The translations under genes were made by a program, and so were the position numbers. A DNA stretch of 64,000 nt, taken from Escherichia coli (GTDB lineage Bacteria; Pseudomonadota; Gammaproteobacteria; Enterobacterales; Enterobacteriaceae). Where the stretch lies: NCBI RefSeq assembly GCF_024223415.1, contig NZ_CP100500.1, one strand, 5' to 3'. This document shows positions 1-64,000 of this stretch, piece after piece. Under the pieces are notes generated by a model. It saw nothing but the letters and a program-made list of their open reading frames with translations, was not told the DNA's origin and searched no databases. How positions within the stretch are numbered: the first letter of the stretch is position 1; the number at the start of each line of letters is the position of its first letter.

Positions 1-1251
1 TTGTTGCTGAATATGGGGTCAACCCACGGCCTGGCGATGGTCTTTTCCATGCTGCTGGCGGCGATTATCTGGAACCTGGGAACGTGGTTCTTCGGTTTAC
101 CGGCCTCCAGTTCGCACACCTTGATTGGTGCGATTATCGGCATCGGTTTAACCAACGCGCTGTTAACCGGCTCATCGGTGATGGATGCGTTAAACCTGCG
201 TGAAGTGACCAAAATTTTCTCCTCGCTGATTGTTTCCCCTATCGTCGGCCTGGTCATTGCGGGAGGCCTGATATTCCTGCTGCGACGCTACTGGAGCGGA
301 ACGAAAAAGCGTGACCGTATTCACCGCATTCCGGAAGATCGCAAAAAGAAAAAAGGCAAACGTAAGCCGCCATTCTGGACGCGTATTGCGCTGATTGTTT
401 CCGCTGCGGGCGTGGCGTTTTCGCACGGCGCTAACGACGGGCAGAAAGGGATCGGCCTGGTGATGCTGGTACTGGTGGGGATTGCCCCTGCTGGCTTCGT
501 CGTCAATATGAACGCGTCCGGCTATGAAATTACCCGTACCCGCGATGCCGTTACCAACTTCGAACACTACCTGCAACAGCATCCTGAACTGCCGCAGAAG
601 TTGATTGCGATGGAACCTCCATTGCCTGCGGCATCGACTGATGGCATGCAAGTAACGGAGTTTCACTGTCATCCGGCAAATACCTTTGATGCGATTGCGC
701 GCGTTAAAACGATGCTGCCAGGCAATATGGAAAGTTACGAGCCGTTAAGCGTGAGTCAGCGCAGCCAGCTGCGCCGCATTATGCTGTGCATCTCTGATAC
801 CTCCGCGAAGCTGGCGAAACTGCCAGGCGTCAGTAAAGAAGACCAGAACCTGCTGAAAAAACTTCGCAGCGATATGTTAAGCACCATTGAGTACGCTCCG
901 GTGTGGATCATCATGGCGGTAGCACTGGCGCTCGGCATTGGCACCATGATTGGCTGGCGTCGTGTAGCGATGACCATCGGTGAGAAGATTGGTAAGCGCG
1001 GCATGACGTATGCGCAAGGCATGGCGGCACAAATGACGGCGGCAGTGTCTATCGGTCTTGCCAGTTATATTGGGATGCCCGTCTCCACAACACACGTCCT
1101 CTCGTCTGCAGTTGCAGGGACGATGGTGGTGGACGGCGGTGGGTTACAGCGTAAAACGGTAACCAGCATCCTGATGGCGTGGGTATTTACTTTACCGGCG
1201 GCGATTTTTCTTTCTGGTGGGCTGTACTGGATAGCATTGCAGTTGATTTAA
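1..1251 (+). CDS. pitB: Low-affinity inorganic phosphate transporter, PiT family (5' end truncated by window edge)
   Basis: ORF runs from window start; polytopic membrane protein matching PitA/PitB family; pitB rather than pitA inferred from synteny with yghT/yghS/yghR downstream. Confidence 0.8.
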
Positions 1252-1299
1252 CCTTCCTGAAAATGCCCGGTCCTGGCGATCGGGCATTTCCATTTTTGG

Positions 1300-1992
1300 C
1301 TAGTGATAACCACGCGCGGTCATAAAATCCGTAATCGCTTTTTCTGCATCAACCAGCACCTGTTCCAGTGGCTGATTGGCATCGATATCAACCAGTTGTG
1401 CACCACCAAAGGTTAACTGTGGCGTTATGGCAATCTTCCTCGCCAGCGATTCCCGTTTATGGTCGGGTTTACGCATGCAGGCAACTTCAAGGTCAACATT
1501 GAGTTTGATGACCAGATCAGGCTTATGGCTCGCCATCCAGTGAAACGCTTTACGTTCCTGGCTTGCCAGCCATGAGACAAAACGACCACCTTCAACGTTA
1601 GGTGGGAACACCGTACCATCGTAAGCGCCAGGAATTTGGTCCTGAGGATAACGGTCGGTTAGAACAATTAACCCGCGACGACGACAGGCAAGCATATGAC
1701 GAAAGCGCAGTAAGCGACGGGCGACAAACGCTGTAATTACCAGCGCCGGAACTGGTCCTGGCAATTTTTTTGCTGTTTTCACCTGATTTCGTTCAATTGT
1801 TTTATGTAAGGATTTTCCCATCAACGGTAATTTTGTCACTGCACGACCGACATTTCCGGCTTGTTTTCCTAAATGAACTCTTTCGGCAGCACCATATTTT
1901 TCGACAACGGTAATGAGATGTTCACACACCGTTGACTTGCCTGAACCATCGCTACCAATAACGGCAATTAATGGAGGTGTTATTGACTGCAT
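1300..1992 (-). CDS. yghT: P-loop NTPase / putative kinase, YghT-like
   Basis: 230 aa; N-terminal Walker [14 protein letters not shown]; paralogous to the two following genes; position matches recalled K-12 pitB-yghT order. Confidence 0.7.
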
Positions 1993-2165
1993 GAATATAT
2001 CCTTAAATTTAAATATCCATCCAAAATATTTATTTGGTTAATATGTTTTTATGAAAGCGTAATTCAGGTCAATGTCACAATTAACCATTGTCACAATAAG
2101 GTTGAACGGATATTCTGAGCACGGACCACGTAATATTCAATACATTATTTACTGCCGGGTTTTTC

Positions 2166-2879
2166 GTGAATCAACGTAATATGTCAATAATTAATTCCAC
2201 GCCAGTGCGTGTTATTGCCATTGTAGGATGTGATGGTTCAGGTAAATCGACCCTCACGGCAAGCCTGGTAAATGAACTGGCAGCAAGAATGCCAACAGAA
2301 CGCATTTATCTCGGGCAATCGTCCGGGCGAATTGGCGAATGGATTTCACAGCTCCCTGTTATTGGCGCACCTTTTGGGCGTTATCTGCGAAGTAAAGCGG
2401 CACATGTGCACGAAAAGCCCTCAACACCGCCTGGCAATATTACTGCACTGGTTATCTATCTGCTTTCCTGCTGGCGGGCGTACAAGTTTCGCAAAATGTT
2501 GTGTAGAAGCCAGCAAGGCCATCTGCTCATCACCGACCGCTACCCGCAGGTTGAAGTGCCGGGTTTTCGCTTTGATGGCCCGCAATTGGCAAAAACCACG
2601 GGCGGTAACGGTTGGATAAAAATGTTAAGGCAGCGCGAGTTGAAGCTGTACCAATGGATGGCGTCTTATTTACCCGTATTGTTGATTCGTCTTGGCATTG
2701 ATGAGCAAACCGCGTTTGCGCGTAAACCTGACCACCAACTGGCAGCGTTACAGGAAAAAATCGCCGTTACGCCGCAACTGACATTCAATGGCGCAAAGAT
2801 CCTTGAACTGGATGGTCGGCAACCAGCCGATGAAATTCTGCAAGCGTCACTACGCGCAATTCACGCCGCGCTTTCCTGA
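2166..2879 (+). CDS. yghS: P-loop NTPase / putative kinase, YghS-like
   Basis: 237 aa; Walker A IAIVGCDGSGKST; shared DRYPQ and RKPDH motifs with neighbours. Confidence 0.7.
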   Translation: MNQRNMSIINSTPVRVIAIVGCDGSGKSTLTASLVNELAARMPTERIYLGQSSGRIGEWISQLPVIGAPFGRYLRSKAAHVHEKPSTPPGNITALVIYLLSCWRAYKFRKMLCRSQQGHLLITDRYPQVEVPGFRFDGPQLAKTTGGNGWIKMLRQRELKLYQWMASYLPVLLIRLGIDEQTAFARKPDHQLAALQEKIAVTPQLTFNGAKILELDGRQPADEILQASLRAIHAALS

Positions 2880-2910
2880 TCACCAAAATGGATAGGGGAT
2901 GATTTAACGA

Positions 2911-3669
2911 ATGGATGCACTACAAACACAAACTGTTAATAGTACAACCGCGCCGCAGCCCAACTACATTCCGGGGCTGATTGCGGTGGTCGGGTGTGAT
3001 GGCACCGGTAAATCCACACTGACCACCGACCTGGTGAAATCGCTGCAACAACACTGGCAAACCGAGCGGCGCTATCTGGGGCTGCTCTCCGGCGAAGACG
3101 GCGACAAAATCAAACGATTGCCGTTGGTTGGCGTCTGGCTGGAACGGCGACTGGCGGCCAAATCCTCGAAAACCCAAAGCATGAAAACCAAATCTCCGGC
3201 GCTATGGGCGGCGGTGATTATGTACTGCTTCTCGCTGCGAAGAATGGCGAATCTACGCAAGGTTCAGCGACTGGCGCAAAGTGGCGTTCTGGTGGTCAGC
3301 GATCGCTTCCCGCAGGCTGAAATTTCGGGCTTTTATTATGACGGACCGGGGATTGGCGTCGAACGTGCGACCGGGAAAATCAGCATGTTTCTGGCGCAGC
3401 GCGAACGGCGTTTATACCAAAAAATGGCGCAATATCGCCCGGAATTAATTATTCGCCTGGGCATTGATATTGAGACTGCCATCTCCCGCAAGCCTGACCA
3501 TGACTATGCCGAGCTGCAGGACAAAATCGGCGTCATGTCGACGATTGGTTATAACGGCACAAAAATTCTTGAGATTGATTCCAGAGCGCCCTACAGCGAA
3601 GTGCTGGAACAGGCACAGAAGGCGGTTTCTCTGGTTGCCATCGTTTCTGACCGCCGAAGTTTAACTTAA
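2911..3669 (+). CDS. yghR: P-loop NTPase / putative kinase, YghR-like
   Basis: 252 aa; Walker A IAVVGCDGTGKST; same conserved blocks (DRFPQ, RKPDH) as yghS/yghT. Confidence 0.7.
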   Translation: MDALQTQTVNSTTAPQPNYIPGLIAVVGCDGTGKSTLTTDLVKSLQQHWQTERRYLGLLSGEDGDKIKRLPLVGVWLERRLAAKSSKTQSMKTKSPALWAAVIMYCFSLRRMANLRKVQRLAQSGVLVVSDRFPQAEISGFYYDGPGIGVERATGKISMFLAQRERRLYQKMAQYRPELIIRLGIDIETAISRKPDHDYAELQDKIGVMSTIGYNGTKILEIDSRAPYSEVLEQAQKAVSLVAIVSDRRSLT

Positions 3670-3714
3670 GGCTGGCGGGATACTTTTTACTATCAACGAT
3701 AAGGTCAGGCTGAA

Positions 3715-5064
3715 TTGGCGGGTTTTAACATCAAACATTGGTTTGCAGATGGCGCGTTTCGCACCATTATTCGCAATAGCGCCTGGTTAGGCTCCAGTAA
3801 TGTCGTGAGCGCCTTGCTGGGGCTGTTGGCGCTCTCGTGTGCCGGTAAAGGGATGACGCCCGCCATGTTTGGCGTACTGGTGATTGTGCAATCGTACGCC
3901 AAGTCGATCAGCGATTTTATTAAGTTTCAGACATGGCAGCTGGTGGTTCAGTACGGAACGCCAGCCTTGACCAACAATAATCCGCAGCAATTTCGCAATG
4001 TCGTCTCATTTTCCTTCTCGCTGGATATCGTCAGCGGCGCGGTGGCGATTGTCGGCGGCATTGCCTTACTGCCATTCCTTTCCCATTCATTAGGTCTGGA
4101 TGACCAAAGCTTTTGGCTGGCGGCGCTGTATTGCACGCTCATTCCTTCAATGGCTTCCTCCACGCCGACCGGCATTCTGCGTGCGGTAGATCGCTTTGAT
4201 TTGATTGCTGTACAGCAGGCGACGAAACCTTTTCTGCGCGCAGCGGGGAGCGTCGCAGCCTGGTATTTTGACTTTGGTTTTGCGGGTTTTGTTATTGCCT
4301 GGTACGTGTCGAATCTGGTTGGCGGCACCATGTACTGGTGGTTTGCCGCGCGCGAATTACGCCGCAGAAATATCCATAACGCCTTCAAATTGAATCTGTT
4401 TGAGTCTGCCCGACACATTAAAGGCGCGTGGAGTTTTGTCTGGTCAACCAACATTGCCCACTCCATCTGGTCGGCGCGTAACTCGTGCAGCACAGTGTTG
4501 GTGGGGATCGTGTTAGGACCCGCTGCCGCCGGGTTATTTAAAATCGCCATGACATTCTTCGACGCCGCCGGAACGCCAGCGGGTTTGCTGGGTAAAAGTT
4601 TTTACCCAGAGGTGATGCGTTTAGATCCGCGCACCACCAGACCGTGGTTGTTAGGTGTGAAGTCCGGTTTACTGGCGGGCGGAATCGGTATTCTGGTGGC
4701 GCTCGCGGTGTTGATCGTCGGCAAGCCGCTCATTTCGCTGGTGTTTGGCGTTAAGTATCTCGAAGCGTATGACCTGATTCAGGTGATGCTGGGCGCAATT
4801 GTGATTTCGATGCTGGGTTTCCCGCAGGAGTCATTGCTATTGATGGCGGGAAAACAGCGCGCTTTTCTCGTGGCGCAAACCATCGCCTCAATCGGCTACA
4901 TCGTATTGCTGTTCATGTTCTGTCATCTGTTTGGTGTGCTGGGAGCAGCGTTTGCTTACTTCGGTGGGCAATGTCTGGACGTGGCGCTCTCGTTAATTCC
5001 AACCTTAAAGGCATTTTTTCAGCGCCATTCCTTGCTTTATAACGCAGCCGGAGAGAAATCCTGA
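3715..5064 (+). CDS. yghQ: Polytopic inner-membrane protein, MOP-type flippase-like (YghQ-like); start codon uncertain
   Basis: Long hydrophobic ORF with multiple predicted TM helices; ORF track start is a TTG so the true start may lie downstream; stop overlaps next gene start (ATGA at 5062-5067). Confidence 0.55.
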   Translation: MAGFNIKHWFADGAFRTIIRNSAWLGSSNVVSALLGLLALSCAGKGMTPAMFGVLVIVQSYAKSISDFIKFQTWQLVVQYGTPALTNNNPQQFRNVVSFSFSLDIVSGAVAIVGGIALLPFLSHSLGLDDQSFWLAALYCTLIPSMASSTPTGILRAVDRFDLIAVQQATKPFLRAAGSVAAWYFDFGFAGFVIAWYVSNLVGGTMYWWFAARELRRRNIHNAFKLNLFESARHIKGAWSFVWSTNIAHSIWSARNSCSTVLVGIVLGPAAAGLFKIAMTFFDAAGTPAGLLGKSFYPEVMRLDPRTTRPWLLGVKSGLLAGGIGILVALAVLIVGKPLISLVFGVKYLEAYDLIQVMLGAIVISMLGFPQESLLLMAGKQRAFLVAQTIASIGYIVLLFMFCHLFGVLGAAFAYFGGQCLDVALSLIPTLKAFFQRHSLLYNAAGEKS

Positions 5065-5888
5065 TGATGAGAAAATATTTCCCGCTTGAGGCGAGCGGGC
5101 GTCTATTTGTTGCGATTGAAGAAGATGATGTCGTTGATGCACAGGTTAGTTTGCCGCCGACTATTGCACTAAGTTGTACCACCGAAATCATTCATGATAA
5201 TTACGCGTTATGCCTGCAATTCTGGCTCAATGGCGTTAATCGTCAGGAATTACTGCGTTTAGTTCGCAAACAAGCCAAAGGCGATGAGCTGACTGCTGAT
5301 GAGCGCAAACAATTTAAATACATGCGAGCGCGCTACAAGCACCTGCGTTTTGCGCAACGGCTGTATTTAAAGAAGCATCAGGCCGGATTTTTATTCGGCA
5401 AAACGACCGTTTTTCTGGGACGTTTTCAGGACGGGTTTCGTAACGGTAAGAAAAATATTGTGTCGTATTACGGCAACCTGTTACGGATTTATTTAAGCTC
5501 TCCGGTCTGGTCGTTGGTGAACTATTCATTACGCCATAGCCAGTTAGAAAGCGTAAGCGGTTTTATTGCCTATCGGCAAAAGCAAATGCATGCCCTGAAA
5601 GAGATAATTGCCAAACCGCGACTAACCGGCAGGGAATTTCATGATGTGCGAAAAATCATCAGCCAGCAGGTTTCTTATTACGACACCTTAAGATCGCTTG
5701 ATCCTGAAAATAAAGAGGCGTTACAGATTTCCCGTTTCCTCGCCGCCATTAATGGCCTGATGGGGGATAAACACGACGACATGGTGGCGGATGATATGGA
5801 AAACCGCCAGTCGTATGATGCACCGGTGGCGCAGGATAGCGATATTCGCCAGCGCTTAGAGCTGCTGATTTCGCGTTTTCCGCTATAA
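5064..5888 (+). CDS. Hypothetical protein (274 aa), translationally coupled to upstream flippase-like gene
   Basis: Intact ORF with ATG overlapping the upstream stop; no recognisable motif. Confidence 0.4.
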   Translation: MMRKYFPLEASGRLFVAIEEDDVVDAQVSLPPTIALSCTTEIIHDNYALCLQFWLNGVNRQELLRLVRKQAKGDELTADERKQFKYMRARYKHLRFAQRLYLKKHQAGFLFGKTTVFLGRFQDGFRNGKKNIVSYYGNLLRIYLSSPVWSLVNYSLRHSQLESVSGFIAYRQKQMHALKEIIAKPRLTGREFHDVRKIISQQVSYYDTLRSLDPENKEALQISRFLAAINGLMGDKHDDMVADDMENRQSYDAPVAQDSDIRQRLELLISRFPL

Positions 5889-5896
5889 CCGGAGCA

Positions 5897-6460
5897 ATGA
5901 TGTCATCTCGTTTGATTATTGCGCTGATTATCATGCTCTTAGCCCCGGGTGTGCAGGCACACAATTTCGTCACTGGCAAAACGGTTACCCCTGTTTATAT
6001 TCAGGAAGGCGGCGAGCTGCTTCTGAATAGCGACGACGAAATTCACTACCAAAAGTGGAACAGCACACAATTGGCGGGAAAAGTCCGCATTATCCAGTAT
6101 ATCGCCGGGCGTAAGTCGGCGAAGAAAAAGAACTCACTGTTAATTAAAGCGGTTGAAGCGGCAAACTTTCCGCAGGATCGTTTTCAGCCCACCACCATTG
6201 TGAACACCGATGATGCCATCTTTGGTACTGGCTATTTTGTTGTTGGCAAAATCGAAAAAAATAAACGCCGCTATCCGTGGGCGCAATTCGTTATCGACGG
6301 CAATGGACAGGGACGCGTTGCCTGGCGCTTGCCGGAGCAGAGTTCAACCATTCTGGTGCTGAATAAAGCCGGGCAAATTCAGTGGGCAAAGGACGGCAGC
6401 CTGACGCCGGTAGAGGTAGATCATGTCATTGCGCTGGCGCAGAAACTGATCAATGAATAA
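5897..6460 (+). CDS. Secreted/periplasmic protein with N-terminal signal peptide (possibly YtfJ-like)
   Basis: N-terminus MMSSRLIIALIIMLLAPGVQA is a typical Sec signal peptide; 187 aa soluble remainder. Confidence 0.45.
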   Translation: MMSSRLIIALIIMLLAPGVQAHNFVTGKTVTPVYIQEGGELLLNSDDEIHYQKWNSTQLAGKVRIIQYIAGRKSAKKKNSLLIKAVEAANFPQDRFQPTTIVNTDDAIFGTGYFVVGKIEKNKRRYPWAQFVIDGNGQGRVAWRLPEQSSTILVLNKAGQIQWAKDGSLTPVEVDHVIALAQKLINE

Positions 6461-6490
6461 AAAACTCAAAGGATTGAGGGCGTTAGTGAG

Positions 6491-7561
6491 ATGAAGCTGG
6501 TTGAACACTACATCATGCGTGGTACGCGCCGTCTGGTGCTGATTATCGTCGGTTTTCTGATCTTTATTTTCGCCAGCTACTCCGCACAGCGTTATCTGAC
6601 CGAAGCGGCAAATGGGACATTAGCACTTGATGTTGTGCTAGATATCGTTTTCTACAAAGTGCTGATTGCACTGGAGATGTTGTTACCTGTTGGACTGTAT
6701 GTGTCAGTTGGCGTGACGCTAGGGCAGATGTATACCGACTCGGAAATTACCGCTATCTCTGCGGCGGGGGGCAGTCCGGGACGCTTGTACAAAGCCGTTC
6801 TTTATCTGGCGATACCGCTAAGTATTTTTGTCACCCTTCTGTCGATGTATGGTCGTCCGTGGGCTTATGCGCAGATTTATCAACTGGAGCAGCAGTCGCA
6901 GTCGGAGCTGGATGTTCGCCAGTTGCGGGCAAAGAAATTTAACACTAACGATAACGGACGAATGATCCTTTCGCAGACGGTTGATCAGGATAATAATCGC
7001 CTGACTGACGCGCTGATTTATACTTCTACTGCCAATCGAACCCGCATTTTCCGCGCCCGTTCGGTTGATGTGGTTGACCCATCACCCGAGAAACCGACTG
7101 TTATGTTGCACAACGGCACTGCCTATCTTCTCGATCATCAGGGTCGTGACGACAACGAACAGATCTACCGTAATCTGCAATTACATCTGAATCCGCTGGA
7201 TCAAAGCCCTAACGTCAAACGCAAAGCGAAATCGGTCACGGAGCTGGCGCGCTCCGTCTTTCCAGCCGATCATGCCGAACTGCAATGGCGACAAAGCCGT
7301 GGCCTGACAGCATTGTTGATGGCGCTGCTGGCCATTTCATTAAGTCGGGTAAAACCGCGGCAGGGGCGATTTTCAACATTATTGCCACTGACGTTGCTGT
7401 TTATTGCCATTTTTTATGGCGGCGACGTCTGCCGTACGCTGGTGGCTAACGGCGCGATTCCCCTCATTCCTGGTTTGTGGTTAGTACCCGGACTCATGCT
7501 AATGGGCCTGCTGATGCTGGTCGCACGCGACTTCTCTTTGCTGCAGAAATTTTCCCGATGA
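6491..7561 (+). CDS. LptF/LptG (YjgP/YjgQ) family permease
   Basis: 356 aa; N-terminal region and TM topology typical of LptF/LptG family; paired with a second paralog immediately downstream. Confidence 0.6.
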   Translation: MKLVEHYIMRGTRRLVLIIVGFLIFIFASYSAQRYLTEAANGTLALDVVLDIVFYKVLIALEMLLPVGLYVSVGVTLGQMYTDSEITAISAAGGSPGRLYKAVLYLAIPLSIFVTLLSMYGRPWAYAQIYQLEQQSQSELDVRQLRAKKFNTNDNGRMILSQTVDQDNNRLTDALIYTSTANRTRIFRARSVDVVDPSPEKPTVMLHNGTAYLLDHQGRDDNEQIYRNLQLHLNPLDQSPNVKRKAKSVTELARSVFPADHAELQWRQSRGLTALLMALLAISLSRVKPRQGRFSTLLPLTLLFIAIFYGGDVCRTLVANGAIPLIPGLWLVPGLMLMGLLMLVARDFSLLQKFSR

Positions 7562-8637
7562 ATGTTTTCAGTCGCTATTTAATCCGTCATCTCTTTCTCG
7601 GTTTTGCCGCCGCCGCAGGGCTATTGCTGCCGCTTTTTACCACCTTCAACCTGATTAACGAACTGGATGATGTCAGCCCGGGCGGTTATCGCTGGACTCA
7701 GGCGGTGCTGGTGGTGCTAATGACCTTACCGCGCACACTGGTCGAACTTTCGCCGTTTATCGCCTTATTGGGAGGGATTGTTGGCCTGGGGCAGTTATCG
7801 AAAAACAGTGAGCTTACCGCCATTCGCAGCATGGGGTTTTCTATCTTCCGTATTGCACTGGTGGCGCTGGTTGCCGGGATATTGTGGACTGTTTCGTTAG
7901 GCGCGATAGATGAGTGGGTAGCGTCGCCGTTGCAGCAACAGGCGCTGCAAATCAAATCGACCGCCACTGCGTTGGGGGAGGACGATGATATTACCGGCAA
8001 TATGCTTTGGGCCAGGCGCGGTAATGAATTTGTAACGGTGAAATCGCTGAACGAGCAGGGCCAGCCGGTGGGCGTGGAGATTTTTCATTATCGTGACGAT
8101 CTCTCGCTCGAATCCTACATTTATGCACGCAGTGCCACCATTGAAGACGACAAAACGTGGGTCCTGCATGGTGTGAATCATAAAAAATGGCTGAATGGCA
8201 AAGAAACGCTGGAAACATTAGATAATCTTGCCTGGCAATCGGCCTTCACCAGTATGGATCTTGAAGAGCTATCGATGCCGGGGAATACTTTTTCTGTCCG
8301 TCAGCTTAATCATTACATCCATTATTTGCAGGAAACCGGGCAACCCAGCAGCGAATACCGCCTTGCACTGTGGGAAAAACTGGGGCAACCCATCCTGACC
8401 CTGGCGATGATTTTGCTGGCTGTGCCGTTTACCTTTAGTGCCCCGCGCTCGCCAGGGATGGGTAGCCGTCTCGCTGTAGGCGTCATCGTTGGCTTACTCA
8501 CCTGGATCAGCTATCAAATCATGGTCAATCTGGGATTGCTATTTGCGTTAAGCGCACCTGTTACCGCGCTCGGTTTACCGATAGCGTTTGTGCTGGTGGC
8601 GTTGAGCCTGGTGTATTGGTATGACAGACAACATTAA
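7558..8637 (+). CDS. LptF/LptG (YjgP/YjgQ) family permease, second paralog
   Basis: ATG at 7558 overlaps the upstream stop (ATGA); N-terminus MNVFSRYLIRHLFLGF typical of the family; ORF-track start at 7477 is probably an upstream extension. Confidence 0.6.
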   Translation: MNVFSRYLIRHLFLGFAAAAGLLLPLFTTFNLINELDDVSPGGYRWTQAVLVVLMTLPRTLVELSPFIALLGGIVGLGQLSKNSELTAIRSMGFSIFRIALVALVAGILWTVSLGAIDEWVASPLQQQALQIKSTATALGEDDDITGNMLWARRGNEFVTVKSLNEQGQPVGVEIFHYRDDLSLESYIYARSATIEDDKTWVLHGVNHKKWLNGKETLETLDNLAWQSAFTSMDLEELSMPGNTFSVRQLNHYIHYLQETGQPSSEYRLALWEKLGQPILTLAMILLAVPFTFSAPRSPGMGSRLAVGVIVGLLTWISYQIMVNLGLLFALSAPVTALGLPIAFVLVALSLVYWYDRQH

Positions 8638-8671
8638 ACCCGCCGTGGCGCAACACCACGGCGGGCTCACA

Positions 8672-9844
8672 TTACTGCTTCAGAGTAGCAAATGCCTGAA
8701 TGATGGCATCGATTTGCTCACGACTGTGGGCAGCGTTTACGCTACAGCGCAGCAGCGTGATGCCTGCAGGCGCGGCAGGTGGCAGGATAAGATTCACATA
8801 AACGCCCAGCGAAATAAGCTCGCGCCAGATGCGTAAACCTTCCTCTTTCGAACCGATTATTACCGGCACTACCGGACTAATATGTGAACTTAACTCATAA
8901 CCCAGTTTTTGCAGACCGTCATACAGATGGTTGGCGTTATCCATCAGCTTTTGCCGCAGCTCTGGTTGTGTGGCAATGGTTCTTAACGACGAGCGCACGG
9001 TCGCAATGCAGGACGGAGAAGGAGAGGCGGTAAAAATATACGGGCGGCTGCCGTAGCGCAGCACTTCCATCGCTTCCGAACCGACAGCAAAACCGCCAAT
9101 CGAGGCCAGACTTTTACTGAAGGTGCCAACGATAATATCCACATCATCTTCAACGCCGACAGCTTCAGCCAGTCCGCGCCCCGTTGCGCCTAACACGCCA
9201 AACGAATGCGCTTCATCGACAATCAAATAACCACCGAGACGACGTTTGATATCAACAATTTCCGCCAGCGGCGCAACGTCACCGAGCATGCTGTAGATAC
9301 CCTCAACGATGATAATCGCCTCTTTCGCCCGTTCACCGAGGCGAACCATGCGCCGTTCCAGATCTTTAGCATCGTTATGGCGGAAACGAATAATTTCCGC
9401 GCCACCGAGAGAACAGGCGTCATAAATACTGGCGTGGCTGTCAGCATCCAGTAACACCACGGCGTTATGGTCGGCAAGTGCGCTGATGACGCCTAAATTA
9501 GCGGTATAACCGGTTGAAAAAACGATAGCGGTAGGGCGATTGAAAAACTCAGCAATCTCTTTCTCTAACGCCAGATGCGGCGCATAACTGCCGTTTGCCA
9601 TACGAGAACCGGTGGTGCCGGTGCCTTGGGCCGCTAACGCTGCCTGACCTTCGGCGATGGCATCATGATTGAAGGTTAATCCGAGATAATTATTGGTCCC
9701 GGCCAGAATCACTTTTTTATTGCCGATCCGGCCTTCGGTGGCGGAATACACTTCATCAATACAGGTGCCAAACGGTGTTAACCCGTTGTCACTAAATTGC
9801 AGTCGCTCGCCAGCAAGGCGCGCATATTTATCGTATAGCCCCAT
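8672..9844 (-). CDS. PLP-dependent alpha-oxoamine synthase, serine palmitoyltransferase-like
   Basis: 390 aa; PLP-lysine block GTFSKSLASIGGF, which resembles the SPT signature more than BioF/Kbl; start overlaps ACP stop. Confidence 0.6.
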   Translation of the reverse strand: MGLYDKYARLAGERLQFSDNGLTPFGTCIDEVYSATEGRIGNKKVILAGTNNYLGLTFNHDAIAEGQAALAAQGTGTTGSRMANGSYAPHLALEKEIAEFFNRPTAIVFSTGYTANLGVISALADHNAVVLLDADSHASIYDACSLGGAEIIRFRHNDAKDLERRMVRLGERAKEAIIIVEGIYSMLGDVAPLAEIVDIKRRLGGYLIVDEAHSFGVLGATGRGLAEAVGVEDDVDIIVGTFSKSLASIGGFAVGSEAMEVLRYGSRPYIFTASPSPSCIATVRSSLRTIATQPELRQKLMDNANHLYDGLQKLGYELSSHISPVVPVIIGSKEEGLRIWRELISLGVYVNLILPPAAPAGITLLRCSVNAAHSREQIDAIIQAFATLKQ

Positions 9845-10092
9845 TATTTATTCTCCAGCCATGGAAGTAGAGTTTCCATTAATTGCGCAGGGGTTTTGAC
9901 ATCCAGCAGAATATTAATAGGAATGGAAATATCGAATCTGTCTTCCAGCATCATTAAGAGATCCATCACTTTGATCGACTCCAGGCCAAGATCGTTGACG
10001 AGATCGCTGTCGGGCTTAATTTCCACACCGTTTTCGACCAAATCCTGTAAACAGGAAAGGATGTAATCCATTACTATTTCACGATTTACCAT
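9844..10092 (-). CDS. Acyl carrier protein
   Basis: 82 aa; phosphopantetheine attachment-like motif DLGLESIKVMDL. Confidence 0.6.
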   Translation of the reverse strand: MVNREIVMDYILSCLQDLVENGVEIKPDSDLVNDLGLESIKVMDLLMMLEDRFDISIPINILLDVKTPAQLMETLLPWLENK

Positions 10093-10123
10093 AGAAACGT
10101 TAACACACCTTTAAACAAGACAA

Positions 10124-11038
10124 TCAAAATAGCCCGTTGCGTAATGCGTGTTCCAGGCTAATCCCGGGAAACCAATTAATATCTTCAGAAATACGGTTAT
10201 TACTTGCCGACCAGTCGGCGTGGGTTAATTCACGAATTTTCGAGCGGGTCAGCATAGGTTCTTTACCTGCCAGGCGACTCAACGCGGTACTGATATCCGC
10301 AAGGCAGGTGAGTACCGGCAGAGGAATGCCAACCATCCGCACAGAACCACAACGGGCGTCGGCGGCAAGCTGTCGTACGCGTTGCCAGTCATAGCCGCCA
10401 GCGACGCCATCGCATAATTCATAGGTTTGCGTCTGTACAGTTTCGGCGCTTAACCACTGACCCACTGCTTGCGCAAAATCGGTGACGTGCAGGAAAGAGA
10501 GTTGTGTATCTGGCGCACCAAGTCGTGGCAGCAGGCCGCGCAGCATCCAATAAAACAGCGGTTTTAACTCTTTATCGCCGGGACCATACACGGCTGTCGG
10601 GCGAAAAACGCCCAGCGTAATTTTGTCAGCCATTGCAGTCAGCCGTTGTTCGGCGACGTATTTGGAATTTGCGTACCAGGAGAGTTCGGGATGGCGCGCC
10701 GCCAGCGAAGAGATAAACAGAAAACGTTGGCAAAAGCCGCTCTCTTTTGCTGCTTGCATCAGGCGCAGGCTGCCGTCAACGTTACAGTGGGTAAAAATCT
10801 CTTCTTTGTGTCCGCGCACTTGCCCGGCGCAATGGACCACCGCGCTGGCTCCGGCAACCAGTTCGCTAAGCGAATGTGTATCTTCCAGCGAACCGCGCAC
10901 CCAAGTAAGATTATCATTGACGTGAGCGCGGGCAGTACGCGTCAATGCGCGAACGTGAAAGCCGCGGGCGAGCAGGTTATCGATAATATATTTACCGATA
11001 AACCCGGTAGCGCCCGTCACCGCGACAGTTTGATTCAT
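10124..11038 (-). CDS. NAD(P)-dependent epimerase/dehydratase-family reductase
   Basis: Rossmann motif VAVTGATGFIGKYI directly after internal Met; ATG at 11038 overlaps stop of upstream ligase gene (ATGA). ORF-track N-terminal extension to 11248 considered spurious. Confidence 0.6.
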   Translation of the reverse strand: MNQTVAVTGATGFIGKYIIDNLLARGFHVRALTRTARAHVNDNLTWVRGSLEDTHSLSELVAGASAVVHCAGQVRGHKEEIFTHCNVDGSLRLMQAAKESGFCQRFLFISSLAARHPELSWYANSKYVAEQRLTAMADKITLGVFRPTAVYGPGDKELKPLFYWMLRGLLPRLGAPDTQLSFLHVTDFAQAVGQWLSAETVQTQTYELCDGVAGGYDWQRVRQLAADARCGSVRMVGIPLPVLTCLADISTALSRLAGKEPMLTRSKIRELTHADWSASNNRISEDINWFPGISLEHALRNGLF

Positions 11039-12783
11039 GCCAGGGATTCCTGCACATGAAGACTGGCAGCATAAGCCTTCTGATAACGTTTTTTCGCTTC
11101 CGCACGGGCAGGCTTGCCGGAGGACGTTCGGGGAATACTGTGGGGCGGCAACAGATCGATAGCCGCGGTCACGCCAAATTCGCTTTGGATCCGTGCTGCC
11201 AGCGCGTGGATAAGCTGCCCGCGACGTTCTTCGTCGCTGATCCGACACTGGATCTGCAAAATGATTTTTTCCTGGGCGGTAACAAAAGCAATCGCATCGC
11301 CAGAATGAATTTCCGGTTCCTGTTCCGCTATATATTCAATATCCTGCGGCCAGATATTACGGCCACGAATAATAATCAGATCTTTAATGCGTCCGGTGAC
11401 ATACAGATAACCGTCCAGCAGATAACCGAGGTCGCCGGTGTCTAACCAGCCCGTCGCGGCAATCTCGTCTTGCGAAGCCTGGTCGCCAAAGTAACCGCTC
11501 ATCAGGCTAGGGCCGGAGATGCAAATATGGCCTACCACACGTTCCGCGACAGGTATACCTGCTTCATTGCGGATTTCAATGCCATGTTCCGGCAACGCTT
11601 TACCGCAGTTGACGAAAGTCGATACGGCGCGTGTCTCTGCACCCGGCGCGACGGCTTTACCCTGATATTCGAGGATGTCGCGATCCACTTCGTTAACCAC
11701 AACCCCGGAGGCTTCATCAGAGAAGCTGACAGCCAGCGCATTTTCTGCCAGTCCGTAGCACGGCATGAAAGTTTTATTGTCAAAGTTAACCTGACGGAAA
11801 CATTCAGCGAATTGATGGAGTTGTTCTGCGGAGATGGGTTCTGCACCAATACCAGCGACGCGCCAGCAGGAAAGATCCAGTTCAGCGAGATCTTTTTCAT
11901 TCACGCGGCGCTGGCACAATTCATAGCCAAACGGCGGCGCAACGGAAACGGTGCCGCGATTTTTACTGATCAATTTAAGCCATTGCAGAGGACGCATGGC
12001 AAAATCCTGAGTGCGCAAATAATCTACTGAAAGTTGCGTGGCGACGGGGGTCAGGAGAAAGCCGACCAGTCCCATATCATGGTAGAAAGGCAGCCAGGAG
12101 ACGCAGCGGTCGCCAGGGCGTAATTTAATGCCGTCGTGGCTTATAGCACGTAGATTAGCCATCACTTCGCGATGGGTGATAATGACGCCACGGGGAAAAC
12201 GGGTGCTGCCGGAGGTGTACTGGAGGTAGGCGATATCGTCCGGAACTGGGCGCTGGAGCGCAACATCAGCTTCCGGTAATGCCTTAAACCAGGCATGGCT
12301 TAATACATGCAATTCGGGGTTGTTATGCGTGGCGGCATTGACCAGCGGCAACCACTCATCACCAGTGATAATGGCAGCGGGCTGGCAACTTGCCAGTAAA
12401 CCCTGCAGTTTGGCGCTCCAGGAATCCCGCTGACCGACGCCCATTGGAATCGCCAACGGGACGGCGACTAAGCCGGCATACTGGCAGGAAAAAAAAGCCT
12501 CTACGAACCCGCTACTGGTTTCGGCAATCAGCGCCACGCGATCGCCTTTTTTCAGGTTTAGCGATAACAACCGCTTCGCACCAGCTTCGGCACGCACTTT
12601 TAACGTCTGATATTCCAGTTGATCTTCAAGTTGGCAACGTCTGTCATAAAAATTCATTCCAGCGCTACTCAGAGCGGCGTAGTCCAAAGCATCAACCAGC
12701 GTTGGAAAATCGGCATAGCGCATAGGTAGGGAATGCGTAAAGATTTTATTAGACATATACACCACGAAAAAATTGGATATCAA
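11035..12783 (-). CDS. Fatty acyl-AMP ligase / acyl-CoA (or acyl-ACP) synthetase, ANL adenylating superfamily
   Basis: 582 aa; adenylate-forming enzyme blocks (YLQYTSGSTRFPRGV, GYGLAE-like, C-terminal conserved lysine region); first gene of a 4-gene minus-strand operon. Confidence 0.65.
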   Translation of the reverse strand: MISNFFVVYMSNKIFTHSLPMRYADFPTLVDALDYAALSSAGMNFYDRRCQLEDQLEYQTLKVRAEAGAKRLLSLNLKKGDRVALIAETSSGFVEAFFSCQYAGLVAVPLAIPMGVGQRDSWSAKLQGLLASCQPAAIITGDEWLPLVNAATHNNPELHVLSHAWFKALPEADVALQRPVPDDIAYLQYTSGSTRFPRGVIITHREVMANLRAISHDGIKLRPGDRCVSWLPFYHDMGLVGFLLTPVATQLSVDYLRTQDFAMRPLQWLKLISKNRGTVSVAPPFGYELCQRRVNEKDLAELDLSCWRVAGIGAEPISAEQLHQFAECFRQVNFDNKTFMPCYGLAENALAVSFSDEASGVVVNEVDRDILEYQGKAVAPGAETRAVSTFVNCGKALPEHGIEIRNEAGIPVAERVVGHICISGPSLMSGYFGDQASQDEIAATGWLDTGDLGYLLDGYLYVTGRIKDLIIIRGRNIWPQDIEYIAEQEPEIHSGDAIAFVTAQEKIILQIQCRISDEERRGQLIHALAARIQSEFGVTAAIDLLPPHSIPRTSSGKPARAEAKKRYQKAYAASLHVQESLA

Positions 12784-13126
12784 AAATAAAATGACAATAA
12801 TGCGGTGGATTATATAGGCATAAAAGATAAATGAGATAGTATTTTCATCGGTGTGAAAATGAACATTGATTTAAATAATGAGTTTAAGTTTTTTGTTTTT
12901 ATTGTGAATGATATTTAATTTATGAATATATTAAGAAGAAGCCTTGTCCGGTCGCCTTAAATCGACAAAAGGCATTGTGGCGCTTCTGCGTAGTCGCTGA
13001 CCCTATCGTAATCATTAATAAATACTATTTATTCGTCGTTTGTATTCATTGGGTTGATTATTAAGATGCCGTTCGTTGCTGTTGCAACCTGTTTTTCACC
13101 GTTAATTATTTGTTACCCACAGAACT

Positions 13127-14269
13127 ATGGAATGCGATCTGCTGATGATCAAAATTGAAAAAGTAATTAATAAAAACGACCTTAAGGCATTTATCGCTTT
13201 TCCGTCATCACTTTATCCCGACGATCCAAACTGGATACCCCCTTTATTCATTGAACGCAGCGAGCATTTGTCTGCGAAGAATCCGGGGACGGACCATATC
13301 ATCTGGCAGGCGTGGGTGGCAAAAAAAGCGGGGCAGATAGTTGGGCGTATTACCGCGCAAATAGATACCATGCACCGTGAGCGTTACGGTGAAGATACCG
13401 GTCATTTCGGAATGATTGACGCCATTGATGATCCGCAGGTTTTTGCCGCGTTGTTTGGCGCAGCGGAAGCGTGGTTGAAGTCACAAGGTGCAAGTAAGAT
13501 CAGCGGGCCTTTCAGCCTGAATATCAATCAGGAAAGCGGATTACTGATTGAAGGTTTTGACACACCACCCTGTGCGATGATGCCACACGGCAAACCGTGG
13601 TATGCCGCGCATATTGAACAATTGGGTTATCACAAAGGCATTGATTTACTGGCGTGGTGGATGCAGCGAACCGATCTCACTTTCTCTCCGGCGCTAAAAA
13701 AACTGATGGATCAGGTGCGTAAAAAGGTGACCATTCGCTGCATCAATCGCCAGCGGTTTGCCGAAGAGATGCAGATCCTGCGTGAGATTTTCAACTCTGG
13801 CTGGCAGCACAACTGGGGATTTGTGCCGTTTACCGAACATGAATTCGCGACCATGGGCGATCAACTTAAATATCTGGTGCCGGACGATATGATCTACATC
13901 GCTGAGATTGATTCTGCACCCTGCGCGTTTATTGTCGGCTTGCCGAACATCAACGAGGCGATTGCCGATCTGAACGGATCGCTCTTTCCCTTCGGCTGGG
14001 CAAAATTGCTGTGGCGTTTGAAAGTCAGCGGTGTGCGAACTGCACGAGTACCGCTGATGGGCGTGCGGGACGAGTATCAGTTCAGCCGCATCGGCCCGGT
14101 GATTGCGCTGTTATTGATTGAAGCCTTACGCGATCCGTTTGCCCGCCGGAAGATCGATGCGCTGGAGATGTCATGGATCCTCGAAACCAATACAGGCATG
14201 AATAACATGCTGGAACGCATTGGGGCGGAGCCGTACAAGCGTTACCGATTGTATGAAAAGCAGATTTAA
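13127..14269 (+). CDS. yghO: YghO-like acyltransferase (GNAT-like fold?), intact
   Basis: 380 aa intact ORF divergent from the ligase operon across an AT-rich intergenic region; corresponds by position to yghO, recalled as a pseudogene in K-12. Confidence 0.5.
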   Translation: MECDLLMIKIEKVINKNDLKAFIAFPSSLYPDDPNWIPPLFIERSEHLSAKNPGTDHIIWQAWVAKKAGQIVGRITAQIDTMHRERYGEDTGHFGMIDAIDDPQVFAALFGAAEAWLKSQGASKISGPFSLNINQESGLLIEGFDTPPCAMMPHGKPWYAAHIEQLGYHKGIDLLAWWMQRTDLTFSPALKKLMDQVRKKVTIRCINRQRFAEEMQILREIFNSGWQHNWGFVPFTEHEFATMGDQLKYLVPDDMIYIAEIDSAPCAFIVGLPNINEAIADLNGSLFPFGWAKLLWRLKVSGVRTARVPLMGVRDEYQFSRIGPVIALLLIEALRDPFARRKIDALEMSWILETNTGMNNMLERIGAEPYKRYRLYEKQI

Positions 14270-14275
14270 TACCAG

Positions 14276-15028
14276 CTAACTCTGGTTCATCTCCAGCGGC
14301 ACCGCCGAGCGAATCAAATGGTGGCCTTCCAGCTCGATATCGTGGAGATTCTTTTTCACGGTCCGCACATGATCGCGTGCTGCGCGCTGGGCGACGTGCG
14401 GCAGCCGCTGCAACACCGCGTTGTAGATCCGCGCATGCTGGCGATCGATCTGCTTTTTTTGCTGTGGTCGATGGTAGAGATTATTTACGCTGGCAAACAC
14501 TGAATTAAACATCAGGTCGGTCAATGATTGCAGCGTAAACACCAGCACCTGATTGTGAGAAGCCTGACAAATGGCGAGATGGAAAGCGTGATCCAACTGC
14601 GCATGTTCGATCAGCGAAATCTCTTTGTTGTTCTCACTGGCGGCGAGCATTTTTTCATAACAGCGGGTTATCACAACAAAATCAGCCTGCGTTCCCAGCG
14701 TTGCCGATTCGCCCTCCAGCAATGCGCGAACGTCGAGCAGATCGTACAGCGTTCGCGGCTGCGTGCTGAACAGATGAATTAGCGGGCTGGTGTCCTGCAC
14801 CCGATTAAGCCGTGCGACACGAGAATCGCGACCCTGCGCCGTTTCAATAATCCCGCGCCCGCGCAGCACGGTCAGCCCTTCACGCAGTGCGGAGCGTGAG
14901 AAGCCGAGCTTTTCACACAGTCGACGTTCCGAGGGAAGCGGCTGACCGACCTTCAGTACGCCGTCGATAATTAACCGTTCGATACTCTCTGCAACCACTT
15001 CGCAAATAGGGCGACGTTCATCTTTCAT
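14276..15028 (-). CDS. glcC: GntR/FadR-family transcriptional regulator of the glycolate operon
   Basis: Start taken at internal Met MKDERRPI...; wHTH N-domain and FadR-like C-domain; divergent from glcD. Confidence 0.85.
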   Translation of the reverse strand: MKDERRPICEVVAESIERLIIDGVLKVGQPLPSERRLCEKLGFSRSALREGLTVLRGRGIIETAQGRDSRVARLNRVQDTSPLIHLFSTQPRTLYDLLDVRALLEGESATLGTQADFVVITRCYEKMLAASENNKEISLIEHAQLDHAFHLAICQASHNQVLVFTLQSLTDLMFNSVFASVNNLYHRPQQKKQIDRQHARIYNAVLQRLPHVAQRAARDHVRTVKKNLHDIELEGHHLIRSAVPLEMNQS

Positions 15029-15278
15029 TCCCGGACCTCGTGCACAGGTAGGACCAATTTTTCTGTTCTTAACTCGCAAAACACGCACATCACGTAAGTG
15101 ATTATGTTACATCAATTTAACATTGAGTTAACCAAGACAAGGTCACAGAGCTGGAAAAAAAATGGTCTGACCGGTAGCTAAAGAGATAGACGAAAACGAA
15201 AAGCCCGCTTAATAACTGTTCACAGAAGCAGCGCGCAAAAATCAGCTGCCACACAACACAACTAAGCGAAGCCTACTC

Positions 15279-16778
15279 ATGAGCATCTTGTACGAAGAGC
15301 GTCTTGATGGCGCTTTACCCGATGTCGACCGCACATCGGTACTGATGGCACTGCGTGAGCATGTCCCTGGACTGGAGATCCTGCATACCGATGAGGAGAT
15401 CATTCCTTACGAGTGTGACGGGTTGAGCGCGTATCGCACGCGTCCATTACTGGTTGTTCTGCCTAAGCAAATGGAACAGGTGACAGCGATTCTAGCTGTC
15501 TGCCATCGCCTGCGTGTACCGGTGGTGACCCGTGGTGCTGGCACCGGGCTTTCTGGTGGCGCGCTGCCGCTGGAAAAAGGTGTGTTGTTGGTGATGGCGC
15601 GCTTTAAAGAGATCCTCGACATTAACCCCGTTGGTCGCCGCGCGCGCGTGCAGCCAGGCGTGCGTAACCTGGCGATCTCCCAGGCCGTTGCACCGCATAA
15701 TCTCTACTACGCACCGGACCCTTCCTCACAAATCGCCTGTTCCATTGGCGGCAACGTGGCAGAAAATGCCGGCGGCGTCCACTGCCTGAAATATGGTCTG
15801 ACCGTACATAACCTGCTGAAAATTGAAGTGCAAACGCTGGATGGCGAGGCACTGACGCTGGGATCGGATGCGCTGGATTCGCCTGGTTTTGACCTGCTGG
15901 CGTTGTTCACCGGATCGGAAGGTATGCTCGGCGTGACCACCGAAGTGACGGTAAAACTGCTGCCGAAGCCGCCCGTGGCGCGGGTTCTGTTAGCAAGCTT
16001 TGACTCGGTAGAAAAAGCCGGACTTGCGGTTGGTGACATCATCGCTAATGGCATTATCCCCGGCGGGCTGGAGATGATGGATAACCTGTCGATCCGCGCG
16101 GCGGAAGATTTTATTCATGCCGGTTATCCCGTCGACGCCGAAGCGATTTTGTTATGCGAACTGGACGGCGTGGAGTCTGACGTACAGGAAGACTGCGAGC
16201 GGGTTAACGACATCTTGTTGAAAGCGGGCGCGACTGACGTCCGTCTGGCACAGGACGAAGCAGAGCGCGTACGTTTCTGGGCCGGTCGCAAAAATGCGTT
16301 CCCGGCGGTAGGACGTATCTCCCCGGATTACTACTGCATGGATGGCACCATCCCGCGTCGCGCCCTGCCTGGCGTACTGGAAGGCATTGCCCGTTTATCG
16401 CAGCAATATGATTTACGTGTTGCCAACGTCTTTCATGCCGGAGATGGCAACATGCACCCGTTAATCCTTTTCGATGCCAACGAACCCGGTGAATTTGCCC
16501 GCGCGGAAGAGTTGGGCGGGAAGATCCTCGAACTCTGCGTTGAAGTTGGCGGCAGCATCAGTGGGGAACATGGCATCGGGCGAGAAAAAATCAATCAAAT
16601 GTGCGCCCAGTTCAATAGCGATGAAATCACGACCTTCCATGCGGTCAAGGCGGCGTTTGACCCCGATGGTTTGCTGAACCCTGGGAAAAACATTCCCACG
16701 CTACACCGCTGTGCTGAATTTGGTGCCATGCATGTGCATCACGGTCATTTACCTTTTCCTGAACTGGAGCGCTTCTGA
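15279..16778 (+). CDS. glcD: Glycolate oxidase FAD-linked subunit
   Basis: 499 aa; FAD-binding PCMH-type domain (RGAGTGLSGGA); first gene of glcDEFGB. Confidence 0.9.
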   Translation: MSILYEERLDGALPDVDRTSVLMALREHVPGLEILHTDEEIIPYECDGLSAYRTRPLLVVLPKQMEQVTAILAVCHRLRVPVVTRGAGTGLSGGALPLEKGVLLVMARFKEILDINPVGRRARVQPGVRNLAISQAVAPHNLYYAPDPSSQIACSIGGNVAENAGGVHCLKYGLTVHNLLKIEVQTLDGEALTLGSDALDSPGFDLLALFTGSEGMLGVTTEVTVKLLPKPPVARVLLASFDSVEKAGLAVGDIIANGIIPGGLEMMDNLSIRAAEDFIHAGYPVDAEAILLCELDGVESDVQEDCERVNDILLKAGATDVRLAQDEAERVRFWAGRKNAFPAVGRISPDYYCMDGTIPRRALPGVLEGIARLSQQYDLRVANVFHAGDGNMHPLILFDANEPGEFARAEELGGKILELCVEVGGSISGEHGIGREKINQMCAQFNSDEITTFHAVKAAFDPDGLLNPGKNIPTLHRCAEFGAMHVHHGHLPFPELERF

Positions 16779-17830
16779 TGCTACGCGAGTGTGATTACAG
16801 TCAGGCGCTGCTGGAGCAGGTGAATCAGGCAATTAGCGATAAAACGCCGCTGGTGATTCGGGGCAGCAATAGCAAAGCCTTTTTAGGTCGCCCAGTCACC
16901 GGGCAAACGCTGGATGTGCGTTGTCATCGCGGCATTGTTAATTACGACCCGACCGAGCTGGTGATAACCGCTCGTGCCGGAACGCCGCTGGTGGCGATTG
17001 AAGCGGCGCTGGAGAGCGCAGGGCAAATGCTTCCCTGCGAGCCGCCGCATTATGGTGAAGAAGCCACCTGGGGCGGGATGGTCGCCTGCGGGCTGGCGGG
17101 GCCGCGTCGCCCGTGGAGCGGTTCGGTCCGCGATTTTGTCCTCGGCACGCGCATCATTACCGGCACTGGAAAACATCTGCGTTTTGGTGGCGAAGTGATG
17201 AAAAACGTTGCCGGATACGATCTCTCACGGTTAATGGCCGGAAGCTACGGTTGTCTTGGCGTGCTCACTGAAATCTCAATGAAAGTGTTACCGCGACCGC
17301 GCGCCTCCCTGAGCCTGCGTCGGGAAATCAGCCTGCAAGAAGCCATGAGTGAAATCGCCGAGTGGCAACTCCAGCCATTACCCATTAGTGGCTTATGTTA
17401 CTTCGACAATGCGTTGTGGATCCGCCTTGAGGGCGGCGAAGGATCGGTAAAAGCAGCGCGTGAACTGCTGGGTGGCGAAGAGGTTGCGGGTCAGTTCTGG
17501 CAGCAATTGCGTGAACAACAACTGCCGTTCTTCTCGTTACCAGGTACCTTATGGCGCATTTCATTACCCAGCGATGCGCCGATGATGGATTTACCCGGCG
17601 AGCAACTGATCGACTGGGGCGGGGCGTTACGCTGGCTGAAATCGACAGCCGATGACAATCAAATCCATCGCATCGCCCGCAACGCTGGCGGTCATGCGAC
17701 CCGCTTTAGTGCCGGAGATGGTGGCTTTGCCCCGCTATCGGCTCCTTTATTCCGCTATCACCAGCAGCTTAAACAGCAGCTCGACCCTTGCGGCGTGTTT
17801 AATCCCGGTCGCATGTACGCGGAACTTTGA
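16778..17830 (+). CDS. glcE: Glycolate oxidase FAD-binding subunit
   Basis: 350 aa; start overlaps glcD stop; FAD-binding domain homolog. Confidence 0.88.
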   Translation: MLRECDYSQALLEQVNQAISDKTPLVIRGSNSKAFLGRPVTGQTLDVRCHRGIVNYDPTELVITARAGTPLVAIEAALESAGQMLPCEPPHYGEEATWGGMVACGLAGPRRPWSGSVRDFVLGTRIITGTGKHLRFGGEVMKNVAGYDLSRLMAGSYGCLGVLTEISMKVLPRPRASLSLRREISLQEAMSEIAEWQLQPLPISGLCYFDNALWIRLEGGEGSVKAARELLGGEEVAGQFWQQLREQQLPFFSLPGTLWRISLPSDAPMMDLPGEQLIDWGGALRWLKSTADDNQIHRIARNAGGHATRFSAGDGGFAPLSAPLFRYHQQLKQQLDPCGVFNPGRMYAEL

Positions 17831-17840
17831 GGAGCAGGCT

Positions 17841-19064
17841 ATGCAAACCCAATTAACTGAAGAGATGCGGCAGAACGCGCGCGCGCTGGAAGCCGACAGC
17901 ATCCTGCGCGCCTGTGTTCACTGCGGATTTTGTACCGCAACCTGCCCAACCTATCAGCTTCTGGGCGATGAACTGGACGGGCCGCGCGGGCGCATCTATC
18001 TGATTAAACAGGTGCTGGAAGGCAACGAAGTCACGCTTAAAACACAGGAGCATCTCGATCGCTGCCTCACTTGCCGCAATTGTGAAACCACCTGTCCTTC
18101 TGGTGTGCGCTATCACAATTTGCTGGATATCGGGCGTGATATTGTCGAGCAGAAAGTGAAACGCCCACTGCCGGAGCGAATGCTGCGCGAAGGATTGCGC
18201 CAGGTAGTGCCGCGTCCGGCGGTCTTCCGTGCGCTGACGCAGGTAGGGCTGGTGCTGCGACCGTTTTTACCGGAGCAGGTCAGAGCAAAACTGCCTGCTG
18301 AAACGGTGAAAGCTAAACCGCGTCCGCCGCTGCGCCATAAGCGTCGGGTTTTAATGCTGGAAGGCTGCGCCCAGCCTACGCTTTCGCCCAACACCAACGC
18401 GGCAACTGCGCGAGTGCTGGATCGTCTGGGGATCAGCGTCATGCCAGCTAACGAAGCAGGCTGTTGTGGCGCGGTGGACTATCATCTTAATGCGCAGGAG
18501 AAAGGGCTGGCACGGGCGCGCAATAATATTGATGCCTGGTGGCCCGCGATTGAAGCAGGTGCCGAGGCAATTTTGCAAACCGCCAGCGGTTGCGGCGCGT
18601 TTGTCAAAGAGTACGGGCAGATGCTGAAAAACGATGCGTTATATGCCGATAAAGCGCGTCAGGTCAGTGAACTGGCGGTCGATTTAGTCGAGCTTCTGCG
18701 CGAGGAACCGCTGGAAAAACTGGCAATTCGCGGCGATAAAAAACTGGCCTTCCACTGCCCGTGTACCCTACAACATGCGCAAAAGCTGAACGGCGAAGTG
18801 GAAAAAGTGTTGCTTCGTCTTGGATTTACCTTAACGGACGTTCCCGACAGCCATCTGTGCTGCGGTTCAGCGGGAACATATGCGTTAACGCATCCCGATC
18901 TGGCACGCCAGCTGCGGGATAACAAAATGAATGCGCTGGAAAGCGGCAAACCGGAAATGATCGTCACCGCCAACATTGGTTGCCAGACGCATCTGGCGAG
19001 CGCCGGTCGTACCTCTGTGCGTCACTGGATTGAAATTGTAGAACAAGCCCTTGAAAAGGAATAA
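17841..19064 (+). CDS. glcF: Glycolate oxidase iron-sulfur subunit
   Basis: ATG at 17841 (MQTQLTEEM); two 4Fe-4S Cys clusters (CxxCxxCxxxCP). ORF-track start at 17652 overlaps glcE and is rejected. Confidence 0.88.
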   Translation: MQTQLTEEMRQNARALEADSILRACVHCGFCTATCPTYQLLGDELDGPRGRIYLIKQVLEGNEVTLKTQEHLDRCLTCRNCETTCPSGVRYHNLLDIGRDIVEQKVKRPLPERMLREGLRQVVPRPAVFRALTQVGLVLRPFLPEQVRAKLPAETVKAKPRPPLRHKRRVLMLEGCAQPTLSPNTNAATARVLDRLGISVMPANEAGCCGAVDYHLNAQEKGLARARNNIDAWWPAIEAGAEAILQTASGCGAFVKEYGQMLKNDALYADKARQVSELAVDLVELLREEPLEKLAIRGDKKLAFHCPCTLQHAQKLNGEVEKVLLRLGFTLTDVPDSHLCCGSAGTYALTHPDLARQLRDNKMNALESGKPEMIVTANIGCQTHLASAGRTSVRHWIEIVEQALEKE

Positions 19065-19068
19065 AAAA

Positions 19069-19473
19069 ATGAAAACTAAAGTCATTCTTAGCCAGCAAAT
19101 GGCGAGTGCAATTATTGCCGCAGGTCAGGAAGAGGCGCAGAAAAATAACTGGTCTGTTTCCATTGCTGTTGCCGATGACGGCGGTCATCTGCTGGCGTTA
19201 AGTCGCATGGACGATTGCGCGCCGATTGCGGCTTACATCTCCCAGGAGAAAGCGCGTACCGCCGCGCTGGGGCGTCGTGAAACTAAGGGCTATGAAGAGA
19301 TGGTGAACAACGGACGTACCGCGTTCGTGACTGCGCCGTTATTAACGTCGCTGGAAGGCGGCGTACCGGTTGTTGTTGATGGGCAAATTATTGGTGCCGT
19401 GGGCGTTTCTGGTTTAACCGGAGCACAGGATGCGCAGGTCGCGAAAGCGGCAGCAGCGGTGTTGGCGAAATAA
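19069..19473 (+). CDS. glcG: GlcG (heme-binding-like, DUF336 family)
   Basis: 134 aa from ATG at 19069 (MKTKVILSQ), matching recalled GlcG length. Confidence 0.8.
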   Translation: MKTKVILSQQMASAIIAAGQEEAQKNNWSVSIAVADDGGHLLALSRMDDCAPIAAYISQEKARTAALGRRETKGYEEMVNNGRTAFVTAPLLTSLEGGVPVVVDGQIIGAVGVSGLTGAQDAQVAKAAAAVLAK

Positions 19474-19494
19474 GCGAAAACGAGGAGAGAAACA

Positions 19495-21666
19495 ATGAGT
19501 CAAACCATAACCCAGGGCCGTTTACGCATTGACGCCAATTTTAAACGTTTTGTGGATGACGAAGTTTTACCGGGAACAGGGCTGGACGCTGCGGCGTTCT
19601 GGCGCAATTTTGATGAGATCGTTCACGATCTGGCACCAGAAAATCGTCAGTTGCTGGCAGAACGCGATCGCATTCAGGCGGCGCTTGATGAGTGGCATCG
19701 CAGCAATCCGGGGCCGGTAAAAGATAAAGCGGCCTATAAATCTTTCCTGCGTGAACTGGGCTACCTGGTGCCGCAACCGGAGCGCGTGACGGTGGAAACC
19801 ACGGGCATTGACAGCGAAATCACCAGTCAGGCGGGGCCACAGCTGGTGGTTCCGGCAATGAACGCCCGCTACGCGCTGAACGCGGCGAACGCTCGCTGGG
19901 GCTCACTGTACGATGCGTTATACGGCAGCGACATCATCCCGCAGGAAGGGGCGATGGTCAGCGGCTACGATCCGCAACGCGGTGAGCAGGTTATCGCCTG
20001 GGTTCGGCGTTTCCTCGATGAATCTCTACCGCTGGAAAACGGCAGCTATCAGGATGTGGTGGCGTTTAAGGTGGTCGATAAACAATTACGCATCCAGTTG
20101 AAAAATGGTAAAGAAACCACGTTACGTACCCCGGCGCAGTTTGTCGGTTACCGTGGCGATGCCGCTGCGCCGACCTGCATTTTGCTGAAAAATAACGGCC
20201 TGCATATTGAACTGCAAATTGATGCCAACGGGCGGATTGGCAAAGACGATCCGGCGCACATCAACGATGTTATCGTCGAAGCGGCCATCAGTACCATTCT
20301 CGACTGCGAAGATTCGGTCGCGGCGGTTGATGCGGAAGATAAAATCCTGCTGTACCGCAATCTGCTGGGCCTGATGCAGGGGACTCTGCAAGAGAAAATG
20401 GAGAAAAACGGTCGACAAATCGTGCGTAAACTGAATGACGATCGTCATTACACCGCCGCCGATGGCTCTGAAATTTCTCTGCACGGACGCTCGCTGCTGT
20501 TTATCCGCAACGTGGGTCATTTGATGACCATTCCTGTGATTTGGGACAGCGAAGGCAATGAAATCCCGGAAGGCATTCTTGATGGCGTCATGACTGGCGC
20601 GATTGCCCTCTATGATTTAAAAGTGCAGAAAAACTCGCGCACTGGCAGCGTCTATATTGTGAAACCGAAAATGCACGGTCCGCAGGAAGTGGCGTTCGCC
20701 AACAAACTGTTTACCCGCATTGAGACAATGCTCGGTATGGCACCGAATACCCTGAAAATGGGCATTATGGATGAAGAACGTCGGACCTCGCTGAACTTGC
20801 GTAGCTGTATCGCTCAGGCGCGCAACCGCGTGGCGTTCATCAATACCGGTTTCCTCGACCGTACCGGCGATGAAATGCATTCGGTGATGGAAGCTGGCCC
20901 GATGCTGCGTAAAAATCAGATGAAATCGACGCCTTGGATCAAAGCCTACGAGCGTAATAACGTGCTTTCCGGTCTGTTCTGTGGGCTGCGCGGTAAAGCG
21001 CAAATTGGTAAAGGCATGTGGGCAATGCCGGACCTGATGGCAGACATGTACAGCCAGAAGGGCGACCAACTGCGTGCCGGGGCAAACACAGCCTGGGTTC
21101 CGTCACCAACCGCTGCTACGCTCCATGCGCTGCACTACCACCAAACCAACGTACAGAGCGTGCAAGCCAACATTGCCCAGACCGAGTTCAATGCTGAATT
21201 TGAACCGCTGCTGGACGATCTGCTGACTATTCCGGTTGCTGAAAACGCTAACTGGTCGGCGCAAGAGATCCAACAAGAGCTGGATAACAACGTGCAGGGG
21301 ATTCTGGGGTACGTGGTGCGCTGGGTGGAGCAGGGGATTGGTTGTTCAAAAGTGCCGGATATTCACAATGTGGCGCTGATGGAAGACCGCGCAACGCTGC
21401 GTATCTCCAGCCAGCATATCGCCAACTGGTTACGTCACGGTATTCTGACCAAAGAACAGGTGCAGGCGTCGCTGGAGAATATGGCGAAAGTGGTTGATCA
21501 GCAAAACGCTGGCGATCCGGCTTATCGTCCGATGGCGGGGAATTTCGCTAACTCGTGTGCTTTTAAAGCTGCCAGCGATTTGATCTTCCTCGGCGTGAAA
21601 CAGCCAAACGGTTATACCGAACCGTTATTACACGCCTGGCGTTTACGCGAAAAAGAAAGTCATTAA
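19495..21666 (+). CDS. glcB: Malate synthase G
   Basis: 723 aa; N-terminus [31 protein letters not shown] characteristic of malate synthase G. Confidence 0.9.
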
Positions 21667-21677
21667 TAGCGTCAAAA

Positions 21678-21707
21678 AAGCCCCGGCAAGTTTTATTGTC
21701 GGGGCTA
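21678..21707 (+). terminator. Candidate stem-loop after glcB
   Basis: GC-rich inverted repeat agccccggcaag...ttgtcggggct just after the stop; weak U-tract. Confidence 0.4.
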
Positions 21708-22020
21708 TGATAGTAACTGCGGTAGTACATTTATCCCGGAAATAACCGGAGCGATTATCAGGGTTTAACAATATTAAATACCCGTAGCGCATTACTAGCG
21801 GGCCTAAAACAACAATATGGACATCTTAACGATACTCTGCGCCTGCGTGTGCGGAACAGAAACCCTTACCCGATATACTTGTTATGCCAGAGGTAGCAAT
21901 TGCGTTAGCGGCGTACTGTTGCTGTAAAGTATAACGCCTATATTTTACAGTTCAGTCCTCTTTTGCTTATTACAACCTTAAGTATATCAAGCATATAAAG
22001 ATAATAAGAGACTGAACAAT

Positions 22021-23703
22021 ATGGTTACCTGGACCCAAATGTATATGCCGATGGGAGGACTGGGGCTATCCGCTCTGGTCGCCCTGATCCCGATAATATT
22101 CTTCTTCGTTGCACTCGCGGTATTACGTCTGAAAGGACATGTCGCTGGAGCAATAACCCTTATATTATCTATCCTGATTGCAATATTCGCCTTTAAAATG
22201 CCGATTGATATGGCATTTGCTGCTGCGGGCTATGGCTTTATTTATGGATTATGGCCAATTGCGTGGATTATTGTCGCGGCGGTGTTCCTGTATAAATTAA
22301 CCGTTGCCAGCGGGCAGTTCGATATTATCCGCAGCTCGGTTATCTCCATCACCGACGATCAGCGTTTGCAGGTGTTACTGATTGGTTTCTCCTTTGGTGC
22401 GTTGCTGGAAGGAGCGGCTGGCTTTGGTGCCCCGGTGGCGATTACCGGTGCGCTGCTGGTGGGCCTGGGCTTCAAACCGTTATACGCGGCGGGGCTGTGT
22501 CTGATTGCCAATACTGCGCCGGTGGCGTTTGGTGCGTTGGGCGTGCCGATTCTGGTCGCCGGTCAGGTAACGGGAATCGATCCGTTCCACATTGGCGCAA
22601 TGGCGGGGCGTCAATTACCGTTCCTGTCGGTTCTTGTGCCGTTCTGGCTGGTAGCAATGATGGACGGCTGGAAAGGGGTGAAAGAGACGTGGCCAGCGGC
22701 GCTGGTTGCTGGGGGAAGCTTCGCTGTCACTCAGTTCTTTACCTCTAACTATATTGGTCCGGAACTGCCGGATATTACTTCGGCGCTGGTGAGTATCGTC
22801 TCACTCGCTTTATTCCTTAAAGTCTGGCGGCCGAAAAATACCGAAACGGCAATCAGCATGGGACAATCCGCAGGTGCGATGGTGGTAAATAAGCCATCTT
22901 CTGGCAGTCCCGTGCCTTCAGAATATAGTCTGGGGCAAATCATTCGAGCGTGGTCACCGTTTTTAATCTTAACGGTGCTGGTCACCATCTGGACCATGAA
23001 GCCGTTTAAAGCGTTATTTGCTCCGGGCGGCGCGTTTTATTCACTGGTGATTAATTTCCAGATCCCTCATTTGCATCAACAAGTGTTGAAAGCGGCACCC
23101 ATTGTCGCCCAACCAACGCCAATGGATGCGGTGTTTAAATTCGACCCCCTCTCGGCTGGCGGCACCGCTATTTTTATTGCGGCGATTATCTCTATCTTCA
23201 TCCTCGGCGTGGGCATCAAGAAAGGGATTGGCGTCTTTGCCGAAACGCTAATTAGTCTGAAGTGGCCGATATTGTCGATTGGCATGGTGCTGGCGTTCGC
23301 TTTCGTCACCAACTATTCCGGCATGTCCACCACGCTGGCGCTGGTACTGGCAGGTACAGGCGTGATGTTCCCGTTCTTCTCACCGTTTCTCGGCTGGCTG
23401 GGCGTATTCCTTACCGGCTCGGACACCTCCTCTAACGCCCTGTTTGGTTCACTGCAATCGACCACGGCGCAGCAAATCAACGTCTCTGACACTCTGCTGG
23501 TGGCAGCAAATACCAGCGGCGGCGTAACTGGCAAGATGATCTCCCCGCAATCTATCGCCGTGGCCTGCGCCGCGACGGGCATGGTGGGCCGAGAATCTGA
23601 ACTGTTCCGCTACACCGTGAAGCACAGTCTGATTTTTGCCAGCGTTATCGGCATTATCACGCTGTTGCAAGCGTATGTGTTTACCGGGATGTTAGTCTCG
23701 TAA
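22021..23703 (+). CDS. glcA: Glycolate/lactate permease (LctP family)
   Basis: 560 aa polytopic membrane protein of the LctP family immediately downstream of glcB. Confidence 0.88.
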
Positions 23704-23711
23704 ATCAATAA

Positions 23712-23748
23712 AGCCGGATGATCGTCAATATCATCCGGCTTCATTTAC
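23712..23748 (+). terminator. Rho-independent terminator after glcA
   Basis: Inverted repeat agccggatgat-cgtcaat-atcatccggct followed by a T-rich tract. Confidence 0.6.
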
Positions 23749-24187
23749 ATTATTCTGTCTTATTAATTGAAAATCATTTCTCGCTTTATTATCCATGCAG
23801 CAATAATGTTTTGCGTTCAGATAACCTGCTAAATAATTAAGAGCGTGAGGACATCTATTTTTTTATCACGCAAAACAAGTCTGTATTAATTATGTTCGCT
23901 TGATGAGCAAACACCGTTCTATCTGTTGCTTTTGCAATCTTAATCGTTAAAACTACCAACGAATTTATATAGTTACGTTGTGAAATGTTGTTAATTTTTT
24001 GTTTATTGAAATTTCGTAAAAATAGCCAGATAGACATCGTATAGGGGTTATTCTTATAAATTTCACCTGTTTTCTATCAATGATGTCGTTTTCTTAAGAA
24101 TGGAGGAAATTATTAAAGAAGATAAAGCATAAAACTATTTCTCCCAGTTACGAATTTTTTAACATTGTTTTGTCACTTGCGTTATTA
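23749..24187 (+). promoter_or_regulatory. AT-rich upstream regulatory region of sslE
   Basis: ~440 bp markedly AT-rich, ORF-poor stretch ahead of sslE; typical of silenced/regulated promoters of secreted virulence factors. Confidence 0.35.
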
Positions 24188-27100
24188 ATGAATAAGAAAT
24201 TTAAATATAAGAAATCGCTTTTAGCGGCTATTTTGAGTGCAACCCTGTTAGCCGGTTGTGATGGCGGTGGCTCCGGATCTTCCTCCGATACGCCGCCTGT
24301 AGATTCTGGAACAGGGTCTTTGCCGGAAGTGAAACCTGATCCAACACCAAACCCGGAGCCGACGCCTGAGCCAACGCCGGACCCAGAGCCTACGCCAGAA
24401 CCGACACCTGATCCTGAACCAACACCAGAACCGGAGCCAGAACCTGTTCCTACGAAAACGGGTTATCTGACCCTGGGCGGAAGCCAGCGGGTAACTGGTG
24501 CTACCTGTAATGGTGAATCCAGCGATGGCTTTACATTTAAACCTGGCGAGGACGTTACTTGCGTGGCGGGTAACACGACAATTGCCACCTTCAACACTCA
24601 GTCAGAAGCTGCGCGTAGCCTGCGTGCGGTTGAAAAAGTGTCGTTTAGTCTTGAGGACGCTCAAGAACTGGCGGCTTCCGACAATAAGAAAAGCAATGCG
24701 GTTTCGCTGGTAACGTCCAGTAACAGCTGTCCGGCGGATACAGAACAGGTTTGCCTGACGTTCTCCTCGGTGATAGAGAGTAAACGTTTCGACTCGCTGT
24801 ATAAGCAAATCGATCTGGCACCGGAAGAGTTCAAAAAGCTGGTCAATGAAGAGGTGGAAAACAATGCTGCGACCGATAAAGCGCCATCAACTCATACTTC
24901 ACCGGTCGTGCCCGTCACCACGCCGGGAACAAAACCGGATCTGAACGCTTCCTTCGTGTCGGCTAACGCGGAACAGTTTTATCAGTATCAACCCACTGAA
25001 ATCATTCTCTCCGAAGGCCGACTGGTGGATAGCCAGGGATATGGTGTTGCTGGCGTCAACTACTACACCAATTCAGGCCGTGGCGTGACAGGGGAAAATG
25101 GTGAATTTTCCTTTAGCTGGGGCGAAACCATCTCCTTTGGTATTGATACCTTTGAACTGGGGTCAGTGCGCGGCAATAAGTCGACCATTGCGCTGACTGA
25201 ACTGGGTGATGAAGTTCGCGGGGCGAATATTGATCAGCTTATTCATCGCTATTCGACGACCAGGCAAAATAATACCCGTGTTGTGCCGGACGATGTACGC
25301 AAGGTCTTTGCCGAATATCCCAACGTGATCAACGAGATTATCAATCTCTCGTTATCCAACGGTGCGACGCTGGATGAAGGTGAGCAAGTTGTTAATCTGC
25401 CAAACGAATTTATTGAGCAGTTTAATACGGGTCAGGCCAAAGAGATCGATACCGCGATTTGTGCGAAAACCGATGGTTGTAACGAGGCTCGCTGGTTCTC
25501 GCTGACGACGCGCAATGTTAATGACGGCCAGATTCAGGGCGTTATTAACAAGCTGTGGGGTGTGGATGAAGATTACAAATCGGTGACGAAATTCCACGTC
25601 TTTCATGACTCTACCAACTTCTATGGCAGCACTGGTAATGCGCGCGGTCAGGCGGTGGTGAATATCTCCAACGCGGCCTTCCCAATTCTGATGGCGCGTA
25701 ATGATAAAAACTACTGGCTGGCGTTTGGCGAAAAACGCGCCTGGGATAAAAACGAGCTGGCGTACATTACGGAAGCGCCTTCTCTTGTTGAGCCGGAAAA
25801 CGTTACGCGCGATACCGCCACCTTTAACCTGCCGTTTATTTCGCTGGGGCAAGTCGGTGAGGGCAAACTGATGGTTATCGCTAACCCGCACTACAACAGC
25901 ATTTTGCGTTGCCCGAACGGTTACAGCTGGAACGGGGGCGTTAATAAAGACGGGCAGTGTACGCTCAGCGGTGATTCAGATGACATGAAGCACTTCATGC
26001 AGAACGTACTGCGCTATCTGTCCGACGATAAATGGACGCCGGACGCGAAAGCCAGCATGACCGTAGGCACCAACCTGGATACTGTCTATTTCAAACGTCA
26101 TGGTCAGGTTACAGGAAACAGCGCTGAGTTCGGCTTTCATCCGGATTTTGCGGGTATCTCTGTTGAGCATTTAAGTAGCTATGGCGATCTCGACCCGCAG
26201 GAAATGCCGCTGCTGATCCTCAACGGCTTTGAGTATGTGACTCAGGTTGGTAATGATCCTTATGCAATCCCGCTGCGTGCAGATACCAGCAAACCGAAGC
26301 TGACTCAGCAGGATGTGACCGATTTGATCGCCTATATGAACAAAGGTGGAGCGGTGCTGATCATGGAAAACGTGATGAGCAATCTTAAGGAAGAGAGCGC
26401 GTCTGGTTTTGTGCGTCTGTTGGATGCTGCAGGTCTGTCAATGGCACTGAACAAGTCGGTGGTGAATAACGATCCTCAAGGGTATCCGAACCGCGTTCGT
26501 CAGCAGCGCGCAACGGGCATTTGGGTCTATGAACGTTATCCTGCCGTAGACGGTGCGCTGCCGTACACCATCGATAGTAAGACAGGGGAAGTTAAGTGGA
26601 AATATCAGGTAGAAAACAAACCTGATGACAAACCGAAACTGGAAGTTGCCAGCTGGCAGGAGGAAGTTGAGGGCAAACAGGTAACGCGTTATGCCTTTAT
26701 TGATGAGGCGGAGTTTAAAACAAAAGAGTCTCTGGAGGCTGCAAAGGCAAAAATCTTTGAGAAGTTTCCTGGATTACAGGAGTGTAAGGACTCGACATAT
26801 CACTACGAAATCAACTGTCTGGAATACCGTCCTGGTACGAAAGTTCCGGTAACCGGTGGCATGTATGTTCCGCAGTATACGCAACTGAATCTCAGCGCCG
26901 ATACTGCGAAAGCGATGGTGCAGGCGGCGGATTTAGGCACCAACATTCAGCGTCTGTATCAGCACGAGCTTTACTTCCGTACCAATGGTCGCAAAGGTGA
27001 GCGTCTGAGCAGCGTCGATCTGGAACGTCTGTACCAGAACATGTCGGTCTGGCTGTGGAATAAAATTGAATATCGCTATGAAAACGACAAGGATGACGAG

Positions 27101-28747
27101 CTGGGCTTTAAAACGTTCACCGAGTTCCTGAACTGCTACGCCAATGATGCTTATGCAGGCGGCACCAAGTGTTCTGCAGATCTCAAAAAATCGCTGGTCG
27201 ATAACAAGATGATCTACGGTGAAAGTAGTGGCAAAGCGGGCATGATGAACCCGAGCTATCCGCTCAACTATATGGAAAAACCGCTGACGCGCCTGATGCT
27301 GGGGCGTTCCTGGTGGGATCTGAACATCAAAGTTGATGTCGAGAAGTATCCGGGAGCGGTATCGGCTGAAGGTGAGAAGGTTACTGAAAGCATCAGCCTG
27401 TACTCGAATCCGACCAAATGGTTTGCGGGTAACATGCAATCAACCGGCCTGTGGGCTCCGGCTCAGAAAGAGGTCACCATTAAGTCCAATGCGAACGTTC
27501 CTGTGACCGTCACCGTGGCGCTGGCTGACGACCTGACCGGACGTGAGAAGCATGAAGTTGCGCTGAACCGTCCGCCAAGAGTGACTAAAACGTACTCTCT
27601 GGACGCTAGCGGTACGGTGAAGTTCAAGGTGCCTTACGGTGGCCTGATTTATATCAAGGGCAATAGCTCTACCAATGAATCTGCCAGCTTCACCTTTACT
27701 GGCGTGGTAAAAGCACCGTTCTATAAAGACGGCGCATGGAAAAACGATCTGAACTCACCGGCTCCGCTGGGTGAGCTGGAATCAGACGCTTTCGTCTATA
27801 CCACACCGAAGAAGAACCTGAATGCCAGCAATTACACTGGCGGACTGGAGCAATTCGCTAACGATCTGGACACCTTTGCCAGCTCGATGAATGACTTCTA
27901 CGGTCGTAATGAAACGAGCGGTAAGCACCGGATGTTTACCTATAAAGCATTGACGGGACATAAACATCGTTTCACAAACGATGTGCAGATCTCCATCGGT
28001 GATGCGCACTCGGGTTATCCGGTAATGAACAGCAGCTTCTCGACGAACAGCACCACGCTGCCGACGACGCCGCTGAACGACTGGTTGATCTGGCACGAAG
28101 TAGGGCACAACGCCGCAGAAACGCCGCTGACTGTTCCAGGCGCGACCGAAGTGGCGAACAACGTGCTGGCGCTGTACATGCAGGATCGCTATCTCGGCAA
28201 GATGAACCGTGTCGCTGACGATATTACCGTCGCACCGGAATATCTGGAGGAGAGCAACGGTCAGGCATGGGCGCGTGGCGGTGCGGGTGATCGTCTGCTG
28301 ATGTACGCACAACTGAAGGAATGGGCAGAGAAAAACTTTGATATCAAGAAATGGTATCCAGAAGGCTCTCTGCCAGCGTTCTACAGCGATCGTGAAGGGA
28401 TGAAAGGCTGGAACCTGTTCCAGTTGATGCACCGTAAAGCGCGCGGCGATGATGTTGGCGACAAGACCTTTGGTGGCAAGAATTACTGTGCCGAATCCAA
28501 CGGTAACGCTGCGGACACGCTGATGCTGTGTGCCTCCTGGGTCGCTCAGACGGACCTTTCCGCATTCTTTAAGAAATGGAATCCGGGCGCGAATGCTTAC
28601 CAGCTGCCGGGGGTGAGCGAGATGAACTTCGAGGGCGGCGTGAGCCAGTCGGCTTACAACACGCTCGCGGCGCTTAATCTGCCGAAACCGCAGCAAGGGC
28701 CGGAAAATATTAATCAGGTTACCGAGCATAAGATGTCAGCCGAGTAA
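24188..28747 (+). CDS. sslE: SslE/YghJ lipoprotein, M60-like zinc metalloprotease (mucinase), T2SS substrate
   Basis: ATG at 24188 (MNKKFKYKK); lipobox LLAGC; Pro/Thr-rich PEPTPEP linker; HExxH zinc motif WLIWHEVGHNAAE near C-terminal domain; upstream of pppA-yghG-gsp. Confidence 0.85.
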   Translation: MNKKFKYKKSLLAAILSATLLAGCDGGGSGSSSDTPPVDSGTGSLPEVKPDPTPNPEPTPEPTPDPEPTPEPTPDPEPTPEPEPEPVPTKTGYLTLGGSQRVTGATCNGESSDGFTFKPGEDVTCVAGNTTIATFNTQSEAARSLRAVEKVSFSLEDAQELAASDNKKSNAVSLVTSSNSCPADTEQVCLTFSSVIESKRFDSLYKQIDLAPEEFKKLVNEEVENNAATDKAPSTHTSPVVPVTTPGTKPDLNASFVSANAEQFYQYQPTEIILSEGRLVDSQGYGVAGVNYYTNSGRGVTGENGEFSFSWGETISFGIDTFELGSVRGNKSTIALTELGDEVRGANIDQLIHRYSTTRQNNTRVVPDDVRKVFAEYPNVINEIINLSLSNGATLDEGEQVVNLPNEFIEQFNTGQAKEIDTAICAKTDGCNEARWFSLTTRNVNDGQIQGVINKLWGVDEDYKSVTKFHVFHDSTNFYGSTGNARGQAVVNISNAAFPILMARNDKNYWLAFGEKRAWDKNELAYITEAPSLVEPENVTRDTATFNLPFISLGQVGEGKLMVIANPHYNSILRCPNGYSWNGGVNKDGQCTLSGDSDDMKHFMQNVLRYLSDDKWTPDAKASMTVGTNLDTVYFKRHGQVTGNSAEFGFHPDFAGISVEHLSSYGDLDPQEMPLLILNGFEYVTQVGNDPYAIPLRADTSKPKLTQQDVTDLIAYMNKGGAVLIMENVMSNLKEESASGFVRLLDAAGLSMALNKSVVNNDPQGYPNRVRQQRATGIWVYERYPAVDGALPYTIDSKTGEVKWKYQVENKPDDKPKLEVASWQEEVEGKQVTRYAFIDEAEFKTKESLEAAKAKIFEKFPGLQECKDSTYHYEINCLEYRPGTKVPVTGGMYVPQYTQLNLSADTAKAMVQAADLGTNIQRLYQHELYFRTNGRKGERLSSVDLERLYQNMSVWLWNKIEYRYENDKDDELGFKTFTEFLNCYANDAYAGGTKCSADLKKSLVDNKMIYGESSGKAGMMNPSYPLNYMEKPLTRLMLGRSWWDLNIKVDVEKYPGAVSAEGEKVTESISLYSNPTKWFAGNMQSTGLWAPAQKEVTIKSNANVPVTVTVALADDLTGREKHEVALNRPPRVTKTYSLDASGTVKFKVPYGGLIYIKGNSSTNESASFTFTGVVKAPFYKDGAWKNDLNSPAPLGELESDAFVYTTPKKNLNASNYTGGLEQFANDLDTFASSMNDFYGRNETSGKHRMFTYKALTGHKHRFTNDVQISIGDAHSGYPVMNSSFSTNSTTLPTTPLNDWLIWHEVGHNAAETPLTVPGATEVANNVLALYMQDRYLGKMNRVADDITVAPEYLEESNGQAWARGGAGDRLLMYAQLKEWAEKNFDIKKWYPEGSLPAFYSDREGMKGWNLFQLMHRKARGDDVGDKTFGGKNYCAESNGNAADTLMLCASWVAQTDLSAFFKKWNPGANAYQLPGVSEMNFEGGVSQSAYNTLAALNLPKPQQGPENINQVTEHKMSAE

Positions 28748-28751
28748 GCCT

Positions 28752-29190
28752 GTATGCCGGATAAGGCGCTCGCGCCGCATCCGGCATGAAATAAGGCGCA
28801 CCGGGTCAACACATATGCCCGATGCGCAAGCTTATCGGGCCTACAGAGAGGGAAAGCTGCGTTTATTTGCGTTGGCAGACACCTGTAGGCCGGATAAGGC
28901 GTTCACGCCGCATCCGGCATGAAATAAGGCGCACCGGGTCAACACATATGCCCGATGCGCAAGCTTATCGGGCCTACAGAGAGGGAAAGCTGCGTTTATT
29001 TGCGTTGGCAGACACCTGTAGGCCGGATAAGGCGCTCGCGCCGCATCCGGCATGATATAAGGCGTATCGGGTTAACACATATGCCCGATGCGCCATCTTA
29101 TCGGGTCTTCAGGGAAAGCCGCGATTACTTGCGTTGGCAGATACCTGTAGGCCGGATAAGGCGTTTTACGCCGCATCCGGCAAGTTACAA
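28752..29190. repeat. REP/BIME cluster: four REP palindromes with ~120-140 bp tandem repeat units
   Basis: Repeated gccggataaggcg...cgccgcatccggca palindromes and near-identical ~125 bp units; these create spurious duplicated ORF N-termini (28822 and 28955 ORFs share identical first ~30 aa). Confidence 0.8.
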
Positions 29191-29206
29191 CAAACAACCT
29201 TTAACC

Positions 29207-30016
29207 ATGCTTTTTGATGTTTTTCAGCAATACCCTGCGGCGATGCCCATCCTGGCAACCGTCGGAGGATTAATCATCGGTAGTTTTTTGAATGTGGTGA
29301 TTTGGCGTTACCCCATCATGCTGCGCCAACAAATGGCGGAGTTTCATGGTGAAATGCCGAGTGCGCAGTCAAAAATAAGCCTTGCGCTACCGCGTTCGCA
29401 CTGCCCACATTGTCAGCAGACCATCCGGATACGTGACAATATTCCGCTGCTCTCCTGGCTGATGCTCAAAGGGCGCTGCCGTGATTGTCAGGCGAAAATC
29501 AGCAAGCGTTATCCGCTGGTGGAGTTATTGACGGCACTCGCTTTTTTGCTGGCGAGCCTGGTGTGGCCGGAAAGTGGATGGGCGCTGGCGGTGATGATAT
29601 TATCCGCCTGGCTGATTGCCGCGAGCATCATCGACCTCGATCACCAATGGCTGCCCGATGTTTTTACTCAGGGCGTATTGTGGACGGGACTAATTGCGGC
29701 ATGGGCGCAGCAGAGCCCGCTCACGCTACAAGATGCAGTCACCGGCGTCCTGGTGGGGTTTATCACTTTTTACTCTCTGCGCTGGATAGCCGGAATAGTT
29801 CTGCGTAAAGAAGCATTAGGCATGGGCGATGTATTATTGTTCGCCGCTTTAGGTAGTTGGGTGGGACCGTTATCACTGCCCAATGTTGCTTTAATCGCCT
29901 CATGCTGCGGCCTGATATATGCCGTTATTACAAAAAGAGGATCAACCACACTGCCTTTTGGACCGTGTTTAAGTCTGGGCGGTATAGCAACACTTTATCT
30001 ACAGGCATTGTTTTAA
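29207..30016 (+). CDS. pppA: Prepilin peptidase (type 4 prepilin-like leader peptidase/N-methyltransferase)
   Basis: 269 aa from ATG at 29207 ([10 protein letters not shown]); Cys-rich CPHCQ...CRDCQ zinc motif and polytopic peptidase domain; upstream ORF-track extension is repeat-derived. Confidence 0.85.
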
Positions 30017-30081
30017 TGATAACCACGTCATTATCAAAGTGACATTTTAACTCTTATTAATAACCTTAGAGATTATTTACC

Positions 30082-30492
30082 ATGTCGATAAAACAAATGC
30101 CAGGGAGGGTATTAATATCGCTATTGTTGAGCGTTACAGGATTATTAAGTGGCTGTGCCGGCCATAATGAAAATGCCAGTTTACTGGCGAAAAAACAGGC
30201 GCAAAATATCAGCCAAAACCTGCCGATTAAATCTGCGGGATATACCTTAGTGCTGGCACAAAGTAGCGGCACGACGGTAAAAATGACCATTATCAGCGAA
30301 GCGGGTACTCAGACCACGCAGACACCTGACGTCTTTTTAACCAGCTATCAACGACAAATGTGCGCTGACCCAACGGTGAAATTAATGCTCACTGAGGGAA
30401 TTAATTACAGCATAACGATTAATGATACACGTACAGGTAACCAGTATCAGCGGAAACTGGATCGTACCACCTGTGGAATAGTCAAAGCATAA
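30082..30492 (+). CDS. yghG: T2SS-beta pilotin lipoprotein (GspS-beta / YghG)
   Basis: 136 aa; lipobox LLSGC; located between pppA and gspC. Confidence 0.7.
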   Translation: MSIKQMPGRVLISLLLSVTGLLSGCAGHNENASLLAKKQAQNISQNLPIKSAGYTLVLAQSSGTTVKMTIISEAGTQTTQTPDVFLTSYQRQMCADPTVKLMLTEGINYSITINDTRTGNQYQRKLDRTTCGIVKA

Positions 30493-30509
30493 CGTCGGGT
30501 AGATATAAA

Positions 30510-31469
30510 TTGGCGCGGGTTGTTTTTCGTGACGCACGAATTTATCTCATTCAATGGCTGACAAAAATTCGTCACACTCTTAACCAGAGACAATCTCTTA
30601 ATACAGACAAAGAGCATCTGCGAAAAATTGCACGCGGGATGTTCTGGCTGATGCTGCTTATTATTTCTGCAAAAGTGGCGCATTCACTCTGGCGTTATTT
30701 CTGCTTTTCTGCGGAATATACGGCGGTTTCCCCATCGGTGAATAAACCGCCCCGTACGGATGCAAAAACGTTCGATAAAAATGACGTGCAATTAATCAGC
30801 CAGCAAAACTGGTTTGGCAAATATCAGCCCGTCGCCGCACCGGTAAAACAACCCGAACCTGCACCTGTGGCCGAAACGCGTCTTAATGTGGTGCTGCGCG
30901 GGATCGCCTTTGGTGCCAGACCCGGCGCGGTTATTGAAGAAGGTGGCAAACAGCAGGTCTATTTGCAGGGGGAACGGCTTGGTTCTCACAACGCGGTGAT
31001 TGAGGAAATCAACCGCGACCATGTGATGCTGCGCTATCAGGGAAAAATAGAGCGCCTGAGCCTGGCTGAAGAGGAGCGTTCCACCGTTGCCGTGACCAAC
31101 AAAAAAGCTGTCAGTGACGAAGCAAAGCAAGCTGTTGCTGAACCTGCTGTCAGTGCGCCAGTTGAGATCCCGACTGCCGTGCGTCAGGCACTGGCGAAAG
31201 ATCCGCAGAAAATTTTTAACTATATCCAGCTTACGCCTGTGCGTAAGGAGGGAATTGTCGGTTATGCAGTGAAGCCGGGGGCAGATCGTTCTCTGTTCGA
31301 TGCCAGCGGTTTTAAGGAAGGCGATATCGCCATTGCGCTAAATCAGCAGGATTTCACTGATCCACGAGCAATGATTGCTCTGATGCGGCAGTTACCTTCA
31401 ATGGATTCCATTCAACTTACGGTTTTACGCAAGGGTGCGCGCCACGATATTTCCATCGCGCTGCGCTAA
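30510..31469 (+). CDS. gspC: Type II secretion system protein C (start uncertain)
   Basis: Single N-terminal TM helix, first gene of the gsp operon immediately upstream of gspD. Confidence 0.65.
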   Translation: MARVVFRDARIYLIQWLTKIRHTLNQRQSLNTDKEHLRKIARGMFWLMLLIISAKVAHSLWRYFCFSAEYTAVSPSVNKPPRTDAKTFDKNDVQLISQQNWFGKYQPVAAPVKQPEPAPVAETRLNVVLRGIAFGARPGAVIEEGGKQQVYLQGERLGSHNAVIEEINRDHVMLRYQGKIERLSLAEEERSTVAVTNKKAVSDEAKQAVAEPAVSAPVEIPTAVRQALAKDPQKIFNYIQLTPVRKEGIVGYAVKPGADRSLFDASGFKEGDIAIALNQQDFTDPRAMIALMRQLPSMDSIQLTVLRKGARHDISIALR

Positions 31470-31498
31470 CCGCATTTAATCCAGGAGAATCATTCATC

Positions 31499-33559
31499 GT
31501 GTTTTGGCGTGATATTACGTTGTCGGTCTGGCGTAAGAAGACAACTGGCCTCAAAACAAAAAAGCGTTTACTGCCGCTGGTGCTGGCAGCGGCATTATGC
31601 AGTTCACCGGTCTGGGCGGAAGAAGCCACTTTCACCGCTAATTTTAAAGATACCGACCTGAAATCGTTCATCGAAACCGTCGGCGCTAACCTTAATAAAA
31701 CCATCATTATGGGGCCGGGCGTACAGGGGAAAGTGAGTATTCGCACCATGACCCCGCTCAATGAACGCCAGTATTACCAGCTATTCCTTAACCTGCTGGA
31801 AGCACAGGGGTATGCCGTCGTACCGATGGAAAACGACGTGCTGAAGGTGGTGAAATCCAGCGCTGCGAAAGTCGAGCCGCTGCCGCTGGTCGGTGAAGGC
31901 AGCGACAACTACGCGGGCGATGAAATGGTCACCAAAGTAGTGCCGGTACGTAATGTGTCGGTACGCGAGCTGGCACCGATTCTGCGCCAGATGATCGACA
32001 GCGCAGGCTCAGGCAACGTTGTTAATTACGATCCCTCCAACGTGATTATGCTCACCGGACGCGCCTCCGTTGTGGAGCGGCTGACGGAAGTGATCCAGCG
32101 TGTGGATCACGCGGGTAATCGCACTGAAGAGGTGATCCCGCTGGATAACGCCTCGGCTTCGGAAATCGCCCGCGTGCTGGAAAGCCTGACTAAAAACAGC
32201 GGCGAGAACCAGCCTGCGACGCTGAAATCTCAAATTGTCGCCGACGAACGCACCAACAGTGTGATTGTCAGTGGTGACCCGGCCACGCGGGACAAAATGC
32301 GCCGTCTGATCCGTCGGCTGGACTCAGAAATGGAGCGCAGCGGCAACAGCCAGGTTTTCTATCTCAAATACAGCAAAGCGGAAGATCTGGTCGATGTGCT
32401 GAAGCAGGTCAGCGGCACGCTCACGGCGGCTAAAGAAGAGGCGGAAGGCACCGTCGGTAGCGGGCGTGAGGTTGTCTCCATCGCCGCCAGCAAACACAGT
32501 AATGCCCTGATTGTTACTGCGCCGCAGGACATCATGCAGTCGCTGCAAAGCGTGATTGAACAACTGGATATTCGCCGTGCTCAGGTGCACGTCGAGGCGT
32601 TGATCGTGGAAGTTGCCGAAGGTAGCAATATCAATTTCGGCGTGCAGTGGGCGTCGAAAGATGCCGGATTAATGCAGTTTGCTAACGGTACGCAGATCCC
32701 TATTGGTACGCTGGGGGCAGCCATTTCTCAGGCGAAACCGCAGAAAGGCTCGACGGTGATCAGTGAAAACGGCGCTACCACCATTAATCCGGATACCAAC
32801 GGCGATCTCTCCACGCTCGCCCAGCTTCTTTCCGGCTTTAGCGGTACGGCGGTTGGTGTGGTGAAAGGCGACTGGATGGCGCTGGTGCAGGCGGTTAAAA
32901 ACGACTCCAGCTCTAACGTGCTCTCCACGCCGAGCATCACCACGCTGGACAACCAGGAAGCCTTCTTCATGGTGGGTCAGGACGTTCCGGTATTAACCGG
33001 CTCTACCGTTGGCTCCAATAACAGCAATCCTTTCAATACAGTAGAAAGGAAAAAAGTCGGCATCATGCTGAAAGTCACGCCGCAGATTAACGAAGGTAAC
33101 GCGGTACAGATGGTGATTGAGCAGGAAGTCTCGAAGGTGGAAGGACAGACCAGCCTCGACGTGGTGTTTGGTGAGCGCAAACTGAAAACCACCGTACTGG
33201 CTAACGATGGCGAGCTGATCGTGCTTGGCGGTCTGATGGACGACCAGGCGGGAGAAAGTGTGGCGAAAGTGCCGTTACTGGGCGATATCCCATTGATTGG
33301 TAACCTGTTTAAATCGACGGCGGATAAAAAAGAAAAACGTAACCTGATGGTGTTTATCCGCCCGACCATTCTGCGTGACGGTATGGCGGCAGACGGCGTG
33401 TCGCAGCGCAAATATAACTATATGCGCGCCGAGCAGATCTATCGCGATGAACAAGGCTTAAGCCTGATGCCGCACACCGCGCAGCCGGTACTGCCAGCGC
33501 AAAACCAGGCCTTACCGCCGGAAGTACGCGCGTTCCTCAATGCCGGGAGAACGCGTTAA
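31499..33559 (+). CDS. gspD: Type II secretion system secretin
   Basis: 686 aa; signal peptide, N-domains and C-terminal secretin domain ([15 protein letters not shown]). Confidence 0.85.
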
Positions 33560-42554: not shown

Positions 42555-44786
42555 CTAGTTCTCTACCATCAACCGGGCAAGCTTGGCAAAAATCGAACAC
42601 TTGCTGCTTTCACCGCTCCTGAGCATATCCAGGGTAAAGCTATTGAGATAAACGCCAGTTAACGGGTGGCTAAATACATCTACGGCTTTGCCTTGGGCAT
42701 CCCATATCAGCAGATTTTCCACCAGGTTAGGCCGTGCAATAGTAGGATTTGTAGGCTGGGCATCGCTTACCAGAACAAATACACCATTCTCATGCGGTTG
42801 CAGATAAATATGGTGATGCTTCATCTTTTGCGCTTTGGTCAGCGAGTCGTATTTCGAGCGGCCAGGTGATATCAGATAGGGCAGTACGTTTTGATCCGGT
42901 TTTGCAGAGCGGGTGATGGCGTACCCGTTAAATTTATCCCCTTTACGCTCTGCCAGAGTTTTTTCTTGTTCCTGATAAGCGTATGAATCGACGATATTAA
43001 ATTGCGCCGGGCCAATCAGGCGCGGTACGCGGGAGCTGTTGTAGGTGGTAAGCAGGACATCTGCTGTGTGGTCGTAGAGATAGAAGCTTTTGTCGAATAA
43101 TTTCTTTAATCGTCCCAGAGAGGGGGGATCAACAGACAGATAGTCTAATTTACCTTCAGCGATCCCGGTATCAACCACCCTAAGTTGGCCGTGTTCTATT
43201 TTTAGTTCGACATATCCAAGCAGGGGGAGATAGCTTTTCGTTTTGCGTACTGCATAGGCGGTATAGTGCCCGTCCGCCAAATCTGGTAGTGGGATGTGAT
43301 GCTGATTGAGTAAGCTCTCTTTGAACCATAGCTCGGTTTTTGTTCGGCGAACCTTACTGTTAAGTAAGGTAACTGCTGACTTGAGACGACTGTGAGGCTT
43401 CGTAAGATCGATTTCGTATTGAGTAGGGTTGCTTGTCAATTGTTCATTAATAAAATCAATCGCATCCAACAACTTGTGATCAATATTCATACCCTGTAAG
43501 ACTACGGGCAGAGGTTGCTGATTTAGCCACCCTTGCAAACGATCTAGTTTAAGCTGGGTATAAGTATCCCAATTGAGTTCGGGTTGTTTTCGGGCGTCGG
43601 CAAAGGCCGCATAGAAATCATTGTACTCAACAGATTCATTATCTTGCTGGCGGATGCTGTTGCTCCGCTCTTCATCTACTGCATTGAGTACCAGAATAGA
43701 TGTACTGGCAGGCAGCTCAGAAAAGCCGGTTTGCTGAGAATGTTTAAGCGACGCCAGAGGCCAGAGTTGATACCCGGGGAACTGGATGGCTAATGTGTCA
43801 AAGAAATAAGCTTCTTGCGTGGCGCTAAATTCGACGCCGTTATTAACCACCAACAGCGTATTAGTCAGTTGTTGATCGAGGTCGGTAGCGAACTGATTGA
43901 CCTCGTGGGTGGCCTGAAATGCGATAGGCTGATGCGGGATCTCTAGTTCACTGAGCCGCTCGCAGGCGGCATTCATGACCACGTTATAGGTATAGGCCTG
44001 GCATTCACCATAGCCGCTGCGCTCACGAAAAAAGTCCAGTTTGCTATCCCGGGCATCGAGTTTGCGCCGGGCTTTGAGCCGACGATTATCGATGTTAAAC
44101 CACACGCAGGTATCGTCCAGAGAGAGATGCAATTCATCCTCCGGTTCGACCAGAAATTTTCGTTTGTGCAGGGTAAAGGCGAGTTCGTTATATTCTGATG
44201 CATAAATGTCGAGTTCGAATGCCTCCATCACTCCAGTGCCGCTTTTCTGCGTGACGGGCTGACTCAGGCGAGCGTTGAGATAGAACGTAGAGTTGAAGTA
44301 GGTTGGCGGTACCGAAAAGCGCTCGCTGGCTTGTTCCAGCATTACCATTTTCAAATGCAGACTGAACAATCCCTGAATCAGGCGAGATAAATCATAATTT
44401 TCAGCTGTGAGTCGCTGGCAAAGCGTTTCAATGCGTTCTGCCAAAGTCCGATGCGCTAGGCTGTTCGGTGCAGCAGCAGGCGCCAGGAAAAAAAAGACGT
44501 GATGGTAATTGGGTAAGCAATGCAGCTCATATTTTACTTCCTGTCCGGCCTCAAGCCCAAGCTTCTGCCGCACGCAAGTTTTTACCTCCTGATGAATTCG
44601 CGCATAGTAATCAGCGGATTTTTCTTTTCGCTCTTTAGTAAAGTGCTGAACCATAAAGTCTATCGTATAGATATTAGATACCGGGGCCAATAGACGCTGG
44701 ATTGTTGTCAGCTGATCTTCTTCAAGCTTGATCAAATTGGTACGGGCAATCGGAGTATCCGTCAGCTCATTCAGATTAGGGATCAT
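42555..44786 (-). CDS. Hypothetical 743-aa protein, last gene of the five-gene island operon
   Basis: Intact long ORF; start overlaps stop of the upstream 1583-aa gene (4-nt overlap); no motif I can assign. Confidence 0.6.
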   Translation of the reverse strand: MIPNLNELTDTPIARTNLIKLEEDQLTTIQRLLAPVSNIYTIDFMVQHFTKERKEKSADYYARIHQEVKTCVRQKLGLEAGQEVKYELHCLPNYHHVFFFLAPAAAPNSLAHRTLAERIETLCQRLTAENYDLSRLIQGLFSLHLKMVMLEQASERFSVPPTYFNSTFYLNARLSQPVTQKSGTGVMEAFELDIYASEYNELAFTLHKRKFLVEPEDELHLSLDDTCVWFNIDNRRLKARRKLDARDSKLDFFRERSGYGECQAYTYNVVMNAACERLSELEIPHQPIAFQATHEVNQFATDLDQQLTNTLLVVNNGVEFSATQEAYFFDTLAIQFPGYQLWPLASLKHSQQTGFSELPASTSILVLNAVDEERSNSIRQQDNESVEYNDFYAAFADARKQPELNWDTYTQLKLDRLQGWLNQQPLPVVLQGMNIDHKLLDAIDFINEQLTSNPTQYEIDLTKPHSRLKSAVTLLNSKVRRTKTELWFKESLLNQHHIPLPDLADGHYTAYAVRKTKSYLPLLGYVELKIEHGQLRVVDTGIAEGKLDYLSVDPPSLGRLKKLFDKSFYLYDHTADVLLTTYNSSRVPRLIGPAQFNIVDSYAYQEQEKTLAERKGDKFNGYAITRSAKPDQNVLPYLISPGRSKYDSLTKAQKMKHHHIYLQPHENGVFVLVSDAQPTNPTIARPNLVENLLIWDAQGKAVDVFSHPLTGVYLNSFTLDMLRSGESSKCSIFAKLARLMVEN

Positions 44787-47700
44787 GATACTTTTCCTTT
44801 AGTCGGCAACTTTTCTACACCCAGCAGGGTTAGTAACATTGGGTTTATATCCAATGTCATGCGCAGTTTCGAGTTTTCCTGAGCGCGTCCGCTCTCTCGA
44901 TTTTTGGGCTGATAATACTGGTAGTCAGTTTGCAACAGGTTGAGGTAGTGGATCGTGTGATCCACATTATCCTGCCACATCAGATTATTAGGGTTCTGGC
45001 TGTAGGCGACGTTCAGATAGATAAATCGAATACGTTCATAACGGCCTGCCAGCGCCGTCTGGAGCTGTTTCTGCCCCTCAGTATCCGCCTTTTGGCTGGC
45101 GATATTACGGATCTGGCGAATCTTGTTGTCGCTTTTCTCAAGCGTTTCTTCTGCCCGCGTCAAATCGTCCAACTGTGTCGCCCAGCGCTTAACGTCGATG
45201 CAGAGCAGGTCGTCGCCCACTTCAATAAAGCGGTCAAAAAACTCATAGACCAGCGGTTCAAGGCGTTCAAACACCTGCTGGTCGGAGAGTGGGGTAACAC
45301 CATAACTTTTTAGCACTTTATCGAAGAGATATTCACCGACATTGCCTTTGAGCAACGGAACTAGCCTGGGGTTGGGTACCCATTTTTTGAATGCCTTTTC
45401 CTGGATGTTGTCACATTCACGAATCAACTCGCCGACCAGGTTGCCGGGGGTAAAATCGACATCGTTTCTATACTGCGGAAAGAGGGTGAGCTCTGGCCGG
45501 TACTCTCTTGCGCCGCCAGCGAAATCCGACAGGGCGGAATAATCTCTGTGGGCAAGTCCATCCGGGCCGCGTTTGTGGCAAAGTAAAATCGTTTGATTCC
45601 CTTGCTGACGATCGATAAACAGAGCGTCGTGAACAGATTGCATTTGTCGATTGGCGGTATACAAGGGATTAGCCTGGAGTTTTGCCAGCCAGCGCTGGGG
45701 ATCGGTAAAGGAGTCAGGATCGCGGAATAAATTACATATCTCGAGATAATCGAGATTGCCAGCGCGTACCTTATTAATCCAGTCGGTTTTAAGGACACGT
45801 TTGTGAATTTCATCGATGCGGCGACCATTCGCGACGATAGCTTGCTCAAACGTCAGTCGCTGTTCCGCATTATTGAATGACTGGCCCTGACTCAGCTTTT
45901 CGCACTCCTCCATGAGTCGGTGGTTAAGCAAAGACATACTTTCTGATACCACCTCGTTACCGCTATCTTCACTAAGAGCGGCGAACTGAAATGCAACATT
46001 ACGGAACACATCGCGGGGTAAAAAGATTTCTGTTTTCAATAGAGTGTCGCGACGCTCGACTCGCCCTACGGCCTGCACGACGACTTTGAATAAGCTCATA
46101 TCATGTTCGGCCATTAACAGGCGATAGTTTTCGCCGTGGGCGAAATTAACGTTGAAATCGGCCAGCTTGTGGACGGTAATATCGTCATCGGCGTAGTGTT
46201 TAAGCACGGTAACGTAGTTAGGTAATGTATTGAGGTTGCCGCTGTTGTCCTTTACTTCGCTGTAAAACGAGGAGTTGATGAGCACTAAGCGCTCAAAATC
46301 GACATCCAGACGTGGTGCATTGATATCATTAATATCGCCGTCATGGTATTTAACAAAGTAGTTGAGGCCGGTACCCGCACTTTTATAACTGCTCATAAAT
46401 ACCAGTACGGTATTGCTGTTCTGGAGATAGGTTTCTTGCCTGATATCTTCGACATTAGCCAGTGGTGAATCGAAAAAGACCAAATGGACGGTGTGACGCC
46501 CTTTGAATGGGGTAAAGGTCAGGATCTGGTCATGTTTCTTACCGTTATCCGTTTTTTCATCGCACCGGGAGTGCATACCGTACTGCTGACGCCAGGTTGT
46601 CTGGTGCGTGCGCCAGGCGCTGATAAAGGCCCGCTTAAACGTCCCTGAAAGTGACAGAATCAGGCTGTTTTTACCCTCCCAGGCGGCAAGCAGTAACGCT
46701 TCCAGTTCCCGCTGGCACTGACGCCGTTTATAGGTATTTTTCAGGTCGTATTCCAGCGGTTTCTTCAGCGCGTCGAAAAAGTTGTCATACGTCCTGCGAT
46801 AGATTTCACAATTTTGGTAGATATCGGTCAATTTTAACTGCTTATCATCGAACACCCTGAAGTCTACGTTGCGGATACTGGCCCTCAACCCGCGTAATGC
46901 CTTAAGCGTATCGATATCTGCCTTTTCGCGTTCAACGACCCGGTAGCCAAGGTCGCGGCTATAGTGCGCCAGGAAGTGACGATTGAAGTTACCGTTTTTG
47001 GTGTGGCTAAAACCGCTGGTGGCGCTAAGCCCAATTACTTTATTGTGCGTGCCGGTTAATAAACGCAGCAGCATGGCTTCAGGCAACTCTTGTACCAGAT
47101 CCATCTCGAACGCCAGAATAATTGTGCGCTCGGCTCCCCTGTTCACGTAATTGAGTTCAGCTATCGGCGTCATCGTGAATACGGTTTTGGGTTGCAGGTA
47201 AGTGTAGAAATGATCAATCAACAAGTTTTTATCGGTGGTGCGATCGAAGATATGTCGCACCACGCCGGCTACGTTATTGGCTGCGTCAACAAACTGGCCC
47301 AAAGGCGTATTCTGGCTGCTGGAGTTGTCCTGGCCACCATTCTTTACCCAGCGCTTAAAGTGCCGGTTGGTGATTTCAGAACAGGCGGCGAGGATGACGG
47401 AGACCAACTGGAACAGATCGTGCAGAGTGGGGTTGGTGTCATTGGCATCATTTTCGACTTCGTAATACAGTTCGGTGCGCGTTATGTCGCCTTCGCTGTT
47501 GCGCATGCGAATGCGTTTCAGCCCTTCTTCATTGACGTACATTTTGGGGTTAAAGCTGAATACGTTGCGGGTGATTGAGATGATGCGTTCGGCGGCGTCG
47601 CCGTTGACTTCAAATGCCCCTAACTGGTCACGAAACATCTCCAGGATCGATCCCAGCCTTGTACCGGGGGATAGTTCGCACTTTTCCGCCAGTAAATTGC

Positions 47701-49534
47701 GCAGAGTAGTGATGAATTTGACCATCTCTTGCTCAAAGGTCGTTTGCGCTTCTTTGGGCTTGTTTCGGCGTTCTAAGCTGAGTACCGCGTTGTGAATACG
47801 TCCTGCGACGGAAATAACGTGCGCCAGGTTATTTTCCTGTGTGATTAGCTTTACATGGCATGTTTCTTCAAGGCGAGTGTAGGCTTCATGTAGTTCATCA
47901 ATGATCACCGTAAAACGAATATTTTTCTGGCGAAAAGGACAATCTGGATTGCGTCTGAAGTGTTCGTCGCGAAGATAGGTAACCTGCCCGGTATGACCGG
48001 CTGCCGCAACGGTGCTAATCTGTGGATCTTTGGGAGTCAGCTTACCGCCAATCAGCAAGTCGAAACCTACGGACTCAAAACGCACACCTTCGCCTCGCTG
48101 ACGAGGCGCCAGTCGGTAAGTTGATGTGTCGAACTTATTCGTGGTCATTAATAGCACTGACGGGCGGTACTGGCAAACTTCGAAAGGCAATACCTGTTTG
48201 ATAAGCTCGAAATAGACTTCGTGTACGCTTATCTTAGGTTCAAGCTTTCCTGGTTTTCGTGCTGTCTCCGCGTTTTGCATTCGCTCTTGCCGCGCCTGGA
48301 GCCCGCGACGAATGTACTCTTTAATGGAAGCTTTTTCACTATCTGGTCCAAATAGTAATTTACAGGCTGACTCAATCGTATTGCGGATACTGTGACGGCA
48401 GTTTTTTAGCTGTTCTTCGAGAATTTCTCTTTCGTAGTTGGTATCCTGAGAACCGTATGTTGTCAGCTTTTTTAACTGCTCTTCACAGCGATCAATTTGT
48501 AAGACATGATAATTGAGCGAACGAATAGCGCCGCCGATATATTTGCTGCCTTTCGCCCCTTCGTACCACTGAATATAGCTGTCGCGGTTTTTCAGACCAG
48601 AGGCCCAGTCCATAAAGTCGAGGTCGGCAACATCCTTACGGGAGAGAACGCAAATGAACTCGCCGCTAGCGGCCAGAATTTTCTCTTTCTGACTGCTGTC
48701 CAGGTCGATTTGTGATTTTTGCGGTGACATGAATAGCAGGTTGGTAAAGCCACCTTCAGGAAACAGATCGTCTGACTTTTGGGTTTTGGCGAAGCGCTCC
48801 AGATATTCGACATACCCTTGGATCACGCCATAGCTTTTGCCGAACCCCGTGCCGTCGGAACTGAAGATGACCTCAGCGCCATCACGTTCATGCACGTGGT
48901 AAAGTTGAGAGACTTGGGCGCGACAGGCGTTAATCTCTTTAATCAGCGTTATGTCAGGAATTTGCCTAGAGATGAGATCTTGCAGATTATTATTGATATT
49001 TTTCTCTCCAACACGCTCACACTTGCGGTAACTATTGATGGTTATTTGGCCGCTGTCGATCAGAATCTTTTCCACCTGTATGGGGGCAAGATGCAAGGCT
49101 GTCGCGATTTCATTGATAGTATTGGACAGTGGTTCGTGTGGATTGCTAATCGTGAAGTGGTTTAGTGCTGCCGCAACGGTATCTGGATGCAATGCTTTTC
49201 TGAGGGTGGGAAAGGTGAGGCTGTAATCGTATAGCGCCAAATCATTGCTTATCAGGCAGCGAAACAGTTGTTTAGTGGGATCGCCACCAGGACGGCTGGC
49301 AAATCCCAAGATTTTTGCCTGTTCGAGGCGATAAAGCAATGCTGCGGCATCGCGGTCAGGTGAGTCAAATGCATCGTGGAGCTGCTGGCTAAATGGCATT
49401 GTGGCATTCAGCCGGTTATGGCTGACCAGCGCGGAAAAGAGCTGACGCACCAAGGTTAGCAGCTTACAATCTTCCTCTATAGTCCAGCTTTTTCTCATTC
49501 TTCTTCCCCTTAATATAAATGCCCCTGCAACCAC
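44783..49534 (-). CDS. Very large (1583 aa) SF2-helicase-like P-loop NTPase
   Basis: Walker A-like DGTGFGKS, DExH-like Walker B FTVIIDELHEA, SAT-like motif III LSATSGF, motif VI-like QAVGRVERR, spread over large insertions; overlaps upstream helicase gene by ~25 nt. Confidence 0.65.
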   Translation of the reverse strand: MVAGAFILRGRRMRKSWTIEEDCKLLTLVRQLFSALVSHNRLNATMPFSQQLHDAFDSPDRDAAALLYRLEQAKILGFASRPGGDPTKQLFRCLISNDLALYDYSLTFPTLRKALHPDTVAAALNHFTISNPHEPLSNTINEIATALHLAPIQVEKILIDSGQITINSYRKCERVGEKNINNNLQDLISRQIPDITLIKEINACRAQVSQLYHVHERDGAEVIFSSDGTGFGKSYGVIQGYVEYLERFAKTQKSDDLFPEGGFTNLLFMSPQKSQIDLDSSQKEKILAASGEFICVLSRKDVADLDFMDWASGLKNRDSYIQWYEGAKGSKYIGGAIRSLNYHVLQIDRCEEQLKKLTTYGSQDTNYEREILEEQLKNCRHSIRNTIESACKLLFGPDSEKASIKEYIRRGLQARQERMQNAETARKPGKLEPKISVHEVYFELIKQVLPFEVCQYRPSVLLMTTNKFDTSTYRLAPRQRGEGVRFESVGFDLLIGGKLTPKDPQISTVAAAGHTGQVTYLRDEHFRRNPDCPFRQKNIRFTVIIDELHEAYTRLEETCHVKLITQENNLAHVISVAGRIHNAVLSLERRNKPKEAQTTFEQEMVKFITTLRNLLAEKCELSPGTRLGSILEMFRDQLGAFEVNGDAAERIISITRNVFSFNPKMYVNEEGLKRIRMRNSEGDITRTELYYEVENDANDTNPTLHDLFQLVSVILAACSEITNRHFKRWVKNGGQDNSSSQNTPLGQFVDAANNVAGVVRHIFDRTTDKNLLIDHFYTYLQPKTVFTMTPIAELNYVNRGAERTIILAFEMDLVQELPEAMLLRLLTGTHNKVIGLSATSGFSHTKNGNFNRHFLAHYSRDLGYRVVEREKADIDTLKALRGLRASIRNVDFRVFDDKQLKLTDIYQNCEIYRRTYDNFFDALKKPLEYDLKNTYKRRQCQRELEALLLAAWEGKNSLILSLSGTFKRAFISAWRTHQTTWRQQYGMHSRCDEKTDNGKKHDQILTFTPFKGRHTVHLVFFDSPLANVEDIRQETYLQNSNTVLVFMSSYKSAGTGLNYFVKYHDGDINDINAPRLDVDFERLVLINSSFYSEVKDNSGNLNTLPNYVTVLKHYADDDITVHKLADFNVNFAHGENYRLLMAEHDMSLFKVVVQAVGRVERRDTLLKTEIFLPRDVFRNVAFQFAALSEDSGNEVVSESMSLLNHRLMEECEKLSQGQSFNNAEQRLTFEQAIVANGRRIDEIHKRVLKTDWINKVRAGNLDYLEICNLFRDPDSFTDPQRWLAKLQANPLYTANRQMQSVHDALFIDRQQGNQTILLCHKRGPDGLAHRDYSALSDFAGGAREYRPELTLFPQYRNDVDFTPGNLVGELIRECDNIQEKAFKKWVPNPRLVPLLKGNVGEYLFDKVLKSYGVTPLSDQQVFERLEPLVYEFFDRFIEVGDDLLCIDVKRWATQLDDLTRAEETLEKSDNKIRQIRNIASQKADTEGQKQLQTALAGRYERIRFIYLNVAYSQNPNNLMWQDNVDHTIHYLNLLQTDYQYYQPKNRESGRAQENSKLRMTLDINPMLLTLLGVEKLPTKGKVS

Positions 49535-51708
49535 TCCGTCACGCGTTCAATATTAAAAGCACGTAATCCATATTCCTGCGTCAGCAACGTCTCGGGTAAA
49601 TACTCATCATATTTTTCGAGGCACTTTTCAACGATGCTTTCGGCAAGACGGGATTCGTAAGGTAGCCCTTCCTGAAGTGCGCTGAATAACGCTTGTTTAA
49701 CCTCCGAGACCGTAGTTTTTTCTACTTCAACCACACCAGCAAATGAGCCCGCCTTGAAACCGCGTTGGATAAGTAATGCCGACAACGTGTTTACGGTTTG
49801 ATCGCCTAGCCAGGGAAGAATGTAGACATGCTGTCTCTGCTGAATAAAACATTCCGAAGCCAGATTATTGTTGCGAAAACAGTGCAGCCCTTCATCAAAC
49901 AGGTTTTTGGCCGTGGTATCGGCAAAATCGGCCTTGCGATTGCCAACGGTGATGCGGTAGTCGCCTTCCCGATAAATAGTGAGCATTTCTTGGCGGACGA
50001 CATCATGAATGGACATCCCTTGTCCGCCAAATAACGGCGGCTGCCCACCCTTTGTCGCCTCGACATAAATAACTTTTTTATCACTATCGATATCGGTTAC
50101 CTTCCAGCGTCGACCGCCGAAAATAATGTGTTGATCAGGCATCAGTGGGGAATCAACGGGAATGGAGCCCAGTGTTTTGCTCCCCGCCACAATGCGAAAC
50201 TCTTCCGGCGTGCTGAACACGGCGTAGAAGGTGTATTGATTTACCTGACGTTCGCCCTCGACGCCCAGAACCAGTTCGCCGCTTGAGAGCTGGGTCAGAA
50301 ACTGGTGCTCCCCCATATGTTTCAATAACGTTTTGAAGTCATAGATCCGGACTTTCTGAAATGGCCCTTGCAGGCATAGCTGTGACCAGATCTGATCCGC
50401 ACGCACGCCTCCCCACTGCGCCACGATCGCCAGGATCTGATGGAACAGGGTGGAATAGTGCATCTGCCGGGTATCAGCTGGCTCAAACCATTTGTTGCCG
50501 ATAAGTAAGCGGATCATGGCCAGCGACTGAACAAGCTGAAGCCTGAGCTGGTCGACAATGCCTGATGTTGGCGTCAGTTCATGTTCGGCAATCAGCATTC
50601 TCAATACGGCAGGCGAGTCGCGCCGACCGGAGCGTCCCATTCGCTGACGCAGGCTGGCTACGGAATGGGGGGCGGTAACTTGCACAACGGAGCTGACTTT
50701 ACCGATGTCGATGCCAAGCTCTAACGTCATCGTACAGATGGCGGTGGTGGGTAAGTTGCCTTGTTGAAGCCTCTGTTCCAGCGTTTCACGCAGATCTCTG
50801 GACAGAGATCCGTGATGGGGAAAGAACTCATTGGGAACGATGCTCGCTTCACTGAGATCGCTAAGCGTGGCGGCAATGCTTTCGGTCCGTTTGCGACTAT
50901 TAGCGAACACCAGATGGGAATCACCACGACAGAGGCGAAAGATATCATGGCAGATTTGCGTCTCTGCCGACGGTGGAGATTGCTGGCCCGAGGTGGTCAG
51001 CGGTTCCAGATAACCTTTCACCTGTACTTTTAGCGTGGCGTGAGTCTGACTGTCGGTAATAATGTCACAGGGCAGACGTTGATTTGGCCGCAGAGATAAC
51101 GGCACCTGTTCCAGTTCCCCCAGCGTTGCGCTGAGTGCGACTCGGGGGACTGGATTGTTGATTCTTCCCAGCAGGTGATCGACTCGATTTAACAGAGAGA
51201 GAAGCTGCATACCCCGCTCAGAACCGATGAAAGCATGGAATTCATCAATGGCGATATATGCCAGTGGCGCGAAAGCCTGCTTTAACCATCCCGCATTGCG
51301 GATCAGCATCGCTTCCAGCGATTCCGGGGTGATAAGCAAAATACCGGCAGGATTCTTCTTTGCTTTCAGCTTTTTGCTCTGCGCAACATCACCATGCCAG
51401 GGCGTGACCGGCATCTCCAACGCATCACCGAGGTTTTCCAGCCTTCGATACTGATCGTTAATCAGGGCCTTAAGCGGGCTGATGTATAAAATGCCAAAGC
51501 CGCCCTGAATATCCGCAATGGCAGAACAGGCGGGCAGGAAAAACGCTTCTGTTTTACCTGCGGCAGTCGCGGCGCTGATCAGAACATCCCGATCGCCCGC
51601 TAATATCGGTGAAACGGATTTTTTTTGCAGTTCCCTGAGATCGGCCCATCCCTGCCGGTATATCCACTTCTGTATCCGTGGATCCAGCCGCTGGTATTCG
51701 TTCATCAT
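49510..51708 (-). CDS. DEAD/DEAH-box superfamily 2 helicase, Lhr-like
   Basis: 732 aa; Q-motif region, Walker A AATAAGKTEA, Walker B IAIDEFH, SAT-like LSATL, motif VI QRMGRSGRR. Confidence 0.75.
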   Translation of the reverse strand: MMNEYQRLDPRIQKWIYRQGWADLRELQKKSVSPILAGDRDVLISAATAAGKTEAFFLPACSAIADIQGGFGILYISPLKALINDQYRRLENLGDALEMPVTPWHGDVAQSKKLKAKKNPAGILLITPESLEAMLIRNAGWLKQAFAPLAYIAIDEFHAFIGSERGMQLLSLLNRVDHLLGRINNPVPRVALSATLGELEQVPLSLRPNQRLPCDIITDSQTHATLKVQVKGYLEPLTTSGQQSPPSAETQICHDIFRLCRGDSHLVFANSRKRTESIAATLSDLSEASIVPNEFFPHHGSLSRDLRETLEQRLQQGNLPTTAICTMTLELGIDIGKVSSVVQVTAPHSVASLRQRMGRSGRRDSPAVLRMLIAEHELTPTSGIVDQLRLQLVQSLAMIRLLIGNKWFEPADTRQMHYSTLFHQILAIVAQWGGVRADQIWSQLCLQGPFQKVRIYDFKTLLKHMGEHQFLTQLSSGELVLGVEGERQVNQYTFYAVFSTPEEFRIVAGSKTLGSIPVDSPLMPDQHIIFGGRRWKVTDIDSDKKVIYVEATKGGQPPLFGGQGMSIHDVVRQEMLTIYREGDYRITVGNRKADFADTTAKNLFDEGLHCFRNNNLASECFIQQRQHVYILPWLGDQTVNTLSALLIQRGFKAGSFAGVVEVEKTTVSEVKQALFSALQEGLPYESRLAESIVEKCLEKYDEYLPETLLTQEYGLRAFNIERVTEWLQGHLY

Positions 51709-53021
51709 AATCTGAAGTCGGCCAGACCGTCCTCATCGGCATCTTCTGCCGATGTTATTTCATCCATATCACTGGGTTTTTCTTCCGCGATCGCGACACC
51801 GGCGATTAACTGTGACCACTGAATGGATGGGTTTTGTTCCAGCACGGCCAGCATATCCAGGAAGGCTTTAATCGTGTTTCGTGGCGTACGGAAATAGGCA
51901 TCGCCAATAGTGTTGCTACAGTGGCGTAAAAATGCCGTCAGAGCATCATCAGGAACCAGATACTTATCCGCATCGCCGCCGGAATAAACGTGACGAAGGT
52001 TTTTCAACAGAATATAGAGTTCTTCCGGCGTCAGGCTGGCTAAGTGCAGGGAAGGGGACGAATAATCAATGACACCAGCCCGCTGAGCGAAGCTATTTTC
52101 CGCCAGTCGGGACTGGAGCGCTTCGTAGCTGTACAACCCCTTGCGCGGATCGAACAGGAATTCTGGCGTACCGCCAAGTAAAAAACCGATATATTCAGCC
52201 GTCCCTTGCAGGCAGTCATTCAGAATACGCAGTATCTGTTCATAGTTGGCAACGCGGGCCTGAGTGTTACTGAGCTTATACAGATTGACCATCTCATCCA
52301 GATTCACCAGCAGACCCGCGTATCCGGCCTGACGGACAAACAGGCTCATCAGCTTTAGCGAATCGTAGAAAGAGGCATCAGAAATAATGGTGCGCACACC
52401 CAGATCGTTACGGGCGTCGGTTTTCGTGGTGTATTCACCTCTTAGCCAGCGGATGGCATTTGATTTCAATGTCTCATTATCCTGCTCGTGGCCCTGCCAG
52501 TAACATTCAATGACTTTGGCGAAATCGTAACCGCCAACCATATCAGACAGGGCGGCGAGCTTTTGGTGAATAATCGTCGGAACTGACACATTTGTACTTT
52601 CTGCTTCTTTTCTGGCTTCCGTGATAAAGCGCTCAACCACGCTTAATAATGCGTTTCCATCCGGCTTATTTCGGGTGGATAGATTTTTCATTAGCTCGGA
52701 GTAGAGGTTACGCGCCTGCCCACCCGTCGCGTGGATGCGCCTGTCCGGGGATAAATCGGCGCTGATTGTCACCAGCTTTTTTTCTAGCGCAATTGAGCGC
52801 ACAACGCTTAAAAAGAATGTCTTACCTGAGCCATATTCCCCAATAATCAGCCGGAGTCCTGCGCCGCCATCAGCGATACGCTCAATATCCTGATACAGCG
52901 CTTTTATTTCGTTGACCCGGCCAACCTGAATGTGCTGAATACCAATTTTAGGCGTAACACCTGACTTCAGTGACTGAATAATAGCGTCTCTTTCTTTGAG
53001 ACGAATACGAATGCCAGACAT
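51705..53021 (-). CDS. P-loop ATPase (438 aa), BrxD/DUF2791-like
   Basis: Walker A LIIGEYGSGKTF and Walker B-like LLVNLDEM; start 4 nt downstream of the TerB-like gene stop, stop overlaps helicase start. Confidence 0.65.
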   Translation of the reverse strand: MSGIRIRLKERDAIIQSLKSGVTPKIGIQHIQVGRVNEIKALYQDIERIADGGAGLRLIIGEYGSGKTFFLSVVRSIALEKKLVTISADLSPDRRIHATGGQARNLYSELMKNLSTRNKPDGNALLSVVERFITEARKEAESTNVSVPTIIHQKLAALSDMVGGYDFAKVIECYWQGHEQDNETLKSNAIRWLRGEYTTKTDARNDLGVRTIISDASFYDSLKLMSLFVRQAGYAGLLVNLDEMVNLYKLSNTQARVANYEQILRILNDCLQGTAEYIGFLLGGTPEFLFDPRKGLYSYEALQSRLAENSFAQRAGVIDYSSPSLHLASLTPEELYILLKNLRHVYSGGDADKYLVPDDALTAFLRHCSNTIGDAYFRTPRNTIKAFLDMLAVLEQNPSIQWSQLIAGVAIAEEKPSDMDEITSAEDADEDGLADFRL

Positions 53022-53024
53022 AAA

Positions 53025-55352
53025 TTATCCTTTGAGTTCTTGTGCAATTTCCAGGTCAACGTAAATATCATCGTCATCATCAAGCACCGGGGCGTCAACC
53101 TGTTCGAAAGACCAGTCATTAATTGCTTCAATCGCGCCGCTTAGCATCAAATTAAACTGCTGGCATAGCTCAGCGACTTCGTTTCGCGCCCAGCGTTCTT
53201 TTTCCTGCAAACGTTGGTAAAGTTGATGATGTGCTTCATCAAGACCTGCGCCAGCGTGTGGCGGGATCTCCGCTGGGGATTCGTCTGCGGGTTCATCTTC
53301 GGTGAAGATGGTGTTCAGTAACTGGCGTACGTCCGTTGTGTCGGATTCATGACGGGCAAGGATCCGTTCATCAAGAGAAAACGCGCCGCTCGTCGCTGAT
53401 GGGGTTTGTAACGTAGCTGTCGGAGTTGTTTCTGCGGTTGACAGTCGGTGGATATCGCTGGTAACGGCACTGCTGTCCAGACCGAGGCTGGCGTAGATTT
53501 TTTCCAGTTGTTTGATTTCAGCCGGATCGATTTTTCCATCTGCGCAGGCGACGCTGATAATCACGTTGCCAATAGTGGATTTATCTTTATCGCTGAGTTG
53601 CTCAATTTTACCTTTCAGACCAGCCTGATTTGCAGGCGTATTGAGCCGCCAGGTGAGGTAGGCGTGCAGCGAACGTTTTTCTGTTGGCGACAGCGCATCG
53701 TTATGATTAATCGTTTTCTCCAGCGCGGCCTGTTCAGCAACATCCACGCGCTTGTCCATTTGTGCAATCATGGCACCCAACCGAAGCGCCACAGAGACTG
53801 ACGTAAATTCCGCCGACGGTACGTAGAATTCCGCATGCCCTTCAGGAAATAAAACAAGATGACCTTCTGGATCCGGTCTGACAAGGTGATAGCGCATATC
53901 CGGCGCAATGCCGTAGCCTGCTCGCCGGGCGAAATTTTGCATCAGCTCGGCTTCTTTCTTATTAATCTTATCCGGTACAGGCATACCCAGTCTGGCCCAG
54001 AAATCAGCCACTGTCGCCAGTCCTGAATGTTCACGGATTTTCTCATCTGCCCAGTGTTTAAATTCAGCAAATAGACGTTCTGCATCTTCGGTCAGTATTT
54101 CATCGGGAAGCAGCATGATGGCGGCGACATCACTTGGTGAGGCATCTTTTTTACCGAGATAGCGACTGTAGGCATCCAGCGCGTTGATACAGGATTCTGC
54201 AACAGAAATTAATTTCTGAACTGGGGCTTTTAAAACGCTGGGATCGGGAAGATCCATCTGTTTTTTTACCTGAAGTTCCCGAAGCGTACCACTGGCGGGG
54301 GTATAGCTTAAATACAACCGTGTTTTATTGGGTTTGACGACAATACCGTCACCGTATTTTTGAGTATAACGCTGTTTGAATAATGCGGAAAATTCAGCAT
54401 GACATCGACGGGCAGGCGTGCGCAGGGTGTAATCAGGAAAATAGTATATCCATGCCAGTGCCAGAGCGGCACAAATAGGTTGTCCTTTATCGACCACAGT
54501 CGCTAGATTTAATCTGAACAGTAATGAACTCCTCGATGAGAAATATTCGTTTTCGGTATATATAGAAAGCAACTTCGGTCGGAGAACGATCATCATTTCC
54601 AGCAACTGCGTTGCATAATGCCGGAAGGAACCGCTTGCCTGAAATACGGTTCTCAGGCGCGATATCTCTTCGAATAATGCTTTGAATTCATCGTCAGAAA
54701 TGGCTTCTTGTGTGCCATCGGCCAGTACGCGGCGTTCTAGACCGTAAAAATAGATAAAAACATAGCCAACGGGGCAGCTCGCATCGCTGCGATCGCTTGC
54801 CAGCCAGTCAAGATAGGCGCCACGGCAGCGAGGGGAGAGTGTGGCAAAGCTGGGCCAGTATCCCAGTGACTCATCATAATAATGCCGTGAACCAGGCTCG
54901 ATGGGAAAAGCGTCATTAACCAGCGAAGCGTCGGAGTCATCGTTATAAAGATATCCATATTCTCCTGATGAATGTGTTTTTAACCGCCCGCCGAAATAAA
55001 AATAACCGTGATTAATGACGACATTTTGAATGGTGATGCTTTCTCCCGGTTTGACCCATCGCGCTGGAGTGGTATTGCTACGGGCGGCGTTTTCTCGTGA
55101 CGGCTGGCGGCTGGTGCTGTATTCAACCGTCTGCCCGTTCACAAAAGTAAAGGTTGCCAGTTCGTCATCATCGGAGGCCTGAGAATGCATATTTGTCATG
55201 CTGTTATCTGGCTTATTGAGAGATTTCTGTCGAGATGAATGATTTATTTTGGTGATGATTTTGTTGTTTACTCTGGGGGGCGGCGATTTTTTCTTTTTGG
55301 AAAACAGAAGCCAGATAACCGCCAGCATAATAACAAATATCCAGAAGCCCAT
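53025..55352 (-). CDS. Membrane-anchored 775-aa protein with TerB-like C-terminal region; first gene of the operon
   Basis: ATG at 55352; N-terminal TM helix FWIFVIMLAVIWLLF followed by a KKKK stop-transfer; C-terminal block VACADGKIDPAEIKQLEKIYASLGL resembles TerB/DjlA-N-type helical domains. Confidence 0.55.
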   Translation of the reverse strand: MGFWIFVIMLAVIWLLFSKKKKSPPPRVNNKIITKINHSSRQKSLNKPDNSMTNMHSQASDDDELATFTFVNGQTVEYSTSRQPSRENAARSNTTPARWVKPGESITIQNVVINHGYFYFGGRLKTHSSGEYGYLYNDDSDASLVNDAFPIEPGSRHYYDESLGYWPSFATLSPRCRGAYLDWLASDRSDASCPVGYVFIYFYGLERRVLADGTQEAISDDEFKALFEEISRLRTVFQASGSFRHYATQLLEMMIVLRPKLLSIYTENEYFSSRSSLLFRLNLATVVDKGQPICAALALAWIYYFPDYTLRTPARRCHAEFSALFKQRYTQKYGDGIVVKPNKTRLYLSYTPASGTLRELQVKKQMDLPDPSVLKAPVQKLISVAESCINALDAYSRYLGKKDASPSDVAAIMLLPDEILTEDAERLFAEFKHWADEKIREHSGLATVADFWARLGMPVPDKINKKEAELMQNFARRAGYGIAPDMRYHLVRPDPEGHLVLFPEGHAEFYVPSAEFTSVSVALRLGAMIAQMDKRVDVAEQAALEKTINHNDALSPTEKRSLHAYLTWRLNTPANQAGLKGKIEQLSDKDKSTIGNVIISVACADGKIDPAEIKQLEKIYASLGLDSSAVTSDIHRLSTAETTPTATLQTPSATSGAFSLDERILARHESDTTDVRQLLNTIFTEDEPADESPAEIPPHAGAGLDEAHHQLYQRLQEKERWARNEVAELCQQFNLMLSGAIEAINDWSFEQVDAPVLDDDDDIYVDLEIAQELKG

Positions 55353-55535
55353 TCCTTGCCCTTAATCGCTGATAACGCTTCCCGGCATTGTTCTACGATA
55401 GGCAAAGGCGGTAAGCATAAAACTGGAAGAGAGATCGTAAAATGATACCGCGAATGGGCTAGAGTACAAGCATAAAAACCCTATTATTCAAAAGGATTAT
55501 GTCATATGGCTGGGGGAGCAATTGGCAGGACCAGG
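55353..55535 (-). promoter_or_regulatory. Putative promoter/5' UTR region of the five-gene island operon
   Basis: 183-bp non-coding gap between the abiEii stop and the first operon gene; all five downstream genes overlap or abut. Confidence 0.3.
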
Positions 55536-56642
55536 TTATACCTCTGAATCACGCATAAAACGATTGATTTCATCTTGCGCATGACGAAGACGATCGGCAA
55601 TGTCAGCAAATCTGTCAGGCTGATGAAAGAACATTCCCCCTTCCACCGCCGTTTGATGATCCCCGGCGATCGCTGCGAACCGTTCAGCATCGTCAGGCAA
55701 CAGTTGCAGGTTTCCGACAATCACCTGAGTAAAATCCACACCCGGCACAGACCAGCGACGTTGCTTCATCTCGACCACATTGCGCATGGCTTCCAGCGTT
55801 TCATAGGGGCTGGCAAAATGATTACTCAGCAGACAATCCACATCATACCAATGGCGTGCCAGTCGGGCCGGATTTGGCGCTTTGGTTTGCGTGCAGAACT
55901 GGTGCAGCGCCGTCAGCTTTTCCCAAAGAATATAACCGGTGTCATAAGCGTTTACGGTCGCGGTGGGTAACTGGAGTGTATCCATGCCTGCGATCCCGGA
56001 CAGATAGCTTACAACAGGCATCAGATCGGTTGGCTTGCCACGATTTCGTCCGCCAAATTCCAGCAGAATATGATCGCGCTGATAGGCCATACTGTCTTCT
56101 TTCACCCGTGGGAAATAGATATCGACTTTTTCGCCACCACTGTCGGGTTCCATTTTTGCTTCAAGGCCCGGAATTTCATAAGTCTGAAAGCGTTGGTTTA
56201 ACCGTTCTGCCAGCGCGTTTGTCCATTCTGTTAAGCGCTCTTGCTGCTGCTCTCTGAACCGGCGATTCTGGCTGTTATTTAGCGTGCTTTGCTCCCATGC
56301 CTGCTGTTCTTCCTCTTCTGAGTGGCCTGCCAGATCGGCCCAGTGAACAGAAAGATCGATATCTTCAGAAAAACGCTCAATCACGTTCCAGCATTTGCTT
56401 AACGCCGTTCCACCTTTAAACGCGACAGATAAACCTCCCAGCAGCTCCTCATTAAAAAGTAACCGAAGGATCTCCGTTACCCAGAGATCCTTTTCCAGAA
56501 AGCTGGCTCCCAGCCCGGAGGGATGCTGCTGCGCCGCGTAAGAGAGGATTTCCTGAAGCTCGCGACGTTGTGATGCGCTCCGGTAGTAATCAAAAATGTC
56601 CATCAGAGCGCCTTTTGCAACGTTATCAGCTGCGAGCGCCAC
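55536..56642 (-). CDS. AbiEii/AbiGii-family nucleotidyltransferase toxin (type IV TA / abortive infection)
   Basis: 368 aa; nucleotidyltransferase block FKGGTALSKCW...RFSEDIDL; overlaps upstream antitoxin-like gene. Confidence 0.7.
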   Translation of the reverse strand: MALAADNVAKGALMDIFDYYRSASQRRELQEILSYAAQQHPSGLGASFLEKDLWVTEILRLLFNEELLGGLSVAFKGGTALSKCWNVIERFSEDIDLSVHWADLAGHSEEEEQQAWEQSTLNNSQNRRFREQQQERLTEWTNALAERLNQRFQTYEIPGLEAKMEPDSGGEKVDIYFPRVKEDSMAYQRDHILLEFGGRNRGKPTDLMPVVSYLSGIAGMDTLQLPTATVNAYDTGYILWEKLTALHQFCTQTKAPNPARLARHWYDVDCLLSNHFASPYETLEAMRNVVEMKQRRWSVPGVDFTQVIVGNLQLLPDDAERFAAIAGDHQTAVEGGMFFHQPDRFADIADRLRHAQDEINRFMRDSEV

Positions 56643-57262
56643 GCGTGAAGCGCAGGCTCATTCATCAACTTTCCGGCAATCTGCCGTGCTTTAGCGGACG
56701 GGATGCTCAGCCGATGAAAAGCATTCTTCAGCGTTTCCAATGGGGTATGTTGCTGATCCAGACTCAGCAAACCGCGCATCAGCTCTCCTTCAGGCCGGTT
56801 CAGCCAACGTAACCGACTTGCTGATTTATGCTGGATCCGTACCCGCTCATTGCCGACGCGGAATTCTCGCGTAGGGCCGTTTGACCAGTAGATGCGTTTA
56901 ACTGGCGCCTGCGTTTGCAGCCCCAGCCGGTAAGCGGCTTCCAGCCCCTGAAGGGTGATTTTGTAACCACGCTCTTTTGCCCATGCGGCGGCAACGGCAT
57001 TGGCGCTGGCAACAACGTTAACAGAGGGGATGTTTTTCAACGGCTTTGGCCGGGAGTAGAAACCGCGTTCAACCCGGACCAGCAGGCCTTCTTTGACCAG
57101 ACGGCTCATTGCCTGTTGTACCGACGCACGGCTTCCCAGCGAGTAAAACCCGCTGATGGAAAAGGGGATGCCACGCTTCATGCGGTGAACCCGCTGGCGG
57201 GCCAGAGCGGCAACAGACATTGATTCTCCTGTACTGACGTTTTCATTGATATGTATTTTCAT
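56603..57262 (-). CDS. AbiEi-family antitoxin / transcriptional regulator (start uncertain, possibly internal Met near 57220)
   Basis: ~200 aa protein with N-terminal wHTH-like region, overlapping the AbiEii gene start by ~40 nt in the typical AbiEi-AbiEii arrangement. Confidence 0.6.
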   Translation of the reverse strand: MKIHINENVSTGESMSVAALARQRVHRMKRGIPFSISGFYSLGSRASVQQAMSRLVKEGLLVRVERGFYSRPKPLKNIPSVNVVASANAVAAAWAKERGYKITLQGLEAAYRLGLQTQAPVKRIYWSNGPTREFRVGNERVRIQHKSASRLRWLNRPEGELMRGLLSLDQQHTPLETLKNAFHRLSIPSAKARQIAGKLMNEPALHAWRSQLITLQKAL

Positions 57263-57418
57263 TATATCCCTTGTGTAGCAAGGAGTCTAACCTAAAAAAT
57301 GTCAGTAATATTCATTCTATGACAATGTTTAAAATGGCAGATATCAGTGAGGTAGCTTGCTGTAGGAAATTCCGACGATAAAATACCCACATACAGCAGG
57401 CGGTGATAAGGATATAGC

Positions 57419-59614
57419 ATGAGCATTCTCTCCATCCACGGCGTTCGCAGTTATCAGGGCGAAAGGCCAGTGGAGTTCGACTTGAGTAAGTATGTCACTC
57501 TTATCTATGGACAAAACGGCTCAGGAAAATCAACCGTTTCTGGTTACTTTTATAAGCATGGTCGTCCAGATTACAGCCAGTGCAGCCTGCGACCTCCACT
57601 GGATATGAACTACCTGGTGTTTAATCAGGAGTATGTAGACGATATTTTCAGCCAACCTTCTCAGCCGGGCATTTTCACTTTAAATAGTGAAAATGCAGAA
57701 ATTAAAACTGAAATAGATGCTCTGGAAGCGGAGAGTAAAGTTTTGTTTGCCCGGCGTGATGCTTTGGACGTGCAAAAACGCGACGTTGAGGGCATGGAAG
57801 AAAGTATTAAAAATGGCTCCGCAAAACAGATTTATAGTTCTACCGCAGAAATCAGAAAAACAGATTTATGGGATTTGATGTCTGGAACTAAACAGACCGA
57901 CAAACTTTTTCAGACCATCCTTGAACACACTGAAGTCGAAGATACTTCGACGCAGGAATTAACCGAAGAACTACACCGACTTGAAGCCAGTAAAGGCAAC
58001 CCTTACGCTTTGCTCGAAGCATTGCCAGCATCCCCTTTGAATGACAATGATATTGCGCTATTGATGCAACCTCTTATTCCAGCAGGTGATAGCCGTCTTG
58101 CTGCCGCAATTAACCAATTGGGCAACATTGACTGGGTGAGGAATGGACAGCAGTGGCTGAGTGATGACATTTGCCCATTTTGTCAAACGCCGATAGATGC
58201 CCGGCAACTTCAACAGGAAATCACTGCCCTTTTTGATACCTCATGGGAAGCTGCGATGGACCAGTTGCGGGAACTTCAGGCGCGATATCAATTCTGGCAC
58301 GATAAACCCGAACATATGCGGCAGTTAATAAAAACGTGTCCGTTAGTTGATCAGGAACATCCTGTTTATCTCTATCTACTTGAACTGGAGCAGGCGTATC
58401 AAAGAAATAAATTGCATATCGATGAGAAATTGACATCACCCTCTGCGTCGATTGCTGTTGAGGATCTTTCTGCTCTGGCTGGCAATGTCTCTGTGCAGAT
58501 AGCCAGTATTAATACAATAATAAGCGAACATAACCGAAAGGCTGAAAATTATCAGACTGAACGGGTTAGACTGAAACAGAGACTACTCAGTCATATCCGA
58601 AAACTGGCTACCGATACGATAATTAACCATGATGAACAACTAGCAGAACTTGCTGAAAAATTGGCAAAATTAACGGTGTCTCGGGATGAAATTACGGCCC
58701 AGCTTGATACGCTGAACGCAATTATTCGCGGTAAATCCAGCCTGATCGTCAATACGCAGGAAACGATTGAACGTATTAATCACAGCTTGGATAGCCTTGG
58801 AATCACTGGATTCCGCATTGCTCCCTATGACGATCGGGATGATTATCGTCTGGTGAGGGAAGGTGAGAACAGCGATACGCCTGTTTTTAGTAGTCTGAGT
58901 GAAGGGGAAAAGACGCTGATTGCTTTTCTCTATTTTCTGGAGACTTGCACAGGGAGAAAAAGTCGTGATGACAATGACCAACGAAAACGTTTAATTGTCA
59001 TTGATGATCCTATATCCAGCCTGTCGCAAAACTATGTTTTTGAAATAGCATCGTTGATCCAGCATCAGGTTATACGTGCCAGAATTGGTGAGAAAGTGAT
59101 TATTCTGACGCACAGCCTGTTTTTCTTTCAGGAGTTACTGCTTTCTGCGGAACGGAAGAAAAGGGCAGCGGGTTCTTGCCCACCAGAATGGACGCTTTAT
59201 CGGGTATCCAAATCCTTACATAGTTCTGCTTCCCTTGTTTCCGAAAAAGAATTACTGAACGACTATCAGGCACTCTGGTATGTCTTACGCCACGCCCAAA
59301 AAGATGACATTGCCAGTGTGGTGATCCCAAATACGATGCGGCAAATCCTTGAATACTATTTTGGTTTTTCGGGGAAAAGTGAGACGCTTCACCGGGCGCT
59401 TGAAACACTGGCGAGCGGGCCTGAAGGTGAACCTGGTTTCCGTATATTTGCTCGTTATCTAAATCGACATTCTCACCAGGATGCCCGCAATATCTCTCTT
59501 CATGAGGGGGCTTCGGTTGAACGCTATCTTACCTGGTTTAAGAAAGTATTCGAGGCGGCAAAGGATGAAGAGCATTACACATCAATGATGGAAAAGACGA
59601 CACAAACGACCTGA
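57419..59614 (+). CDS. RloC/PrrC-like ABC-type ATPase with coiled-coil zinc hook; candidate anticodon nuclease
   Basis: 731 aa; N-terminal Walker A GQNGSGKST, long predicted coiled coil containing CPFCQ (CxxC hook), Walker B/D-loop LIVIDDPISSLS, C-terminal RQILEYYFGF...H block reminiscent of PrrC/RloC nuclease motif. Confidence 0.55.
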   Translation: MSILSIHGVRSYQGERPVEFDLSKYVTLIYGQNGSGKSTVSGYFYKHGRPDYSQCSLRPPLDMNYLVFNQEYVDDIFSQPSQPGIFTLNSENAEIKTEIDALEAESKVLFARRDALDVQKRDVEGMEESIKNGSAKQIYSSTAEIRKTDLWDLMSGTKQTDKLFQTILEHTEVEDTSTQELTEELHRLEASKGNPYALLEALPASPLNDNDIALLMQPLIPAGDSRLAAAINQLGNIDWVRNGQQWLSDDICPFCQTPIDARQLQQEITALFDTSWEAAMDQLRELQARYQFWHDKPEHMRQLIKTCPLVDQEHPVYLYLLELEQAYQRNKLHIDEKLTSPSASIAVEDLSALAGNVSVQIASINTIISEHNRKAENYQTERVRLKQRLLSHIRKLATDTIINHDEQLAELAEKLAKLTVSRDEITAQLDTLNAIIRGKSSLIVNTQETIERINHSLDSLGITGFRIAPYDDRDDYRLVREGENSDTPVFSSLSEGEKTLIAFLYFLETCTGRKSRDDNDQRKRLIVIDDPISSLSQNYVFEIASLIQHQVIRARIGEKVIILTHSLFFFQELLLSAERKKRAAGSCPPEWTLYRVSKSLHSSASLVSEKELLNDYQALWYVLRHAQKDDIASVVIPNTMRQILEYYFGFSGKSETLHRALETLASGPEGEPGFRIFARYLNRHSHQDARNISLHEGASVERYLTWFKKVFEAAKDEEHYTSMMEKTTQTT

Positions 59615-61132
59615 TTAACAACAGAAGAGGACCATCACCCCGGGATTAACCGTTAGCAGTTCGGCAAAGAGCGCATGTGCTGGCACACGTGCTCCCAGCG
59701 ACCAAAACGGAAACGCAGATACTGGTGAACCAGCACAGTTTTCTGTTTCATACCGGGCTCCTTTCTTTCGACGCCGACAAGCTGTCGGCGAGCCCCGTAC
59801 ACCTCGTACGAGCGTGACTATCGTGTAGAGGCTAAGGATCCCGGGGGATGGCTTCCGCTATCGTAGGCGATTTCATTTGATGATTCAATCTTTGCTTTGG
59901 ATAACAATTAATTGAGATGGTCGTATTTTAGTATTAGCACTGTATGTCTTAGCTATAGTGCTGCTGAAATGACCAATTCGGGAACCGTGATGGTTTCCTG
60001 GAAACTCTCTTGCTTATTTTACGATGCTGGCCGATTATCACAAAACGTTGCTTAAACGCTGATTGGATATGGTGCTTTGTGGCAGTCATTCGCTTGTCTG
60101 ACGTTGCCATGGCTTACATTTGATGTAGCCAATGTAGAAGCCGCTTGGTGAATTGTTCTATGACATGGTCTACTACTTCGTTGTGGAAAATGAAGATGCG
60201 GTACCGGGTATGTACCATTGATGGTGAGAGGCTTATCGACGAATGGACCGTACGATATTGCTTGGCTGGAAAGGTGTGTGAAGCATTGTAGATTTACATT
60301 CACAAAATCGCGAGAAAATCTACAAACAACTCTATTTCCAGAAAAATGAGTTTCCCCTTTCTGCGCCAGAAATAAAGGCGTAATCTCCCTCCTGCACTAT
60401 GTTGTCGTGGACAACTCCCTTGCTTCATGGTCTGCAAGAAGCCCCTGATTTATCAGGATGACCAGCCCTTTCTACCGGTACGACCTCCGCAATACCGGAA
60501 CGCGAAAGCGTTTGAGGCTAAGAGTACATACACATGAACGGCTCCATCGTCATCGCTTAACGGCAACAGCCTTCACCGGCTGAACGGCCTCTCTTTGCCG
60601 GAATTTTCCTGGCCCACTTATACCCTGCTGATAACCAGCGCCTTTTTACATGACGGGCTGCGGCCTGCATTGCCGAAGGCTTTGCTGCCGCGTGACCGTC
60701 ATCCTGCACCAGAGTGTTAATTTTCAGACCCTGCGCCAGACCAGGGCGTCAGTCGCTCACGCGCAGTGAGAGACTGACGCCCGCAGAAATTTCCATCTGC
60801 ACCAGTCATATCAACTGTTCCAGCCACAGGCGAGCTTCTGACGTCGCTTTTCAGCATTTATCTCAACCATTCATTCACAAAAGGAGAACATGAGCCAGTA
60901 CCGGAGGAGGACCACCAGGACGGTCCGGGGGATGACCAGCTCACGCTGGCGGCTGCTCTGAGAGCACAACCGATACCCCGCAAAACCTCAACAGCCGTCG
61001 CCCCGGCGCTCAGGTACTGCTCGCAGCCCCGACAAAAATCAGGGGCTATCGGCCTACGCGCCGGGGAAAGCTGTATCCGTTGTTTGTTGTGGTTTTGTGA
61101 AAATCAGGAGCGAGAGAAGAGGAAAACGTAAA

Positions 61133-62014
61133 ATGGGTATGCTGGAAAGAGAGATGAAAAACCTGGCGCGGCAGGCTGGCGGGTCGCACAAGACTGTCCA
61201 TGACCGTATCGCCATGGCAGGACGTTTCTGCGAACGCCTGATGGAACTGAACGTTCAGATACGCTATGTCCACCATTTAAAGGCGAAGCATATTGAGGCG
61301 TATATTCAGATGCGGCTGGCGCAGGGGATTCAGAAAAATACGCTGCATAACGAAACGGCGGCTATCCGTAAAATCCTGACGCAGGCCGGGCGCGAAAAGC
61401 TGGCGCAGAGTGAACGGATATCGAATAAATCGCTGGGGCTGGCTGGCGTATCCCGCAATGGTACGCGGAAAGCCATCACGCCGGAATATTATCAACAGAT
61501 GGCAGAGGCTGCCCGGCTGAAAGATGCGGGGCTGGCGGCGGCGCTGGAACTGACGCGGCTGATGGGGCTACGCTCTCAGGAGGCAGTACGCTGTTCCGGT
61601 TCGCTGAAAACCTGGCGCGAAGCACTGGAGAAAGGTGATACCCGGCTAACCGTGGTACTCGGTACCAAAGGTGGACGGCCCCGTGACACGATTATTCAGG
61701 ATACTGGCGCAGTTAAACAGGCGCTGGATAAGGCCATCGTGGTGGCAGAACGGCGCAACGGCAGGCTGATTGATGCGGCGAGCCTTAAACAGGCAATGAA
61801 ATACTGGCGCAACCAGACTTTGCGTATGGGGCTGACGGGCAAATACTCCCCGCACTCACTGCGCTACGCCTGGGCGCAGGACGATATCTGCCGGTATCTG
61901 GCGCAGGGGTTCAGCGAAAAAGAAGCGCTGGCGATGGTGGCAATGGACCTAGGGCATGGCGACGGGCGTGGTCGCTGGGTGAAGCAGGTGTATGCACGGA
62001 ATGATGAAGCGTGA
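61133..62014 (+). CDS. Small tyrosine-recombinase/integrase-like protein
   Basis: ATG at 61133 preceded by a GAGG RBS; C-terminal HSLRYAWAQ box and RGR region resemble catalytic boxes of phage integrase family; unusually short. Confidence 0.45.
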   Translation: MGMLEREMKNLARQAGGSHKTVHDRIAMAGRFCERLMELNVQIRYVHHLKAKHIEAYIQMRLAQGIQKNTLHNETAAIRKILTQAGREKLAQSERISNKSLGLAGVSRNGTRKAITPEYYQQMAEAARLKDAGLAAALELTRLMGLRSQEAVRCSGSLKTWREALEKGDTRLTVVLGTKGGRPRDTIIQDTGAVKQALDKAIVVAERRNGRLIDAASLKQAMKYWRNQTLRMGLTGKYSPHSLRYAWAQDDICRYLAQGFSEKEALAMVAMDLGHGDGRGRWVKQVYARNDEA

Positions 62015-62195
62015 TTTTTTGCTGGCGCAGCGAAAGGAAAAAGGCCAAAGGGTAAAGGTGGGTTAAGGGTAACAGCTCCTTACCGGAAAGGGCCAAAGGG
62101 TTGGGACTGGCGCAGATCGACGTCTATCCACGGATATCTGGCGCAAATAAAAAGCAGATCCCTGATGCAGTGGATCTGCTTTCCGGCATTGTCCG

Positions 62196-64000: not shown

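Follow-up and report, generated by a model that had tools for sequence, protein, structure and literature searches.

YghT, YghS and YghR of Escherichia coli belong to a distinct family of the thymidylate kinase superfamily and to a proteobacterial sphingolipid locus

The closest precedent for the gene triad described here is archaeal PPK3, in which two paralogs resembling thymidylate (dTMP) kinases share an operon with genes for a CHAD protein, PPX and SixA; its DRx arginine holds donor and acceptor by their terminal phosphates, and in Sulfolobus acidocaldarius it is made up of Saci_2019 (cPPK3) and Saci_2020 (rPPK3) (PMC12995831). CHAD domains bind polyphosphate (polyP) specifically (bioRxiv 10.1101/567040). 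PPK3-bearing organisms mostly lack both PPK1 and PPK2, whereas E. coli has PPK1. On the lipid side, an anionic phosphosphingolipid acts in the outer membrane of Caulobacter, where the anionic sphingolipid can replace LPS and is a polymyxin target, and where sphingolipid transport depends on LptF2 and LptG2 (bioRxiv 10.64898/2026.04.12.717747). That sphingolipids are widespread among bacteria is a recent recognition, and the core genes for ceramide in E. coli B, with its serine palmitoyltransferase (SPT), are already characterized (PMC9386255). The searchable literature contains no biochemical or lipidomic report on YghT, YghS, YghR or the E. coli sphingolipid head group, and nothing on how an E. 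coli-type sphingolipid crosses the inner membrane. The K-12 genes yghR, yghS and yghT surface only incidentally in screens, with no virulence phenotype in silkworm, and yghQ variants have been recorded in chlorhexidine-adapted K-12.

The window analyzed here is a 64,000-nucleotide stretch of E. coli contig NZ_CP100500.1 (assembly GCF_024223415.1), and it holds yghT, yghS and yghR (b2986, b2985 and b2984 in K-12) within the following locus:

1261..1289, no strand: terminator-like hairpin between convergent pitB and yghT, left edge of the locus
1300..1992, minus strand: yghT, 230 aa, dTMP kinase-superfamily P-loop kinase-like paralog T (open reading frame, RefSeq yghT, motifs)
1993..2165, no strand: AT-rich spacer between divergent yghT and yghS, presumed regulatory region (sequence, low GC)
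2166..2879, plus strand: yghS, 237 aa, GTG start, paralog S (open reading frame, RefSeq yghS, motifs, BLASTP)
2911..3669, plus strand: yghR, 252 aa, paralog R (open reading frame, RefSeq yghR homologue, motifs, AF2 model)
3715..5064, plus strand: yghQ, full-length MOP/Wzx-type (Polysacc_synt) flippase, 449 aa (Pfam PF01943/PF13440)
5064..5888, plus strand: unannotated CHAD-type-fold protein, 274 aa, start overlapping the yghQ stop
5897..6460, plus strand: YtfJ-family protein (PF09695 199 bits, TIGR01626 211 bits)
6491..7561, plus strand: LptF paralog, LptF2-type (Pfam LptF_LptG 183 bits)
7558..8637, plus strand: LptG paralog, LptG2-type (Pfam 236 bits)
8635..8669, no strand: terminator-like hairpin with a 16-bp stem, between convergent lptG2 and spt
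8672..9844, minus strand: spt, serine palmitoyltransferase (NCBIfam SPT equivalog 600 bits against a cut-off of 500)
9844..10092, minus strand: acpR, specialized acyl carrier protein
10124..11038, minus strand: epi, NAD-dependent epimerase/dehydratase-family reductase of the ceramide pathway (ECD_02852 homologue)
11035..12723, minus strand: aasR, acyl-ACP synthetase (fatty acyl-AMP ligase)
13127..14269, plus strand: yghO, N-acyltransferase (aca) of dihydroceramide synthesis (PMC9386255)

The lipid cluster corresponds to the ceramide locus already published for E. coli B (spt, acpR, epi, aasR and yghO), joined by LptF and LptG paralogs. No LptB paralog is found in the sphingolipid locus, and neither PPX nor SixA in the locus of the window, where pitB adjoins the triad as it does in K-12. 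The YtfJ-family protein carries an N-terminal hydrophobic, signal-like segment and recurs in 38 of 40 enterobacterial loci. A promoter scan of the yghT/yghS spacer returned a single sigma-70-like match (2088-2116, plus strand), which does not rise above shuffle expectation and therefore carries no weight; in K-12 the same spacer holds an FlhDC gSELEX peak (PMC9962212).

The sequence-only reading of this DNA had seen three proteins of about 230-250 residues, alternating in strand along a tandem array, and the 230-, 237- and 252-residue products do coincide with RefSeq genes. The paralogs indeed lie side by side, but their strands run minus, plus, plus, with yghT divergent from the yghS-yghR pair, so that the array is neither strictly tandem nor alternating. 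Their paralogy is far beyond chance, pairwise BLASTP alignments extending over almost the full length of each pair (T/R, 34% identity, E 4e-47; T/S, 37%, E 1e-53; S/R, 45%, E 2e-63). All three proteins combine G[SC]DG[ST]GKST with DR[YF]PQ and RKPDH: the Walker A motif is a ten-residue stretch not spelled out here in YghT, GCDGSGKST in YghS and GCDGTGKST in YghR, the DRx block reads DRYPQ, DRYPQ and DRFPQ in the same order, and RKPDH is present in three of three. These shared motifs, already picked out from the sequence, were borne out in every protein and recur across 224 orthologues and throughout the wider family; the "C-terminal" position given to RKPDH was mistaken, as the motif sits at about three quarters of the chain length, where it aligns with the dTMP kinase LID region. 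Within the 224 sequences, which fall into three orthogroups, the Walker A lysine (Lys34), the P-loop aspartate, the DRx Asp-Arg pair and the LID Arg-Lys pair are each kept in at least 90% of the members of each orthogroup, and the DRx arginine (Arg132) is conserved to that level in T, S and R alike. Asp144 and Glu165 are universally conserved and lie in family-specific segments, Asp144 in a family-specific loop. The three proteins are soluble, lacking a membrane anchor.

Their fold is nucleotide-kinase-like, as had been supposed: the AF2 model of YghR (pLDDT 90.2) and the family profile both match thymidylate kinases. The best fold matches of the model are thymidylate and deoxynucleoside kinases, the Foldseek matches to thymidylate kinases reaching E about 1e-6 and TMt 0.63-0.72 at 15-19% identity, and the family profile finds dTMP kinases at E 5e-11. 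Within this dTMP kinase-like fold YghT, YghS and YghR all retain the P-loop, the DRx motif and the LID basic residue; the P-loop aspartate and Arg111, both conserved, fall in the alignment on the P-loop and the "ANR" segment of dTMP kinases, positions that we take to contact dTMP in dTMP kinase structures, and the retention of both would suit an acceptor resembling a nucleotide. A basic insert of 40-50 residues, modeled with lower confidence, lies between the P-loop helix and the DRx strand and appears to replace the NMP-binding region. Scores against the curated models are nonetheless far under the cut-offs for TIGR00041 (24.4, 22.1 and 32.2 bits for T, S and R against 83.25) and short of that for PF02223 (19.7, 16.2 and 26.8 bits against 27), and the RefSeq label "dTMP kinase" is accordingly an over-annotation; E. 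coli has a separate, essential tmk. Together, these data place YghT, YghS and YghR in a distinct family within the dTMP kinase superfamily of P-loop phosphotransferases, and they speak against the three being dTMP kinases.

Other assignments fell away. The suggested comparison with adenylylsulfate kinases came to nothing, no APS_kinase or CysC model matching at Pfam E ≤ 1 or NCBIfam E ≤ 0.1, and assignments as APS kinase, ABC ATPase or MobB-type protein reduce to matches of the Walker A motif alone, all below cut-off; for Pfam ABC_tran it is only the P-loop residues that match, at 15.6 and 17.8 bits where the cut-off is 25. No catalytic domain of the DAG-kinase type is found in the three proteins with Pfam or NCBIfam, whose matches are of P-loop and thymidylate kinase type only, and homology to the Caulobacter ceramide kinase CpgB was rejected, CpgB being an LCB5/DAG-kinase protein. 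A role in anti-phage defence was likewise rejected, as PADLOC gives P-loop-level matches only, all of 19 bits or less.

Co-occurrence with the lipid genes had been set beforehand as the test on which a link between the two could fail, and it proved strong across the phylogeny even though gene order is shuffled. We surveyed 80 loci from other genomes, 40 enterobacterial and 40 from other groups, and T, S and R are kept together in all of them, where the contig reaches far enough. In every well-flanked enterobacterial locus (32/32) and in 9 of the 15 well-flanked loci of other orders, spt and three or more ceramide genes are found no more than 10 kb from the triad, whose linkage to spt extends to Xanthomonadales, Carnimonas and Betaproteobacteria in several different gene orders. 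The earlier placement of the genes beside a lipid cluster can therefore be sharpened: the adjacency holds, in other genera the triad lies inside the cluster, and the lipid in question is a sphingolipid (ceramide). YghT, YghS and YghR belong to a proteobacterial sphingolipid locus. Other genera keep the T orthogroup as well, S stands immediately upstream of R in all scanned loci, and natural fusions exist, one of S to R inside a sphingolipid locus and another of T-R type; the three are anciently diverged, co-inherited members of their family. Of complete E. coli genomes, around three quarters have the locus in full, and BL21 and UTI89 are examples of strains in which it is intact. In some 540 E. 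coli genomes, K-12 included, the triad is present without ceramide genes, which K-12 lost through an IS5-associated deletion, a loss that may explain why yghT, yghS and yghR have stayed uncharacterized.

The triad travels with regular partners, namely a Wzx-type flippase (yghQ), a CHAD-fold protein and often a PAP2 or histidine phosphatase, in a module whose conservation reaches from Enterobacterales as far as Xanthomonadales, Betaproteobacteria and Sphingomonadales. In the window the CHAD-fold partner is the 274-residue product of 5064-5888, built of the two four-helix bundles of the CHAD fold; it has no Pfam match, PF05235 included, and its profile finds no PDB sequence. Its invariant residues include Arg88, Lys92, His93, Arg95, His193, Arg196 and His237. 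PF05235 does match 7 of the 39 members of the CHAD-like family, of which only that of locus L067 passes the cut-off (26.2 against 25.6 bits). Such a protein is present in 38/40 enterobacterial and 16/40 other loci, and all four module proteins are basic (pI 9.4-9.9). A PAP2-yghT operon occurs in beta- and gammaproteobacterial MAGs, PAP2 genes being found in other taxa and not in the E. coli window, and a His_Phos_1 phosphatase stands beside the module in locus L094. In 18 of the 40 enterobacterial loci a DgkA paralog neighbors the yghO homologue; the E. coli locus lacks it. In some loci with the triad, LptF2/G2 are missing from the surrounding 10 kb. The enterobacterial loci examined showed no glycosyltransferase, CDP-alcohol transferase or nucleotidyltransferase, which leaves the kinases as the only candidate head-group enzymes.

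In light of these associations, we tentatively propose, as a possible reading whose substrate is inferred, that the triad may act on a sphingolipid head group that already carries phosphate, adding more to it ahead of flipping and Lpt-type export. The ceramide that Spt, AcpR, AasR, Epi and YghO produce would first be phosphorylated, the locus-linked DgkA paralog being a candidate for this first ceramide kinase in many Enterobacterales. YghT, YghS and YghR, probably as a hetero-oligomer or in sequence, would then move phosphate from ATP onto the phosphate-bearing acceptor, as dTMP kinases, PPK2 and PPK3 do, to give an anionic head group of pyro- or oligophosphate type. The CHAD-fold protein may bind this phosphate chain, YghQ would flip the lipid, periplasmic PAP2 enzymes, where present, could trim or transfer phosphate, and LptF2/G2 would extract the lipid toward the outer membrane. 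The CHAD partner, the Wzx-type flippase, the PAP2 and histidine phosphatases and the DRx arginine point to phosphate-on-phosphate transfer at least as much as to phosphorylation of a hydroxyl; Asp144 could serve as the base for a hydroxyl acceptor and so count against a phosphate one. Also weighing against the proposal are the E. coli genomes with the triad and no ceramide genes, the missing Pfam match of the E. coli CHAD-like protein, the retained dTMP-contacting positions, the DRx arginine kept in all three paralogs, the want of special closeness to the PPK3 homologue 2plr/5h70 and the distant relatives in polysaccharide loci. The proposal in its full form, with E. coli and many Proteobacteria making a ceramide-anchored pyro- or oligophosphate lipid by way of a hetero-oligomeric YghT/S/R, a CHAD-fold chain binder, a Wzx-type flippase, PAP2 trimming and LptF2/G2 export, we regard as doubtful. 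We know of no description of a lipid-linked oligophosphate of this kind.

The alternative that survives best, itself unlikely in our estimate, is essentially what the sequence-only reading had proposed: YghT, YghS and YghR would be lipid hydroxyl kinases, each acting on a different hydroxyl of the long-chain base, the ceramide or a head-group precursor, with ceramide mono- and bis-phosphates as products and with the three proteins as nonhomologous analogues of CpgB. The co-occurrence with ceramide genes suits such kinases equally well, as do the E. coli locus's want of both an LCB5/DAG-kinase-type ceramide kinase and the DgkA paralog seen elsewhere, the presence of deoxynucleoside kinases, which phosphorylate a hydroxyl, among the fold matches (8puu), and the conserved Asp144 and Glu165, either of which could be the catalytic base. 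They would leave unexplained, however, both the obligatory CHAD-fold partner and the addition, in many loci, of a DgkA-type lipid kinase to three kinases already there; the proteins are soluble and unanchored, and the DRx arginine and overall similarity favor the phosphate acceptors of dTMP kinase-type enzymes.

The same CHAD-fold partner lends itself to a different and rather improbable reading, by which it would form with YghT, YghS and YghR a PPK3-like polyP kinase or a polyP-dependent nucleotide kinase, whose polyP or regenerated ATP would serve the locus indirectly or whose polyP would be exported. Here there is a precedent, since dTMP kinase paralogs with CHAD (and phosphatases) form PPK3, and the polyP specificity of CHAD domains, the His_Phos_1 phosphatase (SixA/PhoE class) beside the module in L094 and the basic character of the proteins all agree with it. 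Sequence and fold give the comparison no special closeness: the Sulfolobus tokodaii cPPK3 homologue (2plr/5h70) is among the YghR fold matches only at Foldseek rank 28th, and the family profile aligns with 2plr over the P-loop alone (E 2e-4, against 5e-11 for canonical thymidylate kinases), so that YghT, YghS and YghR are no closer to 2plr/5h70 than to canonical dTMP kinases by profile or by fold. Furthermore, no PPX was found in these loci, the DRx arginine is lost in none of the paralogs, E. coli already has PPK1 where bearers of PPK3 mostly do without PPK1 or PPK2, and the strict tie to a lipid flippase and ceramide genes would go unexplained.

That dTMP kinases are the best sequence and fold matches, with the P-loop aspartate and Arg111 conserved at aligned positions and with distant relatives fused to a nucleotidyltransferase-like domain, could also mean that the three proteins phosphorylate nucleotides or nucleotide sugars, and in this way provide or recycle an activated donor for the head group. 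We consider this quite improbable, given scores of 22-32 bits against 83 for TIGR00041 and 16-27 against 27 for Pfam, the basic insert of 40-50 residues apparently in place of the NMP-binding region, the enterobacterial loci in which no donor-using nucleotidyltransferase or transferase is found, and the redundancy of three paralogs beside a separate essential tmk. Very improbable is a last reading as NTPase subunits or regulators that energize or gate YghQ or LptF2/G2 and are not kinases, which the constant adjacency to the flippase, the 978-residue P0221 and the sphingolipid locus without an LptB paralog might suggest, but against which stand the conserved kinase-type DRx and LID motifs, the ABC_tran scores of 16-18 bits against 25, the binding of housekeeping LptB by Caulobacter LptF2/G2 and the triads without LptF2/G2 within 10 kb.

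P0221 joins, in its single chain, a flippase distantly related to YghQ, a nucleotidyltransferase-like domain and a kinase-like domain. Distant relatives of the family are fused to an N-terminal nucleotidyltransferase-like (NTP_transf_5-like) domain, and distant relatives lie in Wzx/Wzy polysaccharide loci that have neither ceramide genes nor CHAD, so that the ancestral substrate need not have been a sphingolipid. Two candidates for kinship were rejected: the 274-residue protein is not a relative of the NTP_transf_5-like domain (hhalign probability 0.7%), and the P-loop proteins of 243-250 residues beside the 500-residue fusions of polysaccharide loci match the family only weakly (14.5-18 bits), with a different P-loop, GLPGxGKTT, and no match at all for L090_241.

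The analysis thus assigns three orphan y-genes, an unannotated CHAD-fold protein and YghQ to the missing head-group and membrane-crossing part of the E. coli sphingolipid pathway, and it corrects a "dTMP kinase" mis-annotation that is still propagating. Should phosphate transfer onto a phosphorylated sphingolipid prove to be their function, the product would be a strongly anionic outer-membrane sphingolipid of a new class and the triad a lipid-directed counterpart of PPK3.

Set against known systems, the proposed pathway has a parallel in lipid A. LpxK is a P-loop lipid kinase, and LpxT is a PAP2 enzyme that makes the lipid A 1-diphosphate from undecaprenyl-PP; a cytoplasmic P-loop lipid kinase and a periplasmic PAP2 enzyme making a diphosphate, followed by Lpt export, are features that the proposed pathway would share. 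LpxK showed no sequence relationship to YghT, YghS or YghR in any search. Canonical Tmk (PF02223, TIGR00041) shares the fold, the aspartate-bearing P-loop, the DRx motif and the aligned LID basic residue; it differs in sequence (15-19% identity, with every curated cut-off missed), in lacking both the extra basic segment of 40-50 residues and the long PQxExPGxxDGP loop, and in context, which for the triad is lipid synthesis and export and not nucleotide metabolism. The Caulobacter CpgA-D system resembles the E. coli-type locus in placing its head-group genes inside a locus with spt, acpR, aasR, a reductase, an N-acyltransferase and LptF2/G2, and its product is an anionic phosphosphingolipid for the outer membrane. 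CpgB (CCNA_01218), however, has an LCB5/DAG-kinase domain and, unlike YghT, YghS and YghR, is not a P-loop kinase, and neither a CDP-alcohol transferase nor a cytidylyltransferase is present in the E. coli-type locus, which has instead the triad, the CHAD-fold protein and the Wzx-type flippase. Described polyP-binding CHAD-domain proteins (6qv5, 3e0s, PptA 6rn5 and the C-terminal domain of E. coli YgiF) belong to a polyP-granule context, in contrast to the lipid context here. Finally, PPK3 and the triad are both co-encoded paralogs of the dTMP kinase superfamily once annotated as thymidylate kinases, both with P-loop, DRx and LID and both accompanied by a CHAD-type protein and phosphatases. 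PPK3 has two paralogs where the E. coli family has three, its regulatory subunit has the DRx arginine replaced where YghT, YghS and YghR all keep it, and its operon includes a PPX that the triad's loci do not. Unlike PPK3, the triad carries motifs of its own (RKPDH, DR[YF]PQ and YLGxxSGxxG) and a basic insert, and is embedded in a locus for ceramide synthesis, flipping and Lpt-type export.

The sequence-only reading had described three genes on alternating strands beside a lipid cluster. ORF calls and RefSeq bear out the three ORFs, but the actual strand order is - + +, with yghT divergent from a yghS-yghR pair. RefSeq annotates the region as follows:

ends 1251, + strand, pitB
1300-1992, - strand, yghT
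2166-2879, + strand, yghS
2911-3669, + strand, yghR homologue
3715-5064, + strand, Polysacc_synt/MOP flippase, full-length yghQ
5064-5888, + strand, 274-aa hypothetical protein
5897-6460, + strand, YtfJ-family protein
6491-7561, + strand, LptF-like permease
7558-8637, + strand, LptG-like permease
8672-9844, - strand, spt
9844-10092, - strand, acyl carrier protein
10124-11038, - strand, NAD-dependent epimerase/dehydratase-family protein
11035-12723, - strand, fatty acyl-AMP ligase
13127-14269, + strand, yghO
after yghO, glcC

The first 12 kb of the window are 100% identical to the chromosomes of E. coli SCU-316 and NCTC10444. An AT-rich spacer of 173 bp (1993-2165) separates the divergent yghT and yghS, the seven + strand genes from yghS through lptG2 overlap or lie 0-45 bp apart, and terminator-like hairpins stand at both ends of the unit (1261-1289 and 8635-8669). 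A FlhDC genomic-SELEX peak in the K-12 yghS/yghT spacer has been mentioned incidentally (PMC9962212). The phosphate transporter gene pitB (1-1251) converges on yghT both here and in K-12, an adjacency to which we give no weight toward a phosphate-related function.

The proposed paralogy of the products (T, S and R) is confirmed by T/R, S/R and T/S identities of 34% (E 4e-47), 45% (E 2e-63) and 37% (E 1e-53), and all three share the motifs G[SC]DG[ST]GKST, DR[YF]PQ and RKPDH, the last placed not at the C-terminus, as first thought, but at the LID position by profile alignment to P. falciparum TMPK. The suggested nucleotide-kinase-like fold holds at the level of the dTMPK superfamily, while matches to named families fall below Pfam and NCBIfam cut-offs: sub-threshold thymidylate kinase (PF02223, 16-27 bits where the gathering score is 27; TIGR00041, 22-32 bits against a cut-off of 83) and a generic Walker A are the only matches to these libraries. 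A 51-member family profile nevertheless matches PDB dTMP kinases at E 5e-11 with P-loop, DRx strand and LID aligned, and the AF2 model of YghR (pLDDT 90.2, pTM 0.86) finds dTMP kinases and deoxyadenosine kinase as its best Foldseek matches (E ~1e-6, TMt 0.63-0.72, 15-19% identity). T, S and R thus form a separate family inside the superfamily; the RefSeq name 'dTMP kinase' on yghS and yghT is an over-annotation, and yghR is variously called a hypothetical, ATP-binding or nucleoside/nucleotide kinase family protein. A whole-library profile search returned 2183 representative clusters at E<1e-3, 143 of them at E<1e-30, and retention of the three motifs is widespread. Since the Walker A Lys, P-loop Asp, DRx Asp-Arg and LID Arg-Lys-x-x-His, together with Arg111, Asp144, Glu165 and Lys205, are kept in all three orthogroups, T, S and R all look catalytically competent from their sequences. 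The three are soluble, basic proteins (pI 9.6-9.9), with a basic segment of net charge +4 to +9 in place of the dTMPK NMP-binding region. Mean identities of 57-59% within and 34-42% between orthogroups indicate that the triplication predates these lineages and that every copy was retained.

The adjoining lipid cluster is the rhodobacterial set of sphingolipid genes already published, represented in BL21 by aasR (ECD_02851), epi (02852), acpR (02853), spt (02854) and the N-acyltransferase gene yghO (02850), of which AcpR, AasR and SPT are biochemically characterised (PMC9386255); spt of the window scores 600 bits against the NCBIfam SPT equivalog cut-off of 500. LptF/G paralogs of the Caulobacter sphingolipid locus bind LptB and are needed to transport sphingolipids, in a study that also draws the E. 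coli UTI89 locus and gives yghR/S/T no role (bioRxiv 10.64898/2026.04.12.717747). The genes at 6491-8637 carry the RefSeq label 'LPS export ABC transporter permease LptF/LptG', which is probably misleading: by their context they are LptF2/G2-type sphingolipid-locus paralogs and not the essential LPS exporter genes.

A lack of phylogenetic co-occurrence with the lipid genes had been named beforehand as grounds for refutation. Using the family alignment as query, we searched one GTDB genome per species, retained the 80 best loci with flanks of 10 kb and mapped each protein of the E. coli locus to this set. In these loci the T< S> R> unit is invariant wherever the contig permits, and spt plus at least three ceramide genes lie within 10 kb in 32/32 Enterobacterales loci flanked by 8 kb or more on each side (Serratia, Sodalis, Erwinia, Pantoea, Hafnia, Citrobacter, Shimwellia, Pluralibacter, Rosenbergiella, Tatumella, Rahnella and others), across at least four different gene orders, the triad of Serratia standing between spt and yghQ. 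The same linkage recurs in 9 of 15 well-flanked loci elsewhere (Dyella, Rhodanobacter, Luteibacter, Carnimonas, Methylotenera, Sulfuritalea, Gallionellaceae and several gammaproteobacterial MAGs); the triad of Sphingobium and Sphingopyxis adjoins yghQ and 274-aa homologues, with spt more than 10 kb away. Two loci, L042 (NZ_SZPQ01000026.1, labelled Martelella alba) and L025 (labelled Pseudomonas sp. MAG), have 68-70% identity to E. coli YghR, and L042 shows an enterobacterial gene order unexpected in an alphaproteobacterium; contamination, mislabelling or recent transfer may account for both.

The 274-aa partner has a CHAD fold. Its homologues occur twice at L052 17297-18976, L057 17297-19068 and L080 5504-8675: Luteibacter loci have the two in tandem, and in one gammaproteobacterial MAG they stand on opposite strands with the T gene between them. 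A YghQ-type flippase is present in 39/40 enterobacterial and 23/40 other loci. PAP2 genes, found in 16/40 non-enterobacterial loci, are the next genes downstream of yghT in many MAGs of Beta- and Gammaproteobacteria; L056, L069, L070, L071, L077, L082, L083, L085 and L086 show an apparent T-PAP2 operon, and in L060, L064 and L066 the PAP2 gene has a T copy on either side, for a total of four kinase paralogs. The PAP2 enzyme LpxT makes lipid A 1-diphosphate. A DgkA-type (DAGK_prokar) lipid kinase paralog adjoins the yghO homologue in 18/40 enterobacterial loci (L002 1419-1781 and L004 10801-11160 among them), lying inside the sphingolipid locus of Serratia, Sodalis, Erwinia, Pantoea, Rosenbergiella and others, and none is found in the E. 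coli sphingolipid locus. E. coli DgkA phosphorylates ceramide in vitro, and this second, locus-linked paralog is a candidate ceramide kinase. The small secreted partner is of the YtfJ family in Enterobacterales, where it lies further downstream, and DUF2147 in Betaproteobacteria, after yghR in L054-L056, L059, L061, L065, L067, L071, L072, L077 and L082; the same system may use one or the other as its periplasmic component. A natural S-R fusion, P0121, occurs on five contigs in a locus with a CHAD-like gene, T, an LpxO-like hydroxylase, flippase, spt, acp and epi, and a T-R-type fusion, P0122, adjoins a CHAD-like gene, flippase and His_Phos_1. In L095 the Asp_Arg_Hydrox (LpxO-like) gene (6472-7242) directly follows the S-R fusion gene, suggesting acyl-chain hydroxylation of ceramide in that organism; in L094 the flippase gene and a His_Phos_1 gene overlap.

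Distant relatives of ~500 aa join an N-terminal Pol-beta-like nucleotidyltransferase-type domain (sub-threshold NTP_transf_5) to a C-terminal T-like kinase domain and adjoin the flippase within Wzx/Wzy polysaccharide loci; one carries a Polysacc_synt_3 flippase fused in front and another a GT4 glycosyltransferase. Such fusions lie at L006 7223-9482, L088 4351-6599, L091 10001-12264 and L090 959-3690, each followed by a different P-loop protein of 241-250 aa, and P0221 (978 aa) unites flippase, NTase-like and kinase domains. No ceramide genes were detected around them by tblastn in L006 and L007, nor any CHAD-like match among the unannotated neighbours tested. The triad family is therefore not intrinsically sphingolipid-specific, and kinase domain and Wzx-type flippase were linked before the association with sphingolipids arose.

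Of 5426 complete E. coli genomes, 4604 carry the triad at ≥80% coverage and 4066 the stretch running from the 274-aa gene to aasR. K-12 MG1655 (L093, NC_000913.3 3129043-3132408) keeps yghT/S/R, with IS5 (insH9) abutting a yghQ truncated to 355 aa from the 449 aa of the window; the yghQ 3' end through aasR (window ~4780-13100) is missing, so that the triad persists where ceramide synthesis is impossible. This truncation also qualifies the incidental literature link of yghQ to chlorhexidine, drawn from recurrent variants in adapted K-12 and a 2-fold MIC rise upon deletion (PMC8170033). In at least one E. coli genome (hit H17, NZ_CP155555.1 876549-876720) only the first 172 query bases, the yghT 3' end, match, under the annotations 'thymidylate kinase' and gspL, which suggests a larger deletion that brought the type II secretion cluster up against what is left of yghT.

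Together, T, S and R constitute a dTMPK-superfamily phosphotransferase family whose acceptor is probably lipid-linked. Tentatively, we propose that they move phosphate onto a phosphate-bearing acceptor of the sphingolipid head group before flipping and Lpt-type export, a possibility raised by the lack of other head-group transferases in the enterobacterial loci, the conserved catalytic residues, the CHAD partner and the precedent of PPK3, a Sulfolobus polyphosphate kinase. The likeliest acceptor would be ceramide 1-phosphate from a DgkA-type or other kinase, which the triad, perhaps as a hetero-oligomer, would convert to a pyro- or oligophosphate head group bound by the CHAD-fold protein; YghQ would flip the phosphorylated sphingolipid, PAP2 enzymes could remodel its phosphate head group and LptF2/G2 would export the finished lipid, with the order of steps equally provisional. 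Hydroxyl-directed lipid kinases, with which the conserved Asp144 is compatible, are a less likely reading. Polyphosphate is specifically bound by CHAD domains (bioRxiv 10.1101/567040); a free polyP kinase is improbable, and the triad loci contain no PPX. A nucleotide-like acceptor would fit the retained P-loop Asp and Arg111; nucleotide kinases, set against the sub-threshold family scores, are a still more doubtful reading. That the three are flippase or exporter NTPases, for all the neighbouring flippase and permeases, is the least probable reading of a family with conserved phosphotransferase motifs.

That yghT/S/R are uncharacterised 'putative ATP-binding proteins' is already known, and the adjacent ceramide genes are published. 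In the searchable literature we found neither the triad as a conserved, co-inherited part of sphingolipid loci across several proteobacterial orders, nor the CHAD-fold protein as its constant partner, nor the parallel with PPK3, nor lipidomic or enzymatic reports on T/S/R or the E. coli sphingolipid head group. That head group and its flippase are now a directly testable question.

The closest precedent for phosphate transfer to a phosphate-bearing acceptor is PPK3 itself, a heteromeric polyphosphate kinase for which two 'thymidylate kinases', PPX, SixA and a CHAD protein are encoded together. However, T, S and R are no nearer to its homologue 2plr/5h70 than to ordinary dTMPKs, and all keep the DRx arginine that its regulatory subunit has lost; these differences, with the missing PPX, the polysaccharide-locus relatives and the ambiguous acceptor residues, limit our confidence and leave the rivals standing. 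In Caulobacter the head group is made by the enzymes CpgA-D, among which the ceramide kinase, CpgB, is of the LCB5/DAG-kinase type and has no relation to the P-loop triad. None of these enzyme types appears in the E. coli locus by RefSeq annotation and Pfam, and the enterobacterial loci hold no glycosyl-, CDP-alcohol- or nucleotidyl-transferase, so that ceramide decoration, if any, must there fall to the kinases.

Follow-up and report, generated by a model that had tools for sequence, protein, structure and literature searches.

The window analysed here is a stretch of 64,000 nucleotides from Escherichia coli (contig NZ_CP100500.1), in which the initial annotation had described an accessory lipid-biosynthesis cluster at positions 3715-14269. 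Every gene listed there proved to be intact at its given position, the window is free of frameshifts, and the RefSeq annotation of a 99.9% identical genome matches these gene calls. An additional gene, absent from that list, is the 274-aa ORF at 5064-5888 on the plus strand. The functional locus is probably wider than the range first proposed, extending from yghT (1300) to yghO (14269), and comprises the following features:

1300-1992, minus strand: yghT, a P-loop, thymidylate-kinase-like protein; outside the earlier range and proposed as a member of the extended locus
2166-2879, plus strand: yghS, a P-loop kinase-like paralog; outside the earlier range
2911-3669, plus strand: yghR, a P-loop kinase-like paralog; outside the earlier range
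3715-5064, plus strand: yghQ, a candidate flippase of the MOP superfamily (Wzx-like)
5064-5888, plus strand: the 274-aa 'hypothetical protein', all-helical with a CHAD-like fold
5900-6460, plus strand: a YtfJ-family periplasmic protein with a signal peptide (TIGR01626 match)
6491-7561, plus strand: an LptF paralog, here LptF2 (TIGR04407 match)
7558-8637, plus strand: an LptG paralog, here LptG2 (TIGR04408 match)
8635-8669: a GC-rich hairpin at the junction where lptG2 and spt converge
8672-9844, minus strand: spt, a 390-aa PLP-dependent alpha-oxoamine synthase, serine palmitoyltransferase (SPT)
9844-10092, minus strand: acpR, a specialised acyl carrier protein
10124-11038, minus strand: cerR/epi, an epimerase-family extended SDR, the reductase for the keto reduction step
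11035-12723, minus strand: aasR, a fatty acyl-AMP ligase/acyl-AcpR synthetase
12724-13126: the AT-rich intergenic region between the divergent aasR and yghO, presumed to hold promoter and regulatory elements
13127-14269, plus strand: yghO, a bCerS-type N-acyltransferase with a tandem GNAT fold

The 390-aa enzyme, which had been read as an SPT-like synthase and is already labelled "spt" in RefSeq, scores 600 bits with the NCBIfam SPT equivalog NF047599 (cut-off 500) while falling under the cut-offs of the sister families BioF (334, <426), Kbl (298, <460), CqsA (221, <428) and ALAS (220, <339). Its closest solved structure is the SPT of Sphingomonas paucimobilis (2jg2) at 377 bits, as against approximately 204 bits for Kbl, 175 for BioF and 207 for cysteate acyltransferase. 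The phylogeny against BioF, Kbl and SPT that had been suggested as a check, here a neighbour-joining tree with 200 bootstraps, places Spt in the SPT clade with 100% support and separate from E. coli Kbl and BioF. The firm clustering with BioF/Kbl that had been named beforehand as a refutation thus did not occur. It shares 47% identity over its full length with the soluble homodimeric SPTs of S. paucimobilis and S. wittichii (2jg2, 2x8u). The PLP-site residues H137, D210, H213 and K244 are invariant between it and the S. paucimobilis enzyme, with K244 being the PLP-binding lysine of the GTFSKS motif (residues 240-245); R366 is likewise invariant in the SPT alignment, while S. paucimobilis Arg378 is replaced by a leucine at the aligned E. 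coli position. That this protein might instead be a spare synthase of the BioF/Kbl/CqsA type or a cysteate acyltransferase, with a product other than a sphingoid base, is scarcely credible. It does share the PLP fold family with these enzymes, and models of the BioF/Kbl/CqsA type match it with E-values of 1e-65 to 1e-100; however, it misses every curated cut-off of the sister families while passing that for SPT, it shares only 30% identity with the BioF and Kbl of E. coli versus 47-59% with SPTs, and it scores markedly lower with cysteate acyltransferase than with SPT. Moreover, its 99.5% identical counterpart from E. coli BL21(DE3) converts serine, its preferred amino-acid substrate, to 3-oxo-sphinganine in a published assay, which in practice refutes all these identities (PMC9386255).

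The remaining genes of the minus-strand operon and the divergent yghO complete a five-gene cassette, in which aasR, cerR/epi, acpR, spt and bcerS/aca are all present. AasR scores 867 bits with NF006624 (cut-off 600), with its start codon being ambiguous between 12723, 12744 and a TTG at 12783. AcpR is matched by acyl carrier protein models, but under their cut-offs, and Ser39 in the sequence LGLESI is the candidate attachment site. CerR shows weak matches to epimerase and reductase models, carries the GxxGxxG (residues 9-15) and YxxxK (residues 122-126) motifs of the SDR superfamily, and is 32-34% identical to the protein encoded at the CC_1164 position of Caulobacter loci. The E. coli YghO sequence has no Pfam match; nevertheless, its residues 3-380 align with the product of the gene at the Caulobacter CC_1154 (bCerS) position at 43% identity (E 8e-97), and a Foldseek search with its AlphaFold2 model (pLDDT 89) recovered tandem GNATs as the best matches (E ~1e-15). 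These Caulobacter orthologs are required for ceramide synthesis, and YghO has previously been designated 'aca', the counterpart of the Caulobacter N-acyltransferase (PMC9386255).

The window shares the order aasR-cerR-acpR-spt with BL21 and three Caulobacter loci (L070, L075 and L077), and these four genes together with a nearby yghO-type gene are found in Enterobacterales, other Gamma- and Betaproteobacteria, Nitrospira, Geobacter relatives and Caulobacter. The yghO-type gene is divergent and upstream in most lineages, and lies about 7 kb downstream in Caulobacter. The parallel with the Caulobacter ceramide pathway drawn in the initial annotation is thus borne out by both the gene order and the YghO-type acyltransferase gene, and the interpretation of the locus as the ceramide/sphingolipid cluster of E. 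coli is supported. This reading is not new, the same parallel having been published for BL21(DE3), where ECD_02850-ECD_02854 (yghO/aca, aasR, epi, acpR and spt) represent the same locus in another strain (PMC9386255). In that work, Padilla-Gomez et al. (2022) showed that AasR loads a fatty acid onto AcpR, which carries 4'-phosphopantetheine, and that Spt then forms 3-oxo-sphinganine, favouring acyl-AcpR over acyl-CoA. Our comparison finds the gene order from yghT to glcC to be identical in BL21(DE3) and the window, with proteins 97-100% identical (for instance, Spt to ECD_02854 at 99.5%, AcpR to ECD_02853 at 100% and AasR to ECD_02851 at 98%). The BL21 study treated the five cassette genes; yghQ, the 274-aa gene, the YtfJ-like gene, lptF2/lptG2 and yghRST lie outside its discussion, and it showed no native E. 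coli sphingolipid (PMC9386255).

With the Caulobacter crescentus region CC_1152-CC_1168 (Olea-Ozuna 2021; Stankeviciute 2022; PMC11324152) the E. coli locus shares, beyond the four-gene order and the bCerS homolog, a MOP flippase homolog and a second LptF/LptG pair, the latter at a low identity of 23-25%. In contrast, Caulobacter has an LptC2 and the head-group genes CpgA/B/C, in place of which the E. coli locus has the three P-loop kinase-like proteins, the CHAD-like protein and the YtfJ-family protein.

LptF2 and LptG2 score above the cut-offs of the equivalog models of the LptB2FG LPS extractor (TIGR04407, 318 bits, cut-off 230; TIGR04408, 308 bits, cut-off 240), but they are only 29% and 28% identical to the housekeeping LptF and LptG. 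As the housekeeping lptFG genes are encoded elsewhere, these proteins are paralogs rather than the essential LPS extractor, and K-12, which has neither, shows that the cell can do without them. Both retain the coupling-helix glutamate that serves in coupling to LptB, corresponding to E84 of LptF and E88 of LptG. No LptB-type ABC ATPase and no LptC- or LptA-like gene was found in the 13-gene locus. In many lineages spt has an LptF/G pair in its vicinity; Caulobacter is one of these, and export to the outer membrane via such paralogs has been proposed there (PMC11324152). The YtfJ-family protein (TIGR01626, 211 bits, cut-off 151) has an N-terminal hydrophobic segment at residues 1-22, and its gene is present at the locus only in Enterobacterales.

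The genes yghT/S/R, yghQ and the 274-aa gene form a further unit. YghQ has multiple hydrophobic segments, shows a weak match to the MOP flippase model NF007773, and is 27% identical (E 4e-34) to the protein encoded at the CC_1166 position of Caulobacter loci. YghT, with its weak dTMP-kinase matches, is 34-36% identical to YghR and YghS, and Enterobacterales, Xanthomonadales and Betaproteobacteria carry it or its relatives close to spt; an alignment of this kinase-like family reveals an invariant GxDGxGKS Walker A motif along with DRxP and RKPDH motifs. The 274-aa protein has a fold corresponding to the CHAD helical bundle, and residues H93, H105, H193, H237, R88, R95, K92 and R196 are invariant in its family. 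Known CHAD domains are polyphosphate-binding helical domains (6qv5, 3e0s, 6rn5; the C-terminal domain of E. coli YgiF, 5a61); unlike them, this protein is neither fused to nor adjacent to a CYTH domain, and neither it nor 24 homologs showed a match to Pfam CHAD (PF05235) at E-values up to 10. In Enterobacterales yghT/S/R, yghQ and the 274-aa gene all lie within 10 kb of spt, and all five are also found within this distance in Luteibacter, Dyella, a Rhodocyclaceae MAG and one Methylotenera MAG (L060), with the arrangement varying between lineages. In a second Methylotenera MAG (L036) and a further betaproteobacterial MAG (L041), spt is accompanied by the kinase-like genes and a yghQ relative, and no 274-aa homolog was detected in these two. 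The CHAD-like fold and the grouping of the 274-aa gene with yghQ and yghR/S/T in a conserved module, found beside spt in several lineages and also without spt nearby, are the new observations of this study.

Overall, it is quite likely that this locus represents, in E. coli, the sphingolipid (dihydroceramide) pathway of proteobacteria, for which we propose the following course. AasR would convert a free fatty acid to acyl-AMP and load it onto the dedicated carrier AcpR, upon which Spt would condense L-serine with acyl-AcpR to give 3-oxo-sphinganine; these two steps have been demonstrated biochemically for the 98-100% identical BL21(DE3) proteins (PMC9386255). YghO would then add the N-acyl chain and CerR reduce the 3-keto group to yield dihydroceramide, as suggested by their orthology to Caulobacter genes genetically required for ceramide; the order of N-acylation and keto reduction is disputed in the literature. 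Going by the gene neighbourhood, YghR/S/T, the CHAD-like protein and YghQ might modify the head group, probably with a phosphate or sugar-phosphate, and the same module might flip the lipid across the inner membrane, after which LptF2/LptG2, borrowing the housekeeping ATPase LptB, might extract it for transfer to the outer membrane. We know of no precedent for a head-group step by YghR/S/T and a CHAD-like protein, and among the remaining locus genes no lipid-kinase model was matched (NCBIfam scans of these, and Pfam on four genes). CpgB, which acts as ceramide kinase in Caulobacter, belongs to the LCB5/DAG-kinase type (PMC10331486), unlike the unrelated, thymidylate-kinase-like P-loop proteins YghR/S/T; a catalytic domain with a GGDG motif is characteristic of that type.

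It is possible, though we hold it to be the less likely case, that the ceramide genes and the yghQ/yghRST/CHAD-like genes are two separate systems that merely adjoin each other, with the kinase-flippase module building or exporting another envelope glycoconjugate, possibly also using YghO. Consistent with this, the four-gene module (two YghR-like, a YghQ-like and a 274-aa-like gene) occurs without spt in the DNA read from three loci, L088, L094 and L095, which extends at most 10 kb to each side, with two of the three contigs ending sooner. The CHAD-like homolog of L088 is supported by an hhalign probability of 99.95, and L095 has a YghO-like gene (36% identity) directly upstream of the module. 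Further, YghR-like domains are elsewhere fused to a MOP flippase (P0373) or a GT4 glycosyltransferase (P0333), or lie in clusters with Wzy_C and glycosyltransferases, and distant relatives of the P-loop domain are located in polysaccharide clusters. Since the module occurs without spt nearby and its P-loop relatives in polysaccharide clusters, its link to ceramide is not exclusive. However, at least three separate proteobacterial orders have it no more than 10 kb from spt, even though the order of the genes has been rearranged. Furthermore, spt may be elsewhere in the genomes of L088, L094 and L095, as its partner genes are in Sphingomonas, and the YghO orthologs at the Caulobacter CC_1154 position are required for ceramide synthesis.

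A different objection is that the cluster is a cryptic remnant, intact yet never expressed and yielding no lipid under any natural condition, which we regard as improbable. No report of a sphingolipid from unmodified E. coli was found in the literature searched, and in the SPT assays the empty-vector BL21(DE3) extracts, used as the negative control, gave no SPT product (PMC9386255); because of the latter, the chromosomal cluster seems to be silent in LB. The locus has also been lost repeatedly. The expectation that K-12 has an IS5 between yghQ and a yghO remnant was confirmed in K-12-type genomes, where a 1195-bp IS5 stands in place of window positions 4784-13166 (8383 bp), truncating yghQ and removing the start of yghO; in a second deletion class the 274-aa gene is fused to gspM (H24; P0152). 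The block is accordingly strain-variable as had been anticipated, but the cluster is the majority state: a survey of 5426 complete E. coli genomes found the aasR-spt operon, at a coverage of at least 80%, in 4067 (75%), with the cluster being absent in about 25%. Against a remnant, none of the 13 genes is disrupted, and comparison of divergent E. coli lineages shows purifying selection on every one of them, with dN/dS values of 0.03-0.14, similar to the 0.028 of the neighbouring glcC; many enterobacterial genera have retained the block in its entirety, and the recombinant enzymes are active (PMC9386255).

In its most far-reaching form, this reading would have the 13-gene yghT-yghO locus provide every step towards an anionic (phospho- or sugar-phospho-) sphingolipid, which about three-quarters of E. 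coli strains, together with many further Enterobacterales, would place in the outer membrane, with the three P-loop kinase-like enzymes and the CHAD-like protein providing the head group and the second LptFG pair hijacking the LPS bridge for delivery. In this full form the proposal is speculative and, on balance, doubtful. If true, the head-group chemistry would be new and unlike that of Caulobacter CpgABC, and the customary view that the E. coli envelope has three phospholipids would be an artefact of the study of K-12.

Finally, we consider the non-coding elements. The 1-kb window at 12501-13500, which spans the aasR-yghO intergenic region, has a GC content of 0.417, and no Rfam family match was obtained for the intergenic region itself (12724-13126). 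The total count of terminator-like sites in the region is not above that of shuffled sequence; hence, only the hairpin at 8635-8669 stands out. Its stem of 16 pairs, 10 of which are GC, suggests that it is likely a bidirectional terminator.

The window is chromosomal DNA of E. coli, and its first 17 kb display the gene order pitB, yghT, yghS, yghR, yghQ, the cluster, yghO, glcC and glcDEF, with the same annotation in the NCTC10444 genome (99.9% identical). All the genes that the initial annotation had listed for 3715-14269 are present as intact ORFs: yghQ, a YtfJ-family gene, the LptF-like and LptG-like genes (lptF2 and lptG2), spt, the ACP gene acpR, the epimerase-family SDR gene cerR, the fatty acyl-AMP ligase gene aasR and yghO. 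The range also holds an intact gene for a 274-aa hypothetical protein, between yghQ and the YtfJ-family gene. A wider probable boundary of the locus, at yghT, is an addition of the present analysis. The genes spt, acpR, cerR and aasR lie on the opposite strand and yghO is divergent from this operon. The start of aasR differs among genomes, being called either as 562 aa from MRYADF at 12723 or as 569 aa from MSNKIF at 12744, and its open frame extends further to a TTG at 12783.

The 390-aa product of spt, labeled "spt: serine palmitoyltransferase" in RefSeq, had initially been read as SPT-like, and the phylogeny bears this out. In a neighbor-joining tree combining it with SPTs from twelve lineages and E. 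coli K-12 BioF and Kbl, it branches among the SPTs (100% bootstrap support) and does not cluster with BioF or Kbl, to each of which it is only 30% identical. It scores 600 bits against the NCBIfam SPT equivalog NF047599 (cut-off 500) and does not reach the cut-off of any of the models for BioF, Kbl, CqsA and ALAS. Its closest solved structure is the Sphingomonas paucimobilis SPT (377 bits, 47% identity), as against ~204 bits for Kbl and ~175 bits for BioF, and its PLP lysine lies within GTFSKS (residues 240-245). Thus, model scores, structure matches and the tree together exclude its being BioF, Kbl, CqsA or a cysteate acyltransferase. In the pairwise alignment, residue 354 is a leucine where the S. 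paucimobilis enzyme has Arg378, a residue implicated in serine carboxylate binding. Despite this leucine, E. coli Spt is active in the published assay (PMC9386255). Separately, a 443-aa 'eukaryotic' protein from the eukprot source (P0047) shares 98% identity with E. coli Spt and additionally matches an ACP domain; its likeliest origin is contamination from E. coli, in which acpR and spt were predicted as one gene.

Exactly this cluster has been described in E. coli BL21(DE3) as ECD_02850-02854 (Padilla-Gomez et al., 2022; PMC9386255). That study found that AcpR carries 4'-phosphopantetheine, that AasR acylates AcpR and neither CoA nor the housekeeping ACP, and that Spt synthesizes 3-oxo-sphinganine with a preference for acyl-AcpR (PMC9386255). 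It also named Caulobacter CC_1154 and CC_1164, both required for dihydroceramide, as the counterparts of yghO and the epimerase gene, respectively (PMC9386255). The organization of the BL21 locus is identical to that of the window from yghT through glcC, and the encoded proteins compare as follows.

Identity of the cluster proteins between the window and BL21
Spt: 99.5%
AcpR: 100%
AasR: 98.0%
CerR: 97.0%
YghO: 99.2%

Because the characterized BL21 locus is the same and its proteins are 97.0-100% identical, the core reading of the cluster is both correct and already known. Hence, while the initial observation is confirmed and its interpretation supported, the presence of the cluster is in itself no discovery; what the present analysis adds is the predicted CHAD-like fold of the 274-aa protein and a conserved kinase/flippase/CHAD-like module.

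A scan limited to a single genome for each species recovered 80 spt loci, against which every protein of the window was searched with tblastn. The aasR-cerR-acpR-spt run, together with a nearby yghO-type gene, recurs across lineages in these 80 loci. Within Enterobacterales the cassette is found in Hafnia, Pseudocitrobacter, Serratia, Shimwellia, Mangrovibacter, Erwinia, Citrobacter youngae, Pluralibacter, Cedecea, Rosenbergiella and Tatumella, and outside that order in other Gamma- and Betaproteobacteria, Nitrospira, Geobacter relatives and Caulobacter. The Caulobacter loci recover the published order, namely flippase, aasR, cerR, acpR and spt, followed by LptF2, LptG2 and the N-acyltransferase bCerS. 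The yghO-type gene is divergent and upstream in most lineages, whereas in Caulobacter it lies ~7 kb downstream on the same strand. The proposed parallel with the Caulobacter ceramide pathway is thus upheld by the shared aasR-cerR-acpR-spt run and by YghO, which shares 43% identity, across residues 3-380, with the product of the gene in the bCerS position. A second LptF/LptG pair is likewise found close to spt across many lineages. In the window, LptF2 and LptG2 exceed the LptF and LptG equivalog cut-offs with only 28-29% identity to the housekeeping pair; they retain glutamates at the positions of LptF E84 and LptG E88, residues that couple the permeases to LptB. The locus itself has no gene for LptB, LptC or LptA. 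Export of sphingolipids via second Lpt proteins has been proposed in Caulobacter (PMC11324152).

For two proteins of the locus, sequence searches of Pfam, NCBIfam and PDB yielded no matches, and their folds were therefore approached through structure prediction and fold searches. The AlphaFold2 model of YghO (pLDDT 89) resembles tandem GNAT acyltransferases (Foldseek E ~1e-15). The 274-aa protein (5064-5888), which has only 344 homologs in a database of 5.8 billion proteins, has invariant His, Arg and Lys residues, and the best fold match of its confidently predicted structure is to CHAD domains, suggesting a CHAD-like fold. CHAD domains are polyphosphate-binding modules. Save for one stray UniRef name, the CHAD label for this protein is absent from the databases queried.

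YghR, YghS and YghT are mutually paralogous (34-45% identity), and a family alignment, made without the sequence from locus L029 (which has a stop codon), revealed a P-loop along with DRxP and RKPDH motifs. Their similarity to thymidylate kinase is faint. A relationship to CpgB, the ceramide kinase of Caulobacter, is ruled out: the three are P-loop proteins, and CpgB is of the LCB5/DAG-kinase type (PMC10331486). A profile search gathered 2604 representative clusters of this P-loop family, with many members fused to an NTP_transf_5-like domain. The YghR-like domain is fused to both a MOP flippase and an NTP_transf_5-like domain in one protein (P0373), to a GT4 glycosyltransferase in another (P0333) and to an NTP_transf_5-like domain alone in a third (P0287). 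These fusions link the family to the assembly of envelope glycoconjugates; more distant relatives occur in polysaccharide clusters alongside Wzy_C. The neighborhoods of three distant YghR relatives gave no usable context, their contigs being too short or too unrelated.

In every sufficiently long enterobacterial locus, yghT, yghS, yghR, yghQ and the 274-aa gene lie at most 10 kb from spt. All five are found within the same distance in Luteibacter, Dyella, a Rhodocyclaceae MAG and one Methylotenera MAG (L060), while in a second Methylotenera MAG (L036) and another betaproteobacterial MAG (L041) the kinase-like genes are accompanied by a relative of yghQ, with the 274-aa homolog undetected. Gene arrangements vary between these loci. 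A four-gene module, in which two YghR-like kinase-like genes accompany homologs of YghQ and of the CHAD-like protein, also occurs in three loci (L088:8261-14053, L094:9262-13055 and L095:8100-12952) without spt in the DNA read, which spans at most 10 kb per side, the contig ending sooner in two of the three. The CHAD-like homolog in L088 is recovered with an hhalign probability of 99.95, and in L095 the module has a YghO-like gene immediately upstream. Proximity to spt speaks for the module's belonging to the pathway; the domain fusions, the relatives in polysaccharide clusters and the three loci without spt in the DNA read speak against it. The module thus forms an independent unit, whose link to ceramide in E. 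coli, based on gene neighborhood only, is plausible and unproven. We found no relevant literature on the function of yghQRST.

An Rfam scan of 1-16000 gave no RNA family match, and a promoter and terminator scan returned counts not above those of shuffled sequence. The single standout is a 16-bp GC-rich hairpin at 8635-8669, which sits precisely between the stop codons of the convergent genes lptG2 and spt and is probably a bidirectional terminator. The intergenic region between aasR and yghO is AT-rich. In the published SPT assays, extracts of BL21 with the empty vector served as the negative control (PMC9386255). Our literature search found no report of a sphingolipid native to E. coli, and we infer that the cluster is probably silent in standard laboratory growth.

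The block had been anticipated to be strain-variable, and a comparison across complete E. coli genomes found the aasR-spt operon in 4067 of 5426 (coverage of at least 80%) and the entire 12.5-kb stretch in 4045. In K-12-type genomes a 1195-bp IS5 stands in place of 4784-13166 (8383 bp), truncating yghQ and removing the start of yghO; the expectation that K-12 has an IS5 between yghQ and a yghO pseudogene was thus right. Between the window and the divergent E. coli strain 100248, each variable gene from yghT to yghO shows a dN/dS of 0.03-0.14 and acpR is identical, with the neighboring glcC at 0.028. By these values, selection maintains the cluster and there is no decay. E. coli, the standard organism for work on membrane lipids, is generally said to have no sphingolipids. 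This is a blind spot in a model organism: most natural E. coli nonetheless have the sphingolipid pathway intact and subject to purifying selection, K-12 having lost it through the IS5 deletion. The native product, if made, could alter the outer membrane as a barrier, polymyxin and detergent resistance, phage receptors and immune signaling in the host; for Bacteroides sphingolipids an effect on such signaling is established.

A second deletion class is seen in some E. coli strains (genome match H24), in which the 274-aa gene is joined to gspM, a gene of the type II secretion cluster close by, giving an annotated GspM fusion protein (P0152). Among ~4150 matching records, one has the cluster, in whole or in part, on a plasmid instead of the chromosome.

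Follow-up and report, generated by a model that had tools for sequence, protein, structure and literature searches.

Our analysis indicates that a 370 bp intergenic gap of Escherichia coli is probably the bidirectional promoter and operator of the dihydroceramide gene cluster of this species. The gap (12757..13126, no strand assigned; GC 31.9%, i.e., 68% AT) lies within a stretch of 64,000 nucleotides, here called the window, and separates aasR, the first gene of a four-gene operon on the minus strand, from yghO, a monocistronic gene on the plus strand. RNA polymerase would transcribe aasR-epi-acpR-spt to the left and yghO to the right, and for the leftward direction it would most likely use an invariant TATAAT at 12814-12809. 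The AT-rich tract would be a likely platform for H-NS-type nucleoid proteins, keeping both arms off in the laboratory until a relieving signal arrives. The ceramide gene cluster has already been published and its regulation has not; in other respects the gap is an intergenic promoter region of the usual kind.

Flanking genes and limits of the gap

The identity of the flanking genes places the gap between the two arms of one pathway. At the minus-strand side, aasR (11035..12756) codes for a fatty acyl-AMP ligase/acyl-AcpR synthetase (NCBIfam NF006624, 867 bits) equivalent to ECD_02851 (PMC9386255). It is followed by epi (10124..11038), a CerR-type NAD-dependent reductase (PF01370 match) whose gene overlaps the aasR stop by 4 bp, by acpR (9844..10092), a specialised acyl carrier protein (PF00550; ECD_02853), and by spt (8672..9844), a serine palmitoyltransferase recognized by the NCBIfam equivalog NF047599 (600 bits vs. 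a cut-off of 500). The operon is tightly packed, with overlaps of 4 bp and 1 bp, the first base of spt being the last base of acpR. At the other side, yghO (13127..14269, plus strand, start probably at 13145) corresponds to aca, ECD_02850 (PMC9386255), a GNAT N-acyltransferase of the aca/bCerS type; YghO itself has no Pfam match, and an ortholog with 80% identity passes the GNAT model PF00583. In BL21(DE3) the genes ECD_02851-02854 were named aasR, epi, acpR and spt, and yghO (ECD_02850) was named aca, an acyl-CoA N-acyltransferase (Padilla-Gomez et al., 2022, PMC9386255). The locus therefore has the make-up of a bacterial ceramide synthesis cluster of the Rhodobacteria type, i.e., Spt with a dedicated AcpR and AasR adjoining, plus a CerR/epi-type reductase and a GNAT-type N-acyltransferase (aca/bCerS). 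The sequence-only reading had recognized the arrangement of a minus-strand operon facing a plus-strand yghO, while its names for the former, lipid operon and ligase operon, were imprecise.

Among seven genomes compared, the five dihydroceramide genes were found clustered only in Caulobacter and E. coli, and the E. coli BL21 proteins have been partly shown to be active or cross-compatible (PMC9386255). The same five enzyme families are found in Caulobacter crescentus (spt CC_1162, acpR CC_1163, epi/cerR CC_1164, aasR CC_1165 and aca/bcerS CC_1154). The position of the acyltransferase differs, being several genes away in Caulobacter but head-to-head with aasR in E. coli and other Enterobacterales. 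Next to the operon, at 1300-8637, the window contains three dTMP-kinase-like paralogs (yghT/S/R), a flippase-like yghQ, a hypothetical protein, a YtfJ-family protein and a second lptF/lptG pair. These genes accompany the ceramide genes in many genera with their order shuffled, and may serve for head-group modification and lipid export, by possible analogy with the ceramide kinase and the Lpt-like transport of Caulobacter. The omega values of aasR and yghO were between 0.04 and 0.11 in Escherichia, a strong purifying selection that implies that both genes must be expressed somewhere. A value of 0.71 obtained for aasR of Escherichia whittamii (L008) was an artefact of a frame offset in fixed-length extraction, and was disregarded.

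The AT-richness of the region is real and not a chance fluctuation. Positions 12784-13126 have a GC of 0.321 vs. a window mean of 0.515 (sd 0.052, in windows of 343 bp), and only 0.59% of the 343-bp windows along the 64 kb reach values as low, so that this is one of three AT troughs. Among the 14 intergenic gaps of at least 50 bp within the window, the one between aasR and yghO has the fourth lowest GC, and the second lowest when only those above 200 bp are considered, after glcA|sslE (30.0%). An AT content far above the average across several hundred bp is what characterizes H-NS-silenced regions, and the gap has it.

The limits of the gap depend on the start codons at both sides. The left edge at 12784, given by the sequence-only reading, could be traced to the TTG at 12783 that opens the longest ORF. 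The window matches E. coli O78 strain 3 at 100% identity, and the PGAP annotation starts the fatty acyl-AMP ligase at 12723 and yghO at 13127. When the upstream sequences of 45 orthologous loci were aligned, an in-frame ATG at 12756, located 11 codons upstream of the PGAP methionine (MSNKIFTHSLP-MRYADF), was conserved in most genera, and the PGAP methionine was replaced by I, L or Q in 11 of the 45. From these alignments aasR most likely starts at ATG 12756, and not at 12723 or at TTG 12783, which gives the gap its true extent of 12757-13126 (370 bp); the gap as first described stands, with its left coordinate displaced by 27 bp. At the other side, the yghO orthologs outside Escherichia all start at an ATG aligned with the E. 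coli Met7 (13145), in every case preceded by a TAAGG Shine-Dalgarno that has been lost in Escherichia, where there is an additional in-frame ATG at 13127. The comparison suggests that yghO probably starts at 13145, so that the right edge of the gap may be at 13144.

Divergent synteny and distribution of the gap

We searched for YghO in species-representative genomes and recovered 45 loci. In every locus long enough to judge (approximately 16 genera and 45 species) aasR and yghO were head-to-head. The genera involved were Escherichia, Shimwellia, Citrobacter, Pseudocitrobacter, Pluralibacter, Serratia, Erwinia, Tatumella, Klebsiella (K. indica), Rosenbergiella, Cedecea, Hafnia, Pantoea, Sodalis, Pseudomonas and Stutzerimonas. 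The side and order of yghQRST, the lptF/lptG paralogs and ytfJ vary between loci. The orthologous gaps measured between 303 and 1128 bp, and all of them had a GC below that of their flanks. That the divergent pair has been kept while its neighbors were shuffled is the strongest support that we have for a shared control region. Besides, since aasR heads a packed operon and yghO stands alone, both promoters must lie in the gap, a point of which we are nearly certain. The gap is thus flanked by the first genes of two divergent units, in an arrangement whose conservation in evolution implies co-regulation, and the earlier proposal of a divergent shared regulatory region is well supported by the operon packing, by the single pathway represented in both arms and by the conserved synteny. 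A known case of a head-to-head pair sharing one intergenic region is found within the same window, the glcC-glcD control region (15041-15290). The latter has 250 bp and 42% GC and separates a regulator from its target operon, while aasR and yghO are both structural genes with no regulator gene adjacent.

Among 5426 complete E. coli genomes, the gap was found in 4163, spt in 4134 and the body of yghO in 4546. Three independent deletions associated with IS elements end in or at the gap. In K-12 (L002 8147-9341) an IS5 is inserted approximately 40 bp inside yghO and the deletion extends onward to the 3′ part of yghQ, leaving K-12 without the whole ceramide operon. In strain VG1046-3E9 (L003 6054-6751) an IS1 abuts the start of aasR, and in ATCC 8739 (L052 2748-3445) another IS1 is located near 12839. 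The AT-rich gap serves as a landing pad for IS elements. Farther along the window, downstream of the gsp operon, there is an island (40984-64000) with an IS3 element, two integrase genes, one of them frameshifted, and several defence-like genes (a DEAD/DEAH helicase, a TerB-N protein, an AbiEii toxin with its DUF6088 partner and AAA ATPases).

Anatomy of the gap

The conservation inside the gap was analyzed by aligning seven Escherichia sequences, which differ from the window at synonymous sites by dS values of up to 0.34-0.44. On this alignment the gap is made of three parts, a constrained aasR side, a hypervariable middle and an intermediate yghO side. The 124 bp proximal to aasR (12757..12880, minus strand), which we take for the putative promoter, leader and operator of this gene, are nearly invariant in Escherichia and under strong purifying selection. 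The JC distance to the most distant Escherichia was at most 0.067 vs. the dS of 0.34-0.44, i.e., about 5–6 times slower than synonymous sites, and 4150 of 4151 E. coli genomes carry this block at 95% identity or more, 2543 of them at 99% or more. A GC-richer island (12935..13001, no strand assigned) diverges instead faster than synonymous sites, with JC distances of 0.92, 0.53, and 0.27 vs. dS values of 0.34-0.44, 0.27-0.33, and 0.08-0.12. The 124 bp that include it (12881-13004) were at least 99% identical in 56 of 4153 genomes and fell below 95% in 731. Compared with the synonymous sites of the flanking genes the island diverges two to three times faster, a figure in which mutational hot spot, recombination and alignment noise are not separated. 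The 125 bp proximal to yghO show a divergence of up to 0.34, intermediate between the left block and the island. In E. whittamii the gap (L008 7598-8000) is 94.9% identical to that of the window vs. 90.1% for its flanking aasR, which hints at cross-species recombination at this locus.

Promoter candidates were found on both strands. On the minus strand, a perfect -10 TATAAT (12809..12814) is separated by a spacer of 17 from a poor -35, ATCTCA, with a predicted start near 12802 and a leader of approximately 46 nt. The combination ranks third in the PWM scan, with a -10 score of 8.7. This hexamer is invariant in the seven Escherichia sequences, and aligned to it are TATAAT in Hafnia, TAAAAT in C. 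amalonaticus and TATAAC in Pseudocitrobacter. The top PWM score corresponds to an alternative aasR candidate on the same strand, TTCACA-16-TAAACT (12881..12908, start near 12874), with a -10 that is not conserved. For yghO there is a plus-strand candidate TTGTGA-19-TATATT (12902..12932, start near 12939), which falls within a conserved patch (12899-12936) and shares its -35 position with the previous minus-strand candidate, and a second one in the PWM scan, TTGTAT-16-TAAGAT (13040..13067); neither is compelling. Two length polymorphisms are present in the gap, one of T6/T7 at 12886-12891, inside the minus-strand candidate, and a 5-6-nt duplication (ACAGA/CAGAAC) at 13119-13120, directly upstream of the yghO ATG at 13127, both with their longer forms in BL21 and in strain 25DN.

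Promoter prediction, which the sequence-only reading had named as a check, gave therefore candidates in both directions, the invariant TATAAT among them. In the sigma-70 consensus and PWM scans of the gap, match counts and top scores were no better than those of composition-matched shuffles, so that it is conservation that carries the promoter calls. On this basis we give an even chance to TATAAT 12814-12809 being the aasR promoter. Without a usable -35, such a promoter would need a protein bound at the conserved 12815-12880. A good -10 with no -35, located downstream of 60–70 invariant bp, would be how activator-dependent or counter-silenced promoters typically look. A literature search retrieved no transcription-start, ChIP or expression study of the aasR|yghO locus, and no regulatory data on the ceramide genes of E. 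coli or Caulobacter.

In most other Enterobacterales the gap has 640–840 bp and contains a conserved central module of approximately 110 nt, with the elements CAGTATGcCGcAAGA, AAAAGTGAA-N4-TCATTT and AGCATTAAGTGGTAAAA, the last one usually located 305–350 nt upstream of yghO. In its extended form, AGCATTAAGTGGTAAAA(n)AT(A)GC (L010 7670-7690, L011 7889-7910, L021 7434-7455 and others), this motif is absent from Escherichia and in some genera lies between the arms of an inverted repeat, AGCATT...AATGCT; it could be taken either for an extended -10 (TGnTAAAAn) or for a candidate protein-binding site. A profile of the module searched with nhmmer matched fully in 17 loci, partially in 7 and not at all in the seven Escherichia gaps, indicating that Escherichia has lost the module and keeps only the aasR-proximal leader in homology with the other genera. 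In 12 loci of Serratia, Tatumella, Klebsiella indica and Pantoea the module opens with an exact TAAACA-N5-TAAACA (L015 5793-5809; L023 4362-4378; L025 7625-7641; L040 7603-7619; L042 7607-7623; L050 7621-7637; and six more), of which each locus has a single copy, located within the gap in all cases and with a variable spacer. In the PhoP regulons of E. coli and Salmonella the PhoP box has the consensus (T/G)GTTTA-N5-(T/G)GTTTA, of which we take this repeat to be the reverse complement. PhoP control of the ceramide genes can thus be predicted from the motif in these four groups; the repeat lies over 300 nt away from either start codon, which is atypical of a PhoP-activated promoter. No PhoP box with two or fewer mismatches was found in any of the seven Escherichia gaps. 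Elsewhere in the window, a PhoP-box-like repeat with one mismatch, TAAACAAAAAATTAACA, is located on the minus strand at 23989-24005, in the glcA-sslE gap upstream of sslE.

Other types of elements were sought in the gap. Neither the gap nor eight orthologous loci had any Rfam match. Four segments and the aasR leader were folded, with z-scores between -0.9 and +0.35, none of them significant, and RNAalifold found 0 pairs in 17 leaders from other genera. A cis-regulatory RNA (riboswitch, leader or sRNA) was discarded for lack of a family match and of a conserved stable structure. Small ORFs were also sought, down to 20 aa in the gap and down to 40 aa in the long gaps of the other genera, and none was conserved. 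All this, together with the GC of 32% vs. 51.5%, bears out the description of the stretch as AT-rich and non-coding. No shared regulator site for both arms was identified in the gap. A 17-bp palindrome, AATAAATAcTATTTATT (13017..13033, no strand assigned), kept in E. coli proper and not in two cryptic Escherichia lineages, is a lead only and was rejected as such a site, not being significant against shuffles (P = 0.067). Also discarded were a terminator-like hairpin before yghO (13075-13088), at chance level (one seen, 0.8 expected) and removed by a 7-nt deletion in two Escherichia lineages; a CRP-like TGTGA at 12852, a half-site that is not conserved (TGCGA in other strains); a dyad ATTTTCA-N6-TGAAAAT (12841-12864), found only in the window and BL21, the other six aligned Escherichia having GATATT for GAAAAT; three copies of TCATTT whose spacing is not helical; and an 11-nt direct repeat near both gap edges, for which we estimate a chance expectation of about 1.5 such pairs. 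The gap sequence is single-copy in E. coli genomes (median of one place per genome).

Laboratory silence and alternative explanations

The AT content, a precedent within the same window and the silence of BL21 lead us to predict that H-NS binds and silences the gap, to which we give somewhat better than even chances. The precedent is the region upstream of sslE (yghJ)-gsp (23716-24199), located 11 kb from the gap and similarly AT-rich (30.0% GC over 484 bp). There, strong repression by H-NS at ambient temperature, its interplay with Fis and the promoter itself have been experimentally shown (PMC5012682). The sslE promoter region is unidirectional, whereas the aasR|yghO gap is divergent. In published data, BL21(DE3) with an empty vector had no 3-oxo-sphinganine in cells or extracts, and plasmid-borne SPT alone yielded no product, indicating that the chromosomal acpR and aasR were not supplying their part. 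The gap of BL21 is approximately 97.5% identical to that of the window, and this silence fits the cryptic expression that the sequence-only reading had suggested for the cluster. For the H-NS nucleation motif, TCGATAAATT, one match with two or fewer mismatches was found in the gap, which is the chance level. A high-affinity motif is not required for H-NS binding. The flanking genes have an ordinary GC of approximately 52%, so that H-NS would have no extended AT-rich tract along which to spread. The H-NS ChIP data of K-12, the strain best covered by ChIP, are of no use here, since this strain has lost the region.

A plainer explanation would have the gap as a spacer with two independent weak promoters, with the ordinary AT-richness of non-coding DNA and no role for H-NS. 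The silence would then be due to a missing activator or signal and to poor translation signals, the Shine-Dalgarno of yghO being lost and that of aasR a weak GGTG. This would agree with the chance-level counts of promoter-like and H-NS motifs, with the presence in the window of three other gaps that are equally or more AT-rich, and with the TAAGG that precedes yghO in all the other genera and was lost in Escherichia. We regard it as possible but doubtful, because 32% GC over 370 bp is among the lowest 0.6% of the window and matches the H-NS-repressed region upstream of sslE, and because the divergent pairing is conserved far beyond the need of independent promoters.

The conservation of the 124-bp left block, far above that of synonymous sites, could also be ascribed to an unannotated small RNA or small protein gene. 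Short ORFs are present in the gap, the candidate being one of 12 codons, MKILSHLSFMPI, on the aasR strand (12848-12810). This is very unlikely given that Rfam yielded no match, that the fold z-scores (-0.5 to -0.9) are not significant and that no consensus structure is shared by the leaders of other genera. None of the small ORFs is preceded by a ribosome-binding site, and indels in other Escherichia disrupt those lying outside the block. It is hardly credible that the ancestral control region was replaced by a mobile element or a recombination junction, of which the gap would be a mostly functionless scar. Strong constraint acts on the left block and the gap sequence is single-copy in E. coli genomes, against what could be expected from the missing central module, the hypervariable middle island and the IS1 and IS5 deletions that end at the gap; the 11-nt direct repeat near both edges, which could be taken as a footprint of such an event, is expected by chance.

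Coming back to a bidirectional control region, one could go further and propose that in Escherichia the ancestral module, bearing the PhoP box and still found in Serratia, Tatumella, Pantoea and Klebsiella indica, was replaced by a shorter and more AT-rich silencer together with a new, tightly conserved 124-bp operator for aasR, so that the pathway would be held by H-NS, triggered by the host or the environment and functional in approximately three quarters of the strains. We consider this extension unlikely as it stands. E. coli is a textbook example of a bacterium without sphingolipids. If the replacement of the module by a silencer were true, it would make sphingolipids conditionally. Of the complete E. 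coli genomes, 76% carry an intact set of ceramide genes that is under purifying selection and silent in the laboratory, and the 370-bp gap is the place where this silence must be set. The loss of the region in K-12 explains why the regulatory maps based on this strain are silent about the locus, and the anatomy of the gap makes the question of when E. coli makes ceramide directly testable.

Follow-up and report, generated by a model that had tools for sequence, protein, structure and literature searches.

The sslE-pppA locus and its intergenic array

The DNA analyzed here is a 64,000-nt stretch of Escherichia coli contig NZ_CP100500.1 (RefSeq assembly GCF_024223415.1), referred to below as the window, and gene coordinates were mapped onto it from the RefSeq record of the E. 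coli SCU-316 chromosome (NZ_CP054371.1), which is 100% identical to the window. The annotated gene order at the locus is glcA, sslE, pppA, gspS-beta, gspC, D, E, F and onward. The first gene of the sslE-pppA-gspS-gspC..M operon, sslE, encodes the lipoprotein metalloprotease SslE/YghJ, a mucinase that is the secreted cargo. Between sslE and pppA lies an intergenic region of 459 nt (28748-29206), and a tandem repeat array is located entirely inside it and is extragenic. The features that delimit this region are as follows.

28745-28747, + strand: sslE stop codon TAA, from the RefSeq annotation of NZ_CP054371.1 and the sequence; the coding sequence ends at 28747
28749-29182, + strand: tandem BIME array, from Tandem Repeats Finder, a repeat search and autocorrelation at lag 133
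29207-30016, + strand: pppA, prepilin peptidase of 269 aa, with its annotated ATG start at 29207

Two further features were observed upstream of the array. At 23713-23739, 10 nt past the stop codon of glcA, lies a perfect hairpin with REP-like feet (GCCGGATGATCGTCAATATCATCCGGC) that departs from the canonical REP and could be the terminator of glcA. A 315-aa antisense ORF (27782-28729, − strand) falls wholly within sslE and is a mechanical ORF.

Tandem Repeats Finder reported a single array at 28749-29182 with a period of 133 nt and 3.3 copies (91% matches, score 705), and the repeat search recovered three 133-nt copies in register together with four copies of each REP half, spaced 133, 133 and 130 nt apart. 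Self-identity reaches 0.78 at a lag of 133, compared with 0.25 ± 0.03 at other lags, and the best value obtained at any lag from 100 to 169 in 1,000 shuffles was 0.37. An earlier reading of this DNA, made from the letters alone (the sequence-only reading), had placed tandem units of ~120-140 bp at 28752-29190 and had let its case depend on tandem periodicity; the periodicity is present well above the shuffle maximum, and both the coordinates and the unit size were accurate.

Anatomy of the repeat unit

Each unit consists of a Y REP with a GTAG foot, a 28-nt linker, a z1-like inverted REP (iREP) with a CTAC foot and a 38-nt linker, in that order, and the series then repeats. The units and their palindromes are listed below; free energies refer to the RNA hairpins.

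28749-28881, + strand: unit 1, 133 nt, made up of Y-REP, 28-nt linker, z1-like iREP and 38-nt linker
28882-29014, + strand: unit 2, 133 nt, 97.7% identical to unit 1 (3 substitutions), of the type duplicated or lost among strains
29015-29143, + strand: unit 3, 129 nt, of a diverged type (b), ~87% identical to units 1 and 2
29144-29206, + strand: terminal partial unit, consisting of a fourth Y-REP and then the A/C-rich pppA leader AAGTTACAACAAACAACCTTTAACC
28752-28787 (stem 28756-28785), + strand: Y-REP 1, foot GTAT, dG −24 kcal/mol
28885-28920 (stem 28889-28918), + strand: Y-REP 2, foot GTAG, dG −20.9 kcal/mol
29018-29053 (stem 29022-29051), + strand: Y-REP 3, foot GTAG, dG −20.9 kcal/mol
29147-29183 (stem 29151-29181), + strand: Y-REP 4, foot GTAG, dG −21.7 kcal/mol
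28817-28844 (stem 28817-28840), + strand: short z1-like iREP 1, GCCCGATGCGCAAGCTTATCGGGC plus the CTAC foot
28950-28977 (stem 28950-28973), + strand: short z1-like iREP 2, identical to iREP 1
29083-29110 (stem 29083-29106), + strand: short z1-like iREP 3, degenerate, GCCCGATGCGCCATCTTATCGGGT plus CTTC, dG −10.7 kcal/mol

The Y palindrome is 30 nt long (GCCGGATAAGGCG-NNNN-CGCCGCATCCGGC) and is preceded by GTAG, or by GTAT in copy 1, whose stem starts 8 nt past the sslE stop codon. In the Rfam naRNA4 consensus, the Y half is identical to Y-REP 2 at 32 of 33 positions, and this nearly base-for-base alignment, together with the 133-nt period, bears out the earlier identification of the region as tandem REP/BIME sequence. 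The count given with that identification, at least four REP palindromes, is right for the Y type and falls short for the array as a whole, which holds seven palindromic units (four Y and three z1-like). Unit 3 differs from its neighbors by a 4-nt deletion and by the degenerate foot of its iREP, where CTTC replaces CTAC.

Of the REP classes, z1 gives the best alignment to the short REP (26 of 31 columns with the narP-ccmH BIME-1 copy), compared with 27 of 36 columns for y and 25 of 39 for z2. Relative to z1, its stem carries a compensatory T>C/A>G pair that turns GCCTGAT/ATCAGGC into GCCCGAT/ATCGGGC. This z1-like variant occurs rarely (median, 2 places per genome), and in the CFT073 yggR-ruvX region such a short REP adjoins a Y REP; a query containing the Y-REP hit a median of at least 36 places per genome among the matches listed. 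The intact z1-like hairpin folds at −13.5 kcal/mol and the Y hairpins at −21 to −24 kcal/mol, and the RNA of the whole intergenic region folds at −213 kcal/mol (z = −8 relative to shuffled sequence).

An alternative hairpin, GGCGCACCGGG...CCCGATGCGC (28795-28830, with equivalents in units 2 and 3; dG −16.5 kcal/mol), competes with the z1-like REP and forms a perfect 12-bp stem in unit 3. Its left arm resembles the collapsed remnant of a third REP. Substitutions in this hairpin among alleles are one-sided only, with no compensatory pairs.

Assignment to the BIME classes

The REP is defined as an imperfect palindrome of 20 to 40 nt with a GTAG/CTAC foot. In the array, three of the four Y units have a GTAG foot and two of the three inverted units a CTAC foot; the units match the known consensus, are extragenic in position and belong to a sequence dispersed in high copy number, the z1-like variant alone being low-copy. 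REP and inverted REP alternate with linkers between them, as in a BIME. Three classes of BIME are distinguished (PMC3333891): BIME-1 consists of one y + z1 pair, whose L linker usually contains an IHF site; BIME-2 combines y and z2 through a short S linker and occurs in tandem copies; and atypical BIMEs are chimeric, with variable linkers, and occur in multiple tandem copies, conserved well inside one locus and different in number between strains.

Like the BIME-1 at narP-ccmH, the array joins a y REP to a short z1-type REP across a long linker. BIME-1, however, is single-copy and has an L linker with an IHF site, whereas the array is multi-copy and without an IHF core. In the intergenic region, no match of at least 8/9 to the IHF core (WATCAANNNNTTR) was found, the best (7/9) lying outside the repeats; the narP-ccmH control has 8/9 matches on both strands. 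The 3.3 tandem copies and the absence of an IHF core rule out BIME-1. BIME-2, or naRNA4, was also considered and rejected: its tandem arrangement is shared, but the partner REP aligns poorly to z2 (25/39) and the linkers are 28 and 38 nt long. The naRNA4 model, a z2-Y unit, scored 38.2 bits in the array against a gathering score of 59.5, with the Y half alone aligning, and no other Rfam family matched within the array.

The array is an atypical BIME and shows all of the listed features of that class. No palindromic repeat of the genome is commoner than REP/BIME, and the array is an ordinary instance of it. As in the atypical BIMEs of the Bachellier et al. classes (PMC3333891), its linkers are of neither the L nor the S type, it is a chimera of y and z1-type REPs, and it is present in multiple tandem copies at one locus in numbers that vary among strains. 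We see no difference in kind; the trait of its own is the rare z1-like partner with the compensatory C/G stem pair. The element class has long been known, and that its members generally vary in copy number between strains has been published; our literature search on sslE/yghJ and extragenic palindromes retrieved no description of REPs at this particular locus.

Elsewhere in the window, the Rfam search gave further matches. A full-length C0719 RNA (21721-21942, − strand; 299 bits, 222/222 positions) lies between a 723-aa ORF (19495-21666) and glcA. isrN matched above its gathering score at 42025-42161 (+ strand, 72 bits), just ahead of a block of large − strand ORFs at 42555-55352 (743, 1583, 732, 438 and 775 aa), and EFASI RNA likewise matched above its gathering score at 60890-61023 (+ strand, 113 bits).

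Repeat-derived open reading frames and the pppA start

Two open frames with ATG starts run through the array.

28822-29055, + strand: spurious ORF of 77 aa with an ATG start, an open frame through repeat units 1 to 3
28955-29206, + strand: spurious 84-codon N-terminal extension of pppA from an in-frame ATG in unit 2, within the 353-aa ORF 28955-30016

The ORFs at 28822-29055 and 28955-30016 have identical first 33 residues, because both begin at the same ATG of successive units; as 133 is not a multiple of 3, the shared residues represent the repeat in two different relative frames. The sequence-only reading had pointed to this identity over roughly 30 residues and had called both frames spurious, and it was right on both counts. 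The products are arginine-rich translations of REPs, and a Pfam search with the 77-aa ORF and with the pppA extension gave no match. Neither is annotated by PGAP in any of 12 RefSeq genomes, where the gap is left empty and pppA starts at the equivalent of 29207 in all 12. The ATGs and frames of the ORFs are missing from the short alleles carried by most strains, so the pppA extension cannot exist there, and a test for coding signal by frame conservation across alleles went against coding. The annotated PppA of 269 aa has the N terminus typical of a prepilin peptidase.

Both ORFs are thus translation artefacts of the repeat and not genes, and the pppA start is at 29207. That the frames could instead yield real products, a small protein of 77 aa and a longer form of PppA from 28955, is scarcely credible: both are indeed open with ATG starts, but their residues derive from the repeat, are Pfam-negative, go unannotated in the 12 genomes and are lost in short alleles. 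For annotation, where the finding has its main value, this means that gene calls for the 77-aa ORF and the 353-aa "long PppA" are to be avoided. The leader before the pppA start (GTTACAACAAACAACCTTTAACCATG, 29186-29209) is A/C-rich and free of G; no Shine-Dalgarno sequence is recognizable in it, which suggests that the prepilin peptidase is translated weakly or by coupling.

Copy-number polymorphism among E. coli strains

An exact census of copies by BLAST coverage is confounded, as repeat-derived pieces get joined. We therefore used a query made of the two flanking coding segments joined without any REP sequence and took the gap length from the matched span. Among 5,426 complete E. coli genomes, 3,432 have the locus by this flank query, and allele frequencies were determined from 56 evenly spaced records having both flanks. 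Most of these (38/56, 68%) have a gap of 129 to 164 nt that contains one intact REP and relics, and 15 (27%) have a gap of 194 to 197 nt, many of them being K-12 laboratory derivatives. A gap of 326 nt, corresponding to 2.3 copies, occurs in 2 of the 56 (~3.6%), and the 459-nt allele is the top row of the sample.

The allele series comprises gaps of 129, 139, 147, 163, 197, 326, 459 and 592 nt. The K-12 allele of ~197 nt amounts to 1.3 copies, and those of 326, 459 and 592 nt amount to 2.3, 3.3 and 4.3 copies, respectively; the range among strains is 0.3 to 4.3. When records were ranked by similarity to the window, 23 with the 3.3-copy span came first and at least 37 with the 2.3-copy span ranked next, and a synthetic query of 7.3 copies recovered exactly one 4.3-copy record, strain 88COLEC, with a gap of 592 nt. 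The multi-copy state is therefore a minority allele of a polymorphic locus, a point that the sequence-only reading had overlooked.

The longer alleles are related by whole units. The 2.3-copy allele consists of a type-a unit, a type-b unit and the terminal REP; the 3.3- and 4.3-copy alleles contain one and two additional type-a units, respectively, and the exact 133-nt register is always kept. Strains XH990 (3.3 copies) and 88COLEC (4.3 copies) have identical SslE (WP_021557203.1) and PppA (WP_000895883.1) proteins, and SCU-316 (3.3 copies) and EC1515 (2.3 copies) have the same PppA (WP_000895861.1). Copy number thus changes faster than the flanking genes, and the existence of strain pairs with identical SslE and/or PppA proteins that differ by exactly one 133-nt unit points to very recent gain or loss.

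We propose that the multi-copy state arose by whole-unit, in-register gain, which may have occurred through unequal recombination, replication slippage or TnpA-REP. In-register gain or loss of 133 nt fits unequal homologous exchange or slippage, with the TnpA-REP models (PMC3333891) as an alternative, and local amplification is general BIME behavior (Ton-Hoang et al. 2012, PMC3333891). In the REPIN/RAYT system, inverted REP doublets are proposed to be mobilized or amplified by the domesticated Y1 transposase TnpA-REP (PMC3333891). The array resembles that system in having REP doublets in inverted orientation; it differs in that no tnpA-REP gene lies beside it, and unequal exchange or slippage could explain the gains equally well.

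The short alleles represent decayed forms of the array, with deletions that fall between short direct repeats (e.g., ...GCGCATCGGG/CCTG...) and a terminal REP of which half is lost. In the K-12 C600 locus (1882-1945), the terminal Y REP has stem-breaking substitutions (GGACGGAT...ATCCAGC), and K-12 therefore has one intact Y REP at the locus. The one constant feature is the first Y REP, which is intact in 11 of the 12 alleles examined and nearly intact in the twelfth; the distance from the sslE stop codon to its stem is 8 nt in the same proportion of alleles (11/12) and 1 to 2 nt in the remaining one.

Transcription of the array and its probable role

According to a passage in PMC5012682 that cites Yang 2007, ETEC transcribes sslE and the 13 genes behind it from a promoter located upstream of sslE, and the same passage makes the promoter ahead of sslE/yghJ the main source of expression for all 14 genes. 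Tiling arrays of BL21(DE3) likewise found sslE, pppA, yghG and yghF to be co-transcribed with the gsp genes (PMC5435950). Given this published co-transcription, the array would be transcribed as an internal untranslated segment, and any termination in it would be partial at most. The earlier suggestion that the array separates sslE from the secretion genes did not survive in the sense of insulation, as the genes on either side are reported to be co-transcribed (PMC5012682, PMC5435950), in ETEC and BL21(DE3) strains that probably carry shorter alleles.

A scan for intrinsic terminators, taken as GC-rich hairpins with a U tract immediately behind them, found none on the + strand and two matches on the − strand, where 2.3 ± 1.5 are expected by chance. 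A scan for sigma-70-like sites over 28000-30000 found none on either strand, compared with 1.5 in shuffles. The RNA of the array contains 132 G and 124 C residues, and this slight excess of G makes it unlike a classical Rho-loading site.

The sequence-only reading had suggested that the array could serve as a transcriptional attenuator or mRNA-stability element, a plausible idea that agrees with published findings on REPs generally and on REP325 especially. The closest parallel studied by experiment is REP325 (naRNA4, BIME-2) between yjdM and yjdN of K-12, which stabilizes the upstream yjdM mRNA and attenuates yjdN ~8- to 10-fold, partly through Rho (bioRxiv 10.64898/2026.03.23.713779). Across the genome, tandem genes with REPs between them are expressed with an upstream bias that has wide variance, and REP effects are context dependent and widely variable (bioRxiv 10.64898/2026.03.23.713779). 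REP325, too, is an intra-operon tandem array that starts just past the upstream stop codon, and transcription crosses it in the same Y-then-iREP orientation. The two arrays differ in build: REP325 has 5.8 copies of a 100-nt period with a z2 partner and linkers of 13 and 17 nt, whereas the sslE-pppA array has a 133-nt period, a z1-like partner and linkers of 28 and 38 nt.

The REPs at malE-malF and aceA-aceK offer a second parallel, being likewise located within operons between a highly expressed upstream gene and a weakly expressed downstream gene. Differential expression at these two loci is thought to be set by a barrier to 3' exonucleases and by premature termination. Neither is known as a large copy-number polymorphism with a 133-nt unit. 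A drop in expression along aceBAK has also been noted (PMC5435950).

On these parallels, the hairpins probably stabilize the sslE segment of the transcript and partly attenuate read-through; the anatomy, class, polymorphism and non-coding status of the array are shown directly, and each functional step in this proposal is one that we infer. By blocking 3'-to-5' exonucleases, the stable hairpins of the REPs (−21 to −24 kcal/mol each) would protect the upstream sslE segment, and the long, structured, untranslated stretch would cause partial termination, probably assisted by Rho. Protection and termination together would tilt expression in favor of the cargo at the expense of the secretion machinery, and a larger number of copies would plausibly strengthen both. 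Taken jointly, an atypical BIME in the untranslated sslE-pppA gap, a minority multi-copy allele, ORFs that are artefacts, and a stabilizing and attenuating mechanism make up the reading that we prefer, with a probability of roughly 0.6.

Several observations count against a strong or necessary function: the majority of strains with one REP, the lack of any + strand terminator or promoter signal, and the reported co-transcription. About two-thirds of the sampled genomes with the locus hold one intact REP and decayed relics, and ETEC lineages with such short alleles are among the strains reported to secrete SslE; the system can therefore work without a multi-copy array.

Alternative explanations

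The majority of decayed alleles also bears on the best-surviving alternative, that the array is a neutral or selfish repeat whose copy number drifts, whether by slippage, TnpA-REP or unequal crossing-over, without real consequence for how sslE or gsp are expressed. Most genomes hold decayed relics with one intact REP, and in K-12 the terminal REP is stem-broken. The multi-copy alleles are rare (2.3 copies in ~3.6% of the sample, 3.3 copies in 23 records and 4.3 copies in one), copy number differs despite identical flanking proteins, as expected of a fast neutral process, and local BIME amplification is a general phenomenon (Ton-Hoang et al., PMC3333891). Against pure drift, the first Y REP has stayed intact in 11 of 12 alleles, and nearly so in the twelfth, despite heavy decay downstream of it, and intra-operon REPs act measurably where they have been tested (bioRxiv 10.64898/2026.03.23.713779). 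We consider neutrality a possibility to be taken seriously, if one that we would bet against.

The conserved position of the first Y REP also raises the option of an effect on translation. A REP close to a stop codon, within a limit of 15 nt, reportedly stalls ribosomes and leads to mRNA cleavage and tmRNA tagging. A passage in PMC4513850 gives the gist of this stalling mechanism, citing Liang, Rudd and Deutscher (Mol Cell 2015). If the same applied here, terminating ribosomes would stall at the first REP, and less SslE would be made; the stop-to-stem distances of 8 nt in 11 of 12 alleles and 1 to 2 nt in the other fall inside that 15-nt limit. Such an effect would need the first REP alone and leaves the tandem amplification unexplained. 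As a replacement for the stabilizer and attenuator explanation it appears unlikely; the two could coexist.

Action at the level of DNA seems to us improbable. The array could bind DNA gyrase, IHF or DNA polymerase I, or could serve as a topological insulator between the highly expressed cargo gene and the machinery genes; for BIMEs, binding of all three proteins and topological insulation have both been reported (PMC3333891). For IHF, however, the intergenic region offers no core at 8/9 or better, its best match (7/9) being outside the repeats, compared with 8/9 in the narP-ccmH control.

An internal promoter in the array that drives pppA-gsp independently of sslE was considered on account of the long gap, found nothing in its favor and is very improbable, given the absence of a sigma-70-like site on either strand of 28000-30000 and the assignment of expression in the literature mainly to the promoter upstream of sslE/yghJ.

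Implications for SslE secretion and REP biology

A more speculative reading goes further. The number of 133-nt units might act as a heritable, rapidly mutable rheostat of the ratio of SslE to its type II machinery, and possibly of the absolute amount of SslE through the stop-proximal REP; we regard this as a rather unlikely idea. If it is true, lineages with 0.3, 1.3, 2.3, 3.3 and 4.3 copies would vary in SslE secretion even with promoter and coding sequences unchanged. The products of the operon concerned are a mucinase that is a vaccine candidate and the secretion system dedicated to it. The strains also provide a natural allelic series, from 0.3 to 4.3 copies on near-identical backgrounds, in which dose effects of an intra-operon BIME could be tested, and the answer would refine, rather than overturn, the understanding of REP function.

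Follow-up and report, generated by a model that had tools for sequence, protein, structure and literature searches.

A five-gene block in an Escherichia coli pheV island very probably comprises two described defence systems, Shango and ApsAB

Gene content of the block and its island

The window, the whole 64,000-nt stretch of Escherichia coli DNA analysed here (GCF_024223415.1 NZ_CP100500.1), contains a 12.8-kb block at 42555-55352 in which five genes follow one another on the minus strand (Table 1). A first-pass annotation had described open reading frames of 775, 438, 732, 1583 and 743 aa in this block, and the ORF listing of the window returns all five on that strand (53025-55352, 51705-53021, 49510-51708, 44783-49534 and 42555-44786).

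Table 1. Features of the five-gene block and its surroundings, with positions in the window
Feature	Position	Strand	Basis
IS3-family transposase, distal island boundary, between yghD and apsB	41327..42426	-	RefSeq in identical locus; ORF
apsB, predicted Argonaute-like partner with MID-type 5'-end-binding motif, 743 aa	42555..44786	-	motifs, AF2 model
apsA, SF2 (XPD/DinG/DdmD-like) helicase with putative C-terminal PD-(D/E)xK nuclease, 1571 aa	44783..49498	-	identity, motifs, model
sngC, Shango DEAD/DEAH helicase, Lhr/BrxHI-like, 732 aa	49510..51708	-	PADLOC, NCBIfam
sngB, Shango ATPase, BrxD-like, 438 aa	51705..53021	-	PADLOC, NCBIfam
sngA, Shango TerB-domain protein, 775 aa, hydrophobic N-terminus	53025..55352	-	PADLOC, Pfam
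abiEii, neighbouring system, outside operon	55536..56603	-	PADLOC AbiEii E 2.8e-193; RefSeq in identical locus
abiEi, neighbouring system	56603..57220	-	PADLOC AbiEi E 7.2e-46; RefSeq: DUF6088 protein
PDC-S06 candidate defence ATPase, PrrC-like C-terminus (earlier 'RloC-like')	57419..59614	+	PADLOC PDC-S06 E 3.3e-242
tyrosine integrase of island, frameshifted	62196..63463	-	two adjacent ORFs; RefSeq frameshifted tyrosine-type recombinase at corresponding SCU-316 position
22-nt tRNA-Phe 3' fragment, att-type repeat, island end	63626..63647		sequence read

Reading the junctions directly, we found a 3-nt gap between the sngA TAA and the sngB ATG, and 4-nt ATGA overlaps at sngB/sngC and apsA/apsB. 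The remaining junction depends on where apsA starts. The 1583-aa ORF, which overlaps sngC by 25 nt, requires an upstream GTG at 49534. The ATG at 49498, giving a protein of 1571 aa, is the likelier start, because it is preceded by the Shine-Dalgarno-like GGGGAAG, lies 11 nt past the sngC TAA and is the RefSeq/PGAP start in identical loci. With this ATG as its own start, apsA would be separated from sngC by an 11-nt gap instead of overlapping it, which is still tight. Thus, the genes are all close-packed, as first described, but the sngC/apsA junction is likely an 11-nt gap. The single transcript proposed at the same time is plausible for genes that are close-packed and co-directional. No promoter or terminator stands out between sngC and apsA, where scan scores are at chance level, and this leaves room for co-transcription and some coupling.

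The surroundings agree with the earlier description of an integrase-bounded, pheV-type defence island, to judge from the integrase remnant, a tRNA-Phe fragment and the corresponding locus of strain SCU-316. ARAGORN finds no intact tRNA in the window. The sequence tggtgccggactcggaatcgaa at about 63626 is presumably the 3' end of tRNA-Phe (22 nt), and a full tRNA-Phe occupies the corresponding position in SCU-316. That strain is 100% identical over window positions 42000-56000, and its island abuts tRNA-Phe next to yqgA. The neighbours named earlier, AbiE and an RloC-like gene, are likewise in place: AbiEi/AbiEii adjoin the block together with a PDC-S06 protein of 731 aa, whose residues 493-728 match PrrC (3.9e-16).

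Assignment of the five genes

Genes 1-3 are assigned by profile searches to Shango, a published three-gene anti-phage system (Millman et al., 2022; Johnson et al., 2023; PMC10250203), and form a complete copy. The SngA, SngB and SngC models of PADLOC are all matched by three adjacent, co-directional genes joined through a 3-nt gap (sngA/sngB) and a 4-nt overlap (sngB/sngC). SngA (E 4.6e-97) carries the Pfam domains TerB_N (6e-44), TerB (2.6e-9) and TerB_C (3.4e-28), and its N-terminus, MGFWIFVIMLAVIWL, is hydrophobic and predicted to form a transmembrane helix. SngB aligns over residues 4-437 with positions 4-438 of the 439-position model (E 4.1e-187), and SngC matches its model over the full length (E 1.2e-273). 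The gene order of TerB protein, ATPase and helicase, the full-length model matches and the TerB_N/TerB/TerB_C architecture are those of Shango; nothing substantial sets the window copy apart, except that another system lies 11 nt downstream.

Two of these proteins also resemble components of BREX, SngB matching BrxD (PADLOC E 1.3e-41) and SngC matching BrxHI (E 5.5e-118). However, both fall far under the curated equivalog cut-offs, and the Shango models score much better. We rejected SngB as BrxD proper, since its 137.7 bits against the NCBIfam BrxD model lie below the 350-bit cut-off and make it a relative only. SngC also matches the NCBIfam ligase-associated DEXH helicase model (9e-65), below that model's cut-off. 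BrxX, PglZ and other BREX core genes are not present.

Genes 4-5 gave zero sequence matches in Pfam, PADLOC, NCBIfam and the PDB. On identity and motifs, we assign them to ApsA and ApsB, the two-gene plasmid-destroying system of E. coli (Zongo et al., 2024, Nat Commun 15:4093, PMC11096173). ApsA is identical at 1481 of 1571 positions (94.3%) to a 1569-aa cluster protein, P0004, whose motifs stand exactly where they do in the published ST38 ApsA (GFGKS 218, DELH 532, SAT 823, QAVGRVER 1140, D1433/K1435). In the window protein the helicase motifs lie at 218, 534, 825 and 1142, the later ones shifted by +2 from the published positions after a 2-aa indel. Across 25 homologues the SF2 motif set is complete and invariant (DGTGxGK 215-221, DExH 534-537, SAT 825-827, QAxGRxER 1142-1149). 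The C-terminal PD-(D/E)xK motif (D...DVK) is present by sequence; its D1422, D1435 and K1437 are invariant, as are E1389 and E1419, and the published nuclease residues are D1420, D1433 and K1435 (PMC11096173). In ApsB, the invariant Y409, K413, Q431-G432 and K489 form a Y-x3-K...QG...K MID-like motif, which together with the C-terminal Asn (N743) reproduces the residues published for ApsB at the same positions. ApsB shares 676 of 743 residues with the tRNA-Leu/fim-island allele of strain LS4, and apsB lies 3' of apsA in all 26 species-level loci whose contig continues.

The window copy thus has the features of ApsAB: a two-gene operon with apsA upstream and an ATGA overlap, the same helicase, nuclease and MID-like motifs, and an ApsB of 743 aa. 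It differs as an allelic variant that sits behind Shango in a pheV island, whereas the ST38 prototype occupies a tRNA-Leu island without Shango. The published plasmid-elimination data cover ST38 ApsAB as well as variants with 91-92% and 28/25% identity (PMC11096173). The active 91-92%-identical variant may or may not be the window allele, for which plasmid elimination is predicted from sequence.

With these assignments, the first-pass descriptions of a TerB protein, a P-loop ATPase, an Lhr-like helicase and an SF2 helicase hold by Pfam, PADLOC and motifs, and the 743-aa protein then listed as unknown is assigned to ApsB. The profile searches suggested at that time placed genes 1-3 in Shango; genes 4-5 have no model and were placed through literature and motifs. 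Assignment to known conjugation, repair or restriction modules with a non-defence role had been named as a result that would refute the proposal; this applies in part, in that the genes do fall into known modules, but the modules are defence systems and not conjugation or repair modules.

Predicted structures and comparison with DdmDE

The AF2 model of ApsB (pLDDT 84.7, pTM 0.83) predicts an Argonaute-like fold. All 47 of its PDB matches at E<=1e-3 are DdmE or Argonaute chains; the best three are DdmE (E 3.7e-13 to 2.1e-11), and about 44 Argonaute chains come next. For ApsA, the model covers residues 185-1384, N-terminal of the nuclease motif D1422/D1435/K1437, and its confidence is moderate (pLDDT 70, TM about 0.3). 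Its best 14 Foldseek matches in the PDB are all DdmD (E 3e-17 to 1e-11), followed by DinG and XPD at about 1e-5.

DdmDE of Vibrio cholerae (structures 8u3k, 9bgk, 9ixm and others) is likewise an antiplasmid system. In it, a helicase-nuclease precedes a catalytically inactive protein of Argonaute type, an arrangement that ApsAB probably shares. Each predicted Aps structure finds its best solved match in the corresponding DdmDE subunit, and the nuclease residues run parallel, with ApsA E1389, E1419-x2-D1422 and D1435-x-K1437 mirroring DdmD E1059, E1082-x2-D1085 and D1100-x-K1102. ApsB may correspond to DdmE as a long-C pAgo-like protein lacking the DEDX tetrad: in a comparison of homologues, its first PIWI strand has no invariant acidic residue, and pAgo catalytic residues are reported as not conserved in ApsB (PMC11096173).

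There are also differences. ApsA exceeds DdmD in length by about 380 aa, the E. coli/Vibrio ApsA clade has an N-terminal extension of about 184 aa, and ApsB has the canonical Y-K-Q-K MID motif, which is reported absent from DdmE (PMC11096173). TM-scores against DdmDE are modest, about 0.5 for ApsB and about 0.3 for ApsA. Neither phmmer nor a profile hmmsearch (HMMER), run on the full set of PDB sequences with its DdmD and DdmE chains, gave a sequence match to DdmD or DdmE, nor did a transitive HMMER profile built from remote ApsA relatives. A DdmDE-like mechanism therefore rests on similarity of fold and motifs. The original ApsAB paper reported a PSI-BLAST continuum for ApsA-DdmD only and described the predicted structures of ApsB and DdmE as dissimilar (PMC11096173). 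Now that DdmDE structures are available, the closest solved neighbours, DdmE for ApsB and DdmD for ApsA, are a small addition to this literature, and they make a stronger case for a shared origin or mechanism than was open to the authors of the original paper.

One system or two

The first-pass annotation read the block as a single anti-phage system and did not recognise the exact five-gene combination as described. In such an obligate system, two helicases, an ATPase, a membrane anchor and a protein of unknown role would cooperate. The genes are indeed co-directional and close-packed (3-nt gap, 4-nt overlap, 11-nt gap, 4-nt overlap) with no evident internal terminator, and the same five-gene order is found in E. 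coli, Brenneria, Budvicia and Erwinia. However, the proteins are 86-95% identical across these four genera, so that the shared order probably reflects a single horizontally spread island and not independent conservation. The gene neighbourhoods argue against obligate linkage: of 5426 complete E. coli genomes, 148 carry apsAB DNA and 32 the window's Shango type, and the two are contiguous in only 21. In this species, the fused form is outnumbered about six to one by apsAB that lacks Shango, and apsAB occurs alone in E. coli LS4, Vibrio, Oceanisphaera, Photorhabdus, Pseudomonas and other genera. Conversely, E. coli strain 2022H047 keeps Shango in the same pheV island but has a different cassette where apsAB would lie. 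In published experiments each module suffices alone. The three Shango genes protect P. aeruginosa, and immune islands of E. coli are reported to contain Shango too (PMC10250203). ApsAB, both proteins of which are required, works when cloned alone, eliminates IncL, p15A, ColE1 and pMB1 plasmids and showed no anti-phage activity against eight phages; its activity is lost with K221A, E533A or ApsB K413A and affected in part by K1435A (PMC11096173). Separability thus largely refutes the one-system reading, which we regard as very unlikely. Even the combination has been noted, some apsAB-carrying islands also encoding SngABC Shango and AbiEi/AbiEii (Fig. 8b legend, PMC11096173).

Two autonomous systems could still be co-regulated or synergistic, with one transcript from the sngA promoter expressing both and their products cooperating; for instance, the Shango helicase might act on invading DNA to yield ssDNA fragments that ApsB loads as guides. 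If so, the reach of ApsAB would extend to phages, or that of Shango to plasmids. The 11-nt sngC-apsA junction fits such coupling, and in Enterobacterales, apsAB loci that stand alone still have a frameshifted piece of the 3' end of sngC upstream, so that the joining of Shango to apsAB goes far back in this lineage. Pseudomonas sp. UFMG81 has Shango next to an apsAB-like pair, apparently a second, independent association, and the PA14 cDHS1 gene list places a 'large multi-domain helicase' together with Shango (PMC10250203). However, the Pseudomonas pair is divergent and cannot give one transcript, Shango is missing from the 10 kb around most apsAB loci of Vibrio, Photorhabdus, Pseudomonas and Oceanisphaera, and defence genes cluster in islands generically. 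We consider coupling unlikely, though somewhat less so than a single obligate system. It is hardly credible that the window apsAB is a decaying passenger without current function. Partial apsAB matches with IS insertions or truncations are frequent in E. coli, and IS1 insertions in apsAB were selected in the laboratory (PMC11096173), but here both ORFs are full-length and intact, every catalytic and guide-binding residue is present, and 19 complete genomes conserve apsA/apsB at 99% or more.

Taken together, these observations make it highly probable that the 12.8-kb block consists of two independent, already described defence modules, Shango and ApsAB, arranged head to tail in a pheV island. 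The defence assignment of the first-pass annotation stands, but its single undescribed five-component anti-phage system gives way to two separable ones, and neither is new as a system. The tight spacing permits one five-gene transcript, yet reflects the packing of cassettes in a defence island and not a five-part machine.

For Shango, phage protection was published for homologues, i.e., alleles other than that of the window (PMC10250203). SngA would sense infection at the membrane, after which phage DNA would be the target of the ATPase and helicase. ApsB, by analogy with DdmDE, may hold a short 5'-phosphorylated nucleic-acid guide in its MID pocket (Y409/K413/Q431/K489), bind matching plasmid DNA and recruit ApsA, which would translocate on the DNA with ATP and degrade it through its PD-(D/E)xK nuclease, eliminating the plasmid.

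The main value of this analysis is corrective, in that a seemingly novel five-gene 'system' resolves into two published modules; tight spacing and apparent translational coupling are insufficient to define a system in defence islands. It also exposes an annotation gap. Pfam, NCBIfam and PADLOC v2 contain no model for ApsA or ApsB, and at all E. coli loci inspected RefSeq labels both 'hypothetical protein', for a system whose DNA is carried by the 148 genomes counted above and which influences the carriage of resistance plasmids such as pOXA-48.

Shango and ApsAB in one gene block

The five-gene block consists of Shango and ApsAB, both described before, and their co-location in one island has already been reported. 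The first-pass annotation had proposed one new five-component anti-phage system. This reading is not supported, because genes 1-3 match Shango, genes 4-5 match ApsAB, and the two modules are separable.

All five minus-strand ORFs are present exactly as first annotated, with coordinates and lengths agreeing with the ORF listing. The tight packing attributed to them holds in that all junctions are close: in the window sequence, a 3-nt spacer separates genes 1 and 2, and an ATGA overlap is found at both the gene 2/3 and gene 4/5 junctions. However, a 25-nt overlap of genes 3 and 4 needs an upstream GTG start. Because the ATG at 49498 follows a Shine-Dalgarno-like GGGGAAG and is the RefSeq start of gene 4 in 100% identical loci, this junction, which reads TAA-GGGGAAGAAGA-ATG, is more likely an 11-nt gap.

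Coordinates of the features discussed, in the window and in other genomes
Feature	Sequence	Position	Strand	Details
Gene 1 (sngA)	window	55352-53025	-	775 aa, ORF listing
Gene 2 (sngB)	window	53021-51705	-	438 aa, ORF listing
Gene 3 (sngC)	window	51708-49510	-	732 aa, ORF listing
Gene 4 (apsA), mechanical ORF	window	49534-44783	-	1583 aa, GTG start, ORF listing
Gene 4 (apsA), from ATG	window	49498-44783	-	1571 aa, RefSeq start in identical loci
Gene 5 (apsB)	window	44786-42555	-	743 aa, ORF listing
ApsA and ApsB together	window	42555-49498		
ApsA residues 1-184	window	48947-49498		
Gene 5, region modelled	window	42558-44786		
ATPase adjoining AbiE	window	57419-59614		731 aa; PADLOC PDC-S06, E 3e-242; PrrC-like C-terminal region, E 4e-16
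BrxR-type WYL regulator	Vibrio toranzoniae (L003)	8984-9907		WHD_BrxR, WYL, BrxR_CTD
Cassette in genes 4-5 slot	E. coli 2022H047 (L038)	2549-8949		five genes
sngC 3'-end remnant	stand-alone Enterobacterales apsAB locus (L001)	18944-19100		also in L009, L010, L011, L012, L015, L018
Shango beside apsAB-like pair	Pseudomonas sp. UFMG81 (L023)	3724-15963		

Profile searches, proposed in the first-pass annotation as a check, were informative for genes 1-3, which PADLOC places in Shango: its SngA, SngB and SngC models match genes 1, 2 and 3 over approximately their full length (E 4.6e-97, 4.1e-187 and 1.2e-273), and gene 1 carries TerB_N, TerB and TerB_C domains. On these matches, genes 1-3 are identified as Shango, an anti-phage system whose three genes, as published, encode a TerB protein, an ATPase and a helicase (Millman et al., 2022; Johnson et al., 2023, PMC10250203). 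These genes suffice for protection in P. aeruginosa, according to a paper which also reports their identification in immune islands of E. coli; no mechanistic study of Shango was found in the literature searched. Genes 2 and 3 are distantly similar to BrxD and to Lhr/BrxHI, respectively, but BREX membership of the two was rejected, since both score far under the curated NCBIfam equivalog cut-offs and BREX core genes are lacking.

The same searches were silent on genes 4-5, with no match to either gene in PADLOC, NCBIfam or PHROGs and none in Pfam to gene 5 or to either half of gene 4. Among PDB sequences, phmmer and profile hmmsearch returned nothing meaningful for either family. Both families are small (52 clusters each when 5.8 billion proteins are clustered at 90% identity), and all clusters are unnamed and gammaproteobacterial. 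In an alignment of 25 homologues, down to 21% identity, the SF2 motifs of gene 4 are invariant (DGTGxGK 215-221, DExH 534-537, SAT 825-827 and QAxGRxER 1142-1149), as are E1389, E1419, D1422, D1435 and K1437, a PD-(D/E)xK signature from which a C-terminal nuclease domain is predicted. In the gene 5 alignment, Y409, K413, Q431-G432, K489 and the C-terminal N743 are invariant. The AlphaFold model of gene 5 (pLDDT 84.7, pTM 0.83) retrieved DdmE chains as its top three matches in a PDB structure search (E 3.7e-13 to 2.1e-11, TM ~0.5), followed by approximately 44 Argonaute chains.

This fold match led us to the literature on ApsAB, an antiplasmid system of E. coli ST38 (Zongo et al., 2024, PMC11096173). 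The helicase and nuclease motifs published for ApsA are those seen in gene 4, and ApsB is described there as a 'novel Argonaute-like protein' with a Y409/K413/Q431/K489/N743 pocket, the same residues as in gene 5. The published ApsA numbering is reproduced by cluster P0004 (1569 aa), which stands in for the ST38-type protein and to which gene 4 of the window is 94.3% identical. Given this residue-level correspondence, we assign genes 4-5 to ApsAB. According to the same paper, both genes are needed for activity; activity is lost in the K221A, E533A and ApsB K413A mutants and reduced in K1435A; IncL pOXA-48, p15A, ColE1 and pMB1 plasmids are eliminated, with pSC101 and IncF spared; no activity was seen against eight phages; and activity extends to variants at 91-92% and 28/25% identity. 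Its Fig. 8b legend states that SngABC Shango and AbiEi/AbiEii are also encoded on some apsAB islands.

Although ApsA and ApsB were characterised experimentally in 2024, Pfam, NCBIfam release 20 and PADLOC v2 hold no model for them, and this annotation gap gives the pair a look of novelty. RefSeq labels both 'hypothetical protein' in all of the complete E. coli genomes inspected. The N-terminal ~184 residues of ApsA have no domain match; they are conserved only in an Enterobacterales, Vibrio and Oceanisphaera clade. The Pseudomonas homologues, at 1290-1320 aa, lack them, and Photorhabdus has unrelated sequence in their place.

Relation of ApsAB to DdmDE

A structure model of ApsA, covering residues 185-1384 only, is of moderate confidence (pLDDT 70.3, pTM 0.57). 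Its top 14 matches in the PDB are all DdmD chains (E 3e-17 to 1e-11), followed by DinG and XPD at ~1e-5; TM-scores are low (~0.3), which is expected of a multidomain model at this confidence. The nuclease residues of ApsA are spaced in the same pattern as the DdmD active site (E1059, E1082, D1085, D1100, K1102). In the published DdmDE system, DdmE is a catalytically inactive pAgo with short 5'-phosphorylated DNA guides, and DdmD is an auto-inhibited dimer that, once recruited by DdmE, translocates along the non-target strand in the 5'-3' direction and degrades the DNA. By analogy, ApsAB would most likely act in the same way.

Despite this likely shared mode of action, ApsAB should not be filed as DdmDE, because no link between the families was found at the sequence level: neither single-sequence nor profile searches of the ApsA and ApsB families against the PDB connected them to DdmD or DdmE. 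An exhaustive ApsA profile search gave 161 relatives, but the bridge to DdmD was not reproduced, as neither two DdmD-sized remote relatives nor a transitive profile of 15 remote hits matched DdmD in the PDB. DdmE chains are the best solved structural neighbours of ApsB (E ~1e-12, TM ~0.5); the ApsAB paper, which predates the DdmE structures, gave predicted ApsB and DdmE as different (RMSD 30.6; PMC11096173).

Separability and possible coupling of the two modules

Shango and apsAB are separable both ways, because apsAB occurs without Shango in many genomes and E. coli 2022H047 has Shango without apsAB. By megablast, some E. coli genomes carry genes 4-5 without genes 1-3. One of these, LS4, has the pair in an island beside fim and nan genes, but was dropped as clean proof of independence on account of a 37-aa SngC C-terminal remnant; remnant-free distant genera were used instead, with free-standing cassettes in Vibrio toranzoniae, Oceanisphaera avium, Photorhabdus luminescens and Pseudomonas sp. 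Of 5426 complete E. coli genomes, 148 have gene 4-5 DNA, 32 have this Shango type and 21 have the two contiguously. Conversely, the pheV island recurs in 2022H047 with Shango, AbiE and PDC-S06, but with a different, opposite-strand cassette in the genes 4-5 slot.

The products of that cassette are a 1221-aa ATPase whose N-terminus weakly matches JetC (5e-6), a DUF7281 protein that matches JetD weakly (~5e-5), and three further proteins, small or unknown. The cassette may be a distantly Wadjet-like module that is as yet uncharacterised, in which case a different plasmid-defence-type cassette would occupy the apsAB position. In Vibrio toranzoniae, the apsAB homologues are directly preceded by a divergent BrxR-type WYL regulator, and an integrase is close by; the regulator's position suggests that in some lineages ApsAB is under BrxR-type control.

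Neighbourhood conservation, also put forward as a check, was found for the pair. A scan of species-level genomes gave 29 loci, and gene 5 follows gene 4 in 26/26 of those whose contig continues. Outside E. coli, complete Shango in the same orientation precedes the pair only in Brenneria, Budvicia and Erwinia. Proteins of the fused form in these four genera share 86-95% identity, compatible with the horizontal spread of a single island. Directly upstream of stand-alone Enterobacterales apsA lies a frameshifted sngC 3'-end remnant of 34 to ~190 codons, with some 100-450 nt of sngC retained, and aligning fused and stand-alone loci shows this 3' end to be conserved, with frameshifts in the latter. 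These pseudogenised remnants suggest that the fusion is ancestral in the Enterobacterales clade and that Shango was lost repeatedly.

Co-transcription of the five genes is possible, as scans for promoters and terminators, in the operon and upstream of one stand-alone apsAB, gave counts at chance level. In ST38, where apsAB stands alone, the pair is active at its native locus (PMC11096173) and must therefore have a promoter upstream of apsA. If this promoter lies inside the retained sngC segment, as it may, the window would be expected to have an internal promoter too; no convincing sigma-70 promoter is readable in the sngC 3'-end alignment. A second Shango/apsAB association is found in Pseudomonas sp. 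UFMG81, where Shango is directly beside an apsAB-like pair and transcribed divergently, with SngA 28%, SngB 60%, SngC 44% and the apsAB-like pair 31% and 25% identical to the window proteins. This adjacency could simply be defence-island clustering, and we consider functional coupling of Shango and ApsAB very unlikely.

The pheV island

E. coli SCU-316 and ~19 other complete genomes match the region at 100% identity. In SCU-316 the order is T2SS (gsp...yghD), an IS3 transposase, the five genes, AbiEii/AbiEi, the 731-aa ATPase, an integrase-domain protein, a frameshifted tyrosine integrase, tRNA-Phe and yqgA. This is a pheV island, and the integrase-bounded pheV-type setting first proposed is borne out. 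PADLOC likewise finds the AbiE genes said to lie beside the block, both AbiEi and AbiEii. The label 'RloC-like' is reasonable for the adjoining 731-aa protein, given its PADLOC assignment to the PDC-S06 candidate family and its PrrC-like C-terminus; the protein is a predicted single-gene defence candidate, to our knowledge unvalidated.

A tRNA scan found no intact tRNA in the 64-kb window. At ~63626 there is what we take to be a 22-nt tRNA-Phe 3' fragment, with one base missing and unrelated sequence after it to 64000. Because SCU-316 has an intact tRNA-Phe at the corresponding position, another element was probably inserted in tandem at pheV in the window's strain.

Follow-up and report, generated by a model that had tools for sequence, protein, structure and literature searches.

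A probable self-contained AbiE-family toxin-antitoxin cassette with a DUF6088-type antitoxin in a tRNA-Phe island of Escherichia coli

The Escherichia coli window studied here, i.e. the whole 64-kb stretch of DNA that was analysed, carries a two-gene AbiE pair on the minus strand at 55536-57220. Judged from its sequence, structure models and analogy with characterised relatives, the pair very probably forms a functional, self-contained AbiE-family toxin-antitoxin and abortive-infection cassette of about 1.75 kb. Both family assignments are far above chance. The toxin matches Pfam AbiEii (PF08843) with 131.3 bits (7.2e-38, profile positions 3-237 of 238) against a curated cut-off of 22.5 bits, and the subfamily-specific PADLOC AbiEii model PDLC02315 at 2.8e-193; the antitoxin matches the PADLOC AbiEi model PDLC02226 at 7.2e-46 over residues 15-196 of its 219-aa open reading frame. 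An intact AbiE pair in an E. coli anti-phage island is an ordinary, already-annotated kind of system, and its finding alone is of little consequence. The E. coli copy would nonetheless be a convenient model of a DUF6088-paired AbiE in a genetically tractable host. The features of the pair are as follows.

56603 to 57220, minus strand: abiEi, 205-aa antitoxin of the Pfam DUF6088 type
55536 to 56603, minus strand: abiEii, 355-aa DUF1814 nucleotidyltransferase toxin
56601 to 56605, minus strand: TGATG junction, abiEi stop TGA and abiEii start ATG with one base in common

The initial annotation had placed two open reading frames on the minus strand, at 56603-57262 (219 aa, ATG) and 55536-56642 (368 aa, GTG), and had quoted the peptide FKGGTALSK...SEDIDL; frames and peptide were all found in the window. 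The sizes of 219 and 368 aa are those of maximal open reading frames, and the gene starts were revised to give 205 and 355 aa on the basis of homologue N-termini, PADLOC profile starts and PGAP calls. The abiEi start is assigned to ATG 57220, with AGGAG upstream at 57230-57226; all abiEi homologues start with MSV, the PADLOC match begins at residue 15 of the 219-aa frame, and the PGAP gene is 618 nt long. The ATG at 57262 falls within the predicted -10 hexamer (57266-57261). Likewise, abiEii is assigned to ATG 56603, as its homologues begin M(D/N)IFD, the PADLOC match begins at residue 14 of the 368-aa frame, and PGAP gives 1068 nt. With the revised starts, the proposed overlap of the genes holds, but it therefore amounts to 1 base (TGATG, 56605-56601) and not 40 nt, and this one base is shared by both genes in the PGAP coordinates. 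The identical TGATG junction occurs in four other loci (L002, L006, L011 and L016), and the antitoxin-first overlapping arrangement is also seen in 10 related loci. The overlap suggests translational coupling of abiEi and abiEii.

The toxin had been proposed to be a nucleotidyltransferase of the DUF1814/AbiEii type, and the Pfam check bears this out by profile, motifs and predicted fold. Its motif I is K63-G64-G65, followed 15 residues on by D81-I82-D83 with R77 four residues ahead of D81, and its motif II is R77-x-S79-x-D81-x-D83, including the putative phospho-acceptor S79. The arrangement G65-x15-D81-I-D83 agrees with hG[G/S]x15DhD, the DNA polymerase beta-type motifs I/II described by Dy et al. 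(PMC3985639), for which the arginine is needed for toxicity. Across 37 homologues of 55-95% identity, G65, R77, S79, D81, D83, K229 and D254 are invariant and G64 nearly so. In the C-terminal region, the Lys of motif III (KLxAaxxR) and the Asp of motif IV (+DxxD) are likewise required for toxicity (PMC3985639). The toxin has invariant K229-L-T-A-L and R250-H-W-Y-D254 inside the Pfam-aligned region, whose equivalence to motifs III and IV is by pattern and not by superposition; F236 stands at the motif III arginine position (S. agalactiae R180), and motif IV has His in place of its first Asp (RHWYD, not +DxxD). Additionally, the toxin bears a helical insertion of about 55 aa at about residues 88-142, which may change its target.

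Direct sequence searches of the PDB returned nothing significant for either protein, and a profile search of the PDB with the antitoxin gave no match; the same search with the toxin aligned MenT4 (6Y56) over FKGGT..RFSxDxD (motif I/II) only. NCBIfam holds no model for either protein. Since the PDB sequence searches were near-empty, fold comparison was used. The AF2 model of the toxin (pLDDT 91.5, pTM 0.90) has MenT3/TglT, MenT4 and MenT1 as its 12 best PDB fold matches, each with a probability of 1.00. Against MenT3 and MenT4 the E-values are ~7e-6 and the target-normalised TM scores 0.55-0.62, at a low identity of 13-15% to these solved homologues.

The upstream gene had been described as a winged-helix antitoxin, and PADLOC, Foldseek and the presence of AbiEi_4 in its family members all agree with an AbiEi-like antitoxin. 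The Pfam check was partly borne out: DUF6088 (2.7e-18) is the sole above-threshold Pfam match, whereas the canonical AbiEi_4 model gives 21.8-22 bits over 19 residues, below its 25-bit cut-off. The 205-aa antitoxin is thus not a member of the canonical Pfam families AbiEi_1 to AbiEi_4, although AbiEi_4 was detected in 33 of its 37 family members. The top three Foldseek matches of the AF2 model (pLDDT 83.6) are 1ZEL chains A and B (Rv2827c) and 6Y8Q (S. agalactiae AbiEi), with a probability of 1.00 and E-values of 1e-4 to 1e-3. For the C-terminal domain the fold match is moderate (TM ~0.4), and the most conserved loop of the antitoxin is G100-x-Q-T-Q-A-P106. AbiEii/DUF6088 is classed among the non-canonical pairings in a 2025 survey (PMC12654330), and a literature search found no DUF6088-paired AbiE that had been experimentally characterised.

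By analogy with the characterised homologues S. agalactiae AbiE and M. tuberculosis MenAT (PMC7450476, PMC11375011, PMC7725324, 10.64898/2026.01.19.700257), a mechanism can be proposed. Free AbiEii would hold NTP and Mg2+ through D81 and D83 and add nucleotides onto the 3'-CCA end of tRNAs, and this extension would block aminoacylation and translation and stop growth. The C-terminal domain of AbiEi would bind the toxin, the likely contact being the conserved loop, and binding would induce auto-phosphorylation of AbiEii at S79 and silence it in the manner of type VII systems. At the same time, the winged helix of AbiEi would repress the abiE promoter via CTGAC/GTCAG half-sites. Antitoxin activity would then fall on phage infection or when the island is lost, and the toxin would be freed.

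The pair had been called a classical type IV module, a label that is now contested, as a 2026 preprint assigns AbiE to type VII after showing that AbiEi of S. agalactiae binds the toxin AbiEii and thereby makes it phosphorylate itself (10.64898/2026.01.19.700257). The E. coli toxin has a Ser two residues ahead of the first catalytic Asp (S79-E80-D81), which is the invariant S79 noted above, and the type IV label may be outdated for this pair. The residues R77/S79/D81/D83 line up with R63/T65/D67/D69 of S. agalactiae AbiEii (PMC3985639; 10.64898/2026.01.19.700257), and S79/D81/D83 with S78/D80/D82 of MenT3, where S78 is the phospho-acceptor (10.64898/2026.01.19.700257; PDB entry titles). T66 of FKGGT, which has a number close to that of S. 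agalactiae T65, was considered as its equivalent and dropped, because the R-x-[S/T]-x-D-x-D register gives S79. On the other hand, the best fold match of the antitoxin belongs to MenA4/MenT4, a pair that reportedly acts without phosphorylation (10.64898/2026.01.19.700257, introduction), and for this reason the type VII step may not hold for the E. coli pair. As a model, the E. coli pair could show whether antitoxin-induced auto-phosphorylation at S79 reaches the DUF6088-paired branch.

Comparison with known systems places the pair among several relatives. S. agalactiae AbiEi/AbiEii (SAG1284/SAG1285; 6Y8Q) is likewise an operon of two overlapping genes in which the antitoxin comes first. Its toxin has the common DUF1814 core G-G ... 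R-x-[S/T]-x-D-x-D with a conserved Lys and late Asp, its antitoxin, the third Foldseek match, also combines a winged helix with a C-terminal domain, and promoter inverted repeats are found in both systems. However, the two antitoxins are only ~11% identical and belong to different profiles (DUF4095/COG5340 in S. agalactiae, DUF6088 here), the gene overlap is 4 nt against 1 nt, and the E. coli toxin is set apart by its 355-aa length, its helical insertion and its lack of the motif III arginine. The hosts differ as well, a streptococcal ICE as against a Gram-negative chromosomal island.

The best structural matches for both proteins are M. tuberculosis MenA3/MenT3 (Rv1044/Rv1045, TglT/TakA) and MenA4/MenT4 (Rv2827c/Rv2826c). 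MenT4 aligns as FKGGTSLRKC...RFSTDLDFS to FKGGTALSKCW...RFSEDIDLS of the toxin, but at the 13-15% identity already given the MenT toxins, of ~290 aa, are without the helical insertion, and the Rv2827c antitoxin is larger (293 aa vs 205 aa). As MenT3 and MenT4 are unlike in nucleotide use and neutralisation, neither predicts the specificity of the E. coli toxin. Serratia sp. ATCC 39006 AbiE-1, -2 and -3 are likewise enterobacterial chromosomal pairs and are functional toxin-antitoxin systems whose toxin perturbs tRNA pools (PMC7725324). Their antitoxins are reported to be of the AbiEi_3, AbiEi_4 and DUF4095 types and not DUF6088 (PMC7725324), which indicates that the winged-helix partners of AbiEii toxins are diverse. 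Furthermore, SanaTA and SdenTA (Shewanella) and RlegTA, which were discovered by shotgun cloning, combine DUF1814 toxins with small AbiEi-like antitoxins (reported sizes 136, 174 and 205 aa); SanaTA and SdenTA are gammaproteobacterial, and SanaTA is protective against a T7 mutant (10.64898/2026.01.19.700257). The toxin subfamily itself includes many Shewanella members at ~56-58% identity.

The region upstream of abiEi contains a predicted promoter and a candidate operator.

57261 to 57289, minus strand: predicted sigma-70 abiE promoter, with -35 TAGACT at 57289-57284, a 17-nt spacer and -10 TATAAT at 57266-57261
57296 to 57307, no strand assigned: upstream arm of an inverted repeat, read on the minus strand as TACTGACATTTT and placed immediately ahead of the -35 box; candidate AbiEi operator half-site
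57232 to 57243, no strand assigned: downstream arm of this repeat, read on the minus strand as AAAACGTCAGTA; it falls after the predicted transcription start and ahead of the ribosome-binding site
57226 to 57230, minus strand: Shine-Dalgarno AGGAG, 5 nt upstream of the abiEi ATG, kept in enterobacterial orthologues

The predicted promoter has 10 of 12 consensus matches, and T-A-x-A-A-T of its -10 box is invariant across 12 orthologous upstream regions. The arms of the inverted repeat are 12 nt long and 92% complementary. A CTGAC core is present, at a fixed distance from the -10 box, in all 11 orthologous regions that reach that far, and GTCA of the downstream arm is invariant in 12 of 12. In each of the 11 loci with both arms the CTGAC/GTCAG half-sites lie 66-67 bp apart centre-to-centre, and their flanking bases covary (TAC..GTA vs TCC..GGA). 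The half-sites bracketing the promoter are thus a candidate operator and offer a ready-made operator hypothesis. A second palindrome, CCTTG-N5-CAAGG in the -35/-10 spacer (57268-57282), is found in most but not all orthologues and is a weaker operator candidate.

This spacing differs from that of known AbiE operators, which consist of 23-bp repeats with 3 or 13 bp between them; the S. agalactiae operator has two such repeats 3 bp apart, while the candidate half-sites here are 67 bp apart (PMC7319586). Such a geometry raises the thought of a distinct DUF6088 AbiE subclass, in which two AbiEi monomers on half-sites 66-67 bp apart would be joined through their C-terminal domains, bridging the sites and looping or wrapping the promoter, and in which the insertion of the toxin would confer a different RNA target or trigger. 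We regard this subclass as unlikely.

The initial annotation had also assigned the pair to a compact defence island, directly upstream of a five-gene helicase operon and near an RloC-like gene. The neighbourhood is arranged as follows.

41119 to 63647, no strand assigned: 22.5-kb island with tRNA-Phe 3'-end direct repeats at 41119-41139 and 63631-63647
42555 to 55352, minus strand: five-gene operon, SngA, SngB, SngC and two large open reading frames
57419 to 59614, plus strand: ATPase of the PADLOC candidate type PDC-S06, 731 aa, AAA_13 with a PrrC/RloC-like C-terminus, outside the toxin-antitoxin pair

The island ends were set by blastn of the tRNA-Phe region of locus L008 against the window and by the PGAP annotation of an identical E. 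coli locus. The pair does lie upstream of the operon, across a gap of 183 bp, and the first three genes of the operon form a consecutive Shango set: SngA (TerB; 53025-55352, PADLOC 4.6e-97), SngB (ATPase; 51705-53021, 4.1e-187) and SngC (helicase; 49510-51708, 1.2e-273). The last two open reading frames (1583 and 743 aa) have no Pfam or PADLOC match. The RloC-like neighbour proved to be the PDC-S06/AAA_13 ATPase with a PrrC-like C-terminus (Pfam AAA_13 7.7e-104; PADLOC PDC-S06 3.3e-242, PrrC 3.9e-16), divergent from abiE across a 198-bp intergenic region. Co-location in one tRNA-Phe island is upheld, but not a functional unit with the helicase operon. The pair and its promoter architecture are conserved across nine genera as a cassette of ~1.7-1.75 kb (promoter, abiEi and abiEii), whose neighbours elsewhere include Shango, Wadjet, BREX, Hachiman, a DUF1156/DUF499 system, a Tn7-like element or housekeeping genes. 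Salmonella locus homology stops 10 nt inside the abiEii 3' end, and in two other loci homology begins at the -10 box. An obligatory AbiE-Shango unit was rejected in view of these unrelated neighbours together with the homology breaks at the cassette ends, and the link to the helicase operon is one of co-residence in a single island lineage. The sequence comparisons indicate that the cassette is modular and shuffled between defence islands, and it offers a clean case of such shuffling, with a tRNA-Phe scaffold that carries varied Shango, Wadjet, OLD-family nuclease and PDC-S06 genes around it.

The same neighbourhood bears on a different reading, in which the main task of AbiEi is to control transcription of the Shango-type operon or PDC-S06 and the pair serves a larger system as its regulatory or sensor module. 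A scan found no convincing terminator between abiEii and sngA, a region that folds no better than shuffles (z +1.25), so read-through into the operon is possible. Moreover, the 198-bp divergent region is common to abiE and PDC-S06, a TerB/Shango operon adjoins 33 of 34 E. coli abiE copies, and the Salmonella copy retains a 5' fragment of the AAA_13 gene. Nevertheless, six other genera (Enterobacter, Klebsiella, Shewanella, Cellvibrio, Neptunomonas and Pseudoalteromonas) and one E. coli have the cassette but neither Shango nor AAA_13 beside it, the homology breakpoints fall exactly at its ends, three-gene Shango is also found with the cassette at a different intergenic length, and the abiE promoter is the one place in the 64-kb window where the extended inverted-repeat motif occurs. 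A mainly regulatory role is thus very unlikely. As a weaker extension of the DUF6088 subclass idea, itself unlikely, read-through from a putatively autoregulated abiE promoter might prime the downstream Shango-type operon.

Another explanation keeps the same biochemistry and holds that the selected role is addiction, the pair stabilising the tRNA-Phe island or other mobile elements against loss. The island that carries the pair is integrative, though its P4-type integrase (62196-63502) is frameshifted, and relatives are found in a Tn7-like element (TniQ/TnsD neighbours), beside integrase fragments and, distantly, on plasmids, where homologues have 31% identity or less; phage genomes gave no homologue. 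The AbiE-like MosAT pair promotes SXT maintenance (Dy et al., PMC3985639), and in E. coli the AbiE pair of S. agalactiae did not protect against any of 32 coliphages (10.64898/2026.01.19.700257). Against this, 7 of the 9 non-E. coli or divergent contexts examined show the usual signature of defence genes, with recognised or candidate defence genes as immediate neighbours (Wadjet, BREX, Hachiman, a DUF1156/DUF499/SNF2 cluster, McrA-like HNH and OLD-family nuclease), and L. lactis AbiE and related DUF1814 pairs protect against phage (PMC3985639; cited in 10.64898/2026.01.19.700257). Addiction and phage defence are not mutually exclusive, and addiction as the selected role appears possible, though we consider it the less probable answer.

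Decay of the locus was considered as well. The island is degenerate: its integrase is frameshifted and it contains an IS3 insertion. In related islands the AAA_13 gene next to the pair is broken up or shortened, and a Budvicia relative has lost most of the toxin gene, leaving the antitoxin orphaned; no orphan toxin was seen among the loci, which, like the purifying selection on both genes, lends indirect support to a toxin neutralised by its antitoxin. Yet the chance that the pair is an inactive remnant without a present function is close to negligible. Conservation extends to its promoter, its ribosome-binding site and its inverted repeat, its catalytic residues are all invariant, and reading frames are intact in all four orthologues translated (the window and three others), with no disrupted copies among them. 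None of the 34 E. coli copies has a pseudogene label in the search listing, and each is annotated as protein-coding. Furthermore, the dN/dS values of 0.05-0.09 for abiEi and ~0.17 for abiEii indicate purifying selection on both genes.

The two minus-strand genes that the initial annotation read as an AbiEi/AbiEii toxin-antitoxin pair do form an AbiE pair, and that reading is correct save for the gene starts and the type label. The pair itself is uncharacterised and belongs to a known family that is very common, with many homologues of both proteins across Gammaproteobacteria. The window is chromosomal E. coli DNA, and several complete genomes match 55300-57450 at 100% identity. Among 5,426 complete genomes of E. 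coli, 34 have a relative of the pair, as a single chromosomal copy in every case. Both reading frames first described are present in the ORF list, as maximal ORFs; the genes themselves are shorter.

56603..57262, minus strand, maximal ORF of the upstream gene, 219 aa
55536..56642, minus strand, maximal ORF of the downstream gene, 368 aa, GTG start
57220, minus strand, ATG start of abiEi (antitoxin), 205 aa
56603, minus strand, ATG start of abiEii (toxin), 355 aa

The shorter starts are based on five lines of evidence. PGAP annotation of an identical genome gives genes of 618 and 1068 nt with one base in common, AGGAG stands 5 nt ahead of ATG 57220 while the abiEi/abiEii junction is TGATG, and PADLOC profile matches start at residue 15 of the 219-aa ORF and residue 14 of the 368-aa ORF. 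Moreover, conservation among 12 orthologous loci starts at ATGTCTGTT, with none further upstream, and the ATG at 57262, originally taken as the start, falls within the predicted -10 hexamer. Thus, the sizes of 219 and 368 aa give way to 205 and 355 aa, and the genes do overlap, but by 1 nt instead of 40.

Profile, motif and fold all make the proposed toxin an AbiEii nucleotidyltransferase. The suggested Pfam search matched the 355-aa protein to AbiEii (PF08843) over nearly the entire profile (131 bits; cut-off 22.5), and one PADLOC AbiEii model matched it end to end (2.8e-193). The toxin conforms to the signature hG[G/S]x15DhD of Dy et al. (PMC3985639), with G64-G65, 15 residues and D81-I82-D83. 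Its R77-x-S79-x-D81-x-D83 is in the same register as S. agalactiae R63/T65/D67/D69, and S79/D81/D83 matches MenT3 S78/D80/D82, thus placing S79 at the phospho-acceptor position described for MenT3, MenT1 and AbiEii (PMC11375011; 10.64898/2026.01.19.700257). T66, also considered as the equivalent, was dropped as the register gives S79. Across 37 homologues (55-95% identity), G65, R77, S79, D81, D83, K229 (KLTAL) and D254 (RHWYD) are invariant; the arginine of motif III is missing, and His replaces the first Asp of motif IV. A direct PDB search with the toxin sequence gave no significant match, and the family profile aligned only the FKGGT...RFSxDxD stretch, to MenT4 6Y56. A confident AlphaFold2 model built from the family alignment (pLDDT 91.5, pTM 0.90) had MenT3/TglT, MenT4 or MenT1 as all of its 12 best PDB matches. 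A helical insertion of ~55 aa (~residues 88-142) sets the protein apart from these toxins of ~290 aa.

The 205-aa protein is an AbiEi-type antitoxin in structure and predicted way of working, and the PADLOC AbiEi model matches it at 7.2e-46. The AbiEi label stands to this extent, but by Pfam profile the protein lies outside the canonical AbiEi families. It belongs to DUF6088 (2.7e-18), with AbiEi_4 below threshold over 19 residues only; 33 of 37 members of the family show this weak AbiEi_4 match (best E-value 9e-7). AbiEii/DUF6088 is a non-canonical pairing in a 2025 survey (PMC12654330). Within the C-terminal domain, conservation is highest in the loop G100-x-Q-T-Q-A-P106, flanked by a helix and a strand. 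A toxin-contacting loop has been described in AbiEi and MenA3 (10.64898/2026.01.19.700257), and from this parallel we infer that the G100-P106 loop would be the neutralising element. Besides its DUF6088-type antitoxin, the pair has a candidate operator whose geometry is distinctive.

A 12-nt inverted repeat flanks the predicted abiE promoter on both sides.

Ending at 57261, predicted abiE promoter, TAGACT, 17 nt, TATAAT, 10/12 matches
Directly 5' of the -35, upstream 12-nt arm, TACTGACATTTT
Between the expected transcription start and the ribosome-binding site, downstream 12-nt arm, AAAACGTCAGTA

When 12 orthologous upstream regions, drawn from nine genera, are aligned, conservation is essentially confined to the -10, TCACA just past it, and the CTGAC and GTCA(G) cores. 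These two cores have a centre-to-centre spacing of 66-67 bp in each of the 11 loci with both. Perfect arms vary from 5 to 16 bp across loci, and flanking bases show compensatory changes (TAC...GTA in enterobacteria, TCC...GGA in marine genera). Strict complementarity is lost in the Enterobacter/Klebsiella clade, as its downstream core reads GTCAC. The extended motif occurs once within the 64-kb window, and its arms are candidate AbiEi operator half-sites. Such spacing is unlike the known operators of S. agalactiae and Rv2827c, in which 23-bp repeats are separated by 3 and 13 bp, respectively (PMC7319586). A second palindrome, CCTTG-CTACA-CAAGG (57268-57282, minus strand), fills the -35/-10 spacer; most orthologous promoters, not all, have analogous CC..GG spacer palindromes of other sequence, such as CCCC..GGGG in Enterobacter and ACCTTA..TAAGGT in Shewanella.

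The toxin would act by adding nucleotides to tRNA 3'-CCA ends, thereby blocking translation. Such addition was shown for MenT3 (PMC7450476) and for MenT1 (PMC10435456). Additionally, S. agalactiae AbiEii reportedly has UTP-specific nucleotidyltransferase activity (10.64898/2026.01.19.700257), and inducing the Serratia AbiE toxin alters tRNA abundance (PMC7725324). By analogy, the antitoxin would repress its own promoter (PMC3985639, PMC7319586) and neutralise the toxin through induced auto-phosphorylation of S79, the type VII route (PMC11375011; 10.64898/2026.01.19.700257), or by another route, as in MenA4/MenT4. The earlier "classical type IV" label accords with the 2014 description, but may be superseded by type VII.

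Both genes are under purifying selection. Against Salmonella and two E. coli variants that share 93% and 95.6% nucleotide identity, abiEi has a dN/dS of 0.05-0.09 and abiEii one of about 0.17, with reading frames whole in every copy compared. The pair is kept with an identical junction in Enterobacter, Klebsiella, Salmonella, Shewanella, Cellvibrio, Neptunomonas and Pseudoalteromonas, and its neighbours vary.

Enterobacter, DUF1156/DUF499/SNF2 cluster
Klebsiella, type 1 BREX
Salmonella, Wadjet
Pseudoalteromonas, Hachiman and BrxR
Neptunomonas, Tn7-like element
Cellvibrio, housekeeping genes

Homology with the Salmonella locus ends 10 nt within the abiEii 3' end, and homology with two other loci starts precisely at the -10 box; the unit is thus a ~1.75-kb cassette shuffled among defence islands. 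No homologue was found in phage genomes, and plasmids hold distant homologues only. Budvicia diplopodorum offers a natural example of antitoxin kept and toxin lost, with an orphan DUF6088 antitoxin (76% identical; L013, its related locus, 7001-7740) followed only by a 40-codon abiEii remnant.

Among the E. coli copies, 33 of 34 adjoin a TerB/Shango operon, and the islands that carry them have P4-type integrases and lie at tRNA-Phe genes; the partners differ, being a three-gene Shango and Wadjet in one lineage. Here, the helicase operon originally noted beside the pair is of Shango type, with PADLOC matches to SngA (4.6e-97), SngB (4.1e-187) and SngC (1.2e-273) downstream of abiEii.

44783-49534, minus strand, large ORF after SngC, same operon, 1583 aa
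42555-44786, minus strand, last operon ORF, 743 aa
57419-59614, plus strand, divergent PDC-S06/AAA_13 gene upstream of abiE, 731 aa
41119-41139 (21/21 nt) and 63631-63647 (17/17 nt), tRNA-Phe 3'-end direct repeats

Overlapping stop and start codons join SngC and the two further ORFs, which are labelled hypothetical in RefSeq and had no match in Pfam or PADLOC. They may be an optional add-on or a separate system, since in an E. coli island of 93% identity SngABC stands alone, followed by Wadjet. Read-through from abiEii into sngA is possible, as no convincing terminator was found between them; where the cassette ends, and how its neighbours change, speak against the pair and the operon being one functional unit.

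The earlier "compact defence island" is supported by the Shango genes and PDC-S06 within a 22.5-kb island, which the repeats delimit between yghD and an SPI-7-type element (ParA, DnaB-PI and others, in an identical genome). It has a frameshifted integrase and an IS3 remnant. ARAGORN found no intact tRNA within the window, which indicates that islands have accreted in tandem at pheV. The selected role of the pair may be phage defence, island addiction or both, with defence the likelier from context, although S. agalactiae AbiE failed to protect against 32 coliphages (10.64898/2026.01.19.700257).

Calling the upstream neighbour RloC-like was reasonable, given its PADLOC PDC-S06 match and PrrC-like C-terminus. 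A putative tRNA-modifying toxin is thus beside a PrrC/RloC-like (anticodon-nuclease-like) protein, and the pairing is not stable. Whole in the window, the PDC-S06 gene has become two ORFs in the 93% E. coli variant (related locus L008, 13885-15742), and only a 150-aa fragment of it is left in Salmonella (related locus L006, 6733-7185). Budvicia and a different E. coli lineage have an OLD-family nuclease in its place. Between this gene and the integrase-domain gene, 59615-61096 (~1.5 kb) holds no ORF of at least 100 aa; the counterpart in the related islands L008 and L009 has a small hypothetical gene and an HTH gene. The match to L008 stops at 59935, and that to L009 resumes only from 60328. 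Directly 5' of the Integrase_1/Phage_int_SAM_2 gene (61097-62014) lies a full-length EFASI RNA (60890-61023, plus strand; Rfam RF02957, 112.7 bits against a gathering score of 51.2).
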